Shown here piece after piece: positions 1-64,000 of a stretch of DNA of 64,000 nt. Origin of the DNA: Bacteroidales bacterium (GTDB taxonomy: Bacteria; Bacteroidota; Bacteroidia; Bacteroidales; F082); NCBI GenBank assembly GCA_045606865.1, contig JAZUST010000145.1, positions 9,359-73,358 on the forward strand, written 5' to 3'. The notes beneath the pieces are model-generated. The model worked only from the letters and a program-made list of their open reading frames with translations, was not told where the DNA came from and ran no database searches. Within the stretch, counting starts at the first letter, position 1; every line of letters begins with the position of its first letter. The position numbers and the translations under genes were made by a program.

Positions 1-51
1 GATAATTCGGTTATAACTGAAATTACACTTACAGTAATTGGTGCGTTTTAG
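1..51 (+). CDS. 3' end of an upstream ORF (partial)
   Basis: The frame is open from the window edge (...ITEITLTVIGAF) to TAG 49-51, and the next gene's SD follows directly. Too short to assign. Confidence 0.3.
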   Translation, partial: DNSVITEITLTVIGAF

Positions 52-64
52 GAGGTGTTGGTAG

Positions 65-562
65 ATGGCTAAAGGAAAAGTATTATATGATATTGGCTCT
101 TGTAAGCAAGAGTTATTTTCATCGTTTATCAATGATCCTGAAATATGTGAATTGCTTTTTAATAAAAAACCATACACAGATGACGACAGAGAAAAGTTGT
201 TCTATTCTCAAATATTCCCGTATTTGTATGTGGGAGATGAAGAAAATCAAACTCAGACTGAAACACTTACATATTTATGTTATGAAGTAAATGTGCCGAA
301 ATTTCCTACGAGTACAGTTAAAGATATGAAGATTATAGTGTGGGCATACTGCCACAAGGATATCATGAAGTATTCTAAAAAGGGTTACTATGGTACGAGA
401 GCCGATATTCTTGCCGATATGGTTGAACGAAAATTAAGGGGTTCTTATGATTTAGGTATTGGTAAGCCTGAACTTGTTTCTGTTGAACACTTCTTCCCTA
501 ATAATAAATATTACGGCAGGGTGTTGGTTTACAATGTGCCGGAATTTAAGGTTAAGGGGTAG
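65..562 (+). CDS. virion-module protein, function unassigned (position suggests head-tail or tail-completion type)
   Basis: ATG preceded by an AGGAGGTG SD. 165 aa. First complete gene of the co-oriented structural arm. No family motif recognised with certainty. Confidence 0.8.
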   Translation: MAKGKVLYDIGSCKQELFSSFINDPEICELLFNKKPYTDDDREKLFYSQIFPYLYVGDEENQTQTETLTYLCYEVNVPKFPTSTVKDMKIIVWAYCHKDIMKYSKKGYYGTRADILADMVERKLRGSYDLGIGKPELVSVEHFFPNNKYYGRVLVYNVPEFKVKG

Positions 563-1339
563 GTGAAAATATTGTCTACTCCCTACTCTGCTTTTGATTA
601 TTTGTGTGATGAACCTTATTTTGTTCAAGGTATTGGATATTTGAAGTGTCCGACTTTGTTAGAAATGCGAAAGGTTACATATAATCTTTTTCTCTACTAT
701 GTAAATATATTATCTTGTACTCACGAGGATTATTTAAAGATGCACAATTTACAAGAGAAATATAATGAACTTTCGGACGCAGATAAGGAAAAAAATACAT
801 TATTTTTTCTGCTATTATATGGCAATGCAAGTTTGCTTTTTAGTATGTTGTCCACCTTTATTGTTGATAAAGTCGTTTTTGATAACAAAACCTTGACTTT
901 TAACATATTTAAGGGCGATGATGACAACAAAAAGCAAATTGGGCATATAGGCAACGACAATTTTGAGGAGTTTAGAGAACAAATGCAATATATCTTAGGC
1001 ACAAGACCTGCCGAAGAAAAAGAGCAAAAGTTCAAAAATAAACTTGCTCAAAAGATGTTTGATAAGTTACAAAAACATGCAAAAGAACAGAAAAAGAGTT
1101 CAGACGAAAATTATAGTTTTGATAATATGATAAAAAAGTATTGTACTCATAATAAGGTTGGAATTAACATCTTAAACGTGTGGGATATGACTTATTATCA
1201 ATTTATGCAAATGTTTAATGAGTATTGTAACGGCAGACAGTGTGATTTTAACGACATGATGGCTGCTAACACATTCTCTTATAAGAAATCTACGGACTAC
1301 AAGCCGTTGGATTATATGAAAAAACTGAAAATTAATTAA
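563..1339 (+). CDS. hypothetical virion-module protein
   Basis: 258-aa ORF abutting the previous TAG in the same frame. Start is GTG 563 or TTG 572 (AGGTGA 5 nt upstream). Lys/Asp-rich C-terminal half. TAA stop. Confidence 0.7.
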   Translation: MKILSTPYSAFDYLCDEPYFVQGIGYLKCPTLLEMRKVTYNLFLYYVNILSCTHEDYLKMHNLQEKYNELSDADKEKNTLFFLLLYGNASLLFSMLSTFIVDKVVFDNKTLTFNIFKGDDDNKKQIGHIGNDNFEEFREQMQYILGTRPAEEKEQKFKNKLAQKMFDKLQKHAKEQKKSSDENYSFDNMIKKYCTHNKVGINILNVWDMTYYQFMQMFNEYCNGRQCDFNDMMAANTFSYKKSTDYKPLDYMKKLKIN

Positions 1340-1343
1340 TGAG

Positions 1344-1375
1344 ACTACTGTATTTGCAGTAGTTGTTTTTATTTT
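1344..1375 (+). terminator. intrinsic terminator
   Basis: Stem ACTACTG/CAGTAGT (1344-1350 / 1357-1363) followed by TTGTTTTTATTTT. Confidence 0.7.
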
Positions 1376-1392
1376 ATAAGGAGGATTTTAAT

Positions 1393-2106
1393 ATGAGCGA
1401 TATGAATATGGCGAACAGACAGTGTTGTGACCTTGATATCAGAAACTATGCTGATAAATCACCTTTCTTATATGCTGACTTCTGTAATACAACAACAGCA
1501 GGATTTTCATCTGATGCTGTATATGCTATGAAGAAAGGTGCAAAATGCATTAAGTTTGACAACCCTCTTGATTCTACTATGACAATGGAATTTCAGGTAC
1601 ATCCGTTTAAGATATATTCTTTCCTTAGTGATGGTGTTATCGAGACAAATGCTATTGTTTCACAGAAAGAAGAAATAACAGCTACAGAGGCTGGCAAACT
1701 TACCATTGAAGGCACACCTGATGCAAATAGTGTGTTTGTAATGGATATGGATGGCAATATCCTTGAAGGTGCAACTGTATCTGCAAAGGTTGTCACTTGT
1801 ACAGGTGTAAAAGCAAATACTACATATAAAGTGTGCTATCTTGAAACAAAGACAAGTGGTGTTAAGAAAGTGTCTTTCAATAATAAGAAGATTCCTAAAT
1901 ACTTCTGGATTCAGATGTCTACTCTTGATAAAGCAGAAGACGGCACTCTTGTTCCTGTGAGAGTTACTGCTTACAAGGCAACACCACAGAGAAATCTTGA
2001 ACTTTCATTCTCTTCTGAAGGCGACCCAGCTTCTATCACGCTTACTATCGATTGTCTTGAAGACAAGGATGGTAACGTTCTCGATATAGTTGAAATCGTA
2101 GAATAA
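1393..2106 (+). CDS. candidate major tail protein (by position only)
   Basis: ATG with AAGGAGG 7 nt upstream; the track start at 1363 lies inside the upstream terminator. 237 aa. Bracketed by hairpin terminators, as expected for an abundant structural protein. Confidence 0.8.
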   Translation: MSDMNMANRQCCDLDIRNYADKSPFLYADFCNTTTAGFSSDAVYAMKKGAKCIKFDNPLDSTMTMEFQVHPFKIYSFLSDGVIETNAIVSQKEEITATEAGKLTIEGTPDANSVFVMDMDGNILEGATVSAKVVTCTGVKANTTYKVCYLETKTSGVKKVSFNNKKIPKYFWIQMSTLDKAEDGTLVPVRVTAYKATPQRNLELSFSSEGDPASITLTIDCLEDKDGNVLDIVEIVE

Positions 2107-2119
2107 AAGACTGATAATA

Positions 2120-2146
2120 AAGAGGGCTGGAATATGCCCTCTTTCT
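2120..2146 (+). terminator. probable intrinsic terminator
   Basis: Stem AGAGGGC/GCCCTCT with an 8-nt loop, followed by TTTCT (weak U-tract). Confidence 0.5.
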
Positions 2147-2167
2147 AACGTCAGTTTGGAGGTTAAT

Positions 2168-2452
2168 ATGATTAAAGAATGTAAAATTACAATTCAAAAC
2201 AGTTTTTCTTCAGTCGTTATGTTTGATGATATTGAAGTTCAAGTGCCTACTAGTTTTGTTGTTGACGGAAGGGCATTTGTTAAATATGAAAATGGAGTTT
2301 ATTCAGTTTTAAATAAAGAAGATTATGAAAAATCTTTAAAAACAAAGGTTGATAAAAAGTCTAAAAAAGTTAAAGCAACAGAGACGGATTTAGTTGACGA
2401 AGTTGTTGAATCGGAGGCTGTCAAAAATGAGACAGATGAAATATCCGAGTAA
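2168..2452 (+). CDS. hypothetical protein, acidic C-terminus
   Basis: ATG 5 nt after a TGGAGG SD. 94 aa. TAA stop. No motif recognised. Confidence 0.75.
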   Translation: MIKECKITIQNSFSSVVMFDDIEVQVPTSFVVDGRAFVKYENGVYSVLNKEDYEKSLKTKVDKKSKKVKATETDLVDEVVESEAVKNETDEISE

Positions 2453-2480
2453 TATTATTGTAGTTAATTTGAAAGTTATA

Positions 2481-2524
2481 TAGGGTAATTAACTGCAATA
2501 CTGTGGTCGATTACCCTATTTTTT
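2481..2524 (+). terminator. intrinsic terminator
   Basis: 9-bp stem TAGGGTAAT/ATTACCCTA (2481-2489 / 2510-2518) followed by TTTTTT. The 3' half plus tail (TACCCTATTTTTTACGAT) recurs at 23596-23613. Confidence 0.7.
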
Positions 2525-2598
2525 ACGATATAGATAAAATTATTAAGTTTATATGAAAGGTGTGAAAACCTATTAAGATTTTTAGTAGTTTACAAGAA

Positions 2599-2793
2599 GT
2601 GTTTGATTGTTACGGGGAAGAAAATATTGTTCCAATTACCAATCTTGCACAGATAATATTCTATACTTCAAAATGGAGAGTTCAGCCCAAATACACTTGT
2701 GAAAGCGATAGAAATCCGGGTCATATAGTGTGTTATTTTCATAAAGGAGAAACTAAAAAACCATATGAAGAATGGATGAATAATAGAAAATAA
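2599..2793 (+). CDS. small protein, DUF5659-like (tentative)
   Basis: GTG start without a clear SD. The ...IVCYFHKGETKKPYEEW... end resembles small phage DUF5659-type proteins. The upstream frame contains two TGA codons (2554, 2563). Confidence 0.45.
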   Translation: MFDCYGEENIVPITNLAQIIFYTSKWRVQPKYTCESDRNPGHIVCYFHKGETKKPYEEWMNNRK

Positions 2794-2806
2794 TTGGAGG
2801 TTAACT

Positions 2807-3061
2807 ATGGAATTTTTAAATGAATTTATGGCGCCAGTTGTACTCGGTATTTGTTTAGTAATTGGTTGGATAGTTAAAAAGTGGATTGCCGATATTGACA
2901 ATAAATACATACCTACTATCGTTACAATTCTTGGTGCTGTACTTGCAGTATGGTTTAATGGTTGGGTTGTAACGCCTGAGATTATTTTAAGTGGTCTTAT
3001 TACAGGTGCCGCTTCAACAGGTATGCATCAGCTTTTCACTCAGTTTATTGAGAAAAACTAA
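2807..3061 (+). CDS. holin (Hol44 / phage_holin_5-like)
   Basis: TTGGAGG SD. 84 aa with two or three hydrophobic helices (VVLGICLVIGWIV, IVTILGAVLAVWF) and the typical ...GLITGAASTGMHQLFTQ... end. Confidence 0.8.
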   Translation: MEFLNEFMAPVVLGICLVIGWIVKKWIADIDNKYIPTIVTILGAVLAVWFNGWVVTPEIILSGLITGAASTGMHQLFTQFIEKN

Positions 3062-3082
3062 TGAAGGGTCGGGTGTGTATGA

Positions 3083-3598
3083 ATGGAAGCGATAAGAGAA
3101 TTACTTAAACTTGATTTTACCGCCGTCATTCTTACAGTGTTTATTATAATGTCCGGGATAATTGCAATGTATAGTATAATTGGTAAGTTTTCTGAAATAA
3201 TTGGGAAGCCTGTCAAATGGGTTAAACAGAGGCAATTAGACCATGATTTATTGGAGAAAAACAAGAAAGATATAAAAGACTTAAAAGATAAACACGAAGC
3301 CGATACTAAAAAATACGAGGCAAGTCATCAAGAATTGATTGATGATGTGAAAAACCTTACAAGTATTTTCGTAGAAAAGGAAATCGAAGACATGCGCTGG
3401 GAGATATTAAATTTCTGTTCTGCGTTGTCTAATGGGCGAAAATATAACAGAGAAGCTTACGCTCATGTATTTTCGACATACGAGAGATACGAGAAAATTC
3501 TTGAGGAAAACGGCAAAGAAAACGGACTTGTTGAAGAAAGCATGGCTTTTATAAGAAATCAATATCAGAAAGATTTGGAAAATGGTACGGTAAAGTGA
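3083..3598 (+). CDS. membrane-anchored coiled-coil protein
   Basis: N-terminal TM helix (AVILTVFIIMSGIIAMYSII) followed by a Lys/Glu-rich region. Ends TGA CCA TAA. Confidence 0.75.
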   Translation: MEAIRELLKLDFTAVILTVFIIMSGIIAMYSIIGKFSEIIGKPVKWVKQRQLDHDLLEKNKKDIKDLKDKHEADTKKYEASHQELIDDVKNLTSIFVEKEIEDMRWEILNFCSALSNGRKYNREAYAHVFSTYERYEKILEENGKENGLVEESMAFIRNQYQKDLENGTVK

Positions 3599-3620
3599 CC
3601 ATAAAATATAGGTTTTAAGG

Positions 3621-3659
3621 AGAGGGTGTTAATTTAGGTTAGCATCCTCTTCTTCTATT
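3621..3659 (+). terminator. probable intrinsic terminator
   Basis: Stem AGAGGGTG/CATCCTCT (one G-U pair) followed by TCTTCTATT. Confidence 0.45.
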
Positions 3660-3667
3660 ATTGTGAG

Positions 3668-4174
3668 GTGTTAAATATAGCACAAAAATGTAAATTACTT
3701 GCTCTTGATACCTCGTCAAGTAAGACGGGTTGGGCAATGTTTGAGAATGCAAAATATAAGAAATCGGGCGTTATAAACTTTGATACAAATGAGTGTAAAA
3801 AAAAATATAAAGGTAATTCAGAGCAACGCCTTGAAGATATGTGTTTGGCTATTATCAATCTATTAAGAGAGTATAAGCCGGACATTATCGTAATTGAAAA
3901 ATTGAACGTCGGCAGGAATATGGTTGCCGTAAGACATCTCGCTAAAGTGATTGGCGTAGTATACTGCTATTCCATTTTAAACAACTGTTTTTATTATGAG
4001 ATACAGGCAAGCCAATGGCGTAGTCAGATTGGAATACAGGCAAAGAATAGAAAACGTGAAGAGTTCAAACAATTAGCTATTGAATACGTAAAAAATACCC
4101 TCGGCATGTATGTAACGGATGATGAAGCTGATAGTATTTGTGCGGGGATTGGATATATAAAAATGTTTACATAG
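3668..4174 (+). CDS. RuvC-like Holliday-junction resolvase (phage/lactococcal type)
   Basis: ...LLALDTSSSKTGWAMF... (catalytic Asp), ...IIVIEKLNVGRN..., ...TDDEADSICAGIGY... match the RuvC-fold acidic tetrad layout. The start codon is uncertain (GTG 3668). Confidence 0.8.
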   Translation: MLNIAQKCKLLALDTSSSKTGWAMFENAKYKKSGVINFDTNECKKKYKGNSEQRLEDMCLAIINLLREYKPDIIVIEKLNVGRNMVAVRHLAKVIGVVYCYSILNNCFYYEIQASQWRSQIGIQAKNRKREEFKQLAIEYVKNTLGMYVTDDEADSICAGIGYIKMFT

Positions 4175-4192
4175 AAAGAGGGTGTATCAAAA

Positions 4193-4747
4193 TTGGTTTT
4201 AAAAATGTCAAAAGACAAAACCTTAGTGATTACAAAGTCAGGCACTACATATAAAAATGAGCACAACGCCGAGACAATAAAAATTATCATGCCAAAACAA
4301 ATTGACAACAAAGACTTAAGGCAGTGTTCAATTTGGCTGAGTTTTATGAATGAAGAAAAACTTGGCAAAGCAATTGATGTGTCTGAGTTTTTAACAGACT
4401 ACTCCTCTACTTACTACTATATTGAAATACCAATGGATAACATTTTTACCTATGTTGCTGGTAAGATTCAAATATGGTTAAAGTTGTTGGATAGTCAAAC
4501 TGAAATGGTTGATTTCACCAATTATGTTACTCACTATATCCACAAGCATCCTGACGAAGAACTTGAGGGCGAAATAACTGAGCAGGAACGGTCTGTATTA
4601 GAAAGTCTGACATTTAAACTTGATGCAACCTCTATTCAGTTAGGTGAAGTAACCGCTAAGGTTGAGGATATTGATGAATATGTAAGCGAGTTACAAGAGG
4701 GCGAAGTATTATTAGTACAGCATAGCAATGATGAAAACGAAGAATAA
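4193..4747 (+). CDS. hypothetical protein
   Basis: TTG 4193 (AGAGGGTG SD 8 nt upstream) or ATG 4205. 184 aa with an acidic C-terminus. TAA stop. Confidence 0.7.
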   Translation: MVLKMSKDKTLVITKSGTTYKNEHNAETIKIIMPKQIDNKDLRQCSIWLSFMNEEKLGKAIDVSEFLTDYSSTYYYIEIPMDNIFTYVAGKIQIWLKLLDSQTEMVDFTNYVTHYIHKHPDEELEGEITEQERSVLESLTFKLDATSIQLGEVTAKVEDIDEYVSELQEGEVLLVQHSNDENEE

Positions 4748-4827
4748 ACTGGTTGAAATGCCAGTTTTATCTGGATTTTAAAAAACTTTAATAATAAAAA
4801 TATAAAGCAGAAATGAGGATTTAATTT

Positions 4828-5064
4828 ATGATTAATTATTTTAGAATGAAAATGGCAGAATGGAAAGTTAAAGGTCTGTTCTATGGTACGATTGCTTCTT
4901 TTGTAGATAACAAGTCTGGCAGACTACAGACAATTTTGAATTTGATTGATTCTGTTAAAGGATTGACAGGAGAAGAACTGAGAACAGAATTTATTTCTGG
5001 TCTTGCAGGAATTATACACGATGAGGCTGAATTGGCTCGTCAGAATGAGACCAATGAAGAGTAA
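4828..5064 (+). CDS. hypothetical protein
   Basis: ATG after a GAGGA SD. 78 aa. TAA stop. Confidence 0.65.
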   Translation: MINYFRMKMAEWKVKGLFYGTIASFVDNKSGRLQTILNLIDSVKGLTGEELRTEFISGLAGIIHDEAELARQNETNEE

Positions 5065-5102
5065 TGAAATGTCTCTTTTATAGTGAAAATTGAGGTGATT
5101 TG

Positions 5103-5528
5103 ATGGCGAGAACATTTTCAACAGTTGTCGAGTTACAAAAACATATGGAATCTGCTTGTCGTAAAGCCGTAGAAAATGCTTGTAATAGGCTTCTCGGACG
5201 ATTACAGGAAATACTTGATGAAGAATACTATGATGTTTTTGAGCCTGAGCGTTATAAACGTACTATGTCTTTCTGGAGGTCGGCTACGACAAAAATGTTA
5301 GATAATACTTGCGGTCAAGTATTTATGAATCCCGATGTTATGCATTATAAAGCAGGTTGGTCAGGTAAAGCACAGATTGAGTCAGCCGCCAAAGGTTTAC
5401 ATGGTGGTTGGGATTATGAAGGTGTTAGCGACCATAAATATTGGGAAGTTTTTATAGCATACTGTGAAAAAAATGCACTAAAAATACTCAAAGAGGAATT
5501 AAGGGCGCAAGGGATTCCGATTAAATAG
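5103..5528 (+). CDS. hypothetical virion protein (weak HK97-gp10-like resemblance)
   Basis: ATG 4-5 nt after a GAGGTGA SD. ...YDVFEPERYKRTMSFWRS... resembles the Y..P..Y.RTG.L motif of gp10-type tail-completion proteins. Confidence 0.7.
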   Translation: MARTFSTVVELQKHMESACRKAVENACNRLLGRLQEILDEEYYDVFEPERYKRTMSFWRSATTKMLDNTCGQVFMNPDVMHYKAGWSGKAQIESAAKGLHGGWDYEGVSDHKYWEVFIAYCEKNALKILKEELRAQGIPIK

Positions 5529-5552
5529 AGAATAATATATCGAGGTGATATT

Positions 5553-5738
5553 GTGACGAAAAAGCAAGAGAAAGAATTGGAAAATAAAATCAAAGTTATT
5601 ATTGATGAACAGCGTATACAAGGTATAAAAGCTGGAGCAAAAGGAATTTTGGGCGCTGTCTTAAAAATGTGTAATGATGGCAAGACAGTTGCGGATATAA
5701 AAGAGTTTTGTGAAAAAAGTCTTGGCGCTACGAAATAA
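5553..5738 (+). CDS. hypothetical small protein
   Basis: GTG start after a GAGGTGA SD. 61 aa. TAA stop. Followed by a strong terminator. Confidence 0.6.
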   Translation: MTKKQEKELENKIKVIIDEQRIQGIKAGAKGILGAVLKMCNDGKTVADIKEFCEKSLGATK

Positions 5739-5774
5739 TTTCCCCGTTTATAAATCTTAATATGAAACTACCTA

Positions 5775-5803
5775 CTCCCTTTTTCTAATGGGAGGTTTTT
5801 TTT
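5775..5803 (+). terminator. intrinsic terminator
   Basis: CTCCC/GGGAG stem with a 10-nt loop, followed by TTTTTTTT. Confidence 0.7.
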
Positions 5804-5837
5804 ATACAAATTTTTAGAAAAGGAGGAGAATAATTAT

Positions 5838-7271
5838 ATGGATGATTTTATAGTCAAACTGATTGCGCGGTTAGATGCGAGCAAAACAAAGACCGATTTA
5901 AAAAGTATCGAATCTGACCTTAATGCGAGAGGAATAAACTTAAAAGCAAGTTTAGATACTGCTACCACAAAACAAGAATTAAAAAATTTAGCATCTCAGT
6001 TACAACAAATCCTTAAATCACAAGGTTTGGATATCGGAACCGACAAAATACTCGCAGGAATAAATCAAGTAAAACGAGAAGCGGCGAGTATGAAGAAAGT
6101 TCTTAGTGAAACAGATAAAGTTTCGGCTTTGACGAAGTTTCAAAATTATATGACTAAGAACACCAATATAACAAAGGCTGCAAAAAATCAAATTTTTGAG
6201 TGGATAAGAACGATAGAGAGTGCTGACGAATTAACTCGTGATGACTTAAACAATATTAACGCCCAGTTTAAGCAATTAGATACCAATATGCGAATGTCTG
6301 GTAGATTAGGTTTATCGTTTGGTGATTCGATTAAGAAAGGTATTGCTTCTTTCTCTGCTTGGCTTCCGGCAACAACAATTGTAATGGGCACTATCAATAC
6401 CATCAAGACAGGGATTAGGGATGTAAGAGAATTTGATGATTCTTTGCTTGAACTTTCTAAGGTCTCTGATTTATCAGCAGATGGACTTGCAAGAGTAACC
6501 GATGAGGCATATAAACTTGGTGATCGTGTTGGTAGAACAGGAAGGCAAGTTGTTGATGCGGTTACAGAATTTAAGCGTGCTGGGTTTGAATTAAATGACA
6601 GTATGGACATGGCTGAGTCTGCATTAGTTATGACTAATGTTGCTGAAGGTATTGATGATACAGCGGATGCTGCTGGAACTCTTATCTCTGTACTTAAGGG
6701 TTATAATATGGCTGAATCTGAGACAATGAACATTGTTGATAAGATTAACCAAGTATCAAATACAAGCCCTATTGGATTTGACCAAATTGCCGAAGGTCTT
6801 GAAAGAACTGCTGGCACAATGGCTCAAAGTGGTACGACGATTGACGAAACAATTGGTTTGATTACCGCCGGTTATGCACAACTTCGTAACGTTGAGAAAG
6901 TTTCTACTTCGCTCATCACACTGTCTGCAAGACTTCGTGGCGTTGATGAGGATGGTAATAAGATAGATGGCTTATCAGCAGAACTCCAAGATAGTTTTGG
7001 TAAGATTGGCGTTGCTATTGAAGACGCTGACGGTAATTTGAGAAGTATTTATGCCATTGCAAAAGATTATGCCGAAGTGCTTCCTACCCTATCAAGTAAG
7101 CAGAAGCAGTATTACGCCGAGCTTGCTGCTGGTAAACGTAATGTAACCACTTGGAACGCTATTACCCAACAGTTTCAAGATGCTGAACATGCCGTTGCAC
7201 AGTCATTAAATTCGGTTGGTAGTGCGGCTGAAGAAAATGAAAAATACTTAAAAAGTGTAAGTGGTAGAGTT
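5838..7271 (+). CDS. tail tape-measure protein, coding segment 1 of 3 (3' boundary approximate, about +/-10 nt)
   Basis: AAGGAGGAG SD. TP901-type TMP core (...SLLELSKVSDLSADGLARVTDEAYKLG..., ...VTEFKRAGF..., ...GFDQIAEGLERTAGTMAQSG...). TMP-like sequence ends at ...ENEKYLKSVSGR(V). The remaining 26 codons to the TAG at 7347 lie in intron RNA. Confidence 0.85.
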
Positions 7272-7650
7272 TACCACGTTATGCAGAAATGTATAACAAG
7301 AATGAATTTAATTGCAGGTAATCCCTTAGAGCCTTGCACCACAATATAGGAGAAATCACTATATGATGGTTTTAAAACGTAAGGATTGGGTGTTCGTGCA
7401 GCCAAGTACCCTAACGTATCCCGTAAAACATACGGTGTTTAGTCGAGGGTAAAGGTTCAACGACTAGATTCACGTCGAGTTGTAGACAAGAGAATAAGGG
7501 TGGAAATCCCGAATATCTACAACAACAATCGTAGGGCGCAATCGCAAATGGCGTGGGTGAAAATCCCTTAAATCGAAAAGGTCACTCTTAACACGTAATG
7601 GTGAAGATGAAGAAATAGTCTAAACTCTATTGAAAGGTAGAGATGTTGTT
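7272..7650 (+). ncRNA. group I ribozyme core of intron 1
   Basis: Dense, comparatively G+C-rich non-coding stretch with the R/S elements and several hairpins. No SD-led ORF. Confidence 0.65.
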
Positions 7651-7706
7651 GATTATATGAGGAATTGATTACTCCTCGCTTATTATTTATAAAAGGAATG
7701 AAATAA

Positions 7707-7895
7707 TTGAATAACAAGTATAAGTGTGAATCTGTACGCTTGTGCAGATTTTTATACTCGCTTGGTTTTGATAAAGAATCAAAACTTGATGAAAACAAAA
7801 AAGAATATTGGTTATTTGAAAGAAGTCCTGACTTACAAAAGTCTTTGGATTTCTTTTTTATTATGAGAAAGAAAAAAGAGAGAATATATAAATAG
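7707..7895 (+). CDS. small intron-borne ORF, DUF5659-like (tentative)
   Basis: TTG start after AAAGGAA. ...CRFLYSLGFDKES...KKEYWLFERSPDLQKSLDFF... resembles the 2599..2793 product type. Confidence 0.4.
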   Translation: MNNKYKCESVRLCRFLYSLGFDKESKLDENKKEYWLFERSPDLQKSLDFFFIMRKKKERIYK

Positions 7896-7921
7896 GTGTA
7901 TTTCAAGGAGCGAATGATTGT

Positions 7922-10420
7922 ATGACAATTATACAAGATGATTTAATGAAAAAGATTATAGAAGATTATAATGCTGGTTTAAGTCCAAACAAATTGAGCG
8001 AAAAATATAATGATTTTTCACCATATCAAATCCGAGAAAATTTGAAGAAGCGCGGTGTTTTTCGGACGCTTTATTTTACAGACGATGAGTTAAAAAGCAT
8101 CAAAGAAGATTTCGAATCTGGTCTTACACTAAAACAGTTGGTGCAAAAATATCATAGACCGGAAGAAACCATAAGAAAAAAATTACAATCCTTTGGTTTG
8201 TATGATGCAAGAGTTCAGTTGCCCTACAGTAATGAAGAAGTAGCTATTTTAGAAAAATACTACCCACTTGGCGATTGGGATAACCTTTTTAAATTTTTGC
8301 CTAATAGAGACAGGACTTCAATCTCAACAAAAGCATCTAAATTAGGGATATCACAAACAGATTGGAATTGGGACGAATGCCGAGTGAAAGAAGTGTTAAA
8401 TAAAAAGGGTTATACATTGCTAACGAAATTTGAGAATATCAAAAACAAGCATAAACTAATTGACTCTAATGGGTATCTGTATTGCTGTACATTAATGGGA
8501 CTTATTTATGATAAGAGTTTGCCTTTAATATTTTCACAAGATAATATTTATACGATTGATAATATTAAAACTTATATAAAACTAAACAATATTAATTGTG
8601 AATTGGTTTCTAACACTTATACAAATAATACATCGGATTTAAGTTGGAAGTGTCGTTGTGGAAAAATTTTTCTTTGCCCGTGGGCAAGGTTTCAAGCAGG
8701 GAAACATCAATGCAACGAATGCTCAGAGATAGAGTCGTTTGATAAGATTTCTTTCTCAATTGATGATGTGGAAAAAATGATAGAGGGTAAACCTTATAAA
8801 ATGATAAGAGATACTTTTACGAGGCTATCAAATGGTTTTACTGCAATAACAAATGACGGATATTATGTGTTGGTTGATAAAAATAATATATACAAAAACA
8901 CAATGCCAGAGATATTTCACACCAACAACCCTTACACAATAGACAATATAAAACATTATATTGAGATCAATGGTATTCGTACAAAATTAATATCTACTAC
9001 TTATGATAATAACAGCAAAAAACTAAAATGGGAGTGTGGCTGTTGTGGTAAAGTATTTGATAGAGGATGGAACTCATTTTTAAATGGTGCAACAGAGTGT
9101 TTAAATTGCTCTTCTACTAAGCGTGGTATAAATAGTAGAATTTCAGCTTTTGAAATTAAAGAATTTATTGAAAGCAACGGTTATTATTTGGGTGAAAATA
9201 TTGAGGATATTGCAATATCCAATAAGAAGTTTTCTATTTATGATGATGAAGGATATTTTTATGAAACAACATGGAGTCATATGAAAAGCCATAAAACTCC
9301 AGAAAAATTTCATCCTAACAACAAACATACTATTAACAATATTAATCATTATATGGACTTACATAGAAATGGCGAATATCAATGCATTAGCAAAATATAT
9401 AAAGCGAATGATGGGATTATGAAATTCAAACACACTCCTTGCGGCTGTGAGTTCAAAGCAACATGGACAGAAATGCAAGGAAAGTTGATGTTGAATAAAA
9501 AAGATAGATATTTTAAACAATGTCCTAATTGTAATACTAATAAAACTGAATCTATACATGCATCAACATTAAAGCAAGTATTTTTACACGAGCATCCTGA
9601 TACTATTACCGAAGATAAAAGCTGTATAAATCCTAAAACCAACAGACCTCTTCCGACCGACATTGTTAATCATAGATTGAGAATTGCCATTGAGATTCAA
9701 AGTGACTATCATGACACAGAAGAAAGAAAGTTGGTTGACACATTTAAAAAGGAATTTTGGCTTGACAAAGGATACGCTTTTTATGACCCAGATATAAGGG
9801 ATTATTCTATTTTAGAAATGGTTCAAATATTTTTCCCAAATATATCAAGCATACCAAAGTATGTAGATTTCAAATTCTCGGACTGTATAGATTTTAGGAA
9901 AGTACAAAAACTGTTAAACGGCGGGCGTACGATATCAGAAATTTCAAAAATACTAAACATAAAAAAGGGTACTATACAAGGGTTTATCAATAATAAAAAG
10001 GTTATTTTACCGAAAGATTATAAAAGGAAGGTTTTTAATATCAAACCAATAGTACGACTTTCTAAAAGTGGAGAATTTATGGAAAGGTTTGAGTCTTTAT
10101 ATGAGATTAACAACAAAGGGTTTGCTTCGGGAACTGTTGGACGAGTTTTAAGGGGAAAGCAGTCGTTTTCATATGATAGTTTTTGGGTTTATGAAGAAGA
10201 TTATCTATGTGAAAATTATAAAATACCTGAAATAGAGTTTGATAAATTCACACTGCCCGTAGATAAATATGATATGAACAATGTTTTCATTTGTAGTTAC
10301 ACATCGATATATGAAGCAGAGTTAGATTCTAAATCAAATAGAAATGAGATATATCGTGTGGCAACAGGAAATAGAAAATCATGCAAAGATGAAAAGTGGA
10401 AATTGCATAAAGTAGCCTAA
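7922..10420 (+). CDS. intron-encoded homing-endonuclease-like protein: HTH repeats, three zinc-ribbon modules, PD-(D/E)XK (EDxHD/Vsr-like) nuclease core, NUMOD-like C-terminal repeats
   Basis: 832 aa. There are three ~110-aa repeats, each ending in C.CG...W..F..G...C..C. The putative nuclease core is ...PLPTDIVNHRLRIAIEIQSDYHD.... The C-terminus has two ...F.S.YE......G....VLRG... type modules typical of HEG DNA-binding domains. Confidence 0.8.
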   Translation: MTIIQDDLMKKIIEDYNAGLSPNKLSEKYNDFSPYQIRENLKKRGVFRTLYFTDDELKSIKEDFESGLTLKQLVQKYHRPEETIRKKLQSFGLYDARVQLPYSNEEVAILEKYYPLGDWDNLFKFLPNRDRTSISTKASKLGISQTDWNWDECRVKEVLNKKGYTLLTKFENIKNKHKLIDSNGYLYCCTLMGLIYDKSLPLIFSQDNIYTIDNIKTYIKLNNINCELVSNTYTNNTSDLSWKCRCGKIFLCPWARFQAGKHQCNECSEIESFDKISFSIDDVEKMIEGKPYKMIRDTFTRLSNGFTAITNDGYYVLVDKNNIYKNTMPEIFHTNNPYTIDNIKHYIEINGIRTKLISTTYDNNSKKLKWECGCCGKVFDRGWNSFLNGATECLNCSSTKRGINSRISAFEIKEFIESNGYYLGENIEDIAISNKKFSIYDDEGYFYETTWSHMKSHKTPEKFHPNNKHTINNINHYMDLHRNGEYQCISKIYKANDGIMKFKHTPCGCEFKATWTEMQGKLMLNKKDRYFKQCPNCNTNKTESIHASTLKQVFLHEHPDTITEDKSCINPKTNRPLPTDIVNHRLRIAIEIQSDYHDTEERKLVDTFKKEFWLDKGYAFYDPDIRDYSILEMVQIFFPNISSIPKYVDFKFSDCIDFRKVQKLLNGGRTISEISKILNIKKGTIQGFINNKKVILPKDYKRKVFNIKPIVRLSKSGEFMERFESLYEINNKGFASGTVGRVLRGKQSFSYDSFWVYEEDYLCENYKIPEIEFDKFTLPVDKYDMNNVFICSYTSIYEAELDSKSNRNEIYRVATGNRKSCKDEKWKLHKVA

Positions 10421-10483
10421 TCAACTACTGATATACATAATCAACAACTGGTTGAATTTTGCGAATTCAATTGAATATATTTG

Positions 10484-10677
10484 AAAGTTACAATGTTTGA
10501 AAGTGCTGTTGAAGACTTGTCAAACAGTGCAATAGATTCAGAATTTATAAAGGGTATAATAGAACTTGGAACAACAGGCGTTAAAGGTCTTGATGCTTTT
10601 ATTGAAAAGTTTGGAATGTTAACAACACTCCTTGGTGCTGGTGGCATAATTGCTGGCATCAAAAACGTTGGTGGACT
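10484..10677 (+). CDS. tail tape-measure protein, coding segment 2 of 3 (both boundaries approximate)
   Basis: Frame open only from 10475, with no SD or start of its own. ...FESAVEDLSNSAIDSEFIKGIIELGTTGVKGLDAFIEKFGMLTTLLGAGGIIAGIKNVGG... continues the TMP pattern. Confidence 0.7.
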
Positions 10678-11250
10678 CAAATTCAGGGAGTCTTTGTTTT
10701 GAATTGCCTGACCTATCATTGTATAGAATAATCGGTCTATACAACAAATGGGAATACTCTAGCGTTTTAAAATAAATAGAGATGGGTTATATGGTCTACT
10801 CAGTAGACATCTCCGACAACTGGAGGTCTGGGACGTGACATAGAATTATAAGGCTACAATAGAAAATTGGAAACGATAAACTATGAATGCAGGTATGAAA
10901 AGTACATAAAAACATATAATTCGGTTTCTGGGCGTAAAGTCAAAGAACTATATGCGACTCATAATTATAATATCGTAAAGTCACTATCAGCAGATAAATC
11001 ACCTAAGTCATTTGATATGGTGAAATCTCAACGACTACCATCCATCTTATAGCAACACGATAGATTGCTATAGGAACGTATAGTCTGTACTGGCACCGAA
11101 TATGAGGCGGTGTAAAGTTGTAGTGCTATCTTATCAGCATATTTGTGGAACTCTCATTGCCGGAGTTGATAAGAAGGCAATAGAACATGAATTTCATTGG
11201 CAGAATTTAGACATAAAAATAAACACTCAACGATGAGTGTTTCGTGGCAT
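10678..11250 (+). ncRNA. group I ribozyme core of intron 2
   Basis: R/S elements 50 nt apart and P9-like hairpins (ATTGCC...GGCAAT about 11155-11185; AAACACTCA/TGAGTGTTT about 11220-11243). Only a spurious 61-codon ORF is present. Confidence 0.6.
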
Positions 11251-11320
11251 AATATAAACATTTGTGCGCATTATGAATACAAAGTTAAGCAAAATGTATT
11301 GTTTTAGTAGCCTTTTGGTA

Positions 11321-11349
11321 TTGACAAGTGTAAAGCAATTTGGTATAAT
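11321..11349 (+). promoter_or_regulatory. consensus sigma-A-type promoter
   Basis: TTGACA (11321-11326), a 17-nt spacer, then TGgTATAAT (-10 at 11344-11349 with an extended -10 TG). Confidence 0.75.
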
Positions 11350-11355
11350 ACATAT

Positions 11356-11473
11356 AGAAAAAGACAAAAGAGACGGAGATATCGGTCAAATATCTCAATG
11401 GTTTCCCTTTTTGTTTATATGGTTACATAAAATGTAGAAACCACTTCAACGGAGGAAATTGAGGTGGTTTTTA
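11356..11473 (+). ncRNA. candidate ~115-nt sRNA (antitoxin-like), runs from the promoter to the shared terminator
   Basis: Bounded by the consensus promoter and the hairpin+T5 terminator. No SD-led ORF. Its 5' part AAAGACAAAAGAGAC (11361-11375) can pair with the peptide mRNA leader. Confidence 0.5.
11436..11473. terminator. bidirectional intrinsic terminator shared by the convergent sRNA and peptide transcripts
   Basis: 9-bp stem CCACTTCAA/TTGAGGTGG (one G-U pair) with A-rich 5' and T5 3' flanks, so a U-tract is present on both strands. Confidence 0.7.
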
Positions 11474-11480
11474 TATGTTT

Positions 11481-11549
11481 TTATCTCGGTTTTGCAATAA
11501 GGAGCAATACCAGAGTTACAATTAATACGTAGTAGAAATCGTAATTCAT
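11481..11549 (-). CDS. 22-aa hydrophobic peptide MNYDFYYVLIVTLVLLLIAKPR (type I toxin-like)
   Basis: GAAAGGAGG SD 5 nt upstream of the ATG. TAA stop. Single TM-like core with a basic C-terminus. About 110-nt leader in which CCTTTC can sequester the SD. Confidence 0.55.
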   Translation of the reverse strand: MNYDFYYVLIVTLVLLLIAKPR

Positions 11550-11669
11550 ATCGACCTCCTTTCTGCCACCTACGGGGAGATGGACTTGCGAAAGGAAAAC
11601 CACCCTAACCATTCTTACAAAGACCAAAAGAAACTCAGAACAATTAAGCGTCTCTAATGTCCAATGAGC

Positions 11670-11698
11670 ATTATACCATTATTGTCGAATATTGTCAA
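11670..11698 (-). promoter_or_regulatory. consensus sigma-A-type promoter for the peptide mRNA
   Basis: On the minus strand: TTGACA (11698-11693), a 17-nt spacer, then TGgTATAAT (-10 at 11675-11670). Confidence 0.75.
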
Positions 11699-11702
11699 TA
11701 TA

Positions 11703-11730
11703 AAGACACCTTCGGGTGTCTTATTTTTAT
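11703..11730. terminator. intrinsic terminator (strong on +, usable on -)
   Basis: AAGACACC-TTCG-GGTGTCTT followed by ATTTTTAT on the + strand. The minus-strand flank is TTATATT. Confidence 0.75.
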
Positions 11731-11746
11731 GCCCGTTAATAAAACG

Positions 11747-11773
11747 ATAGCACCCTACTTGGGTGCTATTTTG
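11747..11773. terminator. intrinsic terminator (ends the minus-strand cassette; also followed by T-rich sequence on +)
   Basis: ATAGCACCC-TACTT-GGGTGCTAT. The minus-strand flank is CGTTTTATT and the plus-strand flank is TTTG. Confidence 0.7.
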
Positions 11774-11816
11774 ATAAGAATTATGTATAGGAATTTTAAC
11801 GAGAGGATTTGATTTG

Positions 11817-11957
11817 ATGAAGCATCACTATATCAGAAAAATTAAACTTACAGATGATATAACGCTCGTGATATATGGATATACTCGTTTTGGCAAAGAC
11901 CATAATGAGTCTTGTCATTTAAAGTTCAAAAACGGCGAAATATATCCTATTGTTTAG
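11817..11957 (+). CDS. possible 46-aa ORF (MKHHYIRKIKLTDDITLVIYGY...)
   Basis: ATG 9 nt after GAGAGGA. TAG stop. Overlaps the 3' end of the convergent gene by 11 nt. No family recognised. Confidence 0.3.
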   Translation: MKHHYIRKIKLTDDITLVIYGYTRFGKDHNESCHLKFKNGEIYPIV

Positions 11958-12360
11958 GTGTCATTTGTATCCAGTCTAAAATTAATGATAACAACGCTAT
12001 CCCCAATGCAAAAAGAGAAATGACGAGAGCCGCCCACTTGTGAAAACCTTCTTTGCGTTCTTTGGCTCTTTTCTCTTTTTGGTGCTGAATATAATAATAG
12101 GCATCAAGGGTTATAAGATACTTGCCCGTATATTCATATTCGGCAGGTTCAATAAAATTGCCATCTTTATCCTTGATTGCATCTCTAACTTTAAATTGAT
12201 GTAGTTTGACAAACTCTATTGTACGAAGAATGTCTGCTACTTGTTTGTTTTTGATGTTAAAAGGTATATCCATCTTGGCACGTTTAATTGCTTTATATTG
12301 TTCAGGTGGCAAATATATATCTTCTGGGTGTATTTGGTCTGGTGTTTTAAGTACGCTCAT
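11947..12360 (-). CDS. C-terminally membrane-anchored protein, unknown function (intron cargo)
   Basis: ATG after AGGAGAGGATAC. 137 aa. Single C-terminal TM helix (WAALVISLFALGIALLSLILDWI). TAG stop. Confidence 0.75.
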   Translation of the reverse strand: MSVLKTPDQIHPEDIYLPPEQYKAIKRAKMDIPFNIKNKQVADILRTIEFVKLHQFKVRDAIKDKDGNFIEPAEYEYTGKYLITLDAYYYIQHQKEKRAKERKEGFHKWAALVISLFALGIALLSLILDWIQMTPKQ

Positions 12361-12395
12361 ATGTATCCTCTCCTATTGAGTTTGTGGGTTGGTTA

Positions 12396-12713
12396 TTAAA
12401 AATCACTCTTACAACTATTACAATGCCATTGTTTTGTGGTTTTACCCAATGCAAAGATACCCCATAATGCTACACTACCTGCTTTTGATAAGCCTGAGAT
12501 TTTCTTGCAATCGGTTGACTTGCAGTATGGACAGGTTATTGTTGGGGTTGAGGGTTGGGGTTTTGAATTTGATGGCACATGTGCATCTGGAGGGTATTCT
12601 ATTTTTTCTGAATTTTCTATCGTTTTAAGTTTATAATTACACTTTACACAATATTGGTCGTAATCTCTATACACTTTATTACAAACAGGACACTGTTTCA
12701 TAGTATTACACAT
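12396..12713 (-). CDS. double zinc-ribbon protein, unknown function (intron cargo)
   Basis: N-terminal CPVC...CVKC ribbon, Pro/Ser linker, then C-terminal CPYC...(GSVALWGIFALG)...CNSC module. Start is ATG 12713 or 12701. Confidence 0.75.
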   Translation of the reverse strand: MCNTMKQCPVCNKVYRDYDQYCVKCNYKLKTIENSEKIEYPPDAHVPSNSKPQPSTPTITCPYCKSTDCKKISGLSKAGSVALWGIFALGKTTKQWHCNSCKSDF

Positions 12714-12733
12714 CCTTATTTATTTTTTTTATT

Positions 12734-12762
12734 ATTATAACATATTATAGACGAATTTTCAA
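12734..12762 (-). promoter_or_regulatory. sigma-A-type promoter of the opposite-strand cassette
   Basis: On the minus strand: TTGAAA (12762-12757), a 17-nt spacer, then TATAAT (12739-12734). Lies about 20-35 nt upstream of the 12396..12713 start. Confidence 0.65.
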
Positions 12763-12877
12763 TATAATTACAATTTTTGGTATCCTTTTTATTATAGTTT
12801 TTGCTGTCCACAAGCATTTAATATCATTATAGTACGAAAATCAAAGCAATTTTTAAAATAGATAACATTAAGGATGG

Positions 12878-15800
12878 TCTTCAAGTCACATCATGGCAAG
12901 CATTAAGAGGTGGTATTGTAGCCACCACAAAAGCTATGGGGGCATGGCTTATTTCTAATCCAATGGGTTGGATTATCCTTTTGGGCGGAACAATCGCTGC
13001 CACCGTTGGATTAGTTGACTTATTTACAACTTCAGTAGAGGAGCATAGAGAAAAACTTGAAAGCCTGAAGTCCGAATATTCTGATATAAAATCCGAGTTG
13101 GATGGTTTAAAAGGTGAGTTAGACGGCACTCAAAGTAGAATAAATGAACTTGAAAACAAAGGGAAACTCACATTTACCGAAGCCGAAGAGTTAAACAATT
13201 TAAGAAAACAAAATAACGAATTACAACGTAGTATTGACTTATTAGAACTTCAGAAAAAAACAAAAAGTAAAGAGACCAATAATCAGTTTATTGAGACGAT
13301 GAACTCAGATATTGAACAAGAACTTTATACTAGAAATGAGAATGGTGAAGTCGTTCAATATATGCCTATGAGCGGTCAAACGGCTACCGATGATAACGAA
13401 GCAGATTATATAACTCAACGCTTTAAAGATTTAGAAAAGTTGAGGGACAAATTATCTTCTGCGTCTACAGAAGCTGAAAAAGAACGTATAAAAAGGCAGA
13501 TTAAAGGCATAGAAGATTATTTTGTTCAAAAAAACAAAGATTTTACCGAAACTGCTAAAGGCATAGACTATATTCAAAATCCTACCACAGAGGATGATAA
13601 AAAAGTCAATAAATGGCTCGACTATATCAACGACTTCCAAGATAAAATGGCTGTTGCTATGGATGGTGAAAATGCTAAAGAAAATGCTTTTAATCGACTT
13701 GTGGATAACTGGAAATTCGATGAAGCATTAAATCCATTACAAAAGCTCGGCAAAGAGGGTAAAGTTACTTTAGATGAACTCAAAAAGAGAATGGACGACC
13801 CTGTTTTTGTTAAGTTTGTCAACAAATTAAAAGATATAGGTTTTATTTCTGATACGACAGATGGTAGTTTAAGATTCCTTGCAAATGCTTTTAATGGAAC
13901 TACTCAGGCAGCCAGAAGTTATGTAAATCAATTATCAGACTTATCTTCTATTAAAAAGTTTATTAGTAATATTGATGAGGAAGCAAAAGCTCTTGGAACA
14001 ACCAAAGAAGCTTTGGGTGACCTTGTACAAGAACATATTTTGTTTAACAATACCGGATTAGATACAAGTGGTCAAATTTCTGCCTTACAGTTGTTGGGTT
14101 CTACTATAGATGGACTTTCTGGAAAAACAACGCGTCTAATTTCTCTTTTAAAGTATGCTGCTGGAGATTTCTCTGGAAGCAAGCTATCGGCTGGCACTGT
14201 TTACGATGCGGATGGAAACGCAATACATAGAACCGAAGATGAGATAAGAAATATTAATGCAAGACGACAAGGAAGTGCTCAGGCTGAATTAGATAAAATG
14301 AAAAAGGATTGGGAAAAGATTCAGGGTTTATTTAAAGAGGATGGTAATGAGAATCCCCCACCTTATACATCCGGCGATGACAAAGACTCCTCTTCCTCCA
14401 AAAATTCTGCTCTCGATAACTATCTCAAAGATGCTGAAAATCGTTACAAAATTCATCAAGACGAAACCGAGTACATCAACGACCTTAACTATGCACTAAA
14501 CAACCTAGTTAAAACAGAAGATGAGCGTCTTGATGTAACGGGCAAAATAAACGAGGCATATCGTGACCTTGCTGATAATCGCATTAAAGACCTTGAACAT
14601 CAAATTGATTTAACCAAGGAACTTAAAGGCGAAAATGCTGATGTAACATCTCAATACAAAGAAATTCAGAAAGTTGCAATTGAAGAAGCCGAAAGACTTC
14701 GTGCCATGGGCTATGACAATAATTCAAATGAAATACAGGCTCTTCAAAAGACTTGGTGGGATGCCGAAAATAGTAAACTTGACTTTTACTCTAAGCAACA
14801 TGAAATAATTCTTCGTGATATAGAGCACGCTCGTGACATGGTGCTTAATGCCGATGAAGATGCGAATGTAACTTCGTATTATAAACAACTCCAAGACGAA
14901 TATCATAGAGAAGCTGAAAGACTTCGTGCATTAGACCCTGAAAAATACAAAGAAGACATTCAGGAACTACAGCAGTTATGGTGGGATGTTCAGAACGAGA
15001 TGCTTGATTATAACAAGCAGGTTGTAGAAGACTTCCTTGATGAACTCCAAACCAAACTTGATGACTCTTACGACATTCGTATTAGTCGTCTAAATTCACA
15101 GTCCTCCCTCCTCTCAAGTCACTTCAACATAGTTAACGCAATTGCAGAGGAACAGCACAATCTTAACAAAGAGCTACTTGAGGCTGAAACAATTGGTGCT
15201 AAAATGAGTGAGCAAGAAAGAGAATCTTTACTTACTCGTGCCGAGCATAACAAACTTTCAGGAAAACTCAGTAATATAATGCTCGATATAACCGACTTAC
15301 AAAGCGATTATATGCGTGACCTTGAAAAAGCAACCGAGGACACGATTGAAGAAGTTACAAATCAGTATGAGCGTCAGTATGAACTGAAGATGAAAGAGTA
15401 TGAGATTATTAAGGCTGAACTAAACTTAATTAAAAAGCAACAAATACTTGAAAATACTCAAAATGAAAAATCGGTTAGAACTTGGAATGGCTCTAGTTGG
15501 ATATATGAAGCAAACCTTCAAGATGTATTAGATGCTCAGGAAGAAGTAGAAAATGCTAAGTATGAACTTGCAAGAGCGCAAGCTGAAGAGGCTCAACAAG
15601 TAGCTTTAAACGCTATAGACGCTAATGCTGATGCTTTAGAAACAGAAAAGAATAAACTAACATCTGTTATAGAAGATATGGCAGAGAGAATGGATGGTTC
15701 TGGTAAAGATATTACATCTATGTTAAAAACTATTGCCGAAACAGATTTACCTACATTTGATGCAATAATTCAAAGTATGGGTGAAAGCATTAAGGAAGCA

Positions 15801-16388
15801 TTAAATTTATCTGATGACGATATTAATGCTTTTCGCACTAGCAGTAACTTTACAATTAACCCCCTTGCAGAAATGAAGAAAAATTCTAGTGCATGGCATA
15901 CAGCAACAACACAAGAAGAGAGAGATTCTTTAGTAAGTGCAAATAAAGTTTATGCTAGAATGCTTGGTCTTGAGTATGAAGAATCTACAGGCAGATGGAA
16001 AAAGAAAGATGGCACTTATGCTTATGCATCTGGAACTAAAAATGCTAAAAAAGGCGTTGGCTTATTTGATGAAAAAGGCTTTGGTTCTGAAGTCGTTCTT
16101 ACAAATGATGGTATACTTACACAGTTTAATGGTGGCGAGAGAGTATTTTCACCTGAAATGGCTGATAGGTTATGGGAAATGGCACAGAAAAATAATATTT
16201 TAACCCCGTCAATAAGACAGCCTGACTTAAGCAATGTAACTACAATTGAAGAGAGAATTAACAATGCGATAAATAACGCTATAACCAATAATGCTTTCGG
16301 TGATACATACATGATTAAAGATGTACAAGTAAATGATTCTAACAACGCAGTCAGAGGATTTATGAACTACTTGAAAAAGATAGTTTAG
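12878..16388 (+). CDS. tail tape-measure protein, coding segment 3 of 3 (5' boundary approximate)
   Basis: Frame open from 12831. The first ATG (12936) has no SD. A TM-like segment (WLISNPMGWIILLGGTIAATVGLV) is followed by more than 1100 aa of coiled coil with internal repeats. TAG stop. Confidence 0.85.
14634..15020 (+). repeat. in-frame tandem repeat (75-codon period, about 1.7 copies) inside the TMP
   Basis: GAAAGACTTCGTGC is identical at 14691-14704 and 14916-14929 (225-nt offset). Protein repeat is ...NVTS.YK..Q....EAERLRA...........IQ.LQ..WWD..N..LD.... Confidence 0.8.
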
Positions 16389-16459
16389 TATTTATAACCT
16401 AAATGAATCAGAAGGAGGAATATTAAAAGGATTTATAAACTACTTGAAAAAGAAAGTTT
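16355..16459 (+). repeat. direct repeat of the last ~32 nt of the TMP gene
   Basis: AGGATTTATGAACTACTTGAAAAAGATAGTTT (16355-16386) versus AGGATTTATAAACTACTTGAAAAAGAAAGTTT (16428-16459), 30/32 identical. The second copy lies just before the terminator. Confidence 0.85.
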
Positions 16460-16467
16460 GATAATTT

Positions 16468-16497
16468 GGAGGGGTACGTCCCCTCCTCCTTTTATTT
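16468..16497 (+). terminator. intrinsic terminator
   Basis: GGAGGGG / CCCCTCC stem with a TACGT loop, followed by TCCTTTTATTT. Confidence 0.75.
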
Positions 16498-16506
16498 AGA
16501 GACAAT

Positions 16507-16848
16507 ATGGATAATGCAAATGAAATTGATTATGAATTATTAAAAAATCTAATAGAAAAACTCGTTGAAAAAAAGGTTTATGAAATTTTAAATAATCTCG
16601 GTATTGAATCTGTTTCCTCTGGAAAGGTTGTTGCTCTGGATAAAACAAGAGCTGATGCAGAAGGAAATATTACAGAGGTTATTAGAGCTAGTGTAGAACT
16701 TGCGGATGGTGAAGTCGTTTCAAATATCTTTAATGCAAGTGAAAAAATATTATCTGTAGGAGATAATGTTAAGATATATGGTTCAAGAACCAATATGTCA
16801 AATAGATATATAGGAATAAAATATGAAAGTGAGGTGGTATTGTCATGA
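16507..16848 (+). CDS. hypothetical virion protein
   Basis: 113 aa. The stop (TGA, directly followed by TAA) overlaps the next start (ATGA). Confidence 0.7.
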   Translation: MDNANEIDYELLKNLIEKLVEKKVYEILNNLGIESVSSGKVVALDKTRADAEGNITEVIRASVELADGEVVSNIFNASEKILSVGDNVKIYGSRTNMSNRYIGIKYESEVVLS

Positions 16849-18992
16849 TAAATAAACCGATTAATCCAAGTCCGCATAATTGTTGTGTTGATATAGATGA
16901 AGATGTTCATATTAAATACGAAATTCCAAATGCTAAAATAGATGGATGTGTTACTTCGATAAATGATTTAGATACTGGAAGTTGTGTATTGTCTCAACGT
17001 AATAATTATGACGAAGCAACGAATCAAGTTAATTTAAATTTTGAAAAATCTTTAGAAAATAAAGGAGAGTATAGTTGGGATTCATTTTACTGGCAAACAC
17101 CTGTTAAAACTGCAAATACTCATATTGTTTCAAATATCGATGTATCTGCTAATAAGTTATTTTTAAAACCAAGTGGCAATTATACACATAAAGAAACAAT
17201 AACATATAAAATGGATGGAGATTCAAGATATGATAGTTTCTCGCCAGATTATTATATAGAATATAATGCCGAATCGTATAGAAAAAGTCTTTATGAAGAC
17301 CAACATATATTAGGAGATGATACAAGTGAATACTGTTATAAAGGAAATTTAGAAGATTATTTTGGGTTTACTGCTTTTTGGATAAGTGGTGATATGCTAG
17401 ATACTATTTTAGGAATTGGAGTTGGAAAGTGTATAATTGAAGTATACAATGATGAGGATAAATTAGCAGCTAGAACAAGGGTACTTGCTTATGACATATA
17501 TCGTGGAAATACTGGTACTAATAATGCGTTATGTATTATCGATAATAAAGACTTCGATGAACAGATGGAGAATTCTGGGATTATAGGTATTTCCTCTTAT
17601 TATGACCCCGGCAAAATATATAAAATAAATAGTATAGCTTTTTATAATATTGATGACTTAAACAAACAAGCAAACATTAGTGGCTTAATGGAATATGGAG
17701 ATAATTACTATCTAGTGAAAAATAGCAACTTTATTGAACATAATTATACATTATCAGTCTATCCAAGTATTCCTACTAATATACAAATTGGAGACGAAAT
17801 CAGCGTTTGGAATCACGAAATGGCAGAGTTTAACACAACACCTAGTTATTACTTTCGTTTAAAAACGCCGCCAGACATTACTATAAATGATTATTCTCAA
17901 TTTGAGATAGATGATGATATTAATTATCTTAGGGATATTAACTGTAAATTTGGACTTAATTACAACTCATTAGATATTAAATTAAACTACTACTATCTAT
18001 ATTTATATGTTTTAAACCCTAAATCTCATAAATGGGAAATTAAAGAACGTTCTCCTATGTTATATAACCTAGAAGATACATATGAATTCAAAGGTTTAGC
18101 AAACGGTCAGGAATATAAAGTTTATGCGGTTTGTACTGACAGTGACGGCGATGAATGGACTACTGATGAAATTGAGTTTGTTGTAGACCCACTATTAGTA
18201 ACAATCGATATACCGACTGCTTTCAATAAAAAGAATGCTACTATAGAACTATATGTAAAAGAAATTCTAAACAGATATACAAAATATGTGCATTTAGAAT
18301 TTTATCGTGTTTTTAAAAAAGATATTGATGCTGTAAAAAATTTAGAATATGCAGGCGAGGTAATAGGTAAAATTAGTGAGCTAACCATTTGTAATAAATG
18401 GAATGATTACAATATAAAAAACAACTCATATTACGACTATTATGTTCGTGTTAATTATACAGGCAAACAATCATACGAAGATAAAGGTGTAGACATTTAC
18501 CATGTAAATTCAGACATTTATACTGATTTTGAAGGAACCTCAATTTTATCTTTAGAAAAAACTTCAAATGATAAATTAGCTATAAAATATAGTTTCAACC
18601 TCCTCTACCATTTTGATAGCAATATGAATGAATTAACATATGAAATTAGTCGTGATTATATTAATTCATTTAGTAAATATCCAAAAGAACTAAAAGGACA
18701 TCAGAACTATATTACAAGTTCATGCTCAGGACTACTTGGTAGTGAAAACAATGGCATCTATGAAGAACCAAAAGATATACGAGCTGCATGGAGTAATTTT
18801 GTAAATGATGATAGTATAAAGCTTTATAGAGGTCTTGATGGCGAAACAATGATAATCAGTATAGAGACAAGTAAAATTAAGCCGTATAATTATCCCAGTG
18901 TAGGATTAGTAAACGAAGTGCATTTTACTTTTAAAGAAATTGCCTCGGCTGATACTTATGCTATTTTTACAACAGAAATAGTAGGTGATTAA
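16845..18992 (+). CDS. large tail-tip/distal-tail structural protein (by position)
   Basis: 715 aa. Translationally coupled on both sides, directly downstream of the TMP. No enzymatic motif recognised. Confidence 0.85.
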   Translation: MINKPINPSPHNCCVDIDEDVHIKYEIPNAKIDGCVTSINDLDTGSCVLSQRNNYDEATNQVNLNFEKSLENKGEYSWDSFYWQTPVKTANTHIVSNIDVSANKLFLKPSGNYTHKETITYKMDGDSRYDSFSPDYYIEYNAESYRKSLYEDQHILGDDTSEYCYKGNLEDYFGFTAFWISGDMLDTILGIGVGKCIIEVYNDEDKLAARTRVLAYDIYRGNTGTNNALCIIDNKDFDEQMENSGIIGISSYYDPGKIYKINSIAFYNIDDLNKQANISGLMEYGDNYYLVKNSNFIEHNYTLSVYPSIPTNIQIGDEISVWNHEMAEFNTTPSYYFRLKTPPDITINDYSQFEIDDDINYLRDINCKFGLNYNSLDIKLNYYYLYLYVLNPKSHKWEIKERSPMLYNLEDTYEFKGLANGQEYKVYAVCTDSDGDEWTTDEIEFVVDPLLVTIDIPTAFNKKNATIELYVKEILNRYTKYVHLEFYRVFKKDIDAVKNLEYAGEVIGKISELTICNKWNDYNIKNNSYYDYYVRVNYTGKQSYEDKGVDIYHVNSDIYTDFEGTSILSLEKTSNDKLAIKYSFNLLYHFDSNMNELTYEISRDYINSFSKYPKELKGHQNYITSSCSGLLGSENNGIYEEPKDIRAAWSNFVNDDSIKLYRGLDGETMIISIETSKIKPYNYPSVGLVNEVHFTFKEIASADTYAIFTTEIVGD

Positions 18993-18993
18993 A

Positions 18994-20259
18994 ATGTTAT
19001 ACTTGAATTTTACTGATAAAAACAATAATACTGTTATAGATAAAATTGACCGTGATTTTCTTGTAAAGGATTCAACAGTAAGAAAATTAAGAAATTTAAC
19101 TATTGATGAAATTAAGGAATTAATTAACGATAGCTCCATAAAATATACCTTTTATCTATATGCTCTTTATGATGACGAAACAATAAAGGAAGATTTGAGT
19201 AGTTATGTTTTAAAAGGTGGAAATTTATCTATTAATTATAATTGTGGTATAAGAAGACAACTCTCAATTAGTATTATGAACGAAAAAAATTGGACTCCAC
19301 AACCTTTTAATGGATTTCTTTGGAAAGGTTCAAAATTCAAACTTGAAATTGGTATTACAACAACACTTGCCGAGTATATTTTCCCGGCAGGTGTTTTTAT
19401 TTTAAAAGACTTTGAATTTCCCCACAAATATTCTAAAAACGAAATTAAAATGGAAATGGTAGATAAATTTGGAGGTCTTGATGGCACAGTAGGCGGAAAG
19501 ATTGTTGATAGTATTTATATACCAAGAGGTTCAAATATCGTTCAAGTTGTTAAAAGTCTTTTAAAGTCTGAAAAAATCGAGGGTAATTGTTTCGACAACA
19601 TAACTCCTCTATTTCCATCTTGGGCTTTTAATGAAACAACACCTTATACCATTACAGAGTCTTCAGATTCTACAATTGGAGATTTAATCATTAAACTGCT
19701 TTCAATTATTAATTTGGATGTGTTTTACGATGAATATGGTCGTATGAGTTTTGAAGAAATGCGTGAAAATATGCTTGTAGACTCTTTGCCGTCTTTATGG
19801 ACTTTTGAAGACGATGAAAGTATTTATGATTTTCATACAATTAAAATAGACCTTCAATCAGTAGAAAACATAATAATTGTAGAAGGTGCAAACATAAATG
19901 GAGATATTATTAGTGCAAAAGCAGAAAACTTAAACCCAAAGTCCCCAACAAACATATCTGTGTTTGAACCCAAAAGATGTAAAATAGTTGATGAAAATAT
20001 AATGTCTTTGGGTAACGCATATTTACGTGCTAATTATGAATTATTTAAACGTTCATTGCTTCCAATCTCTGAGAATTTTTCTACAATCTTAATACCAATC
20101 TTAAATGTAAATAATGTCATTACCATTAACGATAAATATTGTGGATTTAAACATGTTAAATTTCTTATTAATTCAATTGATATACCTATAGATAGTATAG
20201 TCAAAACAAATATGACGATAAGTAATTTAGAGGAGGTGGCATTTAGTGTCAAACAATAA
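18994..20259 (+). CDS. tail-tip/baseplate structural protein (by position)
   Basis: ATG 5 nt after AGGTGA (track start at GTG 18985). 421 aa. Overlaps the next gene by 14 nt. Confidence 0.85.
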   Translation: MLYLNFTDKNNNTVIDKIDRDFLVKDSTVRKLRNLTIDEIKELINDSSIKYTFYLYALYDDETIKEDLSSYVLKGGNLSINYNCGIRRQLSISIMNEKNWTPQPFNGFLWKGSKFKLEIGITTTLAEYIFPAGVFILKDFEFPHKYSKNEIKMEMVDKFGGLDGTVGGKIVDSIYIPRGSNIVQVVKSLLKSEKIEGNCFDNITPLFPSWAFNETTPYTITESSDSTIGDLIIKLLSIINLDVFYDEYGRMSFEEMRENMLVDSLPSLWTFEDDESIYDFHTIKIDLQSVENIIIVEGANINGDIISAKAENLNPKSPTNISVFEPKRCKIVDENIMSLGNAYLRANYELFKRSLLPISENFSTILIPILNVNNVITINDKYCGFKHVKFLINSIDIPIDSIVKTNMTISNLEEVAFSVKQ

Positions 20260-21880
20260 TATATATAAAAGCAAATATCATGGTGAAGAAATCGATGCGA
20301 TATTAGAATATACTCAAAATAGACTTACTTCTGTATTAGATGAACAAATTCAAAAACATACAGATGATATATCGACACTCAATAAAAGTTTTAAAGAAGA
20401 AAAAGAAAATACCTCAGCCAGTTTTGAGGAAGTAAATGGTGAAATAAATTCATTAAATGCTGATGTCAAAGGATTGAAAACAAAAACAGATGCATCAAAC
20501 GAAGAAATAGATACATTAAAGGAGCGAGCTGACGGATTTGACGGTGCGATTGCTGACTTAAATAGCAGTGCAGATGATTTAAACAATAGAATAGATACAA
20601 CTGAAGATGAGTTTAATTCCAAAATTGAAAATACGAATAATGAAATAATTTCTTTAAACGAAAAAGTAGATGCAGAAATCAAACGTGTAGATGAAGAACT
20701 TCCAAAGAAAGCAAACGTTACATACGTAGACGAGGAAATTAACAAAAAGAAAATCGAAATAACCAAAACTGCAAATAATACATTTGCAAATGTGTTAAAA
20801 GGTAAAGTAAGCGGTGCGGTAGTTAGCGTGGATGATGTCTCTCCAATAGAGCATAATCTTACGGTTAAAGTAAGGAGCAAAAATTTAATAGCCTATCCCT
20901 ATAAATACAATACCCTTACAACAGGCGGGGTAGCCTATGCAGTAGGCGAAGACGGCGGTGTAACAGCAAATGGTACTGCAAGCGCATCTTTCTATCCGAT
21001 AGAAGGAGGCTGGGGAAACACCGACACGTTTATTCCCGATTGGCTGGAGGTTGGGAAAACTTATACCATAACGGACGCAATATTGTTATTGACAAACATG
21101 CTTGAAGGTAAAACACAGCTTGTTCTAAGCGGAACCTTTGTTATGCCCGAGGGGTATAGAACTTATGGGATTTTCATAAATCCAAAAGATGGCGAAGTCC
21201 TGGAAAACAAGGTGTATTATCCACAGCTTGAAGAGGGTGCTGTGGCGACGGAGTATAAGCCTTATGTTAAACCGCAATGCGCATCGCTTGTAAGGTGTGG
21301 CAAGAATTTAATAGCCTATCCCTATAAGTATAAAAGCCTTACTACAGGCGGTGTAACTTTTACTGTAGATGAAGACGGCAGTATAACAGCCAATGGAATT
21401 GCAAGCGGTGTTTGGTTTGCTCTTCATGGGGGCTGGGATGCAGATACAAGCCTGCCAATCCCAAGCAGTTTTAAGGTTGGTAAGACCTATACAATAACTG
21501 ATGGATTTGCATTGATGTTTTATGATGAAACAAAAACGCTGTTGCAGTTATATGTAAGCAAAACCTTTGTTATGCCTGAGGGATATAGTCATTATGCAGT
21601 GTTTTTTAACCCCAAAGACGATACAGTGTATGAAAACAGAAGACTTTATCCTCAGCTTGAGGAGGGAAGCACAGCTACAAGCTGGGAAAGCCCAAAAGAG
21701 TATAAGACTTATATACCAAATCAAGATGGCTCTGTGGAGGGGATAACAAGTCTTTCGCCTAATATGACGCTAATGACTGATACCGAGGGAGTAACGATTG
21801 AGACTGAGTACAACAAGGACACAAATAAGGTAATTGAAGAATTAACCAATGCAATAATTTCATTAGGAGGGAATATATAA
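20246..21880 (+). CDS. tail fibre / receptor-binding protein: coiled-coil N-terminus plus duplicated C-terminal module
   Basis: GTG after GGAGGTG. The N-terminal ~190 aa is heptad-rich (EEINSLNADVKGLK...). It is followed by two ~141-aa homologous modules. Confidence 0.85.
   Translation: MSNNNIYKSKYHGEEIDAILEYTQNRLTSVLDEQIQKHTDDISTLNKSFKEEKENTSASFEEVNGEINSLNADVKGLKTKTDASNEEIDTLKERADGFDGAIADLNSSADDLNNRIDTTEDEFNSKIENTNNEIISLNEKVDAEIKRVDEELPKKANVTYVDEEINKKKIEITKTANNTFANVLKGKVSGAVVSVDDVSPIEHNLTVKVRSKNLIAYPYKYNTLTTGGVAYAVGEDGGVTANGTASASFYPIEGGWGNTDTFIPDWLEVGKTYTITDAILLLTNMLEGKTQLVLSGTFVMPEGYRTYGIFINPKDGEVLENKVYYPQLEEGAVATEYKPYVKPQCASLVRCGKNLIAYPYKYKSLTTGGVTFTVDEDGSITANGIASGVWFALHGGWDADTSLPIPSSFKVGKTYTITDGFALMFYDETKTLLQLYVSKTFVMPEGYSHYAVFFNPKDDTVYENRRLYPQLEEGSTATSWESPKEYKTYIPNQDGSVEGITSLSPNMTLMTDTEGVTIETEYNKDTNKVIEELTNAIISLGGNI
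20878..21724 (+). repeat. in-frame tandem duplication (423-nt period) of the putative receptor-binding module
   Basis: AATTTAATAGCCTATCCCTATAA is identical at 20882-20904 and 21305-21327. The protein copies share KNLIAYPYKY..LTTGGV......DG..TANG.AS....GGW......P....VGKTYTITD....FVMPEGY..Y..F.NPKD....EN...YPQLEEG..AT. Confidence 0.9.
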
Positions 21881-22095
21881 TGTTTAGCTTAAAAGAATTT
21901 GTAAAGAATGGCTTTTTAAAGGCGGTCGGCAAAATGGCAGACTACCAGATAATTCTAAATGCGGCTTCATGGCTTGAAAAAGGGGTTTTAACAGAAGAGG
22001 ATTTAGCAGATATCCAAACCACAATTGACAGTCAGTATGTAGCTAAAGAAGAAACCGAAAATGCCGAAGTAATTTTAGGAGATATGAATGAGTAA
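21880..22095 (+). CDS. XkdX-family small tail-module protein
   Basis: 71 aa. ...YQIILNAASWLEKGVLTEEDLADIQ... matches the XkdX-type W..kG.iT.E.y motif. Start overlaps the previous stop (TAATG). Confidence 0.7.
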   Translation: MFSLKEFVKNGFLKAVGKMADYQIILNAASWLEKGVLTEEDLADIQTTIDSQYVAKEETENAEVILGDMNE

Positions 22096-22984
22096 TATAT
22101 TTGAAACAAATTTAAGACAGTATGATTACGAAATAGTTTGTGGGGGTATCTCTAATAAAGAGTACCCCTCCTACTTTGATTTACCTAGAAAAGCAAAAAT
22201 AAAAAATCAAAAATTTAACAAAAAAGAAATATTAGCTTGTGGAGCTTGTGCTATCGCAACTGTTGCTGAACATATTTGGGGCAAAGAATTCTCAGAAGGT
22301 TTTGCATATTCTAAATTTAGAAGTGATACACATAATACGCCCGGTCTGTATTTAACAATCGCACTTGATATGTGGCGAAAGATTGGCATTGTTCCATTGT
22401 CCGATTTTGGCTCCCTCGAAGAAATGCCAACGATAAAAGAATTAGTTGAAAAATTTCCTGAACTTTTAGAAAAGGCTAGAGACTATAAGATAGGTGGTTA
22501 TGCGTCTCTAAATTACGCCATGAAAGAAAAGAAAGATTTAGCTATTAAAGATGCTCTTTCAAAACCAGATGGCATAGGATTGATTGCATCCTCTTCTACC
22601 TATTTTGGGGCAGGACATGCCTTTGTTATTACAGGCTGGAACGATGAAAACAATACATATATATACCAAAACTCTTATGGTATAAGTTTTGGAGATAATG
22701 GCAAAGGCGAAATACCAAAATCTAAAGTTGACGCAGTTTTTGCTGTTTTTGCAGAAGAATTTGAGTTACCATTCAAAGACGTTGATAAAGACAGATGGAG
22801 TTATAAAAATATAAGAAATCTGTATCTTTCTGGCGTAATTAATGGGAAAACTTCTGATACACTTGATCCAGCAGGATATATCGCCAGAGAGGAAGTTTTT
22901 GCTATAGCCGACAGAATTCTTGAAAAAGTGGATGAAAAACTTATAAGAATATATGAACAGATTAACGAAAGGATAGTCAAGTAG
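22088..22984 (+). CDS. papain-like cysteine peptidase with C-terminal SLH domain (cell-wall lysin)
   Basis: Cys motif ...ILACGACAIATV..., His motif ...GAGHAFVITGWNDENNTYIYQNSYG.... The C-terminal ...FKDVDKDRWSYKNIRNLYLSGVINGKTSDTLDPAGYIAREEVFAI... is S-layer-homology-like. Confidence 0.8.
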   Translation: MSNIFETNLRQYDYEIVCGGISNKEYPSYFDLPRKAKIKNQKFNKKEILACGACAIATVAEHIWGKEFSEGFAYSKFRSDTHNTPGLYLTIALDMWRKIGIVPLSDFGSLEEMPTIKELVEKFPELLEKARDYKIGGYASLNYAMKEKKDLAIKDALSKPDGIGLIASSSTYFGAGHAFVITGWNDENNTYIYQNSYGISFGDNGKGEIPKSKVDAVFAVFAEEFELPFKDVDKDRWSYKNIRNLYLSGVINGKTSDTLDPAGYIAREEVFAIADRILEKVDEKLIRIYEQINERIVK

Positions 22985-23575
22985 ATGAAAATAATTGAGA
23001 CAAATTTTACATTTAATGAACGACTTTCGACTCGTAATAACACTAAATATATTATACTTCATCATAGGGGAGGCAATGGTAATGTTGTAAGCATACACAA
23101 CCAACATGTACAACAAGGTTATGCTGGTATTGGCTACCATTTTTATATCAGAAAGGATGGCTCTGTTTATCAGGGTCGTCCTATCGATACGATTGGTGCT
23201 CACTGTTTAAATAACAATTCTAACTCAATAGGAGTTTGTTTTGAGGGAAATTTTGAAAGAGAAAATATATCCGATGTCCAACTAAAAGCGGGCATAGAAC
23301 TTGTTAGATATTTAAAAGATAAATACGCCAACGTAAAAGTTGTTGGACATAAAGATTTGTATAATACAATATGTCCCGGTAAAAGCTTTCCTCTAGACAA
23401 GATAATTGAAGGAGCAAATATGAAAGAATTAACATCTGTAAATGATATAGTTTGGGAACTTGAAAATAGAGGCATTATAACTGATAAAGAACTTTGGTTA
23501 AATAAATTAGAGATAGATGAAAATTCTTATTGGTTAGCAAAAAAATGTATAAACTATATTATAAATCAGAAATAA
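22985..23575 (+). CDS. N-acetylmuramoyl-L-alanine amidase endolysin (Amidase_2/PGRP type)
   Basis: ...YIILHHRGGNG...IHNQHVQQGYAGIGYHFYIRKDGSVYQGRP...GAHC...NSIGVCFEGNF...VVGHKDL..TICPGKSFP... Confidence 0.9.
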   Translation: MKIIETNFTFNERLSTRNNTKYIILHHRGGNGNVVSIHNQHVQQGYAGIGYHFYIRKDGSVYQGRPIDTIGAHCLNNNSNSIGVCFEGNFERENISDVQLKAGIELVRYLKDKYANVKVVGHKDLYNTICPGKSFPLDKIIEGANMKELTSVNDIVWELENRGIITDKELWLNKLEIDENSYWLAKKCINYIINQK

Positions 23576-23578
23576 TTT

Positions 23579-23608
23579 TAGGGTAGGAATTTCCTACCCT
23601 ATTTTTTA
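23579..23608 (+). terminator. intrinsic terminator at the end of the late arm
   Basis: TAGGGTAGGAA/TTCCTACCCTA stem followed by TTTTTT. Confidence 0.8.
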
Positions 23609-23681
23609 CGATTTTACACAAAAATCTATAAATTATTCGCAAATTTACAAATTTTTATGCAAACAGAACAGCCGAAAGGCT

Positions 23682-23693
23682 TGAGGATACGCC
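23682..23693. repeat. left copy of a 12-bp inverted repeat flanking the recombinase gene
   Basis: TGAGGATACGCC here is the exact reverse complement of GGCGTATCCTCA at 25358-25369. Confidence 0.7.
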
Positions 23694-23696
23694 GTT

Positions 23697-23734
23697 CGCA
23701 ATCTACTGTTACCCCACCCTAATGCTAGATTGCG
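23697..23734. other. perfect 9-bp inverted repeat with a 20-bp spacer (candidate attP core or recombinase-gene terminator)
   Basis: CGCAATCTA (23697-23705) / TAGATTGCG (23726-23734), 9 nt beyond the recombinase stop. No U-tract on the minus strand. Confidence 0.35.
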
Positions 23735-23742
23735 GAATTATG

Positions 23743-25326
23743 TTAGCTTGTGGGAGTTTTAGGAATGTAAAAATTGAGTTTAATTTTGATGTCATTATTC
23801 TCAAAAATTTCTATCCGGTCTATGAATGTTGCCATAAAACTTCTATCAATATCTTTTTCTTCTATTTGTCCAAATTTTATAAGTTTTTCTATAATTTTCG
23901 GTGTGTTATTTTCGTTAGATGTTTGGGATTTTTTTTCTAAAAAAGCAATTTGGTTATTATAGTTTTCATGTTCTTTATTATACTTGCTTTTCAAAAGAAA
24001 AAATTCATCTTTATTAATCAACCCTTCTTTATAATCGTCATATAAAGATAGCATTTTACTTTCTAATTTTGAGACTAAGACTTTTATTTTATCAACTTCA
24101 TCACTTAAATTAGCCTTTTTATAGGTTTCCGCCTTCGTCTCTTCGTAAATACGTTGCAAGTCTTTAATCTTCTTAATACTTTCATTCATTGTATTTAGCA
24201 AAACCTCCATTAAACGTTTGTGGGAAATGCTATGTCTAGAGCAAATTGTTTTACCATATCTAATATAGGAACCGCAGTTATAATAAAAATCATTACCACA
24301 GTTTCTTTTAGACATTGCTCTACCACAATCGCCACATTTTAAAAATCCTGCAAAAACACTAATATTTTGATTAAAATCAACTTGCATAGTATCTCTTAGT
24401 AATAGATTTTGAACATTAGACCAAAGCTCTTCAGAAATTATTGCTGGGTGTGTATCTTTAACAACTATCCACTTCTCTTCGGGGAGCAAAACAGCTTTGC
24501 CATGCATTCTCCTTTGGGTTTTTGATTGCACCATCGAGCCGACATACATTTCATTTTTTAGTATTCTATGAACAGTTGAGTAAGTCCAATAACTAGTGCT
24601 ATCATTCCGTTTAGCGTTTGTATAACGCATTCCCATTGCTTTTTTATATTCTGACGGACAAAGCACCCCTTCAGAATTTAAGATTTTTGCAATTGCAACT
24701 TTCCCCTGACCTTCAGAATACATTTTGAATATTTTATTAACAACGCTTGCTGCATATTCATCAATAACCAATTTATGTTTATCTGTTGCAGATTTTAAGT
24801 AACCATAACTTGGAAATGCACCAACAAACTCACCGTTCTTTTGCTTTGCTTTAAACGCCGATTGAACTTTTTTACTTATATCTCTCGCATATTGTTCATT
24901 GAATATGTTTTTTACAGGCATAAGCAGGTCATACTCACCTTCAAAACTATCAATATTGTCGTTGACAGCGATAAATCTTACATTCTTTTTAGGGAAATAT
25001 CTTTCAAGATACTTTCCGGTATCAATATAATCTCTACCAAATCTTGAAAGGTCTTTTACTATTACACAACCTATATTACCCATTTCGATATCATCAATCA
25101 TTCTTTTAAAACTTGGTCTATTAAAATTTGTTCCCGTAAACCCATCATCTATGTATTCTTCATACACATCTAAATTATTATTAAAACAAAATTGGCTGAT
25201 AATTTTTCTTTGCGATTCAATACTATCGCTTTCTTTTTTGTCTCCATCCTCTCTTGACAATCTCAAATAAGCAGCCACCTTATATGAATTATCAGAATAT
25301 CTTCTTTTCCTATTTCTATTCGCCAT
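23743..25326 (-). CDS. large serine recombinase (integrase)
   Basis: N-terminal resolvase domain ...AAYLRLSREDGDKKESDSIESQR... (catalytic Ser), ...VIVKDLSRFGRD.... Then a recombinase domain, a Cys-rich zinc-ribbon (CGDCGRAMS...CSRH) and a coiled coil. 527 aa. Confidence 0.95.
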   Translation of the reverse strand: MANRNRKRRYSDNSYKVAAYLRLSREDGDKKESDSIESQRKIISQFCFNNNLDVYEEYIDDGFTGTNFNRPSFKRMIDDIEMGNIGCVIVKDLSRFGRDYIDTGKYLERYFPKKNVRFIAVNDNIDSFEGEYDLLMPVKNIFNEQYARDISKKVQSAFKAKQKNGEFVGAFPSYGYLKSATDKHKLVIDEYAASVVNKIFKMYSEGQGKVAIAKILNSEGVLCPSEYKKAMGMRYTNAKRNDSTSYWTYSTVHRILKNEMYVGSMVQSKTQRRMHGKAVLLPEEKWIVVKDTHPAIISEELWSNVQNLLLRDTMQVDFNQNISVFAGFLKCGDCGRAMSKRNCGNDFYYNCGSYIRYGKTICSRHSISHKRLMEVLLNTMNESIKKIKDLQRIYEETKAETYKKANLSDEVDKIKVLVSKLESKMLSLYDDYKEGLINKDEFFLLKSKYNKEHENYNNQIAFLEKKSQTSNENNTPKIIEKLIKFGQIEEKDIDRSFMATFIDRIEIFENNDIKIKLNFYIPKTPTS

Positions 25327-25357
25327 AATTATCGTACCTTTCTACGTAAAAATATAT

Positions 25358-25369
25358 GGCGTATCCTCA
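25358..25369. repeat. right copy of the 12-bp inverted repeat flanking the recombinase gene
   Basis: GGCGTATCCTCA, 32 nt upstream of the recombinase start codon. Confidence 0.7.
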
Positions 25370-25592
25370 TATAATAAGAATACACCATTTTTTATCATTT
25401 ATCAACTCTTTTCTAATAAAATTCTAAAGTAATCTCTAAAACAGTCTTCTATTGATTTTTCTCCAAACTCAACTATAATTTTACTTTCTTTTGTATCAGT
25501 ATTAGAGCAATTATTTTTTATGTATACTCCTCCTCTATTCTTTATCTTAAACTAGTTAATACATTATATATGTTATTGTTTATATTTATTAC

Positions 25593-26018
25593 TTATTTCC
25601 TAGTGCTCCCAAATCCACCTCTGTCTACCTCATCTAAAGTATCAACTTCTTCTAGTTCTATCGTAGGCATTATTGGAACAATTTCAAACTGACAAATTCT
25701 ATCGCCTTTATTTATAATAGTGTCTCTCGTAGCATATACAGGATATTTCCAAATATCGTTTGTTCCAGAATACGAATTATCCAGTTGACCTACGCTATTA
25801 GTTTGAAGAATTCCCCAATTTTTAAAGGTACTGCTTCGAGGGTATACATTTGCCTTATATCCTTTAGGCAGTTTCATTGAAACACCAAGCGAAATAAGTT
25901 TAAAATCATCTTTCTTTAATTCAACAGTCTCGGCTGCATATAAATCTATAAGGTCACCTTTATCAATCTTTTTTAATTTAGGTATTTCTTCATCATGATA
26001 TTTTATTAATATTTTCAT
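25593..26018 (-). CDS. dut: dUTP diphosphatase
   Basis: ...DLIDLYAAE..., ...YPRSS..., ...[17 protein letters not shown]..., ...[11 protein letters not shown]..., C-terminal ...RGGFGST match the trimeric dUTPase motifs. Confidence 0.9.
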
Positions 26019-26025
26019 AGTTTGT

Positions 26026-26202
26026 TTACCTTTCGTTAGTCATCATTTCTTCGAGTTTCTTTTTAGCTATAGACTTGTTATCTATCTTAAATTTGTATCC
26101 TGCTTTTGTCATCGAATTAATCTCTGTTTTTGTTGGCAAGCAGGATGTTTCAGTTGTATTAAACACAACTTTCCCTTTATCATTTATTACTTCAAATTTC
26201 AT
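26026..26202 (-). CDS. hypothetical small protein (58 aa, below the track threshold)
   Basis: ATG 26202 preceded by [43 protein letters not shown].... TAA at 26026-26028, 8 nt before the dut start. Confidence 0.55.
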
Positions 26203-26298
26203 TAGTTTTGAACCTTAAAATATCGATTTTATTGCTTAATTTTGAGTGGAGTGGCATGAAAACCACTCACACTCTTAGTTTTAAAAACTTATAACTTA

Positions 26299-28521
26299 TT
26301 AGTCGCATTTGCTCCAACCACATGATTTACAAATGTTGCATCCACCTTCAAAAGTTAATGCATCGCCACATTCAGGGCATTTAGGAACATTATCATCTAA
26401 TATATCGTCATTCTCGCAATCAGCATTAATTTCATTCTGCATTTCGTTATACATATCAAGCAATGCATATCCTATCGCTACAGGACAGCAAGAACCCTTT
26501 GATGTATCTTTTTTTGTCGCATGTCTTACGGCATATGATGGACATACACCACAGCTATTAAGCTGTTCTACTATTGAGTATATACTAACTCCGCTCCTTG
26601 CAAGAAGAGAAATCATTCTTGAAAGTCCTATCATAAAGTTATTACATCCACCGGTTGAGCCTTTGCTTAAATATGTTTCAAGTAGTTCTCCTGTTGCGGG
26701 GTCAAAAAAAGCAGAGCAATGAAGGCTACCACAGCCCGTTGTAAGTTTACGTTTCTTTCCTATTACATCATCGTTAACTTCTATAATATCTCCTCTTGAT
26801 AATTCAAAAGTTATATTATCGCTTTTAGTATTGTCTGTTGTAAGAATTCCACTACGCTTACAACCATCTCTATAGACCGTAATACCTTTTAAACCTTTAT
26901 CCCAAGCGTATGTATAAAGGTTTTCAACCTGTTCAATAGTTGTTTCATGTGGTAAATTTACAGTAGACGATATTGACGCATCTATATGTTTCTGCCATGT
27001 TGATTGCATATCTACCCTATTTTTATAATCGAGATTCTGTGCAGTGATAAAGAACTTAGGAAGACTCTTATCATCACTAATACCATTCTCATCCATATAG
27101 TTTTTAACTATAGGTGTATATACTTTATATTCAACAGTTTCGTTATGCAAAGATTCTGTTTTTCTTGTGTAATAGTTTGCAAATATAGGCTCAATTCCCC
27201 CACTTATCTGTAGCATTGTTGAAATAGAACCTGTTGGTGCAATAGTAAGTATTTGGCTATTTCTCAAACCATACTTAATAACTAAATCTCTTGTTTTTTT
27301 GTCTGTATTGTTAATGAAATACTCGGTAGTGATTATATTGTTTGGGTTACATTTTGGGAATGCGCCAAACTCTTTTGCGAGTCTCGCAGATGTTCTTATT
27401 GCTGTATTCGCCATAACAAATCCAATCTCATCACACAATTTAATTGATTCTTTTGAACCATATGTAATACCCAAATTGATTAGCATATCCGCAATACCCA
27501 TAATGCCAAGTCCAATTTGTCGCCAATCTCTCACACTATCTCTCTGCTCTTGGAGAGGGTGTAAAGGTAGACCCTCATCCAATACGTCATTTAGTGCTTT
27601 TACCGAGACTTTTACTGCATTTTTGAAGTCGTCGAAATCAAATGTTTCTGTTGTCTTGTTTACGAAAGCATTAAGATTAATACTACCTAAGAGACATGAC
27701 CCGCCCGGCGGAAGAGGTTCCTCCGCACATGGATTTGTGCCAGCATATCTAAAATCTTCTGTGTTGCTCATAAGGTTGTATCCAGTGATGTTATCCCAAA
27801 AGAGAATGCCCGGCTCTGCCATATCCCAATTCATTTCGCAGAGTTTATTAAACAACTCTTTTGCTTTAACTGTTTTGGTAATATTTTCGCCAGTTTCAAC
27901 TCTTGTGAATTTAAGTATATAGTCTTCATCATTCTTGACTGCATTCATAAATTCATCTGACATTTTTACGGATATGTTTGCCTTAGTAACCCTATCAAGG
28001 TCTGATTTAATACCTATAAAATCTTCAAGGTCTGGGTGTGAACAGTCAATCGAAAGCATCAAAGCCCCCCTACGCCCTCCTTGACCAATTAAGCCTGTTA
28101 TCATGGAATATAAATCCATAAATGATACAGCACCGCTTGTTTCTTTGGCTGCATTGTTTATTTTCGCACCTTTTGGGCTAAGTTTTGAGATGTCAATGCC
28201 GCATCCACCACCATAACTAAATGTTCTTGCAAGTTTTTTGGCACACTCAAATATACTTTCTATATTATCTTCAGGCTCCGATAAGACATAACAATTTGAA
28301 TATGTAATTTTTTTACCTTTTTTATGTAGACCACGATTTGCGAGGATTCTACCTCCAAAAAGAAACTTCTTTTCCTTAATTAATTTTCTTAGGTCGTTAT
28401 CTCTGTTTGAGACTCTATCGAGCCATTCTTCAAATGTCTCATCTTCGTATTGATATTTATTTCTCCATATATCAATACCTAATGTGTTTTCTTCACCTAG
28501 CCATTTTTCTACTGTTGTCAT
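26299..28521 (-). CDS. nrdJ: adenosylcobalamin-dependent (class II) ribonucleotide reductase
   Basis: ATG 28521 after GGAGG (the track start at 28563 is upstream). ...SNCYV..., ...FSYGGGCGIDISKLSPKGA..., ...GGRRGALMLS...HPD..., ...GTNPCAEEPLPPGGSCLLGSINL.... C-terminal CPECG...CNICKSCG zinc ribbon. Confidence 0.9.
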   Translation of the reverse strand: MTTVEKWLGEENTLGIDIWRNKYQYEDETFEEWLDRVSNRDNDLRKLIKEKKFLFGGRILANRGLHKKGKKITYSNCYVLSEPEDNIESIFECAKKLARTFSYGGGCGIDISKLSPKGAKINNAAKETSGAVSFMDLYSMITGLIGQGGRRGALMLSIDCSHPDLEDFIGIKSDLDRVTKANISVKMSDEFMNAVKNDEDYILKFTRVETGENITKTVKAKELFNKLCEMNWDMAEPGILFWDNITGYNLMSNTEDFRYAGTNPCAEEPLPPGGSCLLGSINLNAFVNKTTETFDFDDFKNAVKVSVKALNDVLDEGLPLHPLQEQRDSVRDWRQIGLGIMGIADMLINLGITYGSKESIKLCDEIGFVMANTAIRTSARLAKEFGAFPKCNPNNIITTEYFINNTDKKTRDLVIKYGLRNSQILTIAPTGSISTMLQISGGIEPIFANYYTRKTESLHNETVEYKVYTPIVKNYMDENGISDDKSLPKFFITAQNLDYKNRVDMQSTWQKHIDASISSTVNLPHETTIEQVENLYTYAWDKGLKGITVYRDGCKRSGILTTDNTKSDNITFELSRGDIIEVNDDVIGKKRKLTTGCGSLHCSAFFDPATGELLETYLSKGSTGGCNNFMIGLSRMISLLARSGVSIYSIVEQLNSCGVCPSYAVRHATKKDTSKGSCCPVAIGYALLDMYNEMQNEINADCENDDILDDNVPKCPECGDALTFEGGCNICKSCGWSKCD

Positions 28522-28675
28522 TAAATTCCTCCTGTGTTTTATTAGAAGCAAAGCGAGAAACAAAGTCGCATTTCCCGCATCCTCCTAAATTCCAATCTCT
28601 ACATAAATCACATATCTGCTTTTCATTTTCGGTTAGTTGTTTGTAGAAATCATTAAAGTTGAATTTTGCTTCCAT
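28493..28675 (-). CDS. small Cys-containing protein
   Basis: GGAGAA SD. 60 aa, with ...CDLCRDWNLGGCGKCDF.... Ends in TGA and overlaps the nrdJ start. Confidence 0.55.
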   Translation of the reverse strand: MEAKFNFNDFYKQLTENEKQICDLCRDWNLGGCGKCDFVSRFASNKTQEEFNDNSRKMAR

Positions 28676-28689
28676 AATATTATTCTCCG

Positions 28690-29127
28690 TTATGTAAGAT
28701 AAAAGTCTTCAATATAATCAATCATCACGTCAATATCATTAAATATGCGTTCACACATACATGTTAACCAAGGATGAAGTTCTTGTTTGTCTACATCAAG
28801 ACCAATGATAGGAATACCTCTATCATAAGCTATAGCCATTTCTGCCATAGTTCCGAGTGATTGTTTATCATTAAAGTTTACGATTACCAAATTTGAATTT
28901 CTAAGTTTATGTAAATCAAATCGCATTACCTCTGAATCTGATTTATACTGAGGTATTTCATCCCGAAAGTTAAAGTAATCGTTAGGATTTATGACGTTAG
29001 CCATGTATATGCTATTTTCATAGTTTTCCAAAGCGTTTTTACAATATCTTCGCCATTTATCACTTTCTTCGAAGTTTTCTTTGCCGAATTTACCCATTCC
29101 TCCGCTAAGATAAATTTGATATTCCAT
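28690..29127 (-). CDS. nucleoside 2-deoxyribosyltransferase-family protein
   Basis: ATG 29127 after GGAGG. MEYQIYLSGGM..., ...DLHKLRNSNLVIVNF...SLGTMAEMAIAYDRGIPIIGL... follows the YlaG.....D....sD.vv......GT.fE.G.A layout. Confidence 0.75.
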   Translation of the reverse strand: MEYQIYLSGGMGKFGKENFEESDKWRRYCKNALENYENSIYMANVINPNDYFNFRDEIPQYKSDSEVMRFDLHKLRNSNLVIVNFNDKQSLGTMAEMAIAYDRGIPIIGLDVDKQELHPWLTCMCERIFNDIDVMIDYIEDFYLT

Positions 29128-29129
29128 CT

Positions 29130-29726
29130 TTAACCTCCTATCATCTTGTTGCATTCAATTGTCATACAACCCTTTTTTGTAACAGAATCATATTTATAAT
29201 AAGCAGGATTTGGCATTACTCCCAACCCCTTTATTACGTATTCAACAAATTCTTTCGCAACACAATCTAACTGCTCCAAACTACCGTTATTTTCAATTAT
29301 GTAGTCGTATTCATAATTTTCAACATCTCGGTCTGCATGATTACTTTCGATTTTCTTGACATTAGGATTACGGATGAGAATTGTCTCGGCTCCAAATATC
29401 TCAACAGCACGAGCAATTTCTTCTGGCTCTCTTATATCAATTAGAAGAACGTTGGTGTCAATTAGGTTGCTTTTAAAATCTGTAACGATTGACAAAACAT
29501 CTTTAAACGGAATGTCGTCATATTTAGTAAGTCTATCTTTCAAATCACTACAAAGGAGGCGATATTCTTCTGTTTTTGTTTCTTCTTCAATCCCAGCAAT
29601 CTTAAGCATATCTTTAACTAAGTTAATGGATGAGTATTTATATGTAGGAATATATTTAGATATTGCTCTTGCGAAGCTATCTTTACCATTTGTACCCGAA
29701 CCATTAGTTATATAAATTTTCTTCAA
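29130..29726 (-). CDS. dNMP-kinase-like P-loop protein
   Basis: TTG after AGGAGG. ...IYITNGSGTNGKDSFARAI... resembles the G.sGsGKD.fa P-loop of T4/T5 dNMP kinases. Confidence 0.7.
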   Translation of the reverse strand: MKKIYITNGSGTNGKDSFARAISKYIPTYKYSSINLVKDMLKIAGIEEETKTEEYRLLCSDLKDRLTKYDDIPFKDVLSIVTDFKSNLIDTNVLLIDIREPEEIARAVEIFGAETILIRNPNVKKIESNHADRDVENYEYDYIIENNGSLEQLDCVAKEFVEYVIKGLGVMPNPAYYKYDSVTKKGCMTIECNKMIGG

Positions 29727-29740
29727 TTATCTTCCTCCTG

Positions 29741-30469
29741 TTAATTTTCAATTGTTAGAATATAATCCCTTGTAATTTGGTTATGGAATTCAGTAATCTG
29801 TCTTACAACCGACTCCGCCCACTCTTTAACTTCTGGGTTCGCACCACCATCTTCGTTACGTTCTTTGAATACATGTCCAAACTCTGTTAAGTTGATTTTT
29901 GAAATAAAATTACTCGGAATACTAAGCATATACAAACCGCGCTTTACATCTTTATTGTTTTTATATTCTTCTTTCACATATCCATTAGGAGCCTTAACAT
30001 ATTTGCAATCTTCATAAATAATTTCTTCTGGCATATCAATTCCAAGAACACATTTAAGTGCTTTTGCATCAGTTATAATTTTATCCTTATAATATTCTGA
30101 CACTTCATCTTCTTCAAATTCAGCAAGTCTTGTACTACTACGAATAATACGATTGTCAAATCTTTTTGCATGAGCATCAATGTCATCCTGTCCTGCTCTA
30201 TGAATCCCCTCTGTCATTATAGAAATGTCTATATATCGTAGCACTGTAATATGCTTTCTTCCCATTCTCAAAAGCATAGACAACCAATTATTAAACTTCT
30301 CTATTGAAGATTTATAGGCAGATGGATTTATACGACCATCTCTACCCAGTATATTTTTACAAGTTTCTCTAATTTCTGCATCTAATTCTGGCGTCCAACT
30401 TCTTTTACTTATATACATTGCTACAAATGCATCTTCAAACCCTGTAATACTGTTGACCGTTACTTTCAA
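29741..30469 (-). CDS. divergent ThyX-fold (flavin-dependent thymidylate-synthase-like) protein
   Basis: TTG after GAGGTGA. Overall ThyX-like layout, but with ...GIHRAGQDDIDAH...IRSSTRL... where canonical ThyX has RHR..S....S.RY. Late ...VKRGLYMLSIPSN...NLTEFGHVFKER... segment. Confidence 0.75.
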   Translation of the reverse strand: MKVTVNSITGFEDAFVAMYISKRSWTPELDAEIRETCKNILGRDGRINPSAYKSSIEKFNNWLSMLLRMGRKHITVLRYIDISIMTEGIHRAGQDDIDAHAKRFDNRIIRSSTRLAEFEEDEVSEYYKDKIITDAKALKCVLGIDMPEEIIYEDCKYVKAPNGYVKEEYKNNKDVKRGLYMLSIPSNFISKINLTEFGHVFKERNEDGGANPEVKEWAESVVRQITEFHNQITRDYILTIEN

Positions 30470-30478
30470 TTTATCACC

Positions 30479-30799
30479 TCAATTTACAATAAATTTCTTC
30501 ATACCCTCTTTAACTTCATAAGGTATATCACCATAAAATTCTACATTTAAAGGTTTGGTTAAATCTAAACTATATAACCCCATTATTGACTTGGCATTTA
30601 CAACAAAACGCTCAGACTTAACCACAACATCTTCTTTACATTTTGAAGCCAAATTTACGAATTCAGCAATATCCGTAACTCTATTAAAGTATATAGTTGC
30701 TTTAATCGTATCTAAAATAGGCTCTAAATCCTGACATTTATGACAAACCATGCTCCCTTCAGGAATGGGTCTATCACACATCACACATCTTTCTTCCAT
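30479..30799 (-). CDS. zinc-ribbon + HPr-like domain protein
   Basis: ATG 30799 after AAGGGTGA. CVMC...CHKC, then ...FVVNAKSIMGLYSLDLTKPLNVEFYGD... (HPr-fold signature without the phospho-His context). Its TGA stop is in frame with the next gene. Confidence 0.7.
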   Translation of the reverse strand: MEERCVMCDRPIPEGSMVCHKCQDLEPILDTIKATIYFNRVTDIAEFVNLASKCKEDVVVKSERFVVNAKSIMGLYSLDLTKPLNVEFYGDIPYEVKEGMKKFIVN

Positions 30800-30807
30800 A
30801 ATTTTTA

Positions 30808-31026
30808 TCACCCTTTTTCTACATAACACCATTCTTTTGATTTGATACCGTGATATTTCATAGCACAATCGCTAGAACAGAATTTGTTATCATCGTTATC
30901 TATGTAGTATTCATTATCTTCCCTTAAATCTTCCCCACATTGCTCACAGTAACCACGCACCTTTGGATTTGGCGCGTTAGGACAACGAGGGTGATGTCCT
31001 CCAATCCAATGGCAATATTCACACAT
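30808..31026 (-). CDS. Cys-rich small protein (zinc-finger-like)
   Basis: 72 aa. CEYC...HHPRC...CEQCG...FCSSDC. Start overlaps the previous stop (TAATG). Ends TGA TAA. Confidence 0.65.
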   Translation of the reverse strand: MCEYCHWIGGHHPRCPNAPNPKVRGYCEQCGEDLREDNEYYIDNDDNKFCSSDCAMKYHGIKSKEWCYVEKG

Positions 31027-31253
31027 TACAAATTCTCCTTTGAAAAATTCATACTATTTTCATAAGAATATTCTTTAAAGTACTTCTGTTCTGCCTTTTT
31101 TCTAATAGCAATGGCATCTTCTTTATTTTGAAACCTACCGAGGTTTATTGTTTTGTTATCTATGCCAATCCTAGCACTCCACATTCCCATATATGTGTCG
31201 TAAGATACTCCTATATTACCAGATGTGTTATTGCTTGGTATTTTTTTATTCAT
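31026..31253 (-). CDS. AP2-type DNA-binding domain protein (homing-endonuclease-associated module)
   Basis: ...NTSGNIGVSYDTYMGMWSARIGIDNKTINLGRFQNKEDAIAIRKKAEQKYF... is a typical phage AP2 domain. 75 aa. Confidence 0.7.
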   Translation of the reverse strand: MNKKIPSNNTSGNIGVSYDTYMGMWSARIGIDNKTINLGRFQNKEDAIAIRKKAEQKYFKEYSYENSMNFSKENL

Positions 31254-31279
31254 ACCATTTTGTGAACGCGAACAAACCC

Positions 31280-31828
31280 TCAGATTTGCCTTTTACCATC
31301 CATACACCAACAATAATCTTTGATTTTATCATAGTCCTCCAAGTCAAAATAAAATTCCTCGCCACGAAACGTATAACCTATTCCGTAATCGCCAGATAAA
31401 TCATATTTGTTGTATTTGTTTTTGAAACTCCCGGAATTATTATTTTCTTTTCTTAAACATCCACAAGATTTGGTTGCTCCCTTGGTTAAATTAGAGCTTC
31501 TAACCACAACTTGCTTTCCGCAATCGCATTTACAGAGCCACATACAACACCTGTCTGTTTTATCTTTATTATCATCTACTCTCTCAAGAACGCTAAGTTT
31601 GCCGAATTTTCTTCCTGTCAAGTCAATATATTTTTCTCTCTTAGCACATCCGCAAGATTTTGTTCTTCCTGATGTCAAAGATGTTCCTACAACAGAGACA
31701 ACATTTCCACACTCACATTGACAAAGCCAATAATGATGTTTGTCCGTAGAATTGTTTGGTTTCTGTCCTCTCCCAATTACAGTTAGTTTCCCGAAGGAAT
31801 TTCCAGTTAAATCAATACTCTTCCCCAT
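31280..31828 (-). CDS. repeat protein typical of N-termini of AP2/HNH homing endonucleases (no nuclease motif seen)
   Basis: ATG 31828 after GGAGAGG. Two copies of IDLTG..FGKL.V..R........W.C.C.CG..V.V....L..G.TKSCGC. Ends in TGA. Confidence 0.7.
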   Translation of the reverse strand: MGKSIDLTGNSFGKLTVIGRGQKPNNSTDKHHYWLCQCECGNVVSVVGTSLTSGRTKSCGCAKREKYIDLTGRKFGKLSVLERVDDNKDKTDRCCMWLCKCDCGKQVVVRSSNLTKGATKSCGCLRKENNNSGSFKNKYNKYDLSGDYGIGYTFRGEEFYFDLEDYDKIKDYCWCMDGKRQI

Positions 31829-32123
31829 TATTACCTCTCCATTCAAACCCTTTACAATCATTATCAAAACATTCATTACAAGGTGTGTTTTCTAAGAGTG
31901 GACAAGTGCCAAAATCGAAATCTTTACAAGTCCATTCCCAATTGGGAAAGTGTTGACCGTCTTGACCATATCCTCCTTTACCCTGACAATATTTTTCGCA
32001 ATCTCTACCTTTGCATTCGATATTATTTTTACAGTAATGACAAATATTATCAGATTTTATAACAAGTTCCATAAAGTCAAAATAGAGCCGACTCTGCATA
32101 TTTAAAAAATCTTTATAGTTCAT
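31812..32123 (-). CDS. Cys-rich hypothetical protein
   Basis: ATG 32123 after GGGAGAAAG. 103 aa with many Cys residues (CHYCKNNIECKGRDCEKYCQG...). Its TGA overlaps the next start. Confidence 0.6.
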   Translation of the reverse strand: MNYKDFLNMQSRLYFDFMELVIKSDNICHYCKNNIECKGRDCEKYCQGKGGYGQDGQHFPNWEWTCKDFDFGTCPLLENTPCNECFDNDCKGFEWRGNNGEEY

Positions 32124-32283
32124 TTGCTTTCTCCCAAGATTTATCCACAAGCCATGAAATATATTTTCTACAAACACCATCGTAGTTAGCCACCCAAACC
32201 TTTCTCTTTTTGCTACGACAATGTTTAAGATGTTTTTTACAATACTTAAATGGACATTCATTGTTAATACAATATGTTTTCAA
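32113..32283 (-). CDS. small Cys-rich protein (56 aa, below the track threshold)
   Basis: TTG 32283 after AAGAGGT. (M)KTYCINNECPFKYCKKHLKHCRSKKRKVW.... TAA at 32113-32115. Confidence 0.45.
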   Translation of the reverse strand: MKTYCINNECPFKYCKKHLKHCRSKKRKVWVANYDGVCRKYISWLVDKSWEKANEL

Positions 32284-32306
32284 TTTTACCTCTTAAAAGA
32301 CTTGTT

Positions 32307-32591
32307 TTATTGAGTTTTTTCTACTTCGAAACACTCTGTATTACAATCGCCCTCGCTACGTTCCAGATACTCTTCAAATTTAACCCTTAAACAACCCTTA
32401 GAACATATATCAAACCCTTCGTAGCTTTCACAGCTGTCATTGCCTCAATCGTGATGATGTGTTGAAAGTTCCCAATAGCTATCCCTGTTTTTGATTTCTT
32501 TTCCGCATACATCACAAAGACGAGTTTCTTTTACTAAAACTTTTTCTGTGACTGTATGTGTTTTGGTTTCAAATTCTTGCTTTAAACTCAT
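32307..32591 (-). CDS. small zinc-finger protein interrupted by one in-frame TGA (32445-32447)
   Basis: GAAAGGAG SD + ATG 32591. 48 codons (...CDVCGKEI...THHHD), TGA, then 45 more open codons with no start codon (GNDSCESYEGFDICSKGCL...). TAA at 32307. Confidence 0.6.
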
Positions 32592-32698
32592 ATTTACTCC
32601 TTTCTCACCCACTTTAAAAGCGTGGTTTTATTGGCATTTTTAGTCTATATATAGTGCTAAAATTGTTATTTAACACTATATATAGTATGCGAAATTTA

Positions 32699-34360
32699 TC
32701 ACTCAATAGTGTGACTTAACAAATATGAAATTACTGCTACAGTCCAACCGTTACCAAGCATTTTGTAAGCTTGTGTATCGCTGACAACAGAGAAGTCATA
32801 CCATTCCGGAACTGTCTGCAATCTCATACATTCTCTTACTGTGAGTTTGCGGATGATATAGAAACCATCAGCGAGTTTAATAGGGTATTCTTTGCCCTTA
32901 ATTGTTATAAAACCACGCTTTACTTCATATACAACGTGTTCTTTACCATCTGCAAAACTGATTGCCTTTATCGGTTTACCCTCTTCATCCCACTCGCAAG
33001 GTTCTGCAAAGTAGATTGGCGATGTCATTAAGACGGTGCTGCTTTTTGTTTGGCTTGCACATTGAGCTGTCTGTGTTGGTGCTTTATCCGTAATCTCTGC
33101 ATTGTTGTATGGATTCCACATTTCAGGTATGTACCCAAACTTCTCTACAGCCTTATCAAGTTTATTTTCTACAAATGGTACAATGTCTGACTCCGATTCG
33201 AGTGGGATTGCATAGAGTCCAGTATTTGAACCCATACCACCGCTTGTTGCCGTTTGAGAAACAGCCTTACCTTCTACCGAGTAAATTCGATTGCCCTGAC
33301 CACCACCATTTACCTCGCCAACTTTAAGAGGAACGGCATACAAGCCTGTTTTGCCTCCAGCTCCGCCACCGCCAGAAGTTAAGTTTACAGATTTTCCTTC
33401 AATATCATAAACTCTGAATGCTTGTGATTGGCTTAGTTCACCGTTGGGTCTTGGTAAAGAGCCGACTCTAACAGTCTCAGCAACGCAAGTCTTTTTGTCT
33501 ACATCGTTGCCAACCATATTGCGGATGCCGTCTTTATAACAAGTTGCCCTTAAACATTGTGCTTTACCGTCAACAGTTGTATTTACAGGTTCACTAATAA
33601 AGTTATTGTGTTGCCAATCGCCCTGTGCGGTAAGTGTTGGAGACTTATCATATTTAATCCCACCCTTATTAAATCCATGAGGAACATTAAATATGACTGG
33701 CTCTGCCGCCATCATACGTAATCCACTTTGCTTCTTAGGGCTGGTAAGATTGCCACCCTTAAAATAATTCGCATCTATACAATAAGATTTTTCTCTCCAA
33801 GCAATACCATTATCAAGAATATCTTTGAGCAAAATTCCTCTATCTTCCGGCTGTTCAATTTCAACTTTGCTATATGTACCATCGTCATTTCTTTTGCCAA
33901 CCCAATACAATCTCTGTCTGTTTTGTGCCGATAATAAAGCAGAGTTTATACATATAGGCTCAAAACCAAACGTACTTGTAATGCTTTCTCTTATAGCATT
34001 ACTCATAGACTTGTTGTTTTCATAAATAAAATACTTTGGCTGTGCTTCTTTTAGTGCTCTGACATACTGCGAAAACAATTCCCAACCAAGACCAGAAGCT
34101 TCGGTTTCACGATTATTCTTTTGAGCAATAGACCAATATGTACAAGGACTTCCACCCATTAAATAATCGAAATTCCTGAACTCAGTAAAATCGGCATCAA
34201 ACACATCGCCTCTTTGTTCTATTTCAGGAAAGTTATGTGTTGCTGTTTTGACTGCATACTTATCAATTTCGTATGCAACATACTTGTCCACTTTAATTCC
34301 TTGGTCGAGCAGAGCCAACATAGCACAACTCATACCATCAAATAAACTTAAAATCTTCAA
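32699..34360 (-). CDS. DNA (cytosine-5)-methyltransferase with an enlarged, internally repeated target-recognition region
   Basis: Motif I ...ILSLFDGMSCA..., motif IV ...GGSPCTYWS..., motif VI ...FIYENNKSM..., C-terminal ...RECMRLQTVPEWY...KMLGNGWTV.... 553 aa. TTG start without an SD. Confidence 0.9.
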   Translation of the reverse strand: MKILSLFDGMSCAMLALLDQGIKVDKYVAYEIDKYAVKTATHNFPEIEQRGDVFDADFTEFRNFDYLMGGSPCTYWSIAQKNNRETEASGLGWELFSQYVRALKEAQPKYFIYENNKSMSNAIRESITSTFGFEPICINSALLSAQNRQRLYWVGKRNDDGTYSKVEIEQPEDRGILLKDILDNGIAWREKSYCIDANYFKGGNLTSPKKQSGLRMMAAEPVIFNVPHGFNKGGIKYDKSPTLTAQGDWQHNNFISEPVNTTVDGKAQCLRATCYKDGIRNMVGNDVDKKTCVAETVRVGSLPRPNGELSQSQAFRVYDIEGKSVNLTSGGGGAGGKTGLYAVPLKVGEVNGGGQGNRIYSVEGKAVSQTATSGGMGSNTGLYAIPLESESDIVPFVENKLDKAVEKFGYIPEMWNPYNNAEITDKAPTQTAQCASQTKSSTVLMTSPIYFAEPCEWDEEGKPIKAISFADGKEHVVYEVKRGFITIKGKEYPIKLADGFYIIRKLTVRECMRLQTVPEWYDFSVVSDTQAYKMLGNGWTVAVISYLLSHTIE

Positions 34361-34492
34361 TAATCACATTGGAGTAAACTATAGTTTTGTGTCCGGACAA
34401 ACCTCTTTCCTCCTTCTGTAATTTCTATACAATATATTATTCTCTCTTTACAAGAGATTTTTTTATTTAATTTTCACCTTAAAACGAGCGTT

Positions 34493-34882
34493 TTATTTGA
34501 AATAGCAAACACCTACTTTTAACACGCCGTTATCTGTTTCAACTGAAGTTACCTCGGTTTCATAGATGTCTCTTTCTTTAATCTTTTTTACCATATTACA
34601 TTCCCAAACGCCCTGCCAAACGATTTTTAAAGTGTTCTGAAAATCTTCATATATTAATACTTCTGTGCCGAATTGGATAACCTCAGCAAGTCTTGAAAAC
34701 TTAAACATCTTTAATTCATCGACTTCCAACGGCGACACATTATTGTCTTCGTACTCGCCGAGTCTTTTGTAAATTTCTTCATATGTAGGTTTACTCATTT
34801 CTTGAATTTCTTTTCGTTCCTCTTTCGATTTTGGTTGATAAAACCCATCGCTTAAAAATCTTTTGTCTGTTAATCTCTCCAT
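34493..34882 (-). CDS. hypothetical protein
   Basis: ATG after TAGGAGATAG. 129 aa. TAA stop. Confidence 0.7.
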   Translation of the reverse strand: MERLTDKRFLSDGFYQPKSKEERKEIQEMSKPTYEEIYKRLGEYEDNNVSPLEVDELKMFKFSRLAEVIQFGTEVLIYEDFQNTLKIVWQGVWECNMVKKIKERDIYETEVTSVETDNGVLKVGVCYFK

Positions 34883-35030
34883 ATCTATCTCCTATTAAAA
34901 AGAATTAGCCTTTTTATTTATTTCTGTTGAAGAAGGCTCTAACTCCAACCCTTAATTCGCGGGAGGAGGACTCCCCCAAGTCTTATACTTACCTTTGATA
35001 TTGGTGATGGCTCTAAAATGTAAGTGCCAT

Positions 35031-35107
35031 TGGCTGACCCTGTTGGATTCGAACCAACGGAATGCAGGAGTCAAAGTCCTGTGCCTTACCGACTTGGCTA
35101 AGGGTCA
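35031..35107 (-). tRNA. tRNA-Gln (anticodon UUG), CCA encoded
   Basis: Minus strand TGACCCT-TA-GCCAAGTCGGTAAGGC-A-CAGGA-CTTTGAC-TCCTG-CATTC-GTTGG-TTCGAAT-CCAAC-AGGGTCA-G-CCA. Full cloverleaf, closely like bacterial tRNA-Gln. Confidence 0.9.
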
Positions 35108-35242
35108 ATATAGAGACAGGTAGGTCTGCCAACCACACATCTGACATTTAATCACAGCAACAATGGAGACGGCGTTGTCACCGTCTTAACCCACCGCCCA
35201 CTGCCTTGCGGTAGTGTCGCATTTTGTTATCACATCTACCAG

Positions 35243-35336
35243 TGGTGGGATAGATCAGAGTCGAACTGATAACCAAGGGTATTCAACAGCAATATCCCTT
35301 CACGCTGTAAAGCTCTGCCGATTGAGCTACTATCCC
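35243..35336 (-). tRNA. 94-nt tRNA-like gene with canonical acceptor, D and T arms but a non-canonical 41-nt anticodon/variable region; identity undetermined
   Basis: GGGATAG-TA-GCTC-AATCGGCA-GAGC-[41 nt]-ATCAG-TTCGACT-CTGAT-CTATCCC-A-CCA. The 41 nt fold either as ACAGC/GCTGT with a 13-nt loop plus a long variable arm, or as a 9-bp hairpin. Confidence 0.6.
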
Positions 35337-35639
35337 ATATAAAAGGCTGTTTCCTCTTTCGGTCTATGTGTGCACCATAGCCCCTTAGCCTTACTGGACA
35401 TTTAACTATCATGTAAAGATAGCACCTATAATATTATTCTCCGTATAATGCAAACAAAAATATCAAAAACCAAAACAATTCATTTAATGGATATGTAGTG
35501 TCAAACATCGTCATAAAGGGCATATTACATACATCTAAAATCCAAAAAATTATTATTGATGTTCTTATTAAGTATCTCAATTTTAAACCACCTTAAAACT
35601 CAAATTTCATCGTGATTTTTAGGCTCTGAAACGCCCTAT

Positions 35640-36377
35640 TTAAGCCATTCTTGACTTTGCAATATTGAAGTAATTCTCATCTAGTTCAATTCCCAAGAAT
35701 TTTCGACCAAGATTCAAAGATGCAACTCCTGTTGTCCCACTACCCATAGCATTATCTACAATCACGTCGCCCTCGTTTGTGTATGTTCTTATCAAATATT
35801 CCGCCAACTTAACTGGCTTTTGTGTGGGGTGAACAGTATTCTTTTCTCTGTTAAATGATAATATGGTTAATGGGTATCTCTCTCCATTATTTGTAGTGGT
35901 TACAATTTTGTCAGAACTGCAATAATTTTTCGATTTACTTCCTTTTGTAGTAGTATAGGGTTTCCCCTCTCGCATTTGCGGATTGTATGTAGGTTGCTTT
36001 TTATAGAAAACCAATATCTCTTCAAAGTCTCTTAAAGGCATTCTCTTGGCATTAAGAAATCCTGTACCAGCTTCTTTCTGCCATATCCATTTGTATTTAT
36101 AATTTTTAAAATTCGACATTATCAACTCGGCACTAAATAAATCACTTGCAAAGAGAACAACCACTCCATTGTCTTTTAATATTCTGTTGTAGTGTTCCCA
36201 AAGCTTTTCAATATCAATTTCACAATCCCACTCATTCCAAGTTGTTTTTCGTTTCTTTGAAGAATATGGCAGATCACATAAAATCATATCAACTGATTTA
36301 TTTGGAATTTGATGCATTAACTCTAAACAATCGCCGTTCCACAACTCATAATCTTTTGTTTCAAATATGTATATCAC
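35640..36377 (-). CDS. DNA methyltransferase, beta-class amino-MTase (N6-adenine or N4-cytosine)
   Basis: ...MILCDLPYS... (D/SPPY-type motif IV) early. ...HPTQKPVKLAEYLIRTYTNEGDVIVDNAMGSGTTGVA... (motif I) late. GTG start. Confidence 0.85.
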   Translation of the reverse strand: MIYIFETKDYELWNGDCLELMHQIPNKSVDMILCDLPYSSKKRKTTWNEWDCEIDIEKLWEHYNRILKDNGVVVLFASDLFSAELIMSNFKNYKYKWIWQKEAGTGFLNAKRMPLRDFEEILVFYKKQPTYNPQMREGKPYTTTKGSKSKNYCSSDKIVTTTNNGERYPLTILSFNREKNTVHPTQKPVKLAEYLIRTYTNEGDVIVDNAMGSGTTGVASLNLGRKFLGIELDENYFNIAKSRMA

Positions 36378-36430
36378 CTACTTTCTACTTAATTATTCTC
36401 CATAAATTTCTCGATAAAAGAGAAATTCTA

Positions 36431-36874
36431 TCAGTCTTCATTTAGGATTTCCTTTATAGCATAGCTAAGAAATCCGATAAGCCAATACCCGTTTACTTGT
36501 TCTTCTCCCTCAATTTTTCTCAAGATTCGATGTTCAAGTTCTCTCAGGACATCTTGCTTAATTTGTTTTTGCGAAGAAGTTGTGTTTTTACTCTTACATT
36601 CGTATAATTTATCAGCAATCTTTTCTGCCTTTGTTTCGGGTTCTTTATTTTCAAGTTCAATCATCTTTTTAAGTATTGCATACGCATCTGATGCATTGGC
36701 TATTTTTGTTATGAGTTTATCTGCAAGAACTTGTCCTTCACATTGTTTTATATATGTATATAATTGATGCATTCCTACGGCAACGCCAAGATTGTAGGCT
36801 CTATATTCCACTGCATCTTTTGAGATATCGCCCCACAAATCCCAAACATATTTTTCGACCATTGATTTGCTCAC
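36431..36874 (-). CDS. hypothetical protein
   Basis: GTG 36874, 7 nt after GGAGG and 1 nt after the upstream TAA (the track start at 36907 overlaps the upstream gene). Ends TGA TAG. Confidence 0.65.
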   Translation of the reverse strand: MSKSMVEKYVWDLWGDISKDAVEYRAYNLGVAVGMHQLYTYIKQCEGQVLADKLITKIANASDAYAILKKMIELENKEPETKAEKIADKLYECKSKNTTSSQKQIKQDVLRELEHRILRKIEGEEQVNGYWLIGFLSYAIKEILNED

Positions 36875-36875
36875 A

Positions 36876-37283
36876 TTACGACCTCCACTCTTCGCATTGT
36901 ACACCATGTTTATTAAACCAGTCTGCTACCAAATGTCTGTGGCAAAAATCTGTCGGTTTCTCATAACAAATTAATGCAATATGCCAATCGGGACTATGAG
37001 TTACATTGTGCTGCATTTTACACCGAATATCATAAGGGATTAAAACTTGTAAATCATTATTAACATTTACAAAACTAAGCCCTTCCAATACCTGCTCATT
37101 AAAACACTTAATATAATAATCGTTGTCGTGATTCTTCTTCCACTCCATAAAGAAGTCATATTTTGGAGCGAGTTTTTTATACTGCAATCCCTTATACCAA
37201 TCTGGTGCTTTACCACATATTGAAATTGGTATGATATTTTCAGGCAATGATTTTAGCTTTGCAAAATAACTTGTGTATATCAT
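36876..37283 (-). CDS. DUF488-like protein
   Basis: ATG 37283 after GAGGGGAA. MIYTSYFAKL...LAPKYDFF...ALICYEKPTDFCHRHLVADWF matches the DUF488-type ...C.E....CHR..va.w end. Confidence 0.7.
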   Translation of the reverse strand: MIYTSYFAKLKSLPENIIPISICGKAPDWYKGLQYKKLAPKYDFFMEWKKNHDNDYYIKCFNEQVLEGLSFVNVNNDLQVLIPYDIRCKMQHNVTHSPDWHIALICYEKPTDFCHRHLVADWFNKHGVQCEEWRS

Positions 37284-37293
37284 ATTATTCCCC

Positions 37294-37659
37294 TCACTCA
37301 ATCCAAAAATATGTTACGTCTACCAGTTTGTTTGTCCAACTATCATTGCAAAAATCGTCCCAATCATCTAATATTTGTCGGAAAAATCTTTTACAGCCAT
37401 CAACTGTACCCCAACCATTTTCAGCTTCATACTGTTTATATTCCTCTGGATACTTAGTCAATTCGGCATAGCCATTCGCAATATATGGAATTACATCTTT
37501 GCAAAGACCATTGTTTTGTGCATTCTTCCATTCAAGCCCGGTAGACTTTACAATCATTTCTCTTACGTTCCACGTTATATTTGCATCACATTCGCCGACA
37601 CTTACATATGTATTTTCTAATCCTTCGACTTTGACTTTAAACGAAATATCATAACTCAT
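37294..37659 (-). CDS. hypothetical protein
   Basis: 121 aa. Start overlaps the previous stop (TAATG). Ends TGA GGG GAA TAA. Confidence 0.7.
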   Translation of the reverse strand: MSYDISFKVKVEGLENTYVSVGECDANITWNVREMIVKSTGLEWKNAQNNGLCKDVIPYIANGYAELTKYPEEYKQYEAENGWGTVDGCKRFFRQILDDWDDFCNDSWTNKLVDVTYFWIE

Positions 37660-37958
37660 TAGTTGCCCTCCTTATTACAGAATGGAGCCAAAACTTCATC
37701 AAGCATCTCTTGGTCAAAGTAATAATCAACAGTGCCATCCCCATTACATAAAGGATATATGATTTTAGAGCGATTGCCTCTCGCACATTCTCCCTTTGGT
37801 ACTAAGACCTTAATATAACTCCCATTCTTAAACTCAATAGTTGTGTCATTTTTAACTTTGTCGGATATAATTACTGCTTTGGTGTCGTCTTTTGTAGTTG
37901 TGTTGTATTGTAATGCTTTGACTACTGCAAGCAGCCCAGTAAAATTGAATTTACCCAT
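37659..37958 (-). CDS. hypothetical protein
   Basis: ATG after GGAGGAG. 99 aa. TAA stop. Confidence 0.7.
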   Translation of the reverse strand: MGKFNFTGLLAVVKALQYNTTTKDDTKAVIISDKVKNDTTIEFKNGSYIKVLVPKGECARGNRSKIIYPLCNGDGTVDYYFDQEMLDEVLAPFCNKEGN

Positions 37959-37974
37959 TTTAACTCCTCCATAT

Positions 37975-38217
37975 TTATTTCAAAGAATCCCAATGCTTCC
38001 CTATAAACTTAAATTTATCCATTAACAATGGGCGTTTATCAAATTGTTCTTTACCAAAAAGCTCAATAAATAATTTATTAAACTCTGACAAGTCAACATC
38101 AACATCTTCTTCCTGTTGACTTTGTGATGGTTTAGGTTCTGTTTTTACTGTACCGCCAAAAGGAACAATCACTTGTTTCGATGCAAATTCCAATGCTTCA
38201 TATGCTTCTTTGTTCAT
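37975..38217 (-). CDS. hypothetical protein
   Basis: ATG after TAGGAGG. 80 aa. TAA stop. Confidence 0.7.
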   Translation of the reverse strand: MNKEAYEALEFASKQVIVPFGGTVKTEPKPSQSQQEEDVDVDLSEFNKLFIELFGKEQFDKRPLLMDKFKFIGKHWDSLK

Positions 38218-38252
38218 TAAAACCTCCTAAATTTGCCAATGAAATGTGTATT

Positions 38253-38576
38253 TTATATATCTGCTTTAGGTTTATTTAAGTATGCAGAGCCATTTTTTAT
38301 AACAAAATCAAAACTAAAAGTTCCAAAATCTGTTACAACATATCCATTTTTGCATAGGCACCAGTGACCGCCAAAATTATTCCACCAAATAGTTCTATTT
38401 GTTAATTGCTCTAAATCCTCTAATGTCAATTTAGGATTATATTCTCGTTTTGCTTTTTCTTTTAAGGCAATGATTGCTAATTCAAGAGCTTCTCCTAAAT
38501 CAATATGCGGATATTTACCAATTTTATGGACGCATATATGGTCTTCAATTCTTTTAATTGCTTCATTTATTTCCAT
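38253..38576 (-). CDS. hypothetical protein
   Basis: ATG after GAGGTGA. 107 aa. TAA stop. Confidence 0.7.
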   Translation of the reverse strand: MEINEAIKRIEDHICVHKIGKYPHIDLGEALELAIIALKEKAKREYNPKLTLEDLEQLTNRTIWWNNFGGHWCLCKNGYVVTDFGTFSFDFVIKNGSAYLNKPKADI

Positions 38577-38604
38577 TTACAATCACCTCAATTTCACCAT
38601 AAAA

Positions 38605-38724
38605 TCAATAATCTTGACTAACCTTTTCTCTATGATTCTTTATACAAAACGCAGAAATTATGATAATAGGTATGACTATAATAGCCAGCACACCTATGAC
38701 AAGTCCCTTTATTGCCCAATTCAT
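38605..38724 (-). CDS. 39-aa single-pass membrane peptide
   Basis: ATG 38724, 9 nt after GGAGGG. MNWAIKGLVIGVLAIIVIPIIIISAFCIKNHREKVSQDY. TGA stop. Confidence 0.45.
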   Translation of the reverse strand: MNWAIKGLVIGVLAIIVIPIIIISAFCIKNHREKVSQDY

Positions 38725-38752
38725 TTTTTAAACCCTCCATAAAATAAATGTT

Positions 38753-39055
38753 TCATCTTATTTCTACCCAACCATTCTTTTGAATAACCCTACGCATATT
38801 TTCAACACCTACGGGATTCATACTATGGATACGAATAGGGTAGTTACGACCAGTTTCTTCAAGCCAATCGAGAAGTTTAATATAGTCACCACCATATTTT
38901 GCGTATTCGCCAGCATCATGGTCTATATCAATAATATCAATTCCGAAACTATGTTGTATAACCGGGTCTAATATAACTCGTTTCGCATCATTAACACTTT
39001 TGCACCACCAGTATCCTTTTGGGGCGGGTCTTACGTCGTCAACCCAAATTTTCAT
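38753..39055 (-). CDS. cyclic-phosphate-processing receiver (cPr)-like domain protein
   Basis: MKIWVDDVRPAPKGYWW..., ...IDIDHDAGE...GGDYIKLLDWLEE...PIRIHSMNPVGVENM... matches the receiver-like family described with RNA-repair systems (recalled from memory). Confidence 0.65.
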   Translation of the reverse strand: MKIWVDDVRPAPKGYWWCKSVNDAKRVILDPVIQHSFGIDIIDIDHDAGEYAKYGGDYIKLLDWLEETGRNYPIRIHSMNPVGVENMRRVIQKNGWVEIR

Positions 39056-39079
39056 AACACACCTCCATAAAATGAGTGT

Positions 39080-39523
39080 TCAAAGTTTGCATACCAGAAT
39101 GTCAATATCTGTCTTTTCAAATACAAGTTTAATGATTTCGGAAACCCTACTCCATTCGAGTTTGTCAAGACCACAACCGATAACCGGCATAGCAAGTCTC
39201 ATAATATTATTCTCTAAACAAATCTCTCTGCATTTCATAAGCGCAGTTGTAAGAGACTTATATGTAGGTTTATGGAAATACCTTTCTTTTGTTATAAGGT
39301 TTAATACTCTATCTTCTAAAATACAGTCGCCATCATATCTTTTGCTATGCCACTCATTAATATAATCAGGGTATTTTGTTTGTAGTTTTCGCTTCATATC
39401 GAATCTATTATTAAACTCAACAACAATACCTCGACCCATCCCAAAATCTGCACTAATACAGTGTGCCAAATAATAATCATCTGGTGTTGCAAATAAGTCT
39501 CTTGTTTCTTCTATATACTTCAT
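39080..39523 (-). CDS. macro-domain protein (TARG1/OARD1-like ADP-ribose hydrolase type)
   Basis: ATG 39523 after TAGGAGG. ...RDLFATPDDYYLAHCISADFGMGRGIVVEF..., ...LITKERYFHKPTY..., ...LAMPVIGCGLDKLEW.... Confidence 0.75.
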   Translation of the reverse strand: MKYIEETRDLFATPDDYYLAHCISADFGMGRGIVVEFNNRFDMKRKLQTKYPDYINEWHSKRYDGDCILEDRVLNLITKERYFHKPTYKSLTTALMKCREICLENNIMRLAMPVIGCGLDKLEWSRVSEIIKLVFEKTDIDILVCKL

Positions 39524-39548
39524 ATTACCTCCTATTAAAATGAAAATT

Positions 39549-40364
39549 TCATTGATATTTTTGATAGTTATATTCAAAACAGTTCATGTTAAAGTCAGGC
39601 TTGTCTATCTTTTCAAATTTACCATTACTGATTCTACGTTCAAATATCAAATCACAATCTTTAGGATTCTTTAATCCTTGATATTCAGAATACTCATTAA
39701 GCATTTTCTTAGCATCTTTATTTAGCGGATAGACATACCTAAACATAAAACCATTAATCTTATCAATGCCTTTATGTACACAAAAATCATGTGTGAGCCA
39801 AAATCTTTTTTCAACGCCATCATATTGTGCATTTTCTTGGAGTAAAACCTTTGCACTTCTTGGATGTATCTTCTCGCCAGTCTTAAGATTCATATACACA
39901 CTTGTCTTGAATTTACCTATGTAACGAAAATTGCTTGCCTGATAAACATATCCGGCTTTACCCATAATACCGTCAGCTAATGTATACAGTCACTTACAAT
40001 CTGTGTTTTGTTTCATCCACCTAACAAGTAGTGAAACAACCTCGCTGCCAAAAGATTTTGTACTATTCATATCCGGCAGGAAACACATCTTCCCTATTTC
40101 TAAATAATCAGTAGTAACGACATCGTGTTTATAGAATAATTTCTTTATCGTCTGTAAAGGCTGTGTTCCCCAACCCAAAGTTACTACTCCGAGAAGTTGT
40201 TCTTCTTTGAAAACACCTAAATAGCGTTTGGTTATACGAGGTAAGATTTTGGAGTAGTGATATTTTTGAACAAACTCTATTGCTATTTGCTTATCAATTT
40301 CCTTTATATCGTACTTATAAATTGTTCTTCACAGGAGAAACTCATGAGTTTTATGTGCGCACAA
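39549..40364 (-). CDS. Mom-like / GNAT-fold DNA-modification family protein containing two in-frame TGA codons (40329-40331, 39990-39992)
   Basis: TTG 40364, 7 nt after GAAAGGAG. One continuous frame: ...IAIEFVQKYHYSKILP...GVVTLGWG...EIGKMCFLPDM...LLVRWMKQNTDCK-TGA-LYTLADGIMGKAGYVYQASNFRYIG...FRYVYPL.... Confidence 0.7.
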
Positions 40365-40392
40365 CTCTTTTCTCCTTTCACTTTATTATTCT

Positions 40393-40650
40393 CTATAACT
40401 TTATGTTAAATATTAGTCCGTCAAGGTAGTCCTTTAAAAGTGTATCTCGCAAATCATCTAATGTTTCGCAGGACATACCCCAACTTATATGTTTATCGTG
40501 TAGGTCATAAAGGTCATAATTCCCATCTAAACATTGACACTTAAACAAGTGAAGAGTGTCGTCATTACGAGTCACTTCAACCAGTTTGCCCGGCACGATA
40601 CTGAATATAGTTTTTGTAATCCTCAATACCTGATTTTTATGAGATTCCAT
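40393..40650 (-). CDS. hypothetical protein
   Basis: 85 aa. ATG after GAGGTATAAG. TAG stop. Confidence 0.65.
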   Translation of the reverse strand: MESHKNQVLRITKTIFSIVPGKLVEVTRNDDTLHLFKCQCLDGNYDLYDLHDKHISWGMSCETLDDLRDTLLKDYLDGLIFNIKL

Positions 40651-40678
40651 ACTTATACCTCACTTTTGAATTGCGATT

Positions 40679-40858
40679 TTATTGTTTGTTGTATGCCGTA
40701 CAAAACTTGTCAATGACTTCCCACAACTCATCGCCACACTCACTACACAAATCAACAGTAGTCCATTTATGAGCCATTTCAATTTGGGTATCGTTAAAAT
40801 CTTTCATCGTGTCAAGTTCTTTCCCACAATGGTCGCAATATATTTTGTGTTCTTTCAT
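40679..40858 (-). CDS. small zinc-ribbon protein (59 aa, below the track threshold)
   Basis: ATG 40858. MKEHKIYCDHCGKEL...DLCSECGDELWEVIDKF.... TAA at 40679-40681. Confidence 0.5.
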   Translation of the reverse strand: MKEHKIYCDHCGKELDTMKDFNDTQIEMAHKWTTVDLCSECGDELWEVIDKFCTAYNKQ

Positions 40859-40862
40859 ACTC

Positions 40863-41219
40863 TCACTCCTCTATAGAACTTTCGCATTTTTCAAAATAAA
40901 ACTCTATCGGCTTTTCGTTTTCAATAACATTCCCATATGCAACTCCTATTTTGTAAATGTAGTTGTTTCTTAATTTTCGTGGAATTTCTTGAATGTATAT
41001 ACGGAAAGTTTCAAGGGTATTTGCTCTCTTGTAGTGATTACACATTCGGCAAGAGGGCATAAGGTTTGAAATATCGTCTGTACCTTCTTCGTTCCAACCT
41101 CTTTTTGCAACAAAGTGGTCTACTTGCATATCCTTATACTCTATTTTTCTACCACAATAAGCACACCTGCCGTTGTATTTTTCATATACCTTTTGCCGTA
41201 TTGCTTTGCTTATAGCCAT
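40863..41219 (-). CDS. HNH endonuclease
   Basis: ...CAYCGRKIEYKDMQVDHFVAKRGW...NLMPSCRMCNHYK... (CxxC...DH...N...CxxCN). Confidence 0.9.
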   Translation of the reverse strand: MAISKAIRQKVYEKYNGRCAYCGRKIEYKDMQVDHFVAKRGWNEEGTDDISNLMPSCRMCNHYKRANTLETFRIYIQEIPRKLRNNYIYKIGVAYGNVIENEKPIEFYFEKCESSIEE

Positions 41220-41262
41220 ATCCTCACTCCTTTTCTTGATAGAATCGTTCTTTTATGGTTGT

Positions 41263-41451
41263 TTAATAGGGATTATTCTCATCAAATTCACTTATAATTA
41301 TCGCAAGTGAATCGTAAGGTTTTCCCGTTCCCCTCAAAACCTGTTTGATTTCGTTTGCTACATATATTGTTTTACCATCTTCGATGCGAATTAACACATG
41401 AGCATCCATATCGCAATCAAGCAAATTTTTAATTAAATCCTTAACTCTCAT
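41263..41451 (-). CDS. hypothetical small protein
   Basis: 62 aa. TAA stop. Co-oriented and tightly packed with its neighbours. Confidence 0.55.
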   Translation of the reverse strand: MRVKDLIKNLLDCDMDAHVLIRIEDGKTIYVANEIKQVLRGTGKPYDSLAIIISEFDENNPY

Positions 41452-41455
41452 TCAA

Positions 41456-41896
41456 TTATTCTCCATCCGTTTCTTTATCAGCAATAAAAGATCTCGTGCC
41501 GTCCTTCATAACCCACTTACCATCTACAGAAAAATGGGTTTGTTTGAACCGATTCTCTCCCCATTGCTCAATTTCTTTTAAATCAATTCCTTTAGACTTG
41601 TATTTTTCTAAAAGCAACGTGGTAGCAGCACTTTCAAAATGCAAGCCAAAGTCAAGACAACGAGGAAGAGTAAACATGCTACTTTCTACAATAAAGTTAT
41701 TTAGCACTCTTTCCTTATCGTATTGTCTTCTAATAACGTCATAAACATCACAAAACTCATTTTCTGTTATTGTAAATTCATGGTTACATTTGAGACATAT
41801 AAATCTAAAACGATAAATTTTTGTCCAATTGCCAACTTGAATTCTATCAACTGTATAAAGTTTATAATTGTGCTTACAAAACCACCTTTTAAGCAA
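41456..41896 (-). CDS. hypothetical protein
   Basis: TTG after ACGGAGG. 146 aa, with an N-terminal C..(H)...C.C motif. Confidence 0.65.
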   Translation of the reverse strand: MLKRWFCKHNYKLYTVDRIQVGNWTKIYRFRFICLKCNHEFTITENEFCDVYDVIRRQYDKERVLNNFIVESSMFTLPRCLDFGLHFESAATTLLLEKYKSKGIDLKEIEQWGENRFKQTHFSVDGKWVMKDGTRSFIADKETDGE

Positions 41897-41986
41897 TTTT
41901 CAACCTCCGTTTTTCTCTCGTTTTCTTCGTTTTTCTCAATTTTTCAAGCCCATTTTCACTTTAAAATCTCAGTTTCATTGGGTATA

Positions 41987-42145
41987 CTATTTTTTCATTA
42001 TTTTCTTAATCCAAGCCTTAATCCTACATATAAAATCTGGCTCATAAAAACAATAATCATTTTCTGAGCAATATTCCCAACCCATACATGGTGGCAAGAC
42101 AGGCGTCCCAATTAAGTGTTTACATTCATAGCATTTATACTTCAT
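41987..42145 (-). CDS. small Cys-rich protein (52 aa, below the track threshold)
   Basis: ATG 42145 lies directly after, and in frame with, the TGA of the upstream gene. MKYKCYECKHLIGTPVLPPCMGWEYCSENDYCFYEPDFIC.... TAG stop. Confidence 0.45.
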   Translation of the reverse strand: MKYKCYECKHLIGTPVLPPCMGWEYCSENDYCFYEPDFICRIKAWIKKIMKK

Positions 42146-42397
42146 TCATCTTTCTCCTTTTGGTGGTTCAGGCAGAGGCATCCAGTGAGTCACAGAATCA
42201 ATGCTGCCGGGTATTCTCCAACAAGGCTCCTCTCTCCAATCCCAAAGTTCATAATATCCTTCCTTAACGAGTATATTTCCACTCTTTTGCTTACAAGCAC
42301 AAAGAACTCTAACCGATTTTTTAACCTTGTGGTCTCCCTTCCTTTTCTCTGTTTCAATCTCAGGAAGCTTATCTTTTACATCAATCCATTTATTCAT
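42146..42397 (-). CDS. DUF551-domain protein
   Basis: MNKWIDVKDKLPE...VTHWMPLPEPPK is the characteristic DUF551 start and end. Confidence 0.8.
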   Translation of the reverse strand: MNKWIDVKDKLPEIETEKRKGDHKVKKSVRVLCACKQKSGNILVKEGYYELWDWREEPCWRIPGSIDSVTHWMPLPEPPKGER

Positions 42398-42513
42398 TAT
42401 AAATTCTCCTTACTGTCTCCAAAATGATATAGTGATGTATAATCCAAACCATGCAAAGAACAGAATAAGCAATCCTAATATTGACAGTCCTGCAATTCCC
42501 AAAATTTTAAGTA

Positions 42514-42948
42514 TTAACATTTATTTTTCTCCTTTGATTGCATTTCTGCACCGCAATTCGGACAATAATTGGCTTCATATGCTTCAATACACCCACAACT
42601 TGAACACTCATAATCTTCGCTCTCAAAATCAGGCTCTGCAAAAATTCTCTTTTTAATCCAGTGCATAAGTTTGGGCTTATCTTTATTTGGAATTACAATT
42701 GGTTCAATGTATAATGTTTTAGAGTCATCCATCCTTAAGAAATCCTCAATCTTATTTTTACATTCTTCACAATAATGTTTTTCACCACAAAACATCTTTG
42801 ACATATTTTCACTTGCATTTTGTATATATGTTGTAGCACTATCTCTGCCATCATTAGTAGGATTAATGTCATGCCCATAAACATCGACAGTATAATATGT
42901 GCTACCTTCTATTGGTTTCTTACATCTATCACAAACAAATTGAAACAT
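42514..42948 (-). CDS. zinc-ribbon-rich hypothetical protein
   Basis: 144 aa. CDRC..., ...CEEC..., ...CSSCGC...CPNCG. Confidence 0.7.
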   Translation of the reverse strand: MFQFVCDRCKKPIEGSTYYTVDVYGHDINPTNDGRDSATTYIQNASENMSKMFCGEKHYCEECKNKIEDFLRMDDSKTLYIEPIVIPNKDKPKLMHWIKKRIFAEPDFESEDYECSSCGCIEAYEANYCPNCGAEMQSKEKNKC

Positions 42949-43302
42949 CTATTTAACACTCTCCTTCGGTCTCATAACGGCTCCGCACTGTGGGCAGAAC
43001 TTTGAGCCAGCAAACATATATGGATTTATGTTATTACCCATACCAAGATTATCGTTCTTAGTGTGGCACTTACTACACTTCCACGCTCCAAGTCCCCAAT
43101 CCATGCCATTAGGATCGTAATACCATTCGGCATATTCGATTTCTCTTACGTTGGCAGATGGTATAATATTATCGTTTGTAAGTTCTTTGCAAATCGCCCG
43201 TACTAGAAAATTTATACCTTGCTGAAAGGCATTAGGTTTGTCTGAAGTTTTGTATTTTCTAATACTTTCAATTATTTCATTACCTTTGAAATATCGCGCC
43301 AT
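42949..43302 (-). CDS. hypothetical protein with C-terminal zinc ribbon
   Basis: ATG 43302, 8 nt after AAGGAG, overlapping the upstream TGA. ...CSKCH...CPQCG.... Confidence 0.65.
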   Translation of the reverse strand: MARYFKGNEIIESIRKYKTSDKPNAFQQGINFLVRAICKELTNDNIIPSANVREIEYAEWYYDPNGMDWGLGAWKCSKCHTKNDNLGMGNNINPYMFAGSKFCPQCGAVMRPKESVK

Positions 43303-43790
43303 CACGCATTCTCCTTTAGCCACTTAATACATCCTCGCATTGTATAGCCGTCTTCTCTTATTTTTCGCCCAACCTCATATAACACATCGCCACAAGTTAT
43401 AACGTGTCTTACAGCATAATCTTCTGCAAGTCTTAACAATTCATCCGCTTGCTTGTCGCTCAATTCATACGTTCTCTTTATGTTAGAAACTATGCCATCA
43501 ACCTCAACCGCTTGTGATACAGCATTAACAACACAAGCAAAATTTTGAAAAGCATTAGCGGCTTGTTTAGCGGAAACTCCAGCTTTATAAACCGCTTTGC
43601 CTACTTGCCAAAAACTATAATTTGTCATCATTCTATGTAACAACGCTTCATCAAGATATATTTCTTTATATGTAAGACCTTCAGTTATCACATAGTTACT
43701 GAGATACATTTGACATTCTTTCTTCAAATGATTCTCGGCTATAATTTTGCATCTATATTTATATTCTCTTTTAGAAAGTTGATTTTTCAT
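43302..43790 (-). CDS. hypothetical protein
   Basis: 162 aa. Start overlaps the upstream stop (ATGA). Confidence 0.7.
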   Translation of the reverse strand: MKNQLSKREYKYRCKIIAENHLKKECQMYLSNYVITEGLTYKEIYLDEALLHRMMTNYSFWQVGKAVYKAGVSAKQAANAFQNFACVVNAVSQAVEVDGIVSNIKRTYELSDKQADELLRLAEDYAVRHVITCGDVLYEVGRKIREDGYTMRGCIKWLKENA

Positions 43791-44074
43791 TCATTCTCAC
43801 ACCCGTTTTCAAACCACCGTAATTTTTCTATGCATTCTCTCTGCCAGTTTGTAACATCAACACAACATCTACACCTTTCAGCAAGTTCCTCATCTGCTCC
43901 CGTTGACATCATAAACTCATATCTTCGGTCAATATATTCTTTTTGAACTTCGCAAGTATCGCAAGGGCATATATCAGAGAGTTTTATATTTTGCCATTTC
44001 TTCCAAGGCTTGAATGTTCTATCAAACTGGCTTAACTTTTTAACATTTTCTTCACGATATGTTTTGTAGTCCAT
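43787..44074 (-). CDS. hypothetical protein
   Basis: 95 aa. Cys-containing (CPCDTCE...CRCC). Confidence 0.65.
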   Translation of the reverse strand: MDYKTYREENVKKLSQFDRTFKPWKKWQNIKLSDICPCDTCEVQKEYIDRRYEFMMSTGADEELAERCRCCVDVTNWQRECIEKLRWFENGCENE

Positions 44075-44076
44075 AA

Positions 44077-44553
44077 TTACACCCCGATTATTTTCAAGCC
44101 TCTACGTTTTTGGTCTGGTCTCCATATGTACTGAATACTATCAACGTCAATATTTGTTTCGCCTGTCTCTTTGTTATAATCACCACAGTTTGCTTTTGCA
44201 ACTGTTTTGACGACATCTTCAATGAAACCATATCGTTTAAGCCACTTCTTACGGATTCTTGATTTTTTATGCCAACGAGCCTGTACAAGAATTGGCGTAT
44301 CCCATTCCATAGTAAATGCTGAAGATGTAGATGGTGTTAGTAATTTATCAAAAAGTTCCTGATTAACGATTGTAGGTGATTCACACGTAAAAGTAGCAGA
44401 GTTTGTAAATCCTTTAATTGTTTTCTGTGGTTCTTCTTTTTTACTCCATTCCTCTACTTCCATTTCTAAAGGAGCAACCTCACCTAAATCAAACTGTTCA
44501 CCGCTATCCCGGTCAATCATTGTTAAAAATCCTGTTCCTAATTCAAAACCCAC
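44077..44553 (-). CDS. hypothetical protein
   Basis: 158 aa. Start is GTG 44553 or an internal ATG. TAA stop. Confidence 0.65.
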   Translation of the reverse strand: MGFELGTGFLTMIDRDSGEQFDLGEVAPLEMEVEEWSKKEEPQKTIKGFTNSATFTCESPTIVNQELFDKLLTPSTSSAFTMEWDTPILVQARWHKKSRIRKKWLKRYGFIEDVVKTVAKANCGDYNKETGETNIDVDSIQYIWRPDQKRRGLKIIGV

Positions 44554-44557
44554 TTAA

Positions 44558-44911
44558 TCACCATCCTCTTATAAGCCATTTAATCAATTCCCAAATCAGT
44601 TTTACAACTTGTCCCTTATCAAGTCTTATACCCTCACAGGTGTAGTCGCCAACTTTTCTTTCTCTCAAGAAAGATTTATGAGTATCTTTATCATAATCCA
44701 TAACATCACGAGGAACTTCGCCATACACTCTTAAGAACCAATCGTAATGCTCTTGGTCTGTCTTTTCCCTACAATTGATTCTTAAATAAGTTTCGCCTAC
44801 CGTGTTACTTGTATATCCTTCAATAATACCCATTGCTTCCGGGTCTCTGTCTGTACCTTCTGTATAAGTTCTATCTACTATCTTAAATGCCACTGTTTTC
44901 CACTCCTTCAT
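44558..44911 (-). CDS. hypothetical protein
   Basis: 117 aa. Overlaps the upstream gene's end. TGA stop. Confidence 0.65.
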   Translation of the reverse strand: MKEWKTVAFKIVDRTYTEGTDRDPEAMGIIEGYTSNTVGETYLRINCREKTDQEHYDWFLRVYGEVPRDVMDYDKDTHKSFLRERKVGDYTCEGIRLDKGQVVKLIWELIKWLIRGW

Positions 44912-45110
44912 CTTCTAAGGATAATCTTACAAAGTCTTTGGCGATAGAGCATAAATCAAACGCTTCTTCTTTAAGGGTGATTGTTTTCTTTTTGCTATTA
45001 AAAGTTGCGATAACACCTGCCGAATTTTTACCACAATGTTTCATTAAGTAATGAATGTGTGGTCTGTGTTTTACAAAATCTTTTGAAACAAACAGCGTAT
45101 TTTCTTCCAT
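44883..45110 (-). CDS. hypothetical protein
   Basis: ATG 45110 after TTGGAGG. 75 aa. Confidence 0.6.
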   Translation of the reverse strand: MEENTLFVSKDFVKHRPHIHYLMKHCGKNSAGVIATFNSKKKTITLKEEAFDLCSIAKDFVRLSLEDEGVENSGI

Positions 45111-45148
45111 ATCTACCTCCAAATTAAAATCCCGATAAAAGTCCTATT

Positions 45149-45319
45149 TCAAAGTGAAAATCGTGTCCTGAAACCCGCATAAATAGGGGCTTTCAGGACT
45201 TGCGATTTTTGATTCTTCTCTTTTCCACCATAAACTACAGTGTTCACACTACCTTTGTGTGGGCGAAAACATTGGTTGCCATTAAAATATTTGCAATCAT
45301 AACATTCTTCATTTAGCAT
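45149..45319 (-). CDS. possible small Cys protein coupled to the polymerase stop
   Basis: ATG 45319 overlaps the dnaE TAA (ATATGCTAA). MLNEECYDCKYFNGNQCF.... Its 3' part coincides with a terminator hairpin, so the real extent is doubtful. Confidence 0.35.
   Translation of the reverse strand: MLNEECYDCKYFNGNQCFRPHKGSVNTVVYGGKEKNQKSQVLKAPIYAGFRTRFSL
45150..45199 (-). terminator. probable terminator after the replication operon
   Basis: Long hairpin GTCCTGAAA-CCC...GGG-TTTCAGGAC (45165-45199), followed on the minus strand by ACGATTTTCACTTT. Confidence 0.5.
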
Positions 45320-48300
45320 ATTCTGTATTTGTCCACCCACCATTCTTTTTCTGTGTCTTTTACCCAGTCACCATTAACAAATCGTCGTTTAAAATCTTGG
45401 TGTTGATCTAATACTTGAATGATGTCTCCTCGCTTCAAAGGGTTTTGTCTAAATAAATCCTTCTTCATTTTTACGGGTATCTCATTGCCGTTGGCAAGAG
45501 CATATAATTTAATCTTTGGTGAGTATTCAACATTCAAATCTGTAACAACGCAGTAGCCGGAATACTTTTTATCAATAATGTCAAGATACTCTAATGTGTT
45601 ATATCTGTACTGTATAACTTCCTTATTAGATGTCTCTATATCTTTATATTCTCTCATTATTTCATCAATAATGGCTCTTGCATCTATTTTCATAAATGTA
45701 GAAGTTGCTTCGTTGTCGCAATGCCTTCTCAATAAATCAAAATCAAGACCTTGTTCATAAGCTTTGTCTTTTTTGTACTGAGATAAAAACCTTTTACTGT
45801 TATCACTATAAAACATTTTAAAAACTTCAAATAGTTTTTCAAGATACTTGATGTTGCCAAACTCACTAAAATAATTAATTTTTATCAGCTCAGATATTCT
45901 TGTTTCTGCTATTCCGTTCTGTCGTAGCTCTAATAACAAATCAATAAAACTATCGTAGTGATTATCCTTTAATGAATACAGGAAGTCTGCAATCTTGTTT
46001 GAAAAACCTTTTATTGATAGCAATGATGGGTTTATATATTTATTCTCTTTATCAATGGAGAACTCTCTGTTATCGAGTCTAAACTTGTAATCGCCATTTC
46101 TTATGCCAAAAGCCTGTTGCATTTCTTTTTTATAGGCAGTTACCTTATTTTTCTCGCCTTTTTCTGATAAGTGCTGCATCATAACCGAATAGAATTCATA
46201 TGGATAATGAGCCTTTAAGTATGCACCATAGACACTATCATAGGCATAAGAGTAAGCATGGGATGCATTAAATGCGTACTTTGAAAAGGCTTCCATAATA
46301 CTCCAAGTCTTTTCGAAACCATCTTCAGTGCCGGTATGTGCAACCCAACTCTTGATGAGTTTTGCTTTAAGATCAGCTAATTCTTTTTCTTTGAACTTCT
46401 TTTTGCTGATTTTCTTGATAATGGCATATGTTTCGGTCTGCTCAATACCAAGCCAACCAAGATAAGTCATGATATTTTCCTGATACATTATGTAGTGGAA
46501 ACTATCTTTTAATAGATTATCAAGCTCTTTAACGCCTGTTGAATATGGTTTTCTGTCTAAGAAATTGTCAAGCTGTGTCTTAAATCCCGGTCTTAAAGCA
46601 CTTACCAAAGCAGTAAGTTCCTGCATATTTTTAGGTTTATATCTCATAGAACAGCCTCTTGCAAAGTCCGACTCCATCTGATTCACGCCCAAAGTATAGC
46701 CCTTTTCATACAGTTCCCAAGTTTTTTTGTCGTTTTCAACTATTTTTGTCATATCAGGAACTGAATAAGTTGGTATTCCAACCTTGTCAAAGACCTTATT
46801 TATGGTTAACCATACATCAACTTTAAGCAAATCGTTCTTAACAAACTTATAATTTTCAGCAACCATACCGTCAATTACAGTCGTAATTACACTTTTACTC
46901 TCAACATCTTCGCCTTTTTTGTTTTCAGGAACACATCTTATTAAGCCGATTTCTCTCTTAATATCTCCCCCATATATCAAATATCCGCAAGGAGCTTGTG
47001 ATTTTGCATTAATAATACCCCTATACTTTTTACTTTCGTCAAGGTATTTATGGTATCTCGAATCAACGAAATCGTAAATATCAAGTGCTTCTTTTTCTTC
47101 TGGCGTATCAGCGTGTTTCAATGCAGTTTCATATGCACGGATTTCAGATGTGATATTATTTGCGATATCAAAATCAAGGTTTTGAGATTTTGCATACAAT
47201 TTAAATGCAGACGATGCCTGTAAAGGCTTATAAGAAATCATAGGATAAGCATGTCCACCGCTACCATAAATTTCTGTCATTATCTCATCTTGTGCTTCAG
47301 CAAAAATCTCAGGTGTCCCTAAATTCAAGTCCAAATCAGGTAAAGATTTTGTCTCTAAGATTCTTGTTTTCGACATAAATCTGTCGGGATACAGTTTTAC
47401 AGGTGAGATAAAGCGGTCTATATCACTAAATCCCAACAAAGAATTCACATAATAAGAAACACCACTACCTCTGCCGGACTTAGTAATTATTCCACCTTTA
47501 GATAAACCACGTTCAACTAATTTATAGTCAATAATAAAATAATCTGTCATTTTTGTACCGATAATGGCATCAAGTTCATAGTTGATTCCATCGGTGTATT
47601 CCTGCCATCTATCTTCGCTAATAGTGTTTTTTATATTATCCCATTGTAATGATACAAGATTTTTTAAAACATTGTCTTTTTCTTCTTGTGTCATACTTAA
47701 ATCACTTGATGGCAATTTTATGTCTTTATCAAAATACAAATCATCAAAATCAAGCAATAGGTCTGTATTTTTCATGCATCTCTCTATTTCTTCTTCGGAG
47801 AGAATGCCCTGTGTCCTAAGTCGGTTTCTTACTGTTTCATCATCAGGATAATCCATATACCATCCTGATTCTTCGTCTTCGTCTTTTATGTAATTCTTTC
47901 TTCGTGTAGAAATATAATTATCTCGCTCAACAAAATCTTCTTCATAAATGTAATGGCTATCATACCCAAAGATGATATCAATGCCATATTTTTTACTCAG
48001 TTCCAAAATCCTTTTGTTAAGTTGTTTTTGTGCGTCTGTGTTGTGGCACTGAATCTCTAAGAAGAAGTTATCTCCAAAATGCTTATGTAACTGTACTGTT
48101 ATATCTTCAATATCATCATACTTCCAGTATGCAAGACAAGCAGTAGTTACCATAACATTTTCAGGTTTTATTCTCATTAGCAATTCCAAATCTATTCTTG
48201 GCTGACCATAATATCCATCAATATTCGCATCAGATAATACTTCGTTAATATCACGTCTGCCCTCTTCATTTTTTGCAAGTAGAATCATATGACAATTACT

Positions 48301-48669
48301 TCTGTCTCGCTGCATTACATAATTGCCGTCTTTATCTGTCTTATATTCACCTGACTTTTTATCTTTAACTGGATATTCTTTTTTCCTGTCTTTAACCCAG
48401 TAAGCCTCAGCTCCAAAGACAAATTTAAGAAGTTCTTTTTTGTATTCTTCCTGAGTAATAGTTCCTTCTTCAAGTTTTTTTCTTGCCTTTTCATTATTCT
48501 TTTCAACAAGTTCATAAGGAACATAGTAATTTGATTGAAAGCCATGTTCAACACTCGATATTACCTTATGTCCAAGTTCCTTTGCTCTTTCTACATATGC
48601 TTCATATGATGTTGGACAATCAGCAACCAAGGCATTAGTAAACCAACTATGTTTATGATAATTTTGCAA
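45313..48669 (-). CDS. dnaE: DNA polymerase III alpha-type (DnaE-like) replicative polymerase
   Basis: 1118 aa. N-terminal PHP domain (...HKHSWFTNALVADC...ISSVEHGF...), a central pol-III alpha core (...GRGSGVSYYVN...LPDLDLN...) and an OB-like C-terminus. Confidence 0.9.
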   Translation of the reverse strand: MQNYHKHSWFTNALVADCPTSYEAYVERAKELGHKVISSVEHGFQSNYYVPYELVEKNNEKARKKLEEGTITQEEYKKELLKFVFGAEAYWVKDRKKEYPVKDKKSGEYKTDKDGNYVMQRDRSNCHMILLAKNEEGRRDINEVLSDANIDGYYGQPRIDLELLMRIKPENVMVTTACLAYWKYDDIEDITVQLHKHFGDNFFLEIQCHNTDAQKQLNKRILELSKKYGIDIIFGYDSHYIYEEDFVERDNYISTRRKNYIKDEDEESGWYMDYPDDETVRNRLRTQGILSEEEIERCMKNTDLLLDFDDLYFDKDIKLPSSDLSMTQEEKDNVLKNLVSLQWDNIKNTISEDRWQEYTDGINYELDAIIGTKMTDYFIIDYKLVERGLSKGGIITKSGRGSGVSYYVNSLLGFSDIDRFISPVKLYPDRFMSKTRILETKSLPDLDLNLGTPEIFAEAQDEIMTEIYGSGGHAYPMISYKPLQASSAFKLYAKSQNLDFDIANNITSEIRAYETALKHADTPEEKEALDIYDFVDSRYHKYLDESKKYRGIINAKSQAPCGYLIYGGDIKREIGLIRCVPENKKGEDVESKSVITTVIDGMVAENYKFVKNDLLKVDVWLTINKVFDKVGIPTYSVPDMTKIVENDKKTWELYEKGYTLGVNQMESDFARGCSMRYKPKNMQELTALVSALRPGFKTQLDNFLDRKPYSTGVKELDNLLKDSFHYIMYQENIMTYLGWLGIEQTETYAIIKKISKKKFKEKELADLKAKLIKSWVAHTGTEDGFEKTWSIMEAFSKYAFNASHAYSYAYDSVYGAYLKAHYPYEFYSVMMQHLSEKGEKNKVTAYKKEMQQAFGIRNGDYKFRLDNREFSIDKENKYINPSLLSIKGFSNKIADFLYSLKDNHYDSFIDLLLELRQNGIAETRISELIKINYFSEFGNIKYLEKLFEVFKMFYSDNSKRFLSQYKKDKAYEQGLDFDLLRRHCDNEATSTFMKIDARAIIDEIMREYKDIETSNKEVIQYRYNTLEYLDIIDKKYSGYCVVTDLNVEYSPKIKLYALANGNEIPVKMKKDLFRQNPLKRGDIIQVLDQHQDFKRRFVNGDWVKDTEKEWWVDKYRIC

Positions 48670-48686
48670 ACAATCACTCCTGTTCC

Positions 48687-49475
48687 TTATAATCTGTATT
48701 CACACGCACAATTTCTCATATCGCAAAGATTCTGACAAAAATATGCAGATGGATTTGGCAACCAAGCCGTTTCGTTTTCTATTGCTTTGACGGTATCTTC
48801 CGCCCATTGTTTTGCTTCTTCAAACTCTTCGTCATCAAACTCCACCTCAAGCCAATTCCTATCTTTAAAAAGATTCCATATTAAGTATTTTGGTTTAACA
48901 CCATATTCTTCTATTACCGGAATGGAATATAGGTAAAGCTGTCTTTTAAACTTCAAAACATCTTTCTTGTTTTGTTGGCTAACAGTTCCGTTTTTATTAA
49001 ATTTAATGCTTTGGCTCTTATGGTCTAAAACAATAATATCTCCTGTTTCTTTATCCTTTAAAAGAAGGTCTATATATCCAATAACCTCGTAGCCGCCAAT
49101 TATAAACTTAACTTCTTTTTCTATCCCAAGAATTTCGTATTTATCTAAAATCAAATCTATATTATCAAGATAATCCAGTCCTTTATCGTAGTAAGATTGT
49201 CTAATATCTACATATTTGTTAGGGGGAGCATCATGTATAACATACTCATTGAAATGTTCTTCATAATACTGAGAAATTTCAAATAATGATAGCTCCCCTT
49301 TTTCATACTTTTCTAATATAGAGTGCATAAATGAACCATATTCAGCAAAAAAGTTTGTTTCGCCTTCGGTGCACTGTATGTATTTCAGATAAAAACCATA
49401 GGGACACTGATGAAAAGAAGATAATCTACTAAAAGACCAAAGCATGCAGTCGATTATAAATCTGTCTTCGTTCAT
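48687..49475 (-). CDS. PD-(D/E)XK nuclease with Cas4-like Cys cluster
   Basis: N-terminal ...FHQCPYGFY..., core ...GYIDLLLKDKETGDIIVLDHKS..., C-terminal ...CQNLCDMRNCACEY. Confidence 0.85.
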   Translation of the reverse strand: MNEDRFIIDCMLWSFSRLSSFHQCPYGFYLKYIQCTEGETNFFAEYGSFMHSILEKYEKGELSLFEISQYYEEHFNEYVIHDAPPNKYVDIRQSYYDKGLDYLDNIDLILDKYEILGIEKEVKFIIGGYEVIGYIDLLLKDKETGDIIVLDHKSQSIKFNKNGTVSQQNKKDVLKFKRQLYLYSIPVIEEYGVKPKYLIWNLFKDRNWLEVEFDDEEFEEAKQWAEDTVKAIENETAWLPNPSAYFCQNLCDMRNCACEYRL

Positions 49476-49484
49476 TGTTCCTCC

Positions 49485-51401
49485 TTACTTATCAGGAAAC
49501 TCATCTACGGCTGACCTATCTACATATGGCAATTTACTTGAATAAACATTGTCATCCCAAGCAAATTGAGCATCATATTCTTCATAGTCCGTATAGAATC
49601 TTCTTGATGTCAGGTCATACCAAAGCCCCATTTGAAAATCTGCCTTGCCTAAAAGTCTATCTTTAATCACAGTTAAAACAACATCATATTTACCCCACTT
49701 GGATTTTGGATCTTCCTTTTCTTTTTTTGATGTTCTTCTAAGACCAACGGAACGCATTGCTAAATTGATAATATTTGAACTGCCTGATATATCATACATT
49801 TCGATATCTGAATTAGCATCTTGCGTTTTTCTTGGATGTGCAATCAACACAACCGCCACATTAAACTTACTTGCAAACTTAATAAGTGTGTTAATAAGGT
49901 TTGTTTGGGCAGTATTTTTATCACTTTCTGAGCATTGTAAGTCCAACATCATCAAATTATCGAGAACGACAAGCTTCGTACCGTACTTTCTAACGCATTC
50001 TTCAGCCGATTTCATTACAGAATCAACATCGTTTGGCTCATCATCTTTATATATAAGAAGTTTATTTTTGTAAAAAGACTGCATTTTTTTCTGTATCGTA
50101 GTTGGAACTATATAGTATTTTCTACCATCCTTTGTGGTTTTCTCTTCCATATTTCTTCTACCTGCAATTATGGTGTTAAACCAGTTAGCGCTCATTCTCT
50201 CAGGCATTTCTTTTGAAAATAGGAACACTGGATTGCCTGTATCAATAGTTCTTGCGATAGTTTGGTCAATTATACTGGTCTTACCACTTCCCGGTCTGCC
50301 AGATAATACTGTCAATGTACCATAGAAGAGTTTAATTACTTCATTATCAAATGGTTTAATACCAGTAGTAACACCATCCATTTGCGAAATATCTAACTCA
50401 TCTATATCTGAATAATCTCTTACACTTTTTACTGGAACATCTTTTGCATCGGATATGAGTTTCAGTACATATTCTTTGCCACCAATCTGTAAACAGTCAT
50501 TTATATCATTTAAAGGAATTCTTTTGCCATTTGGTTTTTCAAAATATTCAGGTGTTTCTATATACTTTGTTCGCCAAGTACCAAGACGATAAATACAATC
50601 TTTTCGCATCGTCTGCCCCGGACTATCATTGTCCGACCAAATGATTATTGATTCAAACTCGTTAAGCCATTCCCAGTTCTCTTCTATCCAATGCAAATTA
50701 CCTGCACCAAGAGGAACGCTAACTGTATTCAAATAACCTGCCTCAATAGCACTCGCACAATCTGTTTCTCCTTCGCATATAAGCAAAGGTTTTGATGTAT
50801 TAACACGATTCATATTAAAAAGGAGCGGAGCTGTGTCCGCCCCCGATTGGCACCATGTCTTTGGAGTGTTTGAAGATTTAGTTATTGTTTTTGCAGGTCT
50901 GTACTTGACCATTGTTAGTACATCGTTTGTGTCATAAAAATTAAACACTCCGTTTCCTTGTGTATCTTCTCTGATGTCGAGGTAGTCTATTGTTCTTTTT
51001 GAAATACCACGCTTTCCCCAATATGCAATAACATTAGGTTTATCATTTATTGGTTCTTCATGTGGGTATTTATAGTCTCTTTTGGTTTTTACATCTTGTT
51101 CTCCAAAGCTATATTGAATTCCCGCCTTTTCAAAAAGAAACTTAACAGCACCTAAAAAGGTTTCACCTTTTTCCATCAAAATATCTATAATATCAACGGT
51201 CTTAGAACAACCGAAACAATGGTAGTTATGAGCTTTAGGGTTATAAATGAAGCTTGCAGTTTGTTCGCTATGATAAGGACATCGAGATTTATAATTCTTA
51301 TTATCAAAATCGTCTAAATCAAGTAATTCTGCCATAATAATAGCATTCTCATCACCCAATTTGTCTTTGGCTTTTTCAATTAATTTTTTATCAACGAGCA
51401 A
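49485..51401 (-). CDS. bifunctional DNA primase / DnaB-like helicase
   Basis: CHC2 zinc finger (CPYHSEQTASF...HCFGC), TOPRIM (...LLICEGETDCASAIEAG...WSDNDSPG...), Walker A (...VLSGRPGSGKTS...) and Walker B (...LVVLDNLM...). Confidence 0.9.
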   Translation of the reverse strand: MLVDKKLIEKAKDKLGDENAIIMAELLDLDDFDNKNYKSRCPYHSEQTASFIYNPKAHNYHCFGCSKTVDIIDILMEKGETFLGAVKFLFEKAGIQYSFGEQDVKTKRDYKYPHEEPINDKPNVIAYWGKRGISKRTIDYLDIREDTQGNGVFNFYDTNDVLTMVKYRPAKTITKSSNTPKTWCQSGADTAPLLFNMNRVNTSKPLLICEGETDCASAIEAGYLNTVSVPLGAGNLHWIEENWEWLNEFESIIIWSDNDSPGQTMRKDCIYRLGTWRTKYIETPEYFEKPNGKRIPLNDINDCLQIGGKEYVLKLISDAKDVPVKSVRDYSDIDELDISQMDGVTTGIKPFDNEVIKLFYGTLTVLSGRPGSGKTSIIDQTIARTIDTGNPVFLFSKEMPERMSANWFNTIIAGRRNMEEKTTKDGRKYYIVPTTIQKKMQSFYKNKLLIYKDDEPNDVDSVMKSAEECVRKYGTKLVVLDNLMMLDLQCSESDKNTAQTNLINTLIKFASKFNVAVVLIAHPRKTQDANSDIEMYDISGSSNIINLAMRSVGLRRTSKKEKEDPKSKWGKYDVVLTVIKDRLLGKADFQMGLWYDLTSRRFYTDYEEYDAQFAWDDNVYSSKLPYVDRSAVDEFPDK

Positions 51402-51411
51402 ATCTTCACCC

Positions 51412-51759
51412 CTATACTGTAAATTCTCTTGTCCAAAACAATGTTTTCAAACCATATAGAGCATATACCGGCTTGTCCTTATAATATCCAGAAGACGTTT
51501 CGACTTGTTTTATAATGTATTCTATTGGAACTCTGTATTTATAAACAAGTGTATTTAACGTTCTTAAAATTACAGGATATTGTTTCTTGTCGCCAATAAT
51601 AGTCATATATAATTCTGCACATTCTTGGATTTTTTGCTTTCTTTCTGCACAATCCCAATGATAGTGCTTTTTGCTTATCACCACTGATTCTAAGGAAGAT
51701 ACCTTTTCTCCGTGGTGTAAACAATGTTTATATGCACAGACATATTTCTTATCTGCCAT
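51412..51759 (-). CDS. hypothetical protein (N-terminal Cys/His cluster)
   Basis: 115 aa. ...CAYKHCLHHGE...HYHWDC.... Lies between the SSB and primase genes. Confidence 0.7.
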   Translation of the reverse strand: MADKKYVCAYKHCLHHGEKVSSLESVVISKKHYHWDCAERKQKIQECAELYMTIIGDKKQYPVILRTLNTLVYKYRVPIEYIIKQVETSSGYYKDKPVYALYGLKTLFWTREFTV

Positions 51760-51764
51760 ATTGA

Positions 51765-52166
51765 TTATGCAAAGGGAAGTTCGTCAGTATCGTCGATAGG
51801 AGCAAAATCATTTACATCTGCAACGGGAGCAGTGTTATTATTGTTGTCTCCTTTGCTTTCAACAAAGTAAACCTCATCGGCTGCAACTTCTGTTACATAT
51901 ACCTTTTTGCCATCTTTGTCATCGTAATTTCTTGTCTGAATACTACCAACAACACCAATCATTCTGCCTTTTGTGAAATACTTTGAAACAAACTCAGCAG
52001 TCTGTCTCCATGCAGTACAGTTGATAAAGTCAGCATCGTAATTACCTTCGGCATTCTTATATCTTCTATTTACAGCAACAGAAAATGAGCATACATTAGT
52101 GCCATTGGCTGTTGATTTAAGTTCAGGATCTCTTGTGAGTCTTCCTACCAAAATTGCTTTATTCAT
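51765..52166 (-). CDS. ssb: single-stranded DNA-binding protein
   Basis: MNKAILVGRLTRDPELK...NVCSFSVAVNR...DFINCTAWRQTAE...VVGSIQTRNYDDKDG.... Acidic ...DDTDELPF tail. Confidence 0.95.
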   Translation of the reverse strand: MNKAILVGRLTRDPELKSTANGTNVCSFSVAVNRRYKNAEGNYDADFINCTAWRQTAEFVSKYFTKGRMIGVVGSIQTRNYDDKDGKKVYVTEVAADEVYFVESKGDNNNNTAPVADVNDFAPIDDTDELPFA

Positions 52167-52184
52167 ATATATTGTTTCCTCCTA

Positions 52185-53129
52185 TTATTTAACGGGCTTA
52201 ATTGCCTTCAGCTTGTCCAAACATTCTTTTGCAACCGCAATATCCTTGATTCCTTTAGGGTTACCGCTCGGAATATAAGCCTTTAATGTCTCCATAAGTT
52301 CAGCGTTCTTTGTGCCACCTAATTTTGTGCAAAGAGCAACCATTTCTTTATGGATTGCATCAAGTTCATCTACGACATCAATTGTATCTGTTGCTTCTTT
52401 TCTTACTACAGGAGTATAGCCTTCGCCCGAATTAGCCCACTGCATAATCTTTTTACCATGATTTTCAGTAAGAAGAGTTGCACCTTCATGCTCAAAGATA
52501 TGAGTGTTGTCTTTCTGAACTTCTGCACAGTTTGTTTTCTGGTCAATTAAGAATGTGCAAGTAAATTCATATTCAAAACCATCTCTCTGTTTCGCACCAA
52601 CACCAAGTTTCTGAACTGAAGTCTTGCCTCTATCATCCTTGCTTACTTCATACTGATCTTTACCACGCATTGTAGCAATAATATGAATCTGTGAATCGGC
52701 AATCGCTTCAATGAACTTGTTATGTCTTGGCGTTACCTTACCCCAAGCCTGATATGTACCACCTGCTTGCTGCTGAAGTTCAAGACATCCGCCCTTACCT
52801 TCCCATTCATGTGAAGATGAGTCGATAATCAAAATGTCATAGCCTTCTGATACTGCAAACTCAACGAGTTCAACATATTTCTCAGGATTATGAGGTGCGT
52901 CAATATCAACAATATCGTAGTCAAACTCATTTGCATAATAGTAGCCACGTTTCTGCTCTGTGTTAGCAAAGAGGATTCTTGCATCCTTACCTGTGGTATT
53001 CTTGATTTCTTCTGCCATACCAGTTGCTAAACGCAAACTTCCGTATGTTTTACCTCCGCCTGACGGAGCCATCAATGCAATCTTGACGTAAATTTTTTCT
53101 CTTTTTGCTTTCTTAACCTGAAATGCCAA
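52185..53129 (-). CDS. Sak4-like / AAA_24-type recombination ATPase
   Basis: TTG after AGGAGG. Walker A ...IALMAPSGGGKTYGSL..., Walker B ...ILIIDSSSHEWEG.... Confidence 0.8.
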   Translation of the reverse strand: MAFQVKKAKREKIYVKIALMAPSGGGKTYGSLRLATGMAEEIKNTTGKDARILFANTEQKRGYYYANEFDYDIVDIDAPHNPEKYVELVEFAVSEGYDILIIDSSSHEWEGKGGCLELQQQAGGTYQAWGKVTPRHNKFIEAIADSQIHIIATMRGKDQYEVSKDDRGKTSVQKLGVGAKQRDGFEYEFTCTFLIDQKTNCAEVQKDNTHIFEHEGATLLTENHGKKIMQWANSGEGYTPVVRKEATDTIDVVDELDAIHKEMVALCTKLGGTKNAELMETLKAYIPSGNPKGIKDIAVAKECLDKLKAIKPVK

Positions 53130-53248
53130 ATTTAATTTCCTCCTAAAATTTCAATTATTTTTATATATATAAACGCCGTTGCCGACGGTAACAAAAATTA
53201 ATCTATGATTAACTTGCTATGCAAGGTTGAAAAGAATGTTACATAGTA

Positions 53249-53560
53249 TTATTCTCTATCGGATTTGTTCAAACTCTCCAAATATTCATCCATTGTTATT
53301 TGATGATATTTTTCTTCAGATTGGTTTTCTAAGTCGTCTTTTGATAACCAAACACCTTTATCCAAATTTTCTTTTACATACTCTTCTTTTATTTCATAAA
53401 TATCGGACTTACAACCATTACAAACGCAGTAAATTTTCTCTTTAGTCTTATCATATTCAAGGTGGTAACAGTTGCTTCCACATCCACATGGGTTGTTTTC
53501 TTTGCCATAGTAACACCACGGGTTCTTACTTTCTATATATCTTTGTGTCAATCTTTTCAA
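53249..53560 (-). CDS. hypothetical Cys-rich protein
   Basis: 103 aa. ...NPCGCGSNCYH...YCVCNGCKS.... Confidence 0.65.
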   Translation of the reverse strand: MKRLTQRYIESKNPWCYYGKENNPCGCGSNCYHLEYDKTKEKIYCVCNGCKSDIYEIKEEYVKENLDKGVWLSKDDLENQSEEKYHQITMDEYLESLNKSDRE

Positions 53561-53604
53561 TGCAACACCTCCAAATTTGCCGATAAAAGTATAGATTTAT
53601 CTGG

Positions 53605-53796
53605 TTATACAATAATTTCTAATTCTACATCCTCTGGAACAGTCACTACTAAATATAAATTGCCTACCTGTTTTTTAACATTTTCATGTAGTTTTATTGC
53701 ATCCTTTTCTGTATAACCCTCTGGTGTAGTCACCTTTAAAATCTGAGGGTTTTCCTGCATTGGAAAGCTTGTATATGTTGAATCTTCAAATCCCAT
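53605..53796 (-). CDS. hypothetical small protein
   Basis: ATG after AAAGGAGAATAATAAA. 63 aa. Confidence 0.6.
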   Translation of the reverse strand: MGFEDSTYTSFPMQENPQILKVTTPEGYTEKDAIKLHENVKKQVGNLYLVVTVPEDVELEIIV

Positions 53797-53830
53797 TTTA
53801 TTATTCTCCTTTCACCTTAAAACAAAAATT

Positions 53831-55177
53831 TCATCGTGGTAACCATTTGTCTGCCAGTTTTAACAGTTCTACTTTATTATTCTCTACCTCATCAGCGATA
53901 ACACAATCAAGTAAACCTCGTAAAGCGGCACCTAATGCTCTGCCGGGGTTATAACCGATATTAATTAGGTCTTGTCCATTAACAGCCAAATCCTTTAGAG
54001 AAAAACACTCTTGCTCTTTCAAAACTTCATCTATAAGAGACTCAATTTCGTGCAACTCTCCAATTCTTTCGTTGGAACGTTCCAAGTTCTGAGCTTTATT
54101 GTCTGCCTCTTTTAGTTTAAGTAACCGTCTAAACTGTTCTTCACCAATCTTATTAAGCCATTTCTTGACATATTTCTTACCAACTGAGAATGTAGCATCG
54201 TGATATTGCACCAACTCAACAACCTTGCTTCTTGTATCGTTATCAAATCTCAGGCGTTTCATAATGTTGTCAGTCATTTCAGCACTGACTTTTGCATGAC
54301 TCTTGAAATGTCTAATGCCATCTTCTACATCCTGATAGGAATGAGGCTTTCCGAAATCGTGAAAGAACACTGCAAGTCTTGTAATTAAATCCTTTGAATA
54401 ACATTCGGCAACGGCATGTACTGTATGGTCAAAAACATTGTAAATGTGCCAAGGGTTATTTTGAGGAAAATCAATCATGTCTTTTAATTCGGGGATAAAT
54501 AAAGAGAATACATCTTTGTAAAGCAAGAGTTCTACACAAAAGTTATCAAACGATGCAATTTTACAAAACTCACTATTGATTCTCTCTACTGATATATTCT
54601 CCAAATTTTTATAGAGTTGATGGATTTGCCAATCTGTTTCCGGTTCAATGCTAAATTCAAGCTGAGAAGCAAATCGAATTGCTCTTAAGATTCTTAAAGC
54701 ATCCTCATTAAATCGCTCTTTTGCAGAGCCGACACACTGTATCTTTCCACATTCAATATCTTCAACTCCATTAAACGGATCAACCAAGCCTTGTGTATCG
54801 TTGTACGCCATTGCATTTATAGTGAAGTCCCTGCGCTTTAAATCTTCGATAAGATTATCTGTAAAGGTTACACTGTCTGGTCTTCGATTATCTGAATAAT
54901 CTCCGTCTATTCTATAAGTCGTAATTTCATATGGGATTTTATCAACTACCACCGTAATAGTCCCGTGTTGTAATCCGGTTTCAATTACTCTTCTCCCCTT
55001 GAAAACTTCAAGCATTTGTTCAGGAGTGGCAGATGTACATATATCCCAGTCATGTGGTTCTCTGCCTAATATACTATCCCGGACACAACCACCTACAACA
55101 TAAGCTGAATATCCGTTGTCCTGAAGGGTGTGAATGAGAAGATTGGCTCCGTCAGGAATATTAATATTAAACTTCAC
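53831..55177 (-). CDS. cca: CCA-adding tRNA nucleotidyltransferase (with HD domain)
   Basis: ...YVVGGCVRDSILGREPHDWDICT..., ...RRDFTINAMAY..., ...ED.LRILRAIRF..., HD ...HTVHAV...LAVFFHDFGKP.... Confidence 0.9.
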   Translation of the reverse strand: MKFNINIPDGANLLIHTLQDNGYSAYVVGGCVRDSILGREPHDWDICTSATPEQMLEVFKGRRVIETGLQHGTITVVVDKIPYEITTYRIDGDYSDNRRPDSVTFTDNLIEDLKRRDFTINAMAYNDTQGLVDPFNGVEDIECGKIQCVGSAKERFNEDALRILRAIRFASQLEFSIEPETDWQIHQLYKNLENISVERINSEFCKIASFDNFCVELLLYKDVFSLFIPELKDMIDFPQNNPWHIYNVFDHTVHAVAECYSKDLITRLAVFFHDFGKPHSYQDVEDGIRHFKSHAKVSAEMTDNIMKRLRFDNDTRSKVVELVQYHDATFSVGKKYVKKWLNKIGEEQFRRLLKLKEADNKAQNLERSNERIGELHEIESLIDEVLKEQECFSLKDLAVNGQDLINIGYNPGRALGAALRGLLDCVIADEVENNKVELLKLADKWLPR

Positions 55178-56195
55178 CTTTTACCACCCTCTCATTAACA
55201 CTCATCACAAATTCATTGATAGCCTTATAGTCAGGATTCTCTTTTAAAGATGTATTTGCTTTCGCATATTCAAGTTTCTTCTCAAACTCATCTACCATTT
55301 CAAAAAACTCTGGAATAGGCTGCCTATTATCGTCCAAGAACTCTCCATTTCGGATACTCATAAGAAAATCGTGTTCTTTTTCTCTATAAGTAACGATTTC
55401 TTCTCGTTCCAAGATGTCAAGACACATAATATAAAGTCGAATAAGATGCATCATATGTTTTGCAAGTTTTCCATGCTCGATAGCATTCTGGTTTCTCTTG
55501 CCCATCTTTGAATAATCTTTAACAACATTATTCATTTCTGACCACATAGATTTGTAGTCACGAAGCGGGTAGTGATGTAAATTTATATCCATAAAGATTT
55601 CAGTATCATACCCTTCTTGAACTGCTTTATCAACATACAACTTAATGGCATCATCTTCAAATTCAAAATATCTGCGTTTATAATCGTGCATGGCATTTTG
55701 AATACTACCGAGAATATGTTTCTCCTGTTGGGATTGGTCTATAAGTCGAGCCGCCTTGTTGTCAAGTCGTCTTAACTGTGCGGTTGCATACCCACCAAAA
55801 GAATGTGCTGCTCTTCTTGATAAGAATAATTTTCTTTTATCAAGTAACTCCTGACCTATTGGCGATAAAAACAAGTAGTGTTCAGGCTTTAATCCTAAAA
55901 TCTCAATCGTATTTGGATTACAGTTACTTAACAAGGAGATGAGCTTGTTGAATGAATAGATTGTTGTATCAGTTTCTTCGTTTACAAACTGCTCAAAATT
56001 CTCATTAGTAAGGATTTCATTCTTACGATTTAATGCGCAACCACGAATATCTAAGTCAGATGTTTCAGTATTTGTGCCATATGCATGAGAACCACCCAAC
56101 CCAAGAAGGATAATATTCTTGCCTAAATGCTCATTTTTCTCTAAAAACCCGTATTCTGGCTTCTTAATTTCCGCTTTGATTTCAGAAATATTCAT
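55167..56195 (-). CDS. RlaP-type (pol-beta superfamily) nucleotidyltransferase
   Basis: ATG 56195 after GGAGGTGA. ...LLGLGGSHAYGTNTETSDLDIRG... is the RlaP/PF10127-type signature. Overlaps the cca start by 11 nt. Confidence 0.75.
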   Translation of the reverse strand: MNISEIKAEIKKPEYGFLEKNEHLGKNIILLGLGGSHAYGTNTETSDLDIRGCALNRKNEILTNENFEQFVNEETDTTIYSFNKLISLLSNCNPNTIEILGLKPEHYLFLSPIGQELLDKRKLFLSRRAAHSFGGYATAQLRRLDNKAARLIDQSQQEKHILGSIQNAMHDYKRRYFEFEDDAIKLYVDKAVQEGYDTEIFMDINLHHYPLRDYKSMWSEMNNVVKDYSKMGKRNQNAIEHGKLAKHMMHLIRLYIMCLDILEREEIVTYREKEHDFLMSIRNGEFLDDNRQPIPEFFEMVDEFEKKLEYAKANTSLKENPDYKAINEFVMSVNERVVKGEV

Positions 56196-56242
56196 CAAAT
56201 CACCTCCGTTTTGTCAATGAAATGTTGCTTTCATCAGGATTT

Positions 56243-56998
56243 TTATTCTAACCACTTATTATCTAAGTAATAAAAACCTACTACGCAACCTACAATTAAG
56301 ATAATCCAGAAAAACCAAAAGACAATTAAGCCGCCAATTCCGCTTTCAAGATACTCAGTCGCTTCTTCAATGGTCATATCGTTATAAAACTTAGTATCTT
56401 TTGAAATTGTTTTGTCTTTTAGACTAGTGAAAATAGTTCCCGTGTAGCTCGTCCCGCTACCATAATATAAATAACGAATGTCGCTATCCCACTTGTCATA
56501 AACTGTCTTAATGTAATTTCTGTGTGGACTATATATCTGCCCATAGTTAAATTCAATATCCAAAAACGTGACCTTTTTGCAAGATAACGATTCATTTCTG
56601 ATATTATCCCACGTGTAGTAAACTTCTTCATGCGAACCGGTTATATTGCCTTCGTCGTCATATTCATAAACCGTTCTTGTATGTCTTGTATATTCTTCCG
56701 TTTCTTTCTTAACAGACATATACTCTCCACCAATTTCAGGATATGTGACTGTATCAACTGCCTTCAGTTCGCCATGCACAAAAGCGTTGCCTACATTGGT
56801 ATCCATACCATATTGGAACAAATCTTTGCTTTCAATCTTAACTGCTTTGTTGTAGATTTCGTTCTTGTCCATTTGGTGTTCTGAAATCTTGCCGTGAATC
56901 AAAACGCCAAACAATAACATAATGGCTATAATAGAAATACTTGCAATAATTTCTCTTACTGTGATTTCAAAATCACCTATGTAAAACTTCTTCCTCAT
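56243..56998 (-). CDS. two-TM membrane protein, GIDE-like (tentative)
   Basis: N-terminal TM (IIASISIIAIMLLFGVLI) and C-terminal TM (GGLIVFWFFWIILIVGCVVGFY) flank a ~190-aa domain. Sits next to LemA, as bacterial GIDE-domain proteins do. Confidence 0.75.
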   Translation of the reverse strand: MRKKFYIGDFEITVREIIASISIIAIMLLFGVLIHGKISEHQMDKNEIYNKAVKIESKDLFQYGMDTNVGNAFVHGELKAVDTVTYPEIGGEYMSVKKETEEYTRHTRTVYEYDDEGNITGSHEEVYYTWDNIRNESLSCKKVTFLDIEFNYGQIYSPHRNYIKTVYDKWDSDIRYLYYGSGTSYTGTIFTSLKDKTISKDTKFYNDMTIEEATEYLESGIGGLIVFWFFWIILIVGCVVGFYYLDNKWLE

Positions 56999-57000
56999 TA

Positions 57001-57543
57001 TTATTCTCCAAACAAATTCTGTGGAGCATCAACAGGTGCGTTATAATCGAGATATTTATATTCCTGTGTTTCGTAACCGAGCATGCTCAAGAACATTCTT
57101 GTCGGGAACTTACGCACATATCTGTTGTATTCTTTAATCTGTTTGTTGTAGTTGCTACGATATTCAGCAATAAGGTTTTCGGTCATAGCAAGTTCATTCA
57201 TTAACTGTTTGTAGTTCTCATTTGATTTAAGTTCCGGGTAAGCTTCAGATACGGCAGTAATAGCAGTTGTTACATTTTCAATATCGCCCGATGAACCACG
57301 ACCTTCAGCAATGGCTGCAAGTGTCTCCGCCTCATGCTTATCATACTGCTTTACACAGTCTGCAAGGTTGTAAACCAAGTCAACTCTTCTCTTTTCCTGA
57401 ACTTTAATATCGGACTGAGCCGTATTAACCTGTTCTTCAAGTGCAAATGCTTTATTCTGTGAACCCTGAACTGCAAAAACACAGAGTAGAATCACCGCCA
57501 AAACACCTGCTACAATAATTACTGGTAACTTCCAATTCTTCAT
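57001..57543 (-). CDS. lemA: LemA-family protein
   Basis: N-terminal TM, then ...VNTAQSDIKVQEKRRVDLVYNLADCVKQYDKHEAETL..., ...YPELKSNENYKQLMNELAMTENLIAEYRSNYN...YNRYVRKFPT.... Confidence 0.85.
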   Translation of the reverse strand: MKNWKLPVIIVAGVLAVILLCVFAVQGSQNKAFALEEQVNTAQSDIKVQEKRRVDLVYNLADCVKQYDKHEAETLAAIAEGRGSSGDIENVTTAITAVSEAYPELKSNENYKQLMNELAMTENLIAEYRSNYNKQIKEYNRYVRKFPTRMFLSMLGYETQEYKYLDYNAPVDAPQNLFGE

Positions 57544-57558
57544 AAAATTCCTCCTATT

Positions 57559-57993
57559 TTATTTACCGAAATACAACCACCATTTCCAAGTAGATAGGTT
57601 GATTTTCTTTTCTTTTAAATCTTTGATTGTTTTGTTGTTGCTTGTGTAAACCTCTACCTGAGACTTAACAAGTTCATCTGCCTTTAATTCGGGATAAAGC
57701 GAAACAAGAGTGACACTACTTTCCCCTTTTAATTCTTCAAAAGTTTCTGATTCGTAATCCATGTATTTCTCAACAAGAATATCCATCTGAGTTTCTATAT
57801 TTTTATTCTCTTCTTGATACATTTCAATTTTAGAATCAATCACTCTACCATTAACCACTTTAAATCCGCTTATGACTGTTACGAGTAAAAATATAAGACA
57901 TACTATTCCCGGAACAAACGCCAAATCCTCGTCTACCATACAAGAAAAAATAATTGTAATGATGAAAAATACTATAAATAATAATAACGCCAT
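57559..57993 (-). CDS. membrane protein (two N-terminal TM helices)
   Basis: MALLLFIVFFIITIIFSCMV...VPGIVCLIFLLVTVISGF.... 144 aa. Confidence 0.75.
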   Translation of the reverse strand: MALLLFIVFFIITIIFSCMVDEDLAFVPGIVCLIFLLVTVISGFKVVNGRVIDSKIEMYQEENKNIETQMDILVEKYMDYESETFEELKGESSVTLVSLYPELKADELVKSQVEVYTSNNKTIKDLKEKKINLSTWKWWLYFGK

Positions 57994-58028
57994 TTTATCA
58001 CCTCACTTTTCACTTTAAAACGTTGGTT

Positions 58029-58265
58029 TTATAGTGATTTTGACACCTTAGAAACGGCTTTGTTAAGCCATTCTTTGAATTTAAGTTTTTTGTTTTCTTT
58101 GATTTTATAATTCACATGGATTTTATCTTCTAAAGTTCCTCCATCGAGAAGTTCTTTAACTTCTTTTCTGGTGTTTTCATCGAGGTTTAATAACCCCGCC
58201 CAAATAATTCTATCAAAGAATGCCGTTTCAACTCTTGTGTCACAGCGACAAGTTACTTTTATCAT
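58029..58265 (-). CDS. hypothetical protein
   Basis: 78 aa. ATG after AAAGAGGTAATTCA. TAA stop. Confidence 0.6.
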   Translation of the reverse strand: MIKVTCRCDTRVETAFFDRIIWAGLLNLDENTRKEVKELLDGGTLEDKIHVNYKIKENKKLKFKEWLNKAVSKVSKSL

Positions 58266-58280
58266 TGAATTACCTCTTTT

Positions 58281-58454
58281 TTATCCTAAATGTCCATCGC
58301 TATCATCAAATGGTCTTTTCATTCCTCTTGTAAAAGTATGAAAAGCCTTTCCGTCAATACGAATCGCTACAGGCGTTCTTCTCATTAATTTTGTCTTCGG
58401 GATTGTTTCGTAGAAATCTTTCATTCTACGTCCCAACTCATCATTTACGGGCAT
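58281..58454 (-). pseudogene. Thg1-like (tRNA-His guanylyltransferase family) N-terminal fragment, 57 codons
   Basis: GGAGGAG SD + ATG 58454. MPVNDELGRRMKDFYE...LMRRTPVAIRIDGKAFHTFTRGMKRPFDD... matches the Thg1/TLP N-terminus including the R.DG Asp. It stops at TAA 58281, before the second catalytic region. Confidence 0.55.
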
Positions 58455-58499
58455 ATTTACTCCTCCTTTTGTTTAAAATTTGCAAATAAAATAAGAATT

Positions 58500-58805
58500 T
58501 TACAACGTTTTCTGCCAAATATTTTTAATATGTATAACCTTAAGATTTTCATATTTTTTAAGAACTTCACTTTTTGTTAACATCCTTATAGAATTATTCT
58601 CTGTTTTTGATGTATCATAATACTGAATCATACCTATTTTGCCACATAACTCACAATAAGTTCCCTGATGTGCTGTATCACCCTCTTCACATATAAAAAC
58701 ACAATCTACATATTGATGTTTATGATCAGCTTTATATTTAGATTTTGATAAGTTTGATGATTTTTTCTTCTTATACTTTGGTATTTCATCATTAAATAAC
58801 TTCAT
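58500..58805 (-). CDS. hypothetical protein
   Basis: 101 aa. ...HKHQYVDCVFICEEGDTAHQGTYCELCGK.... Confidence 0.65.
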   Translation of the reverse strand: MKLFNDEIPKYKKKKSSNLSKSKYKADHKHQYVDCVFICEEGDTAHQGTYCELCGKIGMIQYYDTSKTENNSIRMLTKSEVLKKYENLKVIHIKNIWQKTL

Positions 58806-58814
58806 ATGCCCTCC

Positions 58815-59516
58815 TTATATTTCAAAATTTTCAAGCGAATCAATGCCATTTTCAAACAAATCAACCAAAACTCTTGGTACATACTTTCTGTTACGAATTG
58901 TGCTAATCGTTTCACAAACATCCTTGATATGTGAGTTAATATCTATGTGATGTTGATTTATCCTCTTTAATATATCAAGCTGCGTTTTAACAGAACGTCG
59001 TTCAAGTAAAATTCTACTTTCCAGTTTATCTCGTTTGTAGGCATCAACAGTGCCAAGTTTTCTCTTAAGATGATAATGTTTTAAATCTTCAAAAGCACAA
59101 TCTAAAACCTGTAATCTATCTCGCAAATCTTCTTCCGCTTTTTTAGATTTTTCCAATACGTTTCTCACGTTTTCAAAAGCCTTAACTATTTCTTGAATGT
59201 TGCTATCTTCATCAAAAACATACAAATCAAGTTCATAACCCTTATTTTTGTCAATTATAACTGTATTTTCTGCTCTCTTTTGTGACTTCTCTGAATGAGA
59301 AAGTGTTTGCTTTTCTAAAACATCATCTTTAAGTTTTGCTACATAAAAATTTGCACGCCACGCTCTCGGTACTGAATTGTCCAAAACTGCCTTTGCTACT
59401 TGTGGTTTGTCCCATGCATCAGCTACAGTTATATTACTAACCTTACTGAACTGTCCATTAATTGATTGTTTGACAAAGTTATTTCCATCAGTTATGTAAT
59501 ATTCAGCCTTTTTCAT
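58815..59516 (-). CDS. hypothetical protein (coiled-coil C-terminal half)
   Basis: 233 aa. Start shares a base with the upstream stop (TAATG-type coupling). Confidence 0.75.
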   Translation of the reverse strand: MKKAEYYITDGNNFVKQSINGQFSKVSNITVADAWDKPQVAKAVLDNSVPRAWRANFYVAKLKDDVLEKQTLSHSEKSQKRAENTVIIDKNKGYELDLYVFDEDSNIQEIVKAFENVRNVLEKSKKAEEDLRDRLQVLDCAFEDLKHYHLKRKLGTVDAYKRDKLESRILLERRSVKTQLDILKRINQHHIDINSHIKDVCETISTIRNRKYVPRVLVDLFENGIDSLENFEI

Positions 59517-60349
59517 TAAATCACAACCTTTGCTCTTCTGTTACGAACAGGTCTATTTGCTTCATCCTCATATAGATAAGAAATTTCCTTTGCTATATGA
59601 TAACAAGCAGAATCGGCACGTCCGGGGCGAAGCATGTCACACTTTACATAGTTATTTGCTTGAGCAATAAGAATATTTGGCATAACTTTTTCCAAAGCCT
59701 TAGTCAAAATCATTTCGTCTGCATTTGGATTTTCTTCTAAAAAGGTTGATAAACCTGTAATGATAGCACTTGAAAGAGAATTTTTATCACCGTACCAAGC
59801 ATTTCTCAAAATTCTAAGTACAGTTTCTACTCTTTCCATGCCAAACATTTTTTGCATTTTAACAAACTTACTAACAGCACCTATAAGATTGTCGTCTTTA
59901 GTGCCATTATTCTTGTTGTAATCAAAGCGGTATTTTCTAAACATAGCAACTAATTCAATTGCTTCCTTATCTTTCTCTTCCACTCTACCATGAAATACTT
60001 GGTTTGCAGTAAGCTGAGTCCTTCCTGTATTAAGAAGTACAAAACGATAGCATTCTTCCTCATATGTTAATCCCGTTAAAACCTGACAAAGCATTTCTTT
60101 AAATCCAAGTTTTTTTAGAGCTTCAATTCTATGTTGTGCATCAATACCCCAAAAGTCCCCACCTCTAAAACTTACCAAACCGACACCTATAATATCAGGA
60201 ACAAAGTTTTTAATCATCTTGTTGACCTTAGACGGCTTAACCTCTCTTTGATATTCTGCAAATTTAATATTCTTAAGCGGTATTCTTTTTAATTCCAGTT
60301 CAGGCAACCTTAATATCGCTCCTTTTGATTCGTTTCTATTAAATAACAT
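59516..60349 (-). CDS. ParB/Srx-fold (ParB N-terminal-like) domain protein
   Basis: ...LKRIPLKNIKFAEYQREVKPSKVNKM...FWGIDAQHRIEALKKLG... (the D.QHR ParB-type motif). 277 aa. Overlaps the upstream gene by 11 nt. Confidence 0.75.
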   Translation of the reverse strand: MLFNRNESKGAILRLPELELKRIPLKNIKFAEYQREVKPSKVNKMIKNFVPDIIGVGLVSFRGGDFWGIDAQHRIEALKKLGFKEMLCQVLTGLTYEEECYRFVLLNTGRTQLTANQVFHGRVEEKDKEAIELVAMFRKYRFDYNKNNGTKDDNLIGAVSKFVKMQKMFGMERVETVLRILRNAWYGDKNSLSSAIITGLSTFLEENPNADEMILTKALEKVMPNILIAQANNYVKCDMLRPGRADSACYHIAKEISYLYEDEANRPVRNRRAKVVI

Positions 60350-61916
60350 TATTATCTACTCCTTTGTTAATAAAATTTTTTATACTTTGAATAATCTCAT
60401 TTTGTTTTAAAATTATTGTACTATTAGAATTAAAATCATTAGCGTCATCACTATCAATTTCAACAAAAGCAGATTCTTTAAATGATGTAAACCAGTCATC
60501 TACATCAATTTTGATTTCATTCGCATCAATATACTTAATAGCATACATATATAATGGAAGATTTATCTCATTCTCGTCTATTCCATTATCGATAACTATG
60601 GATTTATAATATTTGCAATCCTCAATTAATTTGTTGTCTCCATGTTTTTTAAGCCAATCATCCATTTTTAACAAAGTTTCTGTGTCAAAGTTACAATAAG
60701 GGCAATCAGATATGAGCATAAGTGATTGATAGGCGACTTCATCTGATACAAATTCTTGCGCCAAATCTTCAAACTCCTCGTCAGTAATACCTTGTGCTGA
60801 TTCTAAATCTTGTATTGATATTTGAAAATACTCACACATAAGTTTGCTTAAGTGTTCTACTCTTGCAATGACGATATTTTTATCTTTTGTGGATTTATCT
60901 TCCATCAGTTCATCAAAAGACTTTCCTTCTATTTGCTTTTCGTGTAATTCTTCTCTAAACGAGGTTAAAAAATCATTGAAATAGCAATCTTCAATATTAG
61001 AATTAATAAACCTTGAAAATAATGTTATAAATAAGAATGCATTTTTCTTATTCTTCTTAACAAATAGGGCAATATTATCCTCATCAACACAAGCTTCAAG
61101 TCTGTTTATCATTTCTTCATAAGCAGTAAAATCGTCCGCTACAGCATTATCACGAATATAGTCGCAGGTCTTATCGTAGTTACCATTATATTTGTCAAAG
61201 AATTTTCCAAGCATTAAAGACTCAGTAATCACTCTATTAATTGAACCACTATTAATATCTGAAACAGTGTAGTTATCCTCAAAGAAAGGAAGTGTTGCAA
61301 TACTCTTTACAAGTCTTGCATATCTTTCCCCAAGTCTTATGATGCCCTTTTCTTCTTTATTTGCAGGTTTACCTTCGTTGTAACGGAGAATATGATAAGC
61401 AATATCCTCAGAGGAGCAGTTGATATATTGTACAATCTTAAAGGCATAATCAAGAAACCTTTCCTGAAGTTCTTCTGGTAACTGGCAAAACTTTTTACCT
61501 CTTATGTCAAATTCTCTTTTCTCATAAAGCGGAAATCCTTCATCGTCAATAGAAATTTCTCCATTCTCATCCAAGATAGGAGTATGATATGTAATCATAT
61601 ATCTTCTTATGGCACGACTTATTTTGTCATGTTTTTGGACACCTTTATAATACATATATAAATTGGTGCATCTTTGCTTTCCGTCTAAGTCCCATATAAT
61701 CGGAATGCCATTAACAACCTGTTCTGCAAAGACAAGTTCAGGAATTGGATTTCCCTGCAAGACATCGGAGATTAAGTTTCCAACCATTACCCCGTTCCAT
61801 CTTTCAGATTCTCTCTGTAACGGATGATCAAAACATATTGTTTTTTTATCCATTTTCTTTATAATAGAACCAACACTAAGTTTAATATCTTTACTTTTTT
61901 CCATCGTTTGTGCCAT
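60339..61916 (-). CDS. DUF262-domain protein (ParB-like NTPase fold) without a recognisable DUF1524/HNH nuclease
   Basis: ...FDHPLQRESERWNGVMVGNLISDVLQGNPIPELVF...IWDLDGKQRCTNL... is the DUF262 signature. 525 aa. No H..H/N nuclease motif seen in the C-terminal half. Confidence 0.8.
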   Translation of the reverse strand: MAQTMEKSKDIKLSVGSIIKKMDKKTICFDHPLQRESERWNGVMVGNLISDVLQGNPIPELVFAEQVVNGIPIIWDLDGKQRCTNLYMYYKGVQKHDKISRAIRRYMITYHTPILDENGEISIDDEGFPLYEKREFDIRGKKFCQLPEELQERFLDYAFKIVQYINCSSEDIAYHILRYNEGKPANKEEKGIIRLGERYARLVKSIATLPFFEDNYTVSDINSGSINRVITESLMLGKFFDKYNGNYDKTCDYIRDNAVADDFTAYEEMINRLEACVDEDNIALFVKKNKKNAFLFITLFSRFINSNIEDCYFNDFLTSFREELHEKQIEGKSFDELMEDKSTKDKNIVIARVEHLSKLMCEYFQISIQDLESAQGITDEEFEDLAQEFVSDEVAYQSLMLISDCPYCNFDTETLLKMDDWLKKHGDNKLIEDCKYYKSIVIDNGIDENEINLPLYMYAIKYIDANEIKIDVDDWFTSFKESAFVEIDSDDANDFNSNSTIILKQNEIIQSIKNFINKGVDNNVI

Positions 61917-62518
61917 TATAATTTACCTTCCCTTCCTTGACATAAAATTGCTATGTTTTTATAAGACTTAATTTTTTGAAACTGTGACTGATATCTTTGA
62001 TTGCTAATACCTAAAATTCTCTGTATCTCTATGGGAGTATAATCTTGCATTATAAGTATTGCAATCTCTTGTTGTTTTTTAGTTAGCTGCGAAAAAAAGA
62101 TTTGAAATTCGTCACTAAAACTATCTTGTATCGAAAGAATGTTTTCTAATAAGTCATTTTTATCAACAAGAGTGTCAGCGATTTCGTACCCGTTTTTCTC
62201 ATCAACTATAAAATTAATTGATATTTCCGGAATTGGATTTCCTTCTTTATCCTTTTGCTTTCGTTTACATCTATTACAATATGTAATCCTTGATTTGAAT
62301 TTCTTAATTAGACAAGAAACAAAATACGTTTTGAATTTAGTTTCCTTACTTTTATCAAAGTTTTTTTCACACATCCATAAAGTTTGTCCTGCTATAGAGT
62401 AAAAGTCATCGTAATCTTTTTCGGGTATCCAACCAAATTTATTTTTTATAATTTGATTGGTTAATGAAATTAGTCTTCTACAATTATTCTGACAATAATA
62501 ATCAACATATTTTCCCAC
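61916..62518 (-). CDS. sigma-70-family (ECF-like) sigma factor candidate
   Basis: Region-2-like ...DYDDFYSIAGQTLWMC...FKTYFVSCLIKKFKSRI... and region-4 HTH ...LTKKQQEIAILIMQDYTPIEIQRILGISNQRYQSQFQKI.... Confidence 0.6.
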   Translation of the reverse strand: MGKYVDYYCQNNCRRLISLTNQIIKNKFGWIPEKDYDDFYSIAGQTLWMCEKNFDKSKETKFKTYFVSCLIKKFKSRITYCNRCKRKQKDKEGNPIPEISINFIVDEKNGYEIADTLVDKNDLLENILSIQDSFSDEFQIFFSQLTKKQQEIAILIMQDYTPIEIQRILGISNQRYQSQFQKIKSYKNIAILCQGREGKL

Positions 62519-62519
62519 T

Positions 62520-63134
62520 TTAATTCATTCCTTCCTTTACAAATTCAATCCGTTCAATCTTTGATACACTTCCATTTAAAGGCATATACACATTTGCACT
62601 ACCGTGATATTTTACATCGCTATTTAATCTTTTGGTATCAACTAAAAATTCAATAATATTATTGTTGCTACCAAATTGATTAGTTGAATTAGTATGTATA
62701 TTAGATTTGCAATCTGCCAGCACAACATAAAATGCTCTTCCTGTATCTAAAGTTATACGATATTTAGTTCCTATGCTTGTCCCGTAATACGAACCAAGAG
62801 CTACAAGATAATAGTTGTCTGTTATTCCTAAGTCCTTTTCAGCATCACATCTCATAAATCCATCATAATCTAACCAACCCCACTGCTTAATGAATTTATA
62901 TTGAGGGCTGTTTTTATTTGTAACACATCTGAAGTCCATATATGCTTTAAAAGAACTATTTATATTAGGAACACCAAGTGGAACATATTTAACTGTTAAT
63001 TTGGGTTTAGGTTCAACTTTGCTTTCAGCTACTATTTCACTACCAGCATCATTCACATTTGTAAAATTAGCTCCTGTCCAATAAAACAAAAACATAACTA
63101 TCAGTAAACAAGTAATAATTTTAAATCTCTTCAT
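62520..63134 (-). CDS. secreted or anchored protein of unknown function
   Basis: N-terminal signal/anchor (MKRFKIITCLLIVMFLFYWTGA). 204 aa. No catalytic motif recognised. Confidence 0.75.
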   Translation of the reverse strand: MKRFKIITCLLIVMFLFYWTGANFTNVNDAGSEIVAESKVEPKPKLTVKYVPLGVPNINSSFKAYMDFRCVTNKNSPQYKFIKQWGWLDYDGFMRCDAEKDLGITDNYYLVALGSYYGTSIGTKYRITLDTGRAFYVVLADCKSNIHTNSTNQFGSNNNIIEFLVDTKRLNSDVKYHGSANVYMPLNGSVSKIERIEFVKEGMN

Positions 63135-63142
63135 AAATCCTC

Positions 63143-63430
63143 CTAATCATGTATAAATTGTGGACACGAAATGATTTTATATGTACGACGAATATAACCA
63201 TCTCTTTCTTTTTTATACACAGGCTTTGCATCCCAGTTTTTTATTGGTTTCGACTCGCTACTCCACAAACAATTTCCAGTAGCATTTCTACAAATCCAAC
63301 AGGGTTGGTCACATTCGTCTTTTCTAATTCTTGATGCGATTTTTTTACAATCAGAACAACAATATTTTTTTGTTTTATTCTTAGTTATAAAAATCTTTCC
63401 ACATATCTGACATTCGTTTTTATATTTCAT
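63143..63430 (-). CDS. Cys-rich zinc-finger protein
   Basis: CQICGK...CCSDCKK...CWICRNATGNC...CPQF. 95 aa. Confidence 0.7.
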   Translation of the reverse strand: MKYKNECQICGKIFITKNKTKKYCCSDCKKIASRIRKDECDQPCWICRNATGNCLWSSESKPIKNWDAKPVYKKERDGYIRRTYKIISCPQFIHD

Positions 63431-63587
63431 TGTTCTTATCTCCTTTGTATAGTTCTTCTATAAATTTTAATAAATCGTTTAAGAAAATATATATGAGAAC
63501 CCATAATAAGAAACCCATAATAATTACCTGCAAATATGTACTACCGTCTTGCGTGCTTTGAAATAACCATTTTATAAGCTTGTCCAT
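63420..63587 (-). CDS. 55-aa membrane peptide, first gene of the minus-strand arm (below the track threshold)
   Basis: ATG 63587. MDKLIKWLFQSTQDGSTYLQVIIMGFLLWVLIYIFLNDLL.... TAA at 63420-63422 overlaps the next start. Confidence 0.45.
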   Translation of the reverse strand: MDKLIKWLFQSTQDGSTYLQVIIMGFLLWVLIYIFLNDLLKFIEELYKGDKNNEI

Positions 63588-63629
63588 TTCTTTAATTCCT
63601 TTCTAAAGTGATTTTGTTAATTATTAGTA

Positions 63630-63658
63630 TTGAAAAATTTACCTAAACGTTATATAAT
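63630..63658 (+). promoter_or_regulatory. sigma-A-type promoter in the divergent control region
   Basis: TTGAAA (63630-63635), a 17-nt spacer, then TATAAT (63653-63658). Points toward the + strand gene starting at 63922. Confidence 0.6.
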
Positions 63659-63921
63659 AATAAATGGTGAATCCGTACCTCCTTTATATAGTTATTAAAA
63701 CTTTTATAAAGAGGTGATGTCTGAATGTATCTGATGAGTTATTCTAAAATTGTTTCGTTTTATTTTAATATCGTATATACATAGGCAATTTTAGCAGTTC
63801 ACTGTCTGCTAATCATACTCGGCGGATTTCACCAAATCGCTGTTATTACATACTCTTTCGTGGGTAACCGTGTTCGAATTTGCGGCTCTACCCACAAAAA
63901 ATATAACTAAAGGAGAAGAGT

Positions 63922-64000
63922 ATGAAAAACAGTGAATTCGACCTCCTATCATTTGTTTTAGGGACATTGGGTATATCCATAACCGCCAAAGTTCTTGAAA
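63922..64000 (+). CDS. 5' end of a + strand gene (partial)
   Basis: AAAGGAGAAGAGT SD + ATG. MKNSEFDLLSFVLGTLGISITAKVLE... runs off the window. Confidence 0.55.
   Translation, partial: MKNSEFDLLSFVLGTLGISITAKVLE

Follow-up and report, generated by a model that had tools for sequence, protein, structure and literature searches.

The region from 5838 to 16388 of the window (the whole 64,000-nucleotide stretch of DNA analysed here) is probably a single tape-measure gene, from a temperate, SPbeta-like Lachnospiraceae phage of a gut bacterium, divided into three exons by two group I-type introns that would self-splice to yield a 1722-amino-acid protein. The initial annotation of this DNA had already proposed a tape-measure gene split by two group I introns; homology and the covariation of P1 and P10 support that proposal, with corrected boundaries. 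It had named no well-described case of a doubly interrupted tape-measure gene, but Tourasse and Kolsto reported such genes in 2008 (PMC2504315); the new part is the cargo-bearing intron.

Exons and reading frame

The coding segments are as follows.

5838..7265, + strand: exon 1, amino acids 1-476, ending ...SVSG (GGU); contains PF10145; joined directly to exon 2 in P0001/P0006 and in the DNA of the relative L001
10484..10672, + strand: exon 2, 63 amino acids, KVTMFES...GIKNVG, last codon GGU
12837..16388, + strand: exon 3, 1183 amino acids, begins KIKAIFKIDNIKDGLQVTSW... and runs to the stop; phase matches exon 2

The open reading frame 5838..7349 (503 amino acids), in which a TP901-type tape-measure core had been recognised, matches PF10145 (PhageMin_Tail) in Pfam at E 6e-24; the protein is very long, and in relatives its gene is preceded by the tail genes YomU, YomV, YomW and YomX. 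The likeness of exon 1 to relatives stops at ...SVSG (codon GGT, 7263-7265), after which come 28 junk codons and a stop at 7349. The initial annotation had this stop right but put the break near 7271, where homology places it at 7265. It was also right that tape-measure sequence restarts at 10484 (KVTMFESAVEDL...) without a proper start, the sole candidate being an upstream in-frame TTG that lacks a Shine-Dalgarno sequence. The second break falls after ...GIKNVG (10672), with a stop at 10702. Segment 3 is open from 12822, not from 12831 as had been stated, and its first ATG, at 12936, does lack a Shine-Dalgarno sequence; since homologues match residues upstream of this ATG (SW..LG..I..), coding in segment 3 begins before any start codon. 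The junction of segments 2 and 3, formerly set at about 10677|12878, is 10672|12837, which moves the 3′ splice site 41 nt upstream.

The predicted spliced protein gives one collinear alignment across both junctions with the tape-measure proteins of PMBT24 (E 5e-59) and L015 (E 6e-111). Tape-measure homologues without interruption align through both junctions, and the exons are in phase in every case.

Intron 1: a probable mobile group I intron

The features assigned to the first interruption are these.

7266..10483, + strand: intron 1, 3218 nt, group I with ORF; placed by RF00028, homology and absence in L001
7261..7277, + strand: P1 of intron 1, exon GUGGU (7261-65) paired with guide ACCAC (7273-77); from the minimum-free-energy fold and the Rfam alignment
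7922..10420, + strand: intron-1 ORF, 832 amino acids, homing-endonuclease-like, with HTH and zinc-ribbon repeats; AAGGAG 12 nt upstream
10421..10483, + strand: intron 1, 3′ segment; the final bases are AUUGAAUAUAUUUG, with G10483 last; 75% identical to Terranova intron 2606-2662

Conserved R and S elements lie exactly where the initial annotation put them in both introns (7454-7469 and 7610-7625; 11025-11040 and 11075-11090). A regular-expression scan of both strands of the 64 kb returned 12 loose R/S-type matches, and the full CAACGACTA ... ATAGTCT signature occurs only in these two. The Rfam group I model, suggested there as a check on both introns, agrees with the first of them only: RF00028 matches 7255-7642 (53.6 bits, E 6e-13, model positions 1-253, the full model) against a gathering score of 50, a match that needs relaxed filters and short input and is missed with default filters and longer inputs. 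Intron 1 is 72% identical to MT835469 and, over the P7.x-P9 core, 71% identical to the annotated endolysin intron of the Staphylococcus phage Terranova (MH542234), whose end reads AUUGAAUAUAUCG|. The spacing from R to S element, 140 nt, is long and suggests that intron 1 belongs to subclass IA2. Its ORF matches PHROG 559 'HNH endonuclease' (E 1.7e-34) and no family in Pfam, PDB or PADLOC. Comparisons of this kind support placing intron 1 among the mobile group I introns found in Staphylococcus and Bacillus phages.

L001, an 89%-identical relative, is without intron 1 at exactly this point, and its allele reads AGT GGT AAG GTT ACA ATG. With 7265|10484 as boundaries, and with no other pair, the exon ends in U, the intron ends in G and the joined sequence is that of L001. 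We take this pair to define the intron, whose removal restores SVSG|KVTMFES, as in P0001/P0006 and L001. The resemblance between junctions that had been read as one guide sequence forming P1 and P10 does not reflect such pairing, being an 11/15 direct repeat at intron 1 and, at intron 2, lying 40 nt inside exon 3.

A U·G pair at the P1 splice site is nearly universal in group I introns (PMC4227781). In intron 1 the exon-final U7265 pairs instead with A7273, and 7266-7290 holds no alternative G-containing guide; in Terranova the guide GCCC, equally far from the 5′ splice site, forms the U·G pair. With U-A in this position, the first splicing step may be slowed or blocked. Intron 1 appears to have arrived recently, since close relatives are without it and no protein bearing its read-through tail occurs among the 120 homologues listed when 5.8 billion proteins were searched. 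It could be argued that such a newcomer cannot splice and has disabled the gene, leaving the prophage defective, and both the pairing of U7265 with A7273 and the finding of intron 1 at this site in 0 of the 120 homologues listed would fit. We regard this as highly improbable: the three exons and the 832-amino-acid ORF are all intact, and the remainder of the intron matches RF00028 above threshold.

Intron 2 and its cargo island

The second interruption, which we likewise read as an intron, comprises the following elements.

10673..12836, + strand: intron 2, 2164 nt; a group I-type ribozyme comes first, the cargo island follows, and the 3′ end is short
10694..10712, + strand: internal guide, GCC(U)GAC (10706-12) for P1 and UUGUUUUGAAUU (10694-10705) for P10
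10781..11091, + strand: core helices P3, P4 (tentative), P6, P7, P8 and the 5′ strand of P9.0, assigned by hand
11143..11149 paired with 12807-13, + strand: putative helix closing the cargo loop, UUGUGGA with UCCACAA
12831..12836, + strand: 3′ end, AGUAC (3′ strand of P9.0) and G12836

Intron 2 is supported as a group I-type intron by P1, P10, P9.0, the terminal G and the covariation of P1 and P10. In P1, GUUGGU (10667-72) pairs with GCC(U)GAC through six pairs, three on either side of a bulge, with a U10672·G10706 wobble. P10 joins 10694-10705 to exon-3 nucleotides 12838-49 (11 of 12 positions paired), and P9.0 joins GUACU to AGUAC, followed by the terminal G12836. The 3′ end is kept in relatives as UAGUACG| (L018 and L019) or AGUACG| (L001), with its partner, GUACU or GUGCUA, just after P7. 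In related SPbeta-like Lachnospiraceae phages this site is occupied by variants of the intron, and over five such variants P1 and P10 covary: in L019 a change of the exon from GUU to GUC is compensated by A to G in the guide, and in L002 and L004, where the P1 and P10 sequences are quite different, exon and guide change together. The P1 helices of relatives are perfect 6-bp helices with covariation, and in L018, L019 and L002 no other candidate equals the chosen P1. Each proposed 3′ splice site was chosen where the downstream reading frame starts in phase; ranked by P10 energy among about 1900 G sites, it came first in L001, L018 and L019, second in L002, third in L004 and ninth in the window. 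P10 has 10-12 of 12 positions paired in the window, L001, L018 and L019, and P9.0 has 5-6 bp.

The ribozyme core is the first 0.5 kb of the intron. P3 (10781-87 x 11040-46, read directly from the sequence), P6 (10999-11003 x 11019-23), P7 (11033-37 x 11081-85) and P8 (11046-55 x 11065-74), with a 6-nt J8/7, stand in canonical order, ahead of the 5′ strand of P9.0 (11087-91). P4 (10927-30 x 10991-94, tentative) and P5 are uncertain, with weak P/Q-like motifs and about 139 nt between P3 and P4. The L018 version has an equal order of elements and is canonical, including a P7 with a bulged A and a J7/3 of AA. Neither core gave an RF00028 match at E <= 10 with short inputs (10640-11260 in the window); since the clearly canonical core of L018 is also missed, the model is insensitive to this lineage. 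The 5′ 525 nt of intron 2 are 97.7% identical to L001, and a hairpin (10810-14 x 10822-26) stays paired through four of the twelve differences between them, from which we judge the core to be under structural constraint. At least 100 homologues, all of those among the matches listed, lose similarity just after G-x-K-N-x-G, the old and conserved insertion site of intron 2. The UUGUGGA and UCCACAA motifs are kept in L001, L017/L018 and L019 (5 bp only), a case of conservation without covariation, and they possibly close the cargo loop.

Between core and 3′ end lies a multi-gene cargo island, absent from the initial annotation. Here it spans 1.6 kb, with predicted promoters and terminators of its own and with genes that lie mostly on the opposite strand, among them two antisense genes; one peptide is toxin-like. 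In relatives it reaches about 7 kb and includes ToxN, GmrSD and PemK genes.

11321..11730, both strands: convergent transcription unit, + promoter 11321-49, - promoter 11698-11670, + terminator 11703-22
11549..11481, - strand: hydrophobic peptide of 22 amino acids behind AGGAGG
11947..12360, - strand: cargo gene, 137 amino acids, C-terminal membrane helix; - strand terminator 11769-11747
12396..12713, - strand: cargo gene, 105-amino-acid zinc-ribbon protein; - promoter 12762-12734

The two promoters of the convergent unit each match at 12 of 12 positions with an extended TG, and the unit resembles a type I toxin-antitoxin module. Searches of Pfam, PHROGs, PADLOC and NCBIfam gave no family for the 137-amino-acid protein. 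Homologues of the zinc-ribbon protein occur in the introns of L001, L018, L002 and L004 (blastp E 1e-8 to 4e-17), always antisense and with no further gene between them and the 3′ splice site.

A cargo with its own transcription signals, a core that Rfam does not recognise and a break at this point in every close relative (among the matches listed) might instead describe an ordinary accessory-gene hotspot, in which gap 2 is never spliced, the RNA features are relics, and two polypeptides are made, one from exons 1 and 2 and the other from exon 3 by way of a non-canonical start. We think this unlikely. Exon 3 of the window has neither a start codon nor a Shine-Dalgarno sequence before it, and L001, L018, L002 and L004 offer only weak TTG or ATG candidates without Shine-Dalgarno sequences; the exons never fall out of phase, P1 and P10 show covariation with the exon sequences, the core is structurally constrained, and uninterrupted homologues exist.

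Taking gap 2, then, as an intron, and with gene structure, homology, base-pairing and covariation shown here, we infer how the introns would be spliced, how the late transcript would read through and when the cargo would be expressed. In the lysogen, host polymerase would express the cargo. During lytic growth a long late transcript would read through it, both introns would self-splice with guanosine, and the 1722-amino-acid protein would be translated from the spliced RNA. In SPbeta the late genes are transcribed as a single operon, and the phage polymerase that does so is highly processive (PMC5467207), which favours this scheme. Two points stand against it: a Pfam scan of ten large ORFs of the window found no YonO-type polymerase gene, and the + strand intrinsic terminator at 11703-22 stands in the path of the late transcript.

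Terminators on the + strand, present in the cargo of L018 as well, would find a use if the upstream RNA ended within the cargo and were joined in trans to a separate exon 3 RNA, the two being held by P10, P9.0 and the UUGUGGA/UCCACAA pairing. P10 and P9.0 of intron 2 are longer than usual for group I introns, so that a P10 of 12 positions and a P9.0 of 5-6 bp could keep two RNAs together, and a cargo that in relatives attains about 7 kb is in line with such an arrangement. Trans-splicing nonetheless strikes us as decidedly unlikely: no convincing or conserved + strand promoter was found upstream of the 3′ splice site, late transcription of the SPbeta type is highly processive, and to our knowledge trans-spliced group I introns occur only in a few organelle genes. 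We prefer splicing in cis from a single late transcript.

Relation to known systems

YomI of the Bacillus phage SPbeta, a tape-measure protein and lytic transglycosylase of 2285 amino acids, resembles the protein described here in its great length. An M23 peptidase lies in the C-terminal part of the L001 tape-measure protein, as another likeness, and the gene surroundings correspond as well, the YomN, YomU, YomV, YomW and YomX families being found upstream in relatives. The yomI gene differs from the split gene in being single and uninterrupted.

The Terranova intron, of the Staphylococcus Twort-like/Bacillus phage group, shares with intron 1, beyond the identities of core and 3′ end given above, the R and S elements and a 3′-terminal AUUGAAUAUAU..G. 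It interrupts a different host gene, and its guide supplies a G for the U·G pair at the position where intron 1 has A; intron 1, for its part, has a 2.5-kb ORF inserted after P9.

The closest parallel to the gene as a whole is found in Bacillus cereus-group prophages, whose tape-measure genes carry the group I introns TMP-IVS1, IVS2 and IVS3 (Tourasse and Kolsto 2008). There, too, several sites are used in one tape-measure gene, some genes having two introns, and related introns are fitted to different sites through P1. Differing cores also occur at one site with a common P1 and guide, exactly the relation between the window and L018 at site 2. The present introns differ in insertion sites, in host clade (Lachnospiraceae) and in residing in SPbeta-like phages; the B. 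cereus introns are compact or contain no more than a homing-endonuclease gene, whole or as a remnant, and no multi-gene cargo is described for any of them.

In layout, intron 2 recalls the IStrons of Clostridioides and Bacillus, in which a group I ribozyme is fused to an IS200/IS605 element (PMC4227781): the core comes first, on the 5′ side, a long cargo follows it, and the 3′ splice site is far off. The two called cargo ORFs of intron 2 match no transposase family in Pfam, PHROGs or NCBIfam, and the cargo, which encodes neither transposase nor TnpB, is no insertion sequence. IStrons, moreover, occupy many sites, whereas intron 2 sits at one conserved homing site, with a cargo that varies among relatives and includes toxin-antitoxin and restriction-type genes.

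A tape-measure gene in three pieces

The initial annotation held that the tape-measure protein (TMP) gene is split into three coding segments by two group I introns. The split is borne out: when the conceptual spliced protein (1722 aa, with the boundaries derived here) is compared with the uninterrupted TMPs of two relatives, from a Hungatella MAG (L015, 2771 aa) and PMBT24, a cultured Enterocloster phage (annotated, 1508 aa), each aligns as one segment across both junctions (residues 54-697, E 6e-111, and residues 135-625, E 5e-59, respectively). The interpretation of both gaps as group I introns is also supported, although the boundaries proposed for them had to be corrected. The tape-measure domain PF10145 is found by Pfam in the first piece, ORF 5838..7349 (503 aa; E 6e-24). 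The pieces and the gene model are as follows.

5838-7265, + strand: exon 1
7266-10483, + strand: intron 1
10484-10672, + strand: exon 2
10673-12836, + strand: intron 2
12837-16388, + strand: exon 3
10481..10702, + strand: second TMP piece, without a usable start codon
12822 to 16388, + strand: third TMP piece, open throughout, first ATG at 12936 without a Shine-Dalgarno sequence

The predicted RNA junctions are ...AGUGGU|AAAGUUACA for exons 1 and 2 (7265|10484) and ...ACGUUGGU|AAAAUCAAAGC for exons 2 and 3 (10672|12837), and the spliced TMP should contain the junction-spanning peptide ...AGIKNVGKIKAIF...

A protein search with the conceptual junction-spanning protein as query gave at least 120 homologues among the matches listed, and these set the two gaps apart. 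The first gap is an insertion missing from close relatives, because the homologues P0001 (98% identity to the query) and P0006 (89%) read straight across it (...YLNSVSGKVTMFESAVEDL...), as does L001, one of the loci fetched from relatives, with the DNA AGT GGT AAG GTT ACA ATG at this point. The second break is old and widespread, because every homologue listed loses similarity at the same point, right after G-x-K-N-x-G, beyond which the homologues listed carry tails of 0-25 residues that fall into several unrelated classes. That ubiquity might suit a rival but unlikely reading in which two unspliced polypeptides are made; the third piece does contain an ATG, but it cannot be the start, since homologues align with the residues encoded 5' of it (motif SW..LG.SI). 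Reading the sequence directly, we rejected a group II intron, an intein and a split intein because the frames are broken by stops and the read-through tails span just 2-25 aa; a group II intron is further opposed by the absence from that reading of GUGYG / AY intron ends and of a reverse-transcriptase ORF.

Splice sites and cores of the two introns

Rfam searches of the whole window and of 6 kb returned no group I match. An annotated control intron was likewise missed on long input, a filter effect, and with the input cut to 481 nt of intron 1 and its flank (7240-7720) the full RF00028 model matched 7255-7642 with 53.6 bits (gathering score 50; E 6e-13), the alignment including P1, the P and Q elements, the R and S elements noted earlier, and P9. 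The Rfam check that the initial annotation had suggested for both introns is therefore positive for intron 1 and negative for intron 2, whose core gave no RF00028 match even with a 621-nt input; nor did the model match the core at the same insertion site in L018, a core that proved canonical when analysed by hand. The fecal phage MT835469 has a stretch with 72% identity to 7285-7663, and 7523-7647 are 71% identical to the annotated endolysin-gene intron of Staphylococcus phage Terranova, the continuation of which is matched by the last 60 nt of intron 1 (10423-10480; 3' ends AUUGAAUAUAUCG| in Terranova and AUUGAAUAUAUUUG| in the window). Seven junction pairs would restore the frame across the first gap; the only one that combines a U at the exon end with a G at the intron end is 7265|10484, which gives back SVSG|KVTM. 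One long ORF lies between the core and the 3' end.

7922..10420, + strand: intron-1 ORF, 832 aa

Its product matches PHROG 559 'HNH endonuclease' (E 1.7e-34) and has helix-turn-helix modules. A tentative assignment to the I-Bth0305I (EDxHD) family found no support in a PDB sequence search.

In P1 of intron 1, GUGGU (7261-65) pairs with ACCAC (7273-77), which places the splice-site U opposite an A. This is an anomaly: the splice-site U·G pair is critical and highly conserved in group I introns (PMC4227781), and the Terranova intron has a G at the equivalent guide position. It is here that a second, unlikely rival, a gene disabled by intron 1, has to be weighed, with the U-A pair and the absence of intron 1 at this site from the 120 homologues listed on one side, and the intact exons and intron ORF and the above-threshold RF00028 match on the other. 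The U-A pair makes intron 1 a natural experiment on the U·G rule. Intron 1 opens with 15 nt (7266-7280, AGAGTTTACCACGTT), the guide among them, that look like the opening 14 nt of exon 2 (10484-10497, AAAGTTACAATGTT); this repeat may be a trace of the intron's acquisition, or chance.

The insertion site of intron 2 (site 2, after G-x-K-N-x-G) was compared among five downstream sequence variants, those of the window and L001, L017 and L018, L019, L002 and L003, and L004 and L005; helices were tabulated by hand because a MAFFT alignment of the cores misaligned P7. In every variant P1 joins the six bases at the exon end to a guide that lies 30-50 nt inside the gap, and the junction pair is U·G: GUUGGU/GCC(U)GAC in the window, GUUGGU/GCCAAC in L018, GUCGGU/GCCGAC in L019, UUGGGU/GCCCAA in L002 and UAGAU/GUCUA in L004. 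The six-pair candidate is unique within the first 100 nt in L018, L019 and L002. The 12 bases immediately 5' of the guide G are complementary, as P10, to the start of the downstream reading frame, where the target is preceded by a G and its phase matches exon 2. The window has 11 of 12 positions paired between UUGUUUUGAAUU (10694-10705) and 12838-49; P10 shows paired changes in L019 (GAUGU with ACAUC-type) and consists of unrelated sequences in L002 and L004. Since the guide is U-rich, a scan for contiguous pairs with G·U allowed was not discriminating, and every G over about 11 kb downstream was instead ranked by the energy of its duplex with the guide flank. In this ranking the proposed 3' site came first of about 1900 in L001, L018 and L019, second in L002, third in L004 and ninth in the window. 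The bases before the terminal G are kept (UAGUACG| in the window, L018 and L019; AGUACG| in L001) and pair, as P9.0, with GUACU or GUGCUA one or two bases past P7. The splice pair first proposed, 10677|12878, is rejected: U10677 pairs with an A in a hairpin extending P1, the two strands of which covary with each other (GGACU/AGUCU vs GUGGC/GCCAC), and 12878 has neither P10 nor P9.0.

Within the core of intron 2, P7 (11033-37 with 11081-85) is accompanied by a 10-bp P8 hairpin, a J8/7 of 6 nt, P6 and, by direct reading, a P3 (10781-87 with 11040-46) that lies two bases past P7 and abuts P8. The L018 core has textbook P (GCGGG) and Q (UCCGC) elements, P7 with a bulged A, and AA as J7/3. The weak points of the window's core are P4/P5, which rest on P/Q-like motifs common to L019, and the distance of about 139 nt from P3 to P4. 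The motif ATAGAACATGAATTT is conserved in the site-2 introns. Identity to L001 is 97.7% over the 5' 525 nt of intron 2 vs 81% over exon 1, and 4 of the 12 differences sit in one 5-bp hairpin with pairing kept, which suggests that this part is under structural constraint. Megablast of the phage collection found no near-identical DNA to the region, a distant search of that collection with the intron 2 core had no match, and a protein-pattern scan of IMG/VR viral contigs found no relatives.

A cargo island in intron 2

The second gap has no long + strand ORF. Between the ribozyme core and the 3' splice site lies an island of cargo with these features.

11321-49, + strand: perfect consensus promoter (12/12)
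11698-11670, - strand: perfect consensus promoter (12/12), facing the former
11703-22, + strand: terminator
within the cargo, - strand: two terminators
11549..11481, - strand: 22-aa hydrophobic peptide (MNYDFYYVLIVTLVLLLIAKPR), behind AGGAGG
11947..12360, - strand: cargo ORF
12396..12713, - strand: cargo ORF, zinc-ribbon protein
12762-12734, - strand: promoter of the two antisense ORFs

In 11321-11730 the two promoters converge on about 300 nt, with terminators at either end, a predicted layout like that of a type I toxin-antitoxin pair, and pieces of this module recur in the L001 island. The equivalent bay in relatives measures 2.3 to 7.4 kb and encodes, between the predicted splice sites, ToxN (with ToxI-like repeats, by eye), a GmrSD N-terminal domain, PemK, ANT/Bro-N, a LytTR response regulator, a Big_2 protein, and an M78 peptidase with HTH partners. 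Elsewhere in the window, a 525-aa ORF (60339-61916, - strand) has a weak GmrSD N-terminal match (E 3e-7, under the Pfam cut-off); the same domain lies inside the L018 intron island. Even among introns with unrelated cores, the zinc-ribbon gene is always the last one, antisense and next to the 3' splice site (L001 11878-12330; L018 16720-17187; L002 18735-19226; L004 14106-14480). Its product has a conserved C-terminal module, CPxC...KI...G.F...C..C, and received no functional assignment from Pfam, PHROGs, PADLOC or NCBIfam.

The phage to which the window belongs is temperate and SPbeta-like. Encoded in the window are a large serine recombinase, DNA polymerase III alpha subunit, primase-helicase, ribonucleotide reductase and C5 methylase; YomN, YomU, YomV, YomW, YomX and YonB families adjoin the TMP gene in relatives, and genome matches are to Lachnospiraceae and other Clostridia. 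The gene structure, homology and covariation established here lead us to infer splicing. Read-through of the cargo is suggested by analogy, because the late genes of SPbeta make up a single operon that YonO, a processive polymerase, transcribes (PMC5467207); no YonO gene was found among ten large window ORFs scanned against Pfam.

It is quite possible, though we would not yet call it probable, that the site-2 intron is a 'safe harbour', a hotspot for accessory and defence genes in a peripheral loop inside an essential structural gene. SPbeta-like gut phages would exchange there genes expressed in the lysogen (the type I toxin-like module, ToxIN, GmrSD, PemK), self-splicing would make an insertion of any size harmless to the TMP gene, and the antisense zinc-ribbon gene would be a conserved, fixed resident at the island's 3' end. 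In a stronger version, the second half of the TMP would depend, for its expression in the lytic cycle, on read-through of the island or on trans-splicing across it. Trans-splicing is here the less likely rival to read-through; the + strand terminator of the island may be set beside it, and the single late operon of SPbeta beside read-through.

Other interrupted genes and known systems

Further interruptions were seen in the relatives. A third intron site (P0069, P0078, P0082-P0096; L020 11585-11732) breaks the TMP after YYAELAAG (GGU) and reads YSMINRVSSNVQKCA*; the RNA downstream, with P1 GCUGGU/GUUAGC and P element AAUUGCUGGAAAAGC, resembles window intron 1. In L007 (MT835469, 125006-137392; a 176-kb unannotated fecal phage) the TMP gene is in at least three or four pieces; an intron-1-type core occurs twice (4405-4495, 5996-6387), intron ORFs of 380 and of 476 aa are present, and the break after G-x-K-N-x-x-G is seen here too. 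In the more distant clade of L008-L016 (Lachnospiraceae and other Clostridia) the TMP breaks after ...SGFG, and the N-terminal TMP ORF is followed by a conserved non-coding stretch of 0.5-0.9 kb (62-82% identity) with a covarying hairpin and P element AAUAUGCUGGGAAG, probably a further intron family at the equivalent site. The anaerobic ribonucleotide reductase gene (NRDD) of L002 (3605-6615, - strand) is split in two around an HNH_3/NUMOD1 ORF, as is typical of an intron that carries a homing endonuclease. At 35246-35336 (- strand) of the window, Rfam places a second tRNA, scoring 43 bits, that has 35 nt in the position of the model's 17-nt anticodon arm; ARAGORN passes over it and calls the neighbouring tRNA-Gln (35031-35107) alone. 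The element may be tRNA-like, or a tRNA that carries an insert.

A doubly split TMP gene is an already known arrangement. The initial annotation knew of no well-described case, but three sites for group I introns have been described in the TMP genes of Bacillus cereus-group prophages, with two introns in some of the genes (Tourasse and Kolsto 2008, PMC2504315); there, too, related introns adapt P1 to differing sites, and different cores share a common P1 at one site (PMC2504315). For the large group of gut phages considered here, whose TMP genes current gene calls break up into two or three unrelated ORFs (e.g., in the unannotated MT835469), the splice rules (P1, P10, UAGUACG|) permit correct gene models. 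The part worth following is the cargo-bearing intron at a conserved site. A full-text literature search of limited coverage turned up no phage group I intron described with a variable, bidirectionally transcribed island of toxin-antitoxin and restriction-type genes. As judged from sequence, a group I intron may be able to hold 2-7 kb of such bidirectionally transcribed cargo; if so, prophages would have a concrete mechanism for hiding defence genes within essential genes. IStrons share the layout of intron 2, a 5' core followed by 3' cargo, but unlike that of intron 2 their cargo is an insertion sequence (PMC4227781). If intron 2 does tolerate its island, the cargo known in group I introns would extend beyond homing endonucleases and insertion sequences.

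What the first reader, a model, noticed from the sequence alone, without database searches (positions are those of the whole stretch)
11250..12877. Second intron carries no sense-strand homing endonuclease but a self-promoted cassette on the opposite strand, plus terminators that face the tape-measure transcript
No sense ORF longer than 46 codons lies between the last ribozyme-like hairpins (about 11.25 kb) and the point where the TMP frame reopens. The stretch instead contains:
- a minus-strand promoter TTGAAA-17-TATAAT (12734-12762);
- a double zinc-ribbon protein (12396..12713) and a C-terminally membrane-anchored protein (11947..12360);
- two hairpin terminators (11703-11730, 11747-11773);
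- a convergent pair of perfect TTGACA-17-TGgTATAAT promoters around a 22-aa peptide gene.
Three of the hairpins (11436-11473, 11703-11730, 11747-11773) are followed by T-runs on the + strand. They should therefore stop the TMP pre-mRNA inside the intron, before the 3' splice site and the 3.5-kb third coding segment. Two readings are possible. Late transcription may be antiterminated. Alternatively, this layout may make tape-measure (and hence virion) production conditional. Independently promoted cargo (a moron) of this kind is typically expressed from the prophage. A group I intron used as a safe harbour for accessory genes on the opposite strand would be new to me.
Basis: partly seen in the sequence, partly recalled or inferred. 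Interest (0 to 1): 0.85.

Follow-up and report, generated by a model that had tools for sequence, protein, structure and literature searches.

The report
Gene-carrying intron in phage tape-measure gene
A self-splicing-type intron that interrupts a prophage's tail tape-measure gene holds, in one of its terminal loops, independently promoted accessory genes on the opposite strand (a toxin-antitoxin-like pair and two small membrane-associated proteins); related phages carry quite different genes at exactly the same spot, so the intron works as a docking bay for prophage accessory genes.

Summary
The tape-measure (TMP) gene has three exons: 5838-7265, 10484-10672 and 12837-16388.

Intron 1 (7266-10483) is a group I intron recognised by Rfam. 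It carries an 832-aa HNH-type endonuclease ORF.

Intron 2 (10673-12836) is not recognised by Rfam. Comparison with 12 related loci shows these group I splice-site features:
- a U.G wobble at the 5' splice site;
- a guide sequence that covaries with the exon in 9 variants;
- a P10 helix with exon 3;
- a terminal G.

A conserved long-range helix (11142-11149 with 12807-12814) closes a 1.0-4.0 kb loop, and the cargo lies in that loop. In this window the cargo consists of:
- a type I toxin-antitoxin-like module, with convergent perfect promoters and a 22-aa hydrophobic peptide;
- a minus-strand two-gene operon with its own promoter and terminator.

Relatives hold different cargo at the same place: a PemK toxin, ImmA/Xre-like genes, lipoproteins, a repressor with Bro/ANT, and an IS200-type transposase. 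No exon 3 has its own start codon with a ribosome-binding site.

The closest known architecture is the IStron. Splicing, promoter activity and read-through of the intronic terminators were not tested. I rate this a new variant of a known kind.

The parts
5838..7265 (+). TMP exon 1
   Evidence: Pfam PhageMin_Tail and PHROG tape-measure families match. tblastn matches of uninterrupted TMPs end exactly at 7265. The uninterrupted homologue P0001 reads ...NSVSG|KVTMFES.
7266..10483 (+). Intron 1. The group I core lies at the 5' end, and an 832-aa HNH-type endonuclease ORF (7922-10420) lies in the 3' tail.
   Evidence: Rfam Intron_gpI scores 53.6 bits over 7255-7642, full model. PHROG 559 (HNH endonuclease) matches at 1.7e-34. 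L001 and L002 lack this intron.
10484..10672 (+). TMP exon 2 (63 aa, ending ...AGIKNVG)
   Evidence: It is contiguous with exon 1 in P0001 and P0007. 72 of 77 homologues stop within 25 aa after this point.
10673..11200 (+). Intron 2, ribozyme part. Elements: P10 strand 10695-10705; guide sequence 10706-10712; P3 10781-10785 with 11038-11042; P7 11033-11037 with 11081-11085; P8 11048-11055 with 11065-11072; P9 11094-11098 with 11108-11112; P9.1 11123-11127 with 11136-11140; pseudoknot-like helices 11149-11153 with 11163-11167 and 11157-11161 with 11176-11180; palindrome CATGAATTTCAT at 11186-11197.
   Evidence: P1 and P10 covary. Against L001, 8 substitutions fall in 506 nt and 6 keep predicted pairs. 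Rfam finds no match.
11142..11149 (+). 5' strand (UUUGUGGA) of the helix that closes the cargo loop
   Evidence: It lies 34-43 nt before the CAUGAAUU motif in seven loci and 67 nt before it in L100 (L100's nearer GUGGAA copy is not in the table). It is complementary to 12807-12814.
11221..11242 (-). Minus-strand terminator at the left edge of the cargo
   Evidence: L001 diverges from the window after about 11200, whereas L035 shares 11141-11745 at 99%.
11321..11484 (+). Plus-strand promoter (11321-11349), candidate antitoxin sRNA of about 120 nt, and terminator hairpin 11432-11476 with a U-run
   Evidence: The promoter matches 12/12 with TG. The fold is -35.4 kcal/mol, z = -4.6, with an 18-bp terminal hairpin.
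11481..11698 (-). Candidate type I toxin gene. Promoter 11698-11670; 5' UTR; ribosome-binding site GAAAGGAGG; ORF 11549..11481 encoding MNYDFYYVLIVTLVLLLIAKPR.
   Evidence: The promoter matches 12/12 with TG. In the predicted fold the ribosome-binding site pairs with UUCCUUUC. The module is 99% identical in L035, which has a different ribozyme.
11703..11769 (.). Back-to-back terminators between the two cargo modules: plus-strand 11703-11722 and minus-strand 11769-11747
   Evidence: Module boundaries fall here: L035 shares sequence up to 11745, and L002 shares 11736-11821.
11947..12360 (-). Gene for a 137-aa protein with a C-terminal membrane helix; function unknown
   Evidence: There are 14 homologues and no family. 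The AlphaFold model has pLDDT 84 and no fold match.
12396..12713 (-). Gene for a double zinc-ribbon protein (105 aa, or 101 aa from the second ATG at 12701)
   Evidence: Weak Pfam zinc-ribbon hits. The C-terminal CPxC...hydrophobic...CNxC domain is shared by the minus-strand gene next to the 3' splice site in L001, L004 and L035; in L099 the gene at that position has only weak or faint precomputed Pfam zinc-ribbon hits. More than 370 homologues exist.
12734..12762 (-). Promoter of the minus-strand two-gene operon
   Evidence: TTGAAA-17-TATAAT with TG, 11/12.
12807..12836 (+). 3' end of intron 2: 3' strand of the closing helix (UCCACAAG, 12807-12814) and terminal AGUACG with the last G at 12836
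   Evidence: UCCAC lies 18-25 nt before the 3' splice site in 8 loci. Every intron ends in G, and P10 starts at the next base.
12837..16388 (+). TMP exon 3 (1183 aa, starting KIKAIFKIDNIKDGLQ...)
   Evidence: Its C-terminus matches the C-terminus of uninterrupted TMPs. It has no start codon preceded by a ribosome-binding site in the first 80 codons. A conserved N-terminal motif [KN]I[KF]KT begins right at the junction.

Best explanation
Positions 10673-12836 are one group I intron in the tape-measure gene of a temperate phage. Relatives carry SPbeta-type Yom/Yon structural genes, so the phage is SPbeta-like.

The first ~530 nt hold the ribozyme: P1 with its guide sequence, a P3-P9 core and an elaborate domain 9. 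A long-range helix (UUUGUGGA at 11142 with UCCACAAG at 12807) then closes a 1.66-kb loop. That brings the 3' splice site (AGUACG|, G12836) back to the core, where P10 aligns exon 3. Splicing would join ...GIKNVG to KIKAIFK... and give one TMP of about 1720 aa.

The closed loop tolerates any insert and has become a docking site for self-contained accessory modules. Each module has host-type promoters and its own terminators, so it can be expressed from the silent prophage. Here there are two modules:

1. A type I toxin-antitoxin-like pair. The toxin is a 22-aa hydrophobic peptide whose ribosome-binding site is masked in the 5' UTR. A convergent ~120-nt sRNA shares the terminator region.
2. A minus-strand operon for a zinc-ribbon protein and a membrane-anchored protein. 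Its likely role is a prophage function at the cell envelope, such as superinfection exclusion.

What the sequence comparison shows: the exon order, the splice-site helices and their covariation, the closing helix, the modular and variable cargo, and the promoter and terminator motifs.

What is inferred: actual splicing, promoter activity, the toxin-antitoxin function and the role of the two proteins. Also inferred is that late transcription passes the intronic terminators. In SPbeta the late operon is made by the phage polymerase YonO, which is highly processive and lacks the flap domain used in hairpin termination (PMC5467207).
For: Exon order and collinearity
- Matches of uninterrupted relatives end at 7265 and resume at the C-terminus of exon 3.
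- The alignment across the junction is collinear.

The break at this site is shared across the clade
- Homologue ORFs stop just after ...KN.G with divergent read-through tails.
- 72 of 77 homologues stop within 25 aa after the exon-2 end.

Splice-site helices
- P1 pairs in 11 loci with compensatory changes: GUUGGU/GCCAAC, GUCGGU/GCCGAC, AUCGGU/GCCGAU, UUCGGU/GCCGAA, GCAGGU/GCCUGU, GUAGGU/GCCUAC and CUAGAU/GUCUAC.
- RNAalifold finds the same helix, with U.G in all rows.
- P10 forms runs of 8-12 bp in 5 of 8 loci, and chance reaches these runs in 0.05-3% of trials. One variant has a wholly different pair, GAGGGA/UCCCUU.
- All introns end in G.

Core, domain 9 and closing helix
- P3, P7 and P8 covary between ribozyme variants.
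- P9.1 has four different stems under an invariant loop.
- The closing helix sits at fixed distances in 8 loci around loops of 1.0-4.0 kb.

RNA-level constraint
- Six of the 8 substitutions against L001 keep predicted pairs, including one C-G to U-A double change.

Exon 3 is not an independent gene
- It has no start codon with a ribosome-binding site in any of 9 loci.

Cargo
- It is unrelated between loci and mosaic in structure.
- Promoters and terminators are as described.
- The toxin's ribosome-binding site is masked in the predicted fold.

Precedent
- Intron 1 in the same gene has the same layout of core first and ORF in the 3' tail.
- The IStron architecture is described in PMC4227781.
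Against: - Rfam's group I model does not match the intron 2 core here or in relatives, even on short slices.
- The P3-P9 core is annotated by hand. I could not place P4-P6, and I could not resolve the core of the other ribozyme variants.
- P10 is weak in 3 of 8 loci.
- The closing helix is conserved but shows almost no compensatory change.
- In the window's P1, one U must bulge out (GCC-U-GAC).
- Two strong plus-strand intrinsic terminators lie between the ribozyme and the 3' splice site. They would cut a host-polymerase transcript.
- No YonO homologue could be looked for, because it would lie outside the window.
- No intron-less allele of this site was found.
- No expression or splicing data exist.
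Confidence: 0.75

Rival explanations
1. The TMP is encoded by two independent genes, TMP-N and TMP-C, separated by an ordinary intergenic hotspot for accessory genes. The ribozyme-like sequence is then a dead relic, or is not a ribozyme at all.
For: - Rfam finds no group I match.
- Gene callers annotate two ORFs in every relative.
- Intrinsic terminators lie between the two parts.
Against: - Exon 3 has no start codon preceded by a ribosome-binding site within 80 codons in 9 loci.
- Protein conservation begins exactly at the predicted junction.
- The TMP-N tails after ...KN.G are unconserved read-through.
- The guide sequence and P10 covary with both exons. A dead relic would not maintain that.
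- The ribozyme is 98% conserved between phages whose exon 1 is 81% identical.
Confidence: 0.1
2. Bipartite (trans) splicing. The late transcript ends at the intronic terminator after the ribozyme. The 3' part, with the closing-helix strand, the 3' splice site and exon 3, is transcribed separately. The two RNAs assemble through the closing helix and P10.
For: - Strong plus-strand terminators lie at 11432-11476 and 11703-11722.
- A long-range helix could hold two RNAs together.
- From general knowledge, not tested here: group I introns split in peripheral loops can work in trans.
Against: - No plus-strand promoter lies downstream of 11722 and upstream of 12807. The best plus-strand candidates there score only 9/12.
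- Terminator-like hairpins also lie between other late genes, so late transcription must read through hairpins in any case.
Confidence: 0.05
3. The island is removed at the DNA level by site-specific excision on induction, which rebuilds an intact TMP gene.
For: - The phage encodes a large serine recombinase (23743-25326).
- A degenerate direct repeat G|AAUxUCA flanks the cargo.
- The end of exon 2 and the start of exon 3 look alike.
Against: - No recombinase lies in the island in 11 of 12 loci.
- DNA excision does not explain why an internal sequence 33-52 nt inside the element covaries with the last six exon bases and with the first exon-3 bases.
- It also does not explain the conserved structured 530 nt.
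Confidence: 0.03
4. The prophage is defective and the TMP is a disrupted pseudogene.
For: The gene is interrupted twice, and terminators lie within it.
Against: - All exons remain open (1183 codons in exon 3).
- The same layout recurs in more than 70 homologues at 50-99% identity, with long open exon 3 frames of 725 to at least 1989 aa.
- An isolated, viable relative, Thomasclavelia phage TR-TP1, also has a TMP split by endonuclease-bearing inserts.
Confidence: 0.03

Closest known systems
IStrons (for example CdISt1 of Clostridioides difficile and BcISt1 of Bacillus cereus; PMC4227781)
   Same: - The group I ribozyme lies at the 5' end and has an extended domain 9.
- The non-endonuclease cargo of 1-2 kb is inserted downstream of the last P9 sub-helix, next to a GAAC/GAAU motif. 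Here the sequence is AGAACAUGAAUUU.
- A stem formed by flanking inverted repeats closes the cargo region.
- A few bases after that stem lies the 3' splice site.
- Direct repeats lie around the cargo.
- One relative (L095) has an IS200-type TnpA in the loop.
   Different: - The window has no transposase.
- The cargo consists of accessory modules with their own host-type promoters and terminators, mostly on the opposite strand. IStron ORFs are on the forward strand.
- The element sits at one orthologous site in a phage structural gene rather than in many copies.
- The 5' exon ends in a canonical U.
- There is no detectable sequence similarity to annotated phage records, including those in the 'phages' collection.
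Phage group I introns with homing endonuclease genes (T4 td/nrdB/sunY, SPbeta bnrdE/F, and intron 1 of this same gene)
   Same: - It is a self-splicing-type intron in an essential phage gene.
- The ORF-bearing region is looped out of a peripheral helix near the 3' end, as in intron 1 (7266-10483).
- There are signs of recent lateral transfer: the intron plus exon 2 is 97-98% identical to L001, against 81% for exon 1.
   Different: - None of the 12 loci has a recognisable homing endonuclease in the loop.
- The cargo is on the opposite strand, has its own promoters, and varies between loci.
- Rfam's model fails on this intron.
Morons (independently transcribed accessory genes within prophage late operons)
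   Same: Each module has its own sigma-A-type promoter and terminator. The modules are embedded in the late structural region and are mosaic between relatives. The content is typical of lysogenic conversion or defence: toxin-antitoxin pairs, membrane proteins and lipoproteins.
   Different: Classical morons sit between genes. These sit inside a coding gene and depend on RNA splicing for the host gene to survive.
Type I toxin-antitoxin systems of Firmicutes (par/Fst; the SPbeta-borne bsrG/SR4 and yonT/SR6) - recalled from general knowledge, not tested for homology
   Same: - The toxin is a small hydrophobic peptide with a charged C-terminus.
- Toxin mRNA and sRNA are transcribed convergently.
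- They overlap at a shared terminator.
- The ribosome-binding site is masked by the 5' UTR.
   Different: - There is no sequence or Rfam match to any known family.
- At 22 aa the toxin is shorter than Fst or BsrG.
- Function is untested.

Membership tests
Group I intron | P1 helix between the last 5' exon bases and an internal guide sequence, with a U.G wobble at the splice site | tested here: met
   Six pairs including U.G are kept in 9 ribozyme variants through compensatory changes. RNAalifold predicts the same helix independently. The window copy needs one bulged U.
Group I intron | Terminal G (omega-G) at the 3' end of the intron | tested here: met
   All 9 introns for which both ends are known end in G: AGUACG, AGUAUG or AAAUAG.
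Group I intron | P10 pairing between the bases 5' of the guide sequence and the start of the 3' exon | tested here: met
   Runs of 8-12 bp occur in the window, L001, L002, L098 and L004, and chance reaches them in 0.05-3% of trials. A different variant has the compensatory pair GAGGGA/UCCCUU. P10 is weak in L094, L099 and L100.
Group I intron | Conserved catalytic core (P3-P9, with P7 forming the guanosine site) | tested here: inconclusive
   P3, P7, P8 and P9 were annotated by hand and covary between variants. The motifs UCAACGACUA...AUAGUCU match those of the Rfam-validated intron 1. P4-P6 could not be placed, and the other variants are unresolved.
Group I intron | Match to the curated covariance model (Rfam RF00028) | tested here: not met
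   There is no hit for intron 2 at E<=10, even on a 611-nt slice, nor in relatives. Intron 1 scores 53.6 bits, but the whole-window gathering run missed it. The model and its filters are therefore insensitive for these phage introns.
Group I intron | GTP-dependent self-splicing | not testable with these tools
   This needs in vitro transcription and splicing, or RNA data.
IStron | Group I ribozyme with cargo inserted after the last P9 sub-helix and closed by an inverted-repeat stem | tested here: met
   Domain 9 and the closing helix are tabulated. The description of IStrons is in PMC4227781.
IStron | Cargo is an IS200/IS605 or IS607 transposon (tnpA and/or tnpB) | tested here: not met
   No transposase family matches any ORF of the window's loop. 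Only L095 has an IS200-type TnpA.
IStron | Multiple dispersed copies at short target motifs | tested here: not met
   The domain-9 17-mer occurs once in the window. All related copies lie at the orthologous TMP codon.
Homing-endonuclease-bearing mobile intron | An HNH, GIY-YIG, LAGLIDADG or similar endonuclease gene inside the intron | tested here: not met
   Intron 2 has none. The precomputed Pfam lists for the 12 related loops show none either. Intron 1 does have one.
Type I toxin-antitoxin system | Small hydrophobic toxin ORF with a ribosome-binding site, plus an antisense or convergent sRNA with its own promoter that overlaps the toxin mRNA | tested here: inconclusive
   All sequence features are present. 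No homology to known families was found, and there are no expression data.
Moron | Own promoter and terminator within a prophage late region, with presence varying among relatives | tested here: met
   Promoter activity is untested.

The most novel reading that the evidence does not exclude
In this clade of gut-Firmicute SPbeta-like phages, the cargo loop of the intron is more than a passive parking place. It could be a regulatory junction between lysogeny and lysis. Host-polymerase transcription of the opposite-strand cargo, together with the intronic terminators, would keep any leaky late transcript from producing full-length tape measure in the lysogen. Only the dedicated late transcription machinery would read through and allow splicing. 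There might also be an alternative proximal 3' splice site at CAUG|AAUUUCA (11189/11190), which would give a truncated TMP-N. Virion production would then be conditional on intron context.
Probability: 0.12. Interest if true: 0.9.

Novelty: new variant of a known kind. Interest (0 to 1): 0.72.

Why it matters
- Group I introns are known to carry homing endonucleases, or in IStrons transposases, that serve the intron itself. Here the looped-out region appears to have been taken over as an exchange site for prophage accessory genes: toxin-antitoxin modules, envelope proteins and regulators. It lies inside an essential structural gene, and this holds across a whole phage clade.
- If splicing is confirmed, a ribozyme can make the interior of a coding gene a neutral landing pad. 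That would be a new kind of accessory-gene or defence-gene hotspot that gene-by-gene annotation misses, because the TMP is called as two unrelated ORFs.
- It gives a natural example of a group I intron tolerating 1-6 kb of structured, transcriptionally active insert. This is relevant to engineered ribozyme and circular-RNA designs.
- It raises a testable question: how does late transcription cross strong terminators and head-on promoters?

Tried and rejected
- **Rfam.** I ran it on the whole window, on a 12-kb slice, on a 611-nt slice and on relatives. Intron 2 gave no group I hit. I did not take this as refutation, because the gathering run also missed the valid intron 1.
- **DNA and protein searches against 50,697 phage records.** Megablast, blastn and tblastn with the region, exon 3 and both ribozyme types found nothing.
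- **17-mer scan of viral contigs.** Six of 7 hits were chance matches. One, L035, was a real relative.
- **Search for an intron-less allele with a junction pattern.** All 14 hits were chance matches.
- **Function of the two cargo proteins.** Pfam, PHROGs, PADLOC, NCBIfam, PDB sequence search, AlphaFold and Foldseek gave nothing significant.
- **Source record.** I could not identify it.
- **par-like direct repeats between the sRNA and the toxin 5' UTR.** There is only one 15-nt repeat at 80% identity, which is not convincing.
- **MAFFT alignment of domain 9 for the pair-counting tool.** The short stems were misaligned, so I tabulated the helices by script instead.
- **Alternative splice-site registers.** I considered a 5' splice site after GG with a 3' splice site after AG, as in group B IStrons. 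I rejected it because P10 stacks directly on P1 only with the canonical U|...G| sites.
- **Intein, ribosomal bypass and DNA excision.** I considered and rejected these (see rivals).

Full report
**Layout of the gene**

ORF listing and family searches show that the 'tape measure' region is not three TMP segments of similar kind.
- ORF 5838-7349 is the N-terminal TMP part (Pfam PhageMin_Tail 6e-24; PHROG TMP families).
- ORF 7922-10420 (832 aa) is not TMP. It is an HNH-type endonuclease-like protein with repeated HTH and zinc modules (PHROG 559, 1.7e-34).
- A short frame at 10475-10702 carries typical TMP sequence.
- The frame of 12936-16388 is open from 12822.

Rfam finds a full-length group I intron at 7255-7642 (53.6 bits) when run in E-value mode. 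The whole-window gathering run missed it.

A 99%-identical homologue, P0001 (548 aa), reads straight through ...KYLNSVSG|KVTMFES.... This fixes intron 1 at 7266-10483: U7265 before it and G10483 as its last base. The ribozyme core comes first and the endonuclease ORF lies in the 3' tail.

**The three pieces belong to one protein**

Uninterrupted TMPs of about 2300 aa from distant relatives (L006-L008) match the window up to exactly 7265. They match again at 16014-16244 with their own C-termini. A local alignment across exon 2 and the start of exon 3 is collinear.

Among 120 homologues of the N-terminal part, 77 contain the exon-2 region. Of these, 72 stop within 25 residues after its last residue (...KN.G), with unrelated tails. 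That is what read-through into an intron looks like.

**What relatives have at this place**

I fetched 12 related loci: L001-L004, L035 and L094-L101. Most of those with gene calls carry SPbeta-type structural genes (precomputed Pfam YomN, YomU, YomV, YomW, YomX, YonB and YonD). In every one the N-terminal ORF is followed by 1.4 to more than 5.9 kb and then, in the nine where the contig reaches it, by a long open TMP frame. The sequence in between differs from locus to locus:

| Locus | Cargo |
|---|---|
| L001 | Peptidase_M78, HTH_3, DUF6514 |
| L002 | DUF6173 and a lipoprotein |
| L098 | PemK toxin |
| L095 | HTH_3 repressor-like gene, Bro-N/ANT and an IS200-type TnpA |
| L096 | 333-aa lipoprotein |

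The cargo is mosaic. L035 carries the window's 11141-11745 at 99% identity and a homologue of the zinc-ribbon gene, but it has the ribozyme type of L002. No loop holds a recognisable homing endonuclease.

In none of nine loci is there an in-frame start codon preceded by a ribosome-binding site within the first 80 codons of exon 3. Most genuine genes of the window have one.

**Splice sites**

The last six exon-2 bases pair with a GCCNNN motif 27-52 nt inside the intron. The pairing always includes U.G at the junction, and it changes in step with the exon:

| Exon end | Guide sequence | Locus |
|---|---|---|
| GUUGGU | GCCAAC | L095 |
| GUCGGU | GCCGAC | L098, L101 |
| AUCGGU | GCCGAU | L094 |
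| UUCGGU | GCCGAA | L002 |
| GCAGGU | GCCUGU | L099 |
| GUAGGU | GCCUAC | L100 |
| CUAGAU | GUCUAC | L004 |
| GUUGGU | GCC(U)GAC | window, L001 |

RNAalifold on five sequences predicts the same helix.

All introns end in G: AGUACG in seven loci, AGUAUG in L094 and AAAUAG in L004.

The bases immediately 5' of the guide sequence pair with the first bases of exon 3 to form P10.
- The pairing is perfect over 12 bp in L002.
- It runs 8-11 bp in the window, L001 and L098.
- In L004 a different pair, GAGGGA/UCCCUU, gives an 8-bp run.
- Random 12-mers reach these runs in 0.05-3% of trials.
- P10 is weak in L094, L099 and L100.

P10 stacks directly on P1 only if the sites are U10672| and G12836|. I therefore place intron 2 at 10673-12836 (2164 nt). 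Exon 3 then starts at 12837 (KIKAIFKIDNIKDGLQ...). Protein conservation among relatives begins at this point, with the motif [KN]I[KF]KT.

**Ribozyme body and the cargo loop**

Rfam's model does not match intron 2 or its relatives.

By hand, the window copy has the following elements:
- P3: GAUGG/CCAUC
- P7: GACUA/UAGUC, within UCAACGACUA...AUAGUCU. These are the same motifs as in intron 1.
- P8
- P9
- a P9.1 hairpin

These helices change compensatorily in other variants.
- P3 is GAGGAA/UUCCUC in L004 and AAGGGA/UCCCUU in L096.
- P7 is AGCAC/GUGCU in L004.
- P8 has five different stems.
- P9.1 has four different stems under an invariant ACUUAUC loop.
- Two interleaved helices follow: AACUC/GAGUU, which becomes ACCCU/AGGGU, and UUGCC/GGCAA, which becomes AUGUC/GACAU.

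I could not place P4-P6, and the core of the second variant stays unresolved. The core is therefore supported but not proven.

Against L001, the 506-nt ribozyme has 8 substitutions. Six keep predicted pairs: four are transitions to G.U, and two form one C-G to U-A double change. The ribozyme plus exon 2 is 97-98% identical between these two phages, while exon 1 is 81% identical. That pattern suggests recent lateral transfer.

Right after P9.1 lies UUUGUGGA (11142-11149). Its complement, UCCACAAG (12807-12814), lies 18-25 nt before the 3' splice site in eight loci. The pair encloses loops of 1013-3972 nt. The helix is conserved rather than covarying. The left edge of the variable region is marked in ten loci by the palindrome CATGAATTTCAT(G), 11186-11197.

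This layout is a 5' ribozyme with an extended domain 9, cargo inserted after a GAAC/GAAU motif, and an inverted-repeat stem closing the cargo. It is the layout described for IStrons (PMC4227781).

**The cargo of this window**

From left to right:
- Minus-strand terminator, 11242-11221.
- Perfect plus-strand promoter, 11321-11349, driving a ~120-nt RNA. Its fold gives z = -4.6 and ends in an 18-bp hairpin with a U-run (11432-11484).
- Convergent to it, a perfect minus-strand promoter (11698-11670) and a 5' UTR whose UUCCUUUC pairs with the ribosome-binding site GAAAGGAGG. The ORF encodes MNYDFYYVLIVTLVLLLIAKPR, and its stop codon abuts the shared hairpin. This is the anatomy of a type I toxin-antitoxin system. 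No family match exists, so I hold it at about 0.6.
- A plus-strand terminator (11703-11722) and a minus-strand terminator (11769-11747), back to back. Homology with L035 and L002 breaks exactly here, so each module carries its own terminator.
- A minus-strand operon transcribed from the TTGAAA-17-TATAAT promoter (12762-12734). It encodes the zinc-ribbon protein (12713/12701..12396) and the 137-aa membrane-anchored protein (12360..11947).

The C-terminal CPxC-hydrophobic-CNxC domain of the zinc-ribbon protein recurs in the minus-strand gene next to the 3' splice site in L001, L004 and L035; in L099 the gene at that position has only weak or faint precomputed Pfam zinc-ribbon hits. It has more than 370 homologues, some of them chromosomal.

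The 137-aa protein has 14 homologues, a confident model (pLDDT 84) and no fold match.

In other loci the genes at this position are small proteins with C-terminal membrane helices, or lipoproteins. This fits prophage-expressed envelope functions, but the role is inferred.

**The terminators**

The plus-strand hairpins are real. The simplest account is that they terminate the sRNA and insulate the modules from each other.

Comparable plus-strand hairpins with T-runs lie between other late genes (1343-1364, 3617-3654 and 16468-16486, the last right after the TMP stop). Late transcription in this phage must therefore pass such signals anyway.

In SPbeta, 37 late genes are transcribed as one operon by the phage polymerase YonO. 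That enzyme is highly processive, bypasses pause signals and lacks the flap domain used in hairpin-dependent termination (PMC5467207). A YonO gene would lie outside this window, so the link is an inference. Partial termination might also be tolerated, because the TMP and the genes after it are needed in few copies per virion. That point comes from general knowledge.

**Context and novelty**

The window belongs to a temperate phage. It encodes:
- a large serine recombinase (23743-25326);
- an endolysin (22985-23575);
- replication genes on the other strand.

An isolated relative, Thomasclavelia phage TR-TP1, has its TMP split by two sense-strand HNH genes. Enterocloster phage PMBT24 has an intact TMP.

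Literature searches found IStrons, phage introns with endonucleases and TMP introns. They found no description of a group I intron whose loop carries opposite-strand, self-promoted accessory modules. The library does not cover all journals.

I rate the finding as a new variant of a known kind. Confidence in the architecture is about 0.75. What remains open is experimental: splicing, promoter activity, read-through of the terminators and the function of the cargo.

Noticed in passing
window 7266-10483: Intron 1 of the TMP gene is a group I intron that Rfam recognises (53.6 bits, found only in E-value mode). In its 3' tail it carries an unusually long 832-aa ORF. That ORF has an HNH-endonuclease PHROG match and three tandem copies of a module of about 125 aa (...NIYTIDNIK.YI...W.C.CG..F...C..C...). 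Close relatives L001 and L002 lack this intron.
   Followed up: partly
window 11185-11199 versus 12832-12847: The left cargo boundary, (A)CAUG|AAUUUCAU, resembles the true 3' splice junction, UACG|AAxAUCAAA. A degenerate direct repeat therefore flanks the cargo. It may be a relic of an 'empty' intron's 3' splice site, an alternative proximal splice site, or a protein-binding palindrome (CATGAA-T-TTCATG). It is conserved in ten loci.
   Followed up: partly
homologues P0073-P0102 and P0093-P0120; loci L016-L028: Relatives' TMP genes are interrupted at at least two further sites. One is ...AELAAG|YSMINRVSSNVQKCA*. The other is ...SGFGK|QVLLLVS*, followed by 2.5-3 kb that holds two plus-strand ORFs. 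Many read-through tails end in K[VICA]A*. The window's intron-1 ORF also ends ...HKVA* (10409-10420). This hints at a shared intron RNA element.
   Followed up: no
L095 11864-17917: The equivalent intron loop in this relative exceeds 5.9 kb. It holds a 292-aa HTH_3 repressor-like gene, a Bro-N/ANT antirepressor-like gene and an IS200-type TnpA, and the contig ends before exon 3. It also has an insertion of about 230 nt, flanked by GACAAC repeats, between the domain-9 pseudoknot and the CATGAATTT motif.
   Followed up: partly
window 1343-1364, 3617-3654, 16468-16486: Plus-strand terminator-like hairpins lie between late structural genes. One is GC-rich and sits directly after the TMP stop codon. 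The late operon must be transcribed through them.
   Followed up: no
window 11814-11957 (+): A possible 47-aa plus-strand ORF with a GAGAGGA ribosome-binding site converges on, and overlaps by 11 nt, the end of the 137-aa gene. L002 shares the upstream 86 nt, including the ribosome-binding site, but continues with a different ORF. No promoter was found.
   Followed up: no
window 3668-4174: A RuvC-like endonuclease gene lies among the tail genes, upstream of the TMP. Enterocloster phage PMBT24 has a RuvC gene in the same position.
   Followed up: no
window 35034-35107 and 35246-35336 (-): Two tRNA genes lie in the early region.
   Followed up: no
window 53831-56198 and 60339-61916 (-): The early region encodes a CCA-adding/poly(A) polymerase-family enzyme with an HD domain, an RlaP-type RNA-repair nucleotidyltransferase and a weak GmrSD-like nuclease. 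This looks like a tRNA or RNA repair and counter-defence set.
   Followed up: no

Follow-up and report, generated by a model that had tools for sequence, protein, structure and literature searches.

The region of interest is a cassette of about 400 bases in a 64-kb window (the whole stretch of 64,000 nucleotides analyzed here), where fragments of a tape-measure gene flank it on both sides. The window belongs to a temperate phage that has a serine integrase, is large, and infects gut Clostridia. Only two sigma-70 promoters in the window match the consensus at 12 of 12 positions, and both are in this cassette, each consisting of TTGACA, a 17-nt spacer, and TGgTATAAT. They converge at a distance of 320 bp, one (11698..11670, minus strand) preceding the gene of a small peptide and the other (11321..11349, plus strand) that of a candidate antisense small RNA (sRNA). 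The minus-strand neighbors upstream are a Zn-ribbon ORF and a 137-aa ORF coding for a tail-anchored protein, which matched no family. Their intrinsic terminator lies at 11747..11769 (minus strand; 9-bp stem, tail CGTTTTATTA), and another hairpin, AAGACACC-TTCG-GGTGTCTT (11703..11722), is located 4 nt upstream of the −35 element of the peptide gene. The latter functions as a plus-strand terminator and insulator and delimits the conserved cassette on its upstream side, and in six copies of the cassette its stem is constant while variation is confined to loop bases. The peptide promoter is thus shielded from read-through by two hairpins. Elsewhere in the window, other small hydrophobic ORFs are found within ordinary operons.

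The leader of the predicted peptide mRNA (~114 nt; 11663..11550, minus strand) has a stem-loop at its 5' end (11662-11620) and a nested hairpin further down (11598-11555) with the inner stem CCAUCU/AGGUGG; positions 11636-11618 are hypervariable. The Shine-Dalgarno (SD) sequence GAAAGGAGG (11563-11555) is positioned 5 nt before the ATG and pairs in the predicted fold with the anti-SD sequence UUUCCUUUC (11598-11590), with a pairing probability of 0.9-1.0 in the structural ensemble. The energy of this hairpin is ordinary, as 327 of 1,000 shuffled sequences fold equally well, and the folding energy of the leader is likewise ordinary compared with shuffles. In the six copies, the stems of the hairpin are invariant, and all three variable positions are unpaired.

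The 22-codon ORF MNYDFYYVLIVTLVLLLIAKPR with its stop codon (11549..11481, minus strand) encodes a candidate type I toxin, in which the tail K-P-R follows a hydrophobic core of 15 residues, FYYVLIVTLVLLLIA (mean hydropathy, 2.8). Type I toxins are characterized by a length of <60 aa, hydrophobicity, a predicted transmembrane helix, and a charged C terminus (PMC6563280). The 22-aa peptide agrees with this description, its helix being short and its tail minimal. Neither the peptide nor a 48-aa extended ORF matched any Pfam or NCBIfam family. All three nucleotide substitutions in the ORF among the copies are third-position and synonymous (P = 0.014-0.055), and the frame of the 22-codon ORF is the only open frame in which this is the case.

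On the plus strand, the candidate antitoxin sRNA (~120 nt; 11356..11478) is predicted to begin with a stem-loop enclosing an inner hairpin, to continue as a single-stranded linker, and to end in a long terminator helix, and it folds much better than shuffled sequences (z = -4.27). All 38 base pairs are kept in the four sRNA variants, and two stem substitutions (C-G to U-G and G-U to A-U) are tolerated on the plus strand only. The six copies differ in the 5' stem-loop by one pair-preserving substitution and by a 1-nt indel in an internal loop; this indel shows the sRNA to be non-coding. A small and seemingly compensatory hairpin in the linker was discarded because of its low stability (-2 to -4 kcal/mol) and its absence from the consensus fold. 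Rfam (release 15) contained no family that reached its gathering score over the region; at E <= 10, the search retrieved only STnc130 and MicC, which align to terminators on the flanks, and, at a more upstream position, a fragment of RNase P.

Both RNAs are predicted to end at a bidirectional terminator hairpin (11441..11467; extended arms, 11429-11479) with complementary 9-nt loops, UUUCCUCCG and CGGAGGAAA, and this hairpin is invariant in 6/6 copies. Its U-tract is strong on the plus strand and weaker on the minus strand, so that the 3' end of the mRNA, and hence the length of the overlap, is uncertain. As modeled, the two RNAs would be perfectly complementary over ~40-50 nt at their 3' ends, which is essentially the terminator. 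An optional part of the cassette is a distal terminator with a strong U-tract (11221..11242, minus strand), present in the copies of the window, IMGVR_UViG_3300031555_010653, a Clostridia metagenome-assembled genome (MAG), and contigs L035 and L048 and absent from L033 and L049. A peptide mRNA reading through the shared hairpin to this point would be complementary to the whole sRNA, extending the complementarity to ~120 nt. In silico, an antisense gene overlapping the peptide mRNA is thus in place, with its own promoter, a strong plus-strand terminator, and a structured RNA product. Most of this architecture had been proposed in an earlier, sequence-only reading of the locus, and our analysis confirmed the two equally perfect promoters, the SD and the 22-aa ORF, the nested leader stem predicted to bury the SD, and the hairpin common to both RNAs.

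Over 605 bp, the cassette shares 99% identity with its counterpart in IMGVR_UViG_3300031555_010653, and its identity to the copy in the Clostridia MAG is 97%, while the flanking genes are only 68-88% identical in these two sequences. The island is still present in a decayed prophage remnant of a MAG, a retention that we regard as an indirect hint of toxicity and its neutralization. In every context found, the peptide gene and the sRNA gene occur together as a unit; in all, the sample of the module comprises six near-identical copies and two alleles (L048 and L049). The hexamers of the peptide promoter are unchanged in 6/6 copies. Four copies have the sRNA promoter, without any change; it is missing from L035 and the short contig L034. 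L035 retains the promoter and ORF of the peptide and lacks 53 nt that include the sRNA promoter. Such a loss would not be expected if the antitoxin were strictly essential and is a hint against toxicity and its neutralization; the coverage of this contig is 1.1x. The earlier proposal had been staked on conservation of the ORF in homologous loci, and the ORF is indeed conserved there, with synonymous changes only.

Further searches returned little. Megablast and blastn searches of phage and plasmid collections with the region and with 25 kb of the window yielded nothing relevant, nor was the 22-aa peptide matched there by tblastn. With the Zn-ribbon neighbor as an anchor, 29 loci were collected from IMG/VR, and the module was detected in none of them by blastn or nhmmer; one of these loci, L014, carries a possible unrelated small toxin-like ORF. 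Pattern scans for the anti-SD and SD combination, both promoter sequences, and peptide patterns identified just one IMG/VR contig, a scan for the terminator pattern retrieved unrelated phages only, and two scans of JGI metagenomes gave nothing or spurious membrane proteins only. We discarded the idea that a 10-nt direct repeat, TTGATAAGAA, with a spacing of 605 bp is a target-site duplication, since its right-hand copy is not conserved in other contexts. In contig L044, the slot equivalent to that of the cassette is occupied by a PemK toxin gene.

The sequence-only reading had also suggested that the 5' segment of the sRNA forms about 15 bp with the mRNA leader. The underlying repeat (11361-11375 and 11620-11635) is real, and the sRNA-leader duplex amounts to -18.6 kcal/mol. 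A functional role for this pairing did not hold up: 108 of 500 random 81-nt segments of the window equaled or surpassed the sRNA in pairing with the 5' part of the mRNA, which is the level of chance, and the complementarity is not conserved. No other stretch of the module varies as much as the mRNA side of the repeat (10 of 19 columns), and in variant L033 the cognate duplex falls to -10.1 kcal/mol. An anti-SD-like segment of the sRNA was likewise dismissed as evidence of pairing with the SD/AUG region, as equally good pairing was obtained with 92 of 600 background segments. A comparison of sRNA targets over the three cassettes revealed no consistent target.

The strongest evidence for a type I reading is the occurrence of promoter-bracketed alternative cassettes in two related contigs. 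The similarity of L048 and L049 to the window stops just after the −10 element of the peptide promoter and restarts at position +8 of the sRNA. Between the same two promoters, they harbor different inner sequences of like design. The peptide promoter is again TTGACA/TATAAT with TG, the sRNA promoter is identical to that of the window, and the anchor sequences read TTGACAAGTGTAAAGCAATTTGGTATAAT and AAGACACCCGA.GGTGTCTTT..ATTGACAA. The ORFs encode hydrophobic peptides of 28-29 aa with a KK-rich tail and are preceded by a structured leader with a sequestered SD (leader z = -5.0 in L048), and the two RNAs again have a common terminator, the sRNA beginning with AGAAAAAG and being structured (z = -5.2 and -2.8). 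All three cassette types preserve the overlap, which in L048 and L049 includes the last codons of the ORF. The 28-aa peptide of L049, MVTYDTLFQLGLLIVGIIGICLSINKKN, matches Pfam family PF16935 (Hol_Tox) with 23.4 bits against a gathering cut-off of 23.3 (E = 5.6e-5). This family is also matched by TxpA, BsrG, and PepG1 (E = 1e-7 to 1e-9). The 22-aa peptide of the window gave nothing with the PF16935 HMM even at E <= 10; an N-terminal Y-D motif is shared, in an alignment that is unconvincing, and homology to Hol_Tox is not demonstrable. In L048, ATA occupies the expected position of the start codon; knock-downs of this sort would be expected for a gene that does harm.

Taken together, the cassette is probably a type I toxin-antitoxin (TA) module in which a 3'-end antisense overlap is combined with cis sequestration of the SD, and the best reading is that of an independent unit, insulated by terminators, within a "moron" island of the large temperate phage. 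The peptide might instead be a non-toxic small membrane protein with a moron function, such as modulation of a host membrane protein or superinfection exclusion, whose level is tuned by the leader and a cis-antisense RNA and which causes neither addiction nor killing. Such a role would suit a very short peptide with a minimal charged tail and no toxin-family match, the apparent tolerance of L035 to the loss of the sRNA promoter, and a window in which small hydrophobic ORFs also belong to ordinary operons. We nevertheless consider it unlikely, given that these promoters also bracket an allelic cassette for a Hol_Tox (TxpA/BsrG-type) peptide, that ATA at the start position of L048 is the sort of knock-down that a harmful gene would lead one to expect, and that a perfect constitutive promoter together with a buried SD, double terminator insulation, and a dedicated antisense RNA is characteristic of a product that needs to stay off. 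A lower probability still is assigned to two unrelated genes that have merely a terminator in common, the plus-strand RNA being a trans-acting phage sRNA whose targets lie elsewhere, in host or phage, and the peptide being controlled by its own leader only. Bidirectional terminators are common between convergent genes, a similar hairpin was found between unrelated genes, and there is no significant pairing beyond the overlap. Against this stand the movement of both genes as one unit in every context, the joint exchange of sRNA body and peptide gene between fixed promoters, and the overlap kept in 3/3 cassette types, over the last ORF codons in L048 and L049.

The 22 aa of the peptide are also in the size range of pheromone precursors, and the convergent promoters with an antisense RNA recall the layout of prgQ/Anti-Q. 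It is, however, highly improbable that the ORF is the precursor of a short hydrophobic signaling peptide (SHP/Rgg-like or PrgQ/iCF10-like) under antisense control as in prgQ/prgX. The peptide has an acidic/aromatic N terminus and a basic C terminus, while SHP and PrgQ precursors have a basic N terminus and a hydrophobic C terminus; neither the Zn-ribbon nor the 137-aa tail-anchored neighbor is an RRNPP, Rgg, or PrgX-type regulator; and the L049 allele belongs to a toxin family. Just as little credence is given to an untranslated ORF, with non-coding RNAs from both strands or conservation due to a DNA-level element. The near-total nucleotide identity of the copies leaves little power to discriminate here, and the leader energy is not exceptional; the consensus SD at ideal spacing, the purely synonymous substitutions (3/3) in the sole open frame, and the same type of ORF encoded by quite different nucleotides in the alleles all speak for translation.

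The mechanism that we favor for a type I module builds on the promoters, the ORF, the structures, the conservation, and the allelic cassettes of a known toxin family; both transcripts, the toxicity, the mode of decay, and the biological role are inferred. A strong constitutive promoter would produce an mRNA of ~230 nt for a membrane-inserting peptide of 22 aa, and pairing of the anti-SD with the SD in the leader is predicted to render this mRNA poorly translatable. The equally strong convergent promoter would yield a structured sRNA of ~120 nt, terminating at the hairpin that the mRNA also uses. If txpA/RatA, bsrG/SR4, and SprG/SprF are taken as models, the complementary terminator loops may make the first contact, and the resulting RNA duplex may lead to RNase III-type decay and possibly to tighter SD sequestration. 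Upon loss of the prophage and of the unstable sRNA, the peptide would be made and would damage the membrane, which could favor retention of the element or abort infection. More tentatively, the locus may be an exchange site at which fixed convergent promoters serve as recombination anchors and unrelated toxin/antitoxin cassettes are swapped among phages of gut Clostridia, with the 22-aa peptide founding a new minimal type I family and the 5' domain of the sRNA acting by mimicry of the leader. Each sRNA 5' domain bears a weak but repeated same-sense resemblance to its own mRNA leader; by mimicry, sRNA and leader segment would compete for an intramolecular partner instead of engaging in classical antisense pairing.

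To our knowledge, type I TAs are hard to find by homology and have hardly been charted in the uncultured Firmicutes of the gut and in the phages of these bacteria. The locus offers a candidate for a new minimal toxin, at 22 aa among the shortest outside Ibs if true, and its three toxin/antitoxin cassettes between identical promoters are a natural case for studies of specificity and cassette turnover. It also marks a hypervariable accessory slot among the tail genes of large temperate phages from Clostridia, and this slot hosts a PemK-type toxin as well. If the peptide is toxic, it could be used with its compact control region as a tool for counter-selection or containment in Clostridia, as has already been done with Clostridioides difficile type I toxins (bioRxiv 10.1101/2020.03.04.976019).

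Among the known systems closest to the locus are txpA/RatA (skin element) and bsrG/SR4 (SPbeta) of Bacillus subtilis and SprG/SprF of Staphylococcus aureus, which are prophage-borne and consist of convergent genes overlapping at their 3' ends, with a small single-helix toxin. The earlier suggestion of a txpA/RatA- and bsrG/SR4-like layout gains support from the conservation of the ORF, the tolerance of the sRNA structure to substitutions, and the L049 allele, which encodes a member of the family of TxpA/BsrG/SprG toxins (PF16935). In TxpA/BsrG-type mRNAs the SD is within a double-stranded region (PMC3834814), as in the predicted leader of the window. In contrast to these systems, the RNAs of the window have no Rfam match, the 22-aa peptide has no PF16935 match and is far shorter than BsrG (38 aa) or TxpA, and the predicted overlap of ~40-50 nt is shorter than that of bsrG/SR4 unless the mRNA extends to 11221. 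The Ibs toxins of the Escherichia coli Ibs/Sib systems are almost purely hydrophobic peptides of 18-19 aa, so 22 aa is not too small for a toxin; Sib is fully antisense to ibs, unlike the sRNA of the window, and the systems belong to other organisms and have no sequence relation.

In par of Enterococcus faecalis pAD1 (fst RNA I/RNA II) and in sprA1/SprA1AS of S. aureus, two promoters converge on one bidirectional terminator (PMC8167048), and the shared terminator, short sRNA, and structured toxin mRNA are also seen here. The RNAs of par pair via the direct repeats DRa/DRb, and SprA1AS acts via its 5' domain, at the translation initiation region; the equivalent 5' complementarity of our locus is at chance level and not conserved, and the 22-aa peptide has no likeness to Fst or PepA1 in Pfam and NCBIfam. 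Type I TAs of C. difficile prophages have convergent overlapping genes and have been proposed to maintain mobile elements (PMC6563280, PMC7699646). CD0977.1-RCd11 and CD0956.2-RCd10 resemble the locus in their Clostridia host, prophage site, and convergent overlap, and their toxins and the window peptide alike have a hydrophobic N-terminal part and a basic C terminus. The C. difficile toxins are 34-59 aa long with lysine-rich tails, as opposed to 22 aa here, and no sequence similarity was found. A further difference is that our cassette is located between tape-measure fragments and is swapped whole, with the bracketing promoters staying fixed. While it does not alter the understanding of type I systems, the locus adds a new case to a familiar class of elements, and its phage and island context fits that of the prophage-borne type I TAs (PMC6563280, PMC3834814).

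The best-supported reading of the module (11321-11698), and one that we consider probable, is a type I toxin-antitoxin system of the 3' overlap kind, whose transcripts and toxicity are only predicted. This was also the core of the sequence-only reading, which had pointed to the txpA/RatA and bsrG/SR4 arrangement, and it is supported in silico by two strong promoters read as constitutive, a translationally masked peptide mRNA, a structured convergent sRNA with a common terminator, and a Hol_Tox allele on the related contig L049. A sequence scan located both of the consensus promoters proposed earlier, that of the candidate toxin mRNA (TTGACA-17 nt-TATAAT with an upstream TG; 11698..11670, minus strand) and one of identical quality for the sRNA (11321..11349, plus strand). 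They are the only 12/12 promoter matches in the whole 64-kb window, face to face and 320 bp apart, so chance in AT-rich DNA (the window G+C is 34%) does not account for the convergent pair. Both RNAs are predicted to end, as had been claimed, at a shared hairpin (11441-11467), which is the plus-strand terminator of the sRNA and lies on the minus strand 13 nt past the ORF stop codon, with a weaker U-tract on that strand; its 9-nt loops are complementary to each other. Two hairpins bracket the module, one at 11703-11722, 4 bases upstream of the toxin -35, and one at 11221-11242, a good minus-strand terminator. The latter is missing in L049 and in L033, a near-identical copy, and thus does not belong to the general design.

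On the minus strand, a leader of ~114 nt separates the promoter from a 22-codon ORF (11549..11481) encoding MNYDFYYVLIVTLVLLLIAKPR, with the SD GAAAGGAGG (11563-11555) five bases before the ATG. Using RNAfold, we found the SD paired with UUUCCUUUC (11598-11590) in a stem that encloses a 6-bp hairpin; this is precisely the nested structure that had been described together with this ORF and its SD spacing, and the SD bases have pairing probabilities of 0.9 to 1.0 in the folding ensemble. The leader energies are ordinary, as is that of the SD hairpin (327 of 1000 shuffles fold equally well). The 22-aa peptide has no family match in Pfam or NCBIfam, its alignment with Hol_Tox members is unconvincing, and its very short length counts against a toxin. 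The predicted plus-strand RNA (~120 nt), consisting of a 5' stem-loop, a long terminator helix, and then UUUUUAUAUGUUUUU, is far more stably folded than its shuffles (z = -4.27).

GenBank phages and PLSDB plasmids gave no match to the module. Near-identical copies were found in five places outside the window: an IMG/VR contig (99% over 605 bp, with flanks just 68 to 88% identical), a Clostridia MAG (L032; 97% identical), and three short gut-metagenome contigs reached via a mis-called 56-aa ORF. A map of the variable columns across all six copies shows no change in the hexamers of the toxin promoter, in the stems of the SD hairpin, or in the shared terminator; the sRNA promoter is likewise constant in the 4 copies that include it (it is deleted in L035, and the short contig L034 stops before it). 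The three variable positions of the SD hairpin are all unpaired. Lack of ORF conservation at homologous loci had been named as evidence against the sequence-only reading; instead, all three ORF substitutions are synonymous changes at third codon positions (P about 0.014, or 0.055 with transitions only), a pattern that holds in just this one open frame. Judging from this variation, the 22-aa peptide appears to be translated. In the sRNA 5' stem-loop, the copies differ at only two places: one substitution that keeps the base pair, and an indel of 1 nt within an internal loop. Stem substitutions in the sRNA (C-G to U-G and G-U to A-U) are harmless on the plus strand only, and a 1-nt indel in a U-run rules out that the sRNA is coding. 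The same pattern suggests that structure constrains the plus-strand RNA.

The near-identical copy on L035 (ENA ERZ28436077, NODE_322368) has a 53-nt deletion, matching window 11311-11363, that takes out the sRNA promoter and the first sRNA bases and leaves the toxin promoter, leader, and ORF intact save two synonymous changes. This deletion is the sole observation unexplained by the toxin-antitoxin model; since the contig coverage is 1.1x, it may represent an artefact or a dying copy.

Robust complementarity between the two RNAs is confined to their 3' overlap, which arises from convergent transcription into one hairpin. A pairing of the sRNA 5' segment with the leader, also put forward from sequence, does exist (leader nt 24-46, -18.6 kcal/mol), but a functional role for it did not hold up and it was dropped as evidence: 108 of 500 random 81-nt window pieces pair with the mRNA 5' part at least equally well, 10 of 19 columns vary on the mRNA side, the hypervariable spot within the module, against hardly any change on the sRNA side, and the cognate duplex of L033 is down to -10.1 kcal/mol. 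Pairing of the anti-SD-like UUUCCCUUUUUG of the sRNA with the SD/AUG was also dropped, since 92 of 600 background segments pair equally well. Each of three unrelated cassettes also shows a weak same-sense resemblance between the 5' domain of the sRNA and the leader of its own mRNA (P = 0.03 to 0.08 versus background in each), on which we place no weight. In the window (11363-11425 versus 11591-11661), UGGUUUCCCUUU resembles the anti-SD UGGUUUUCCUUU, and GACAAAAGAGACG resembles GACAUUAGAGACG; the element common to sRNA and leader is CGGUUGACC in L049 and UGGAAAUCCA in L048.

Further contigs were reached through homologues of the upstream 137-aa ORF, and two of them, L048 and L049, carry allelic cassettes that we regard as the decisive evidence for the module reading. 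In both, similarity to the window spans the upstream terminators and the toxin promoter, ends directly past the -10, and restarts at sRNA position +8, continuing through the sRNA promoter, while the interiors (265 to 358 nt) are unrelated sequences designed as in the window. Each has a perfect promoter pair in convergent orientation and a structured leader whose SD lies within a hairpin (in L048, a nested hairpin like that of the window; z = -5.0). The small ORF is hydrophobic and lysine-rich at its end, the shared terminator overlaps its last codons, and the structured sRNA starts AGAAAAAG (z = -5.2 and -2.8). The L049 peptide MVTYDTLFQLGLLIVGIIGICLSINKKN clears the Pfam gathering threshold for PF16935 (Hol_Tox; E = 5.6e-5), which we take to be the TxpA/BsrG/SprG type I toxin family because TxpA, BsrG, and PepG1 sequences match the same model at 1e-7 to 1e-9.

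The hydrophobic 29-codon ORF of L048 (Logan SRR5679017_44137), (I)TLQELFWIVSIAWICFQALDNLMNKKKK, has ATA at the expected start (3865-3867), 7 nt past GGAGG, with no in-frame ATG, GTG, or TTG upstream, and may be a naturally disarmed toxin. In another contig, L044 (Logan SRR30832638_52463), the same flanks that bracket the window module (about 11738 and 11182) enclose a PemK_toxin gene and an IS605 OrfB/TnpB gene (2846-5524), and L060 and L062 have different DNA again there. This makes the slot a hypervariable accessory site in which toxin genes recur. A 29-aa ORF, MLEVTCSVISVIIAVLGLAYTIYRDNKKR, directly 3' of a Zn-ribbon homologue and behind an extended -10 in L014 (IMGVR_UViG_3300032167_000162, 4427-4516), looks like a type I toxin and has no Pfam match.

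These data also bear on other explanations of the locus. The peptide could be a harmless small membrane protein tuned by antisense, which we consider unlikely; that two unrelated genes have a common terminator is less probable still, and a pheromone precursor, or an ORF with no translation at all, would each be very surprising. Against them jointly stand the allele encoding a Hol_Tox peptide, the fact that ORF and sRNA are exchanged together, a charge layout opposite to that of pheromone precursors, and the exclusively synonymous substitutions.

If the module is a type I toxin-antitoxin system, its mechanism may be modeled on txpA/RatA, bsrG/SR4, and SprG/SprF (PMC3834814, PMC8167048, PMC6563280). 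By this analogy, first contact would be a loop-loop interaction at the terminator, and the sRNA/mRNA duplex would undergo duplex-dependent decay, possibly with reinforced SD masking; upon loss of the sRNA, the peptide would damage the membrane, and the module would serve the retention of a prophage or island. Use of the distal terminator at 11221-11242 would yield a longer mRNA complementary to the entire sRNA.

The window represents a large temperate phage with a large serine integrase (23743-25326), ribonucleotide reductase, DNA polymerase, primase-helicase, and two minus-strand tRNAs (35034-35107 and 35246-35336; Rfam RF00005, 62.9 and 43.1 bits). The module lies within an island, transcribed opposite to the late genes, that also contains a Zn-ribbon ORF (12396-12713) and the 137-aa ORF (11947-12360). 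The window's third-best promoter (12734-12762, minus strand; TTGAAA-17-TATAAT with TG) is located upstream of the Zn-ribbon ORF, so the whole island looks independently expressed, as expected of lysogen-active genes. The tape-measure gene (5838-16388) is seemingly in pieces (5838-7349, PhageMin_Tail; a 73-aa TMP-like ORF at 10481-10702; and 12936-16388), and the island sits between the first and last of these beside an 832-aa HNH-endonuclease-like ORF (7922-10420). The IMG/VR relative shows the same division of the gene and lacks the HNH ORF, and Rfam found no intron. In L032 (JAZUOX010000005.1, 90-9056), the island comprises, besides the Zn-ribbon and 137-aa ORFs and the module, an extra ORF of 252 aa. 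One flank of this island has rpsT, a transposase of the IS200 type, and a truncated fragment of the tape-measure gene, and the other has glucuronyl-esterase-like chromosomal genes; given the former, it looks like a prophage remnant that retained the island. Two more small hydrophobic ORFs with good SDs (38605-38724, 39 aa, and 42410-42520, 36 aa; both minus strand) lie inside minus-strand operons, and neither has a convergent promoter or sRNA-like partner.

In layout and, presumably, in function, the module resembles the prophage type I systems of Firmicutes, and it resembles par (Fst) of pAD1 in its single shared terminator. It falls outside the Fst family, having neither toxin similarity nor meaningful 5' repeats, and the window's 22-aa peptide itself falls outside PF16935. 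The module would belong to an already known kind of system, to which it adds modestly: a minimal toxin candidate of 22 aa, entire toxin/antitoxin cassettes exchanged between fixed promoters, and a location within the split tape-measure region of a gut Clostridia phage.
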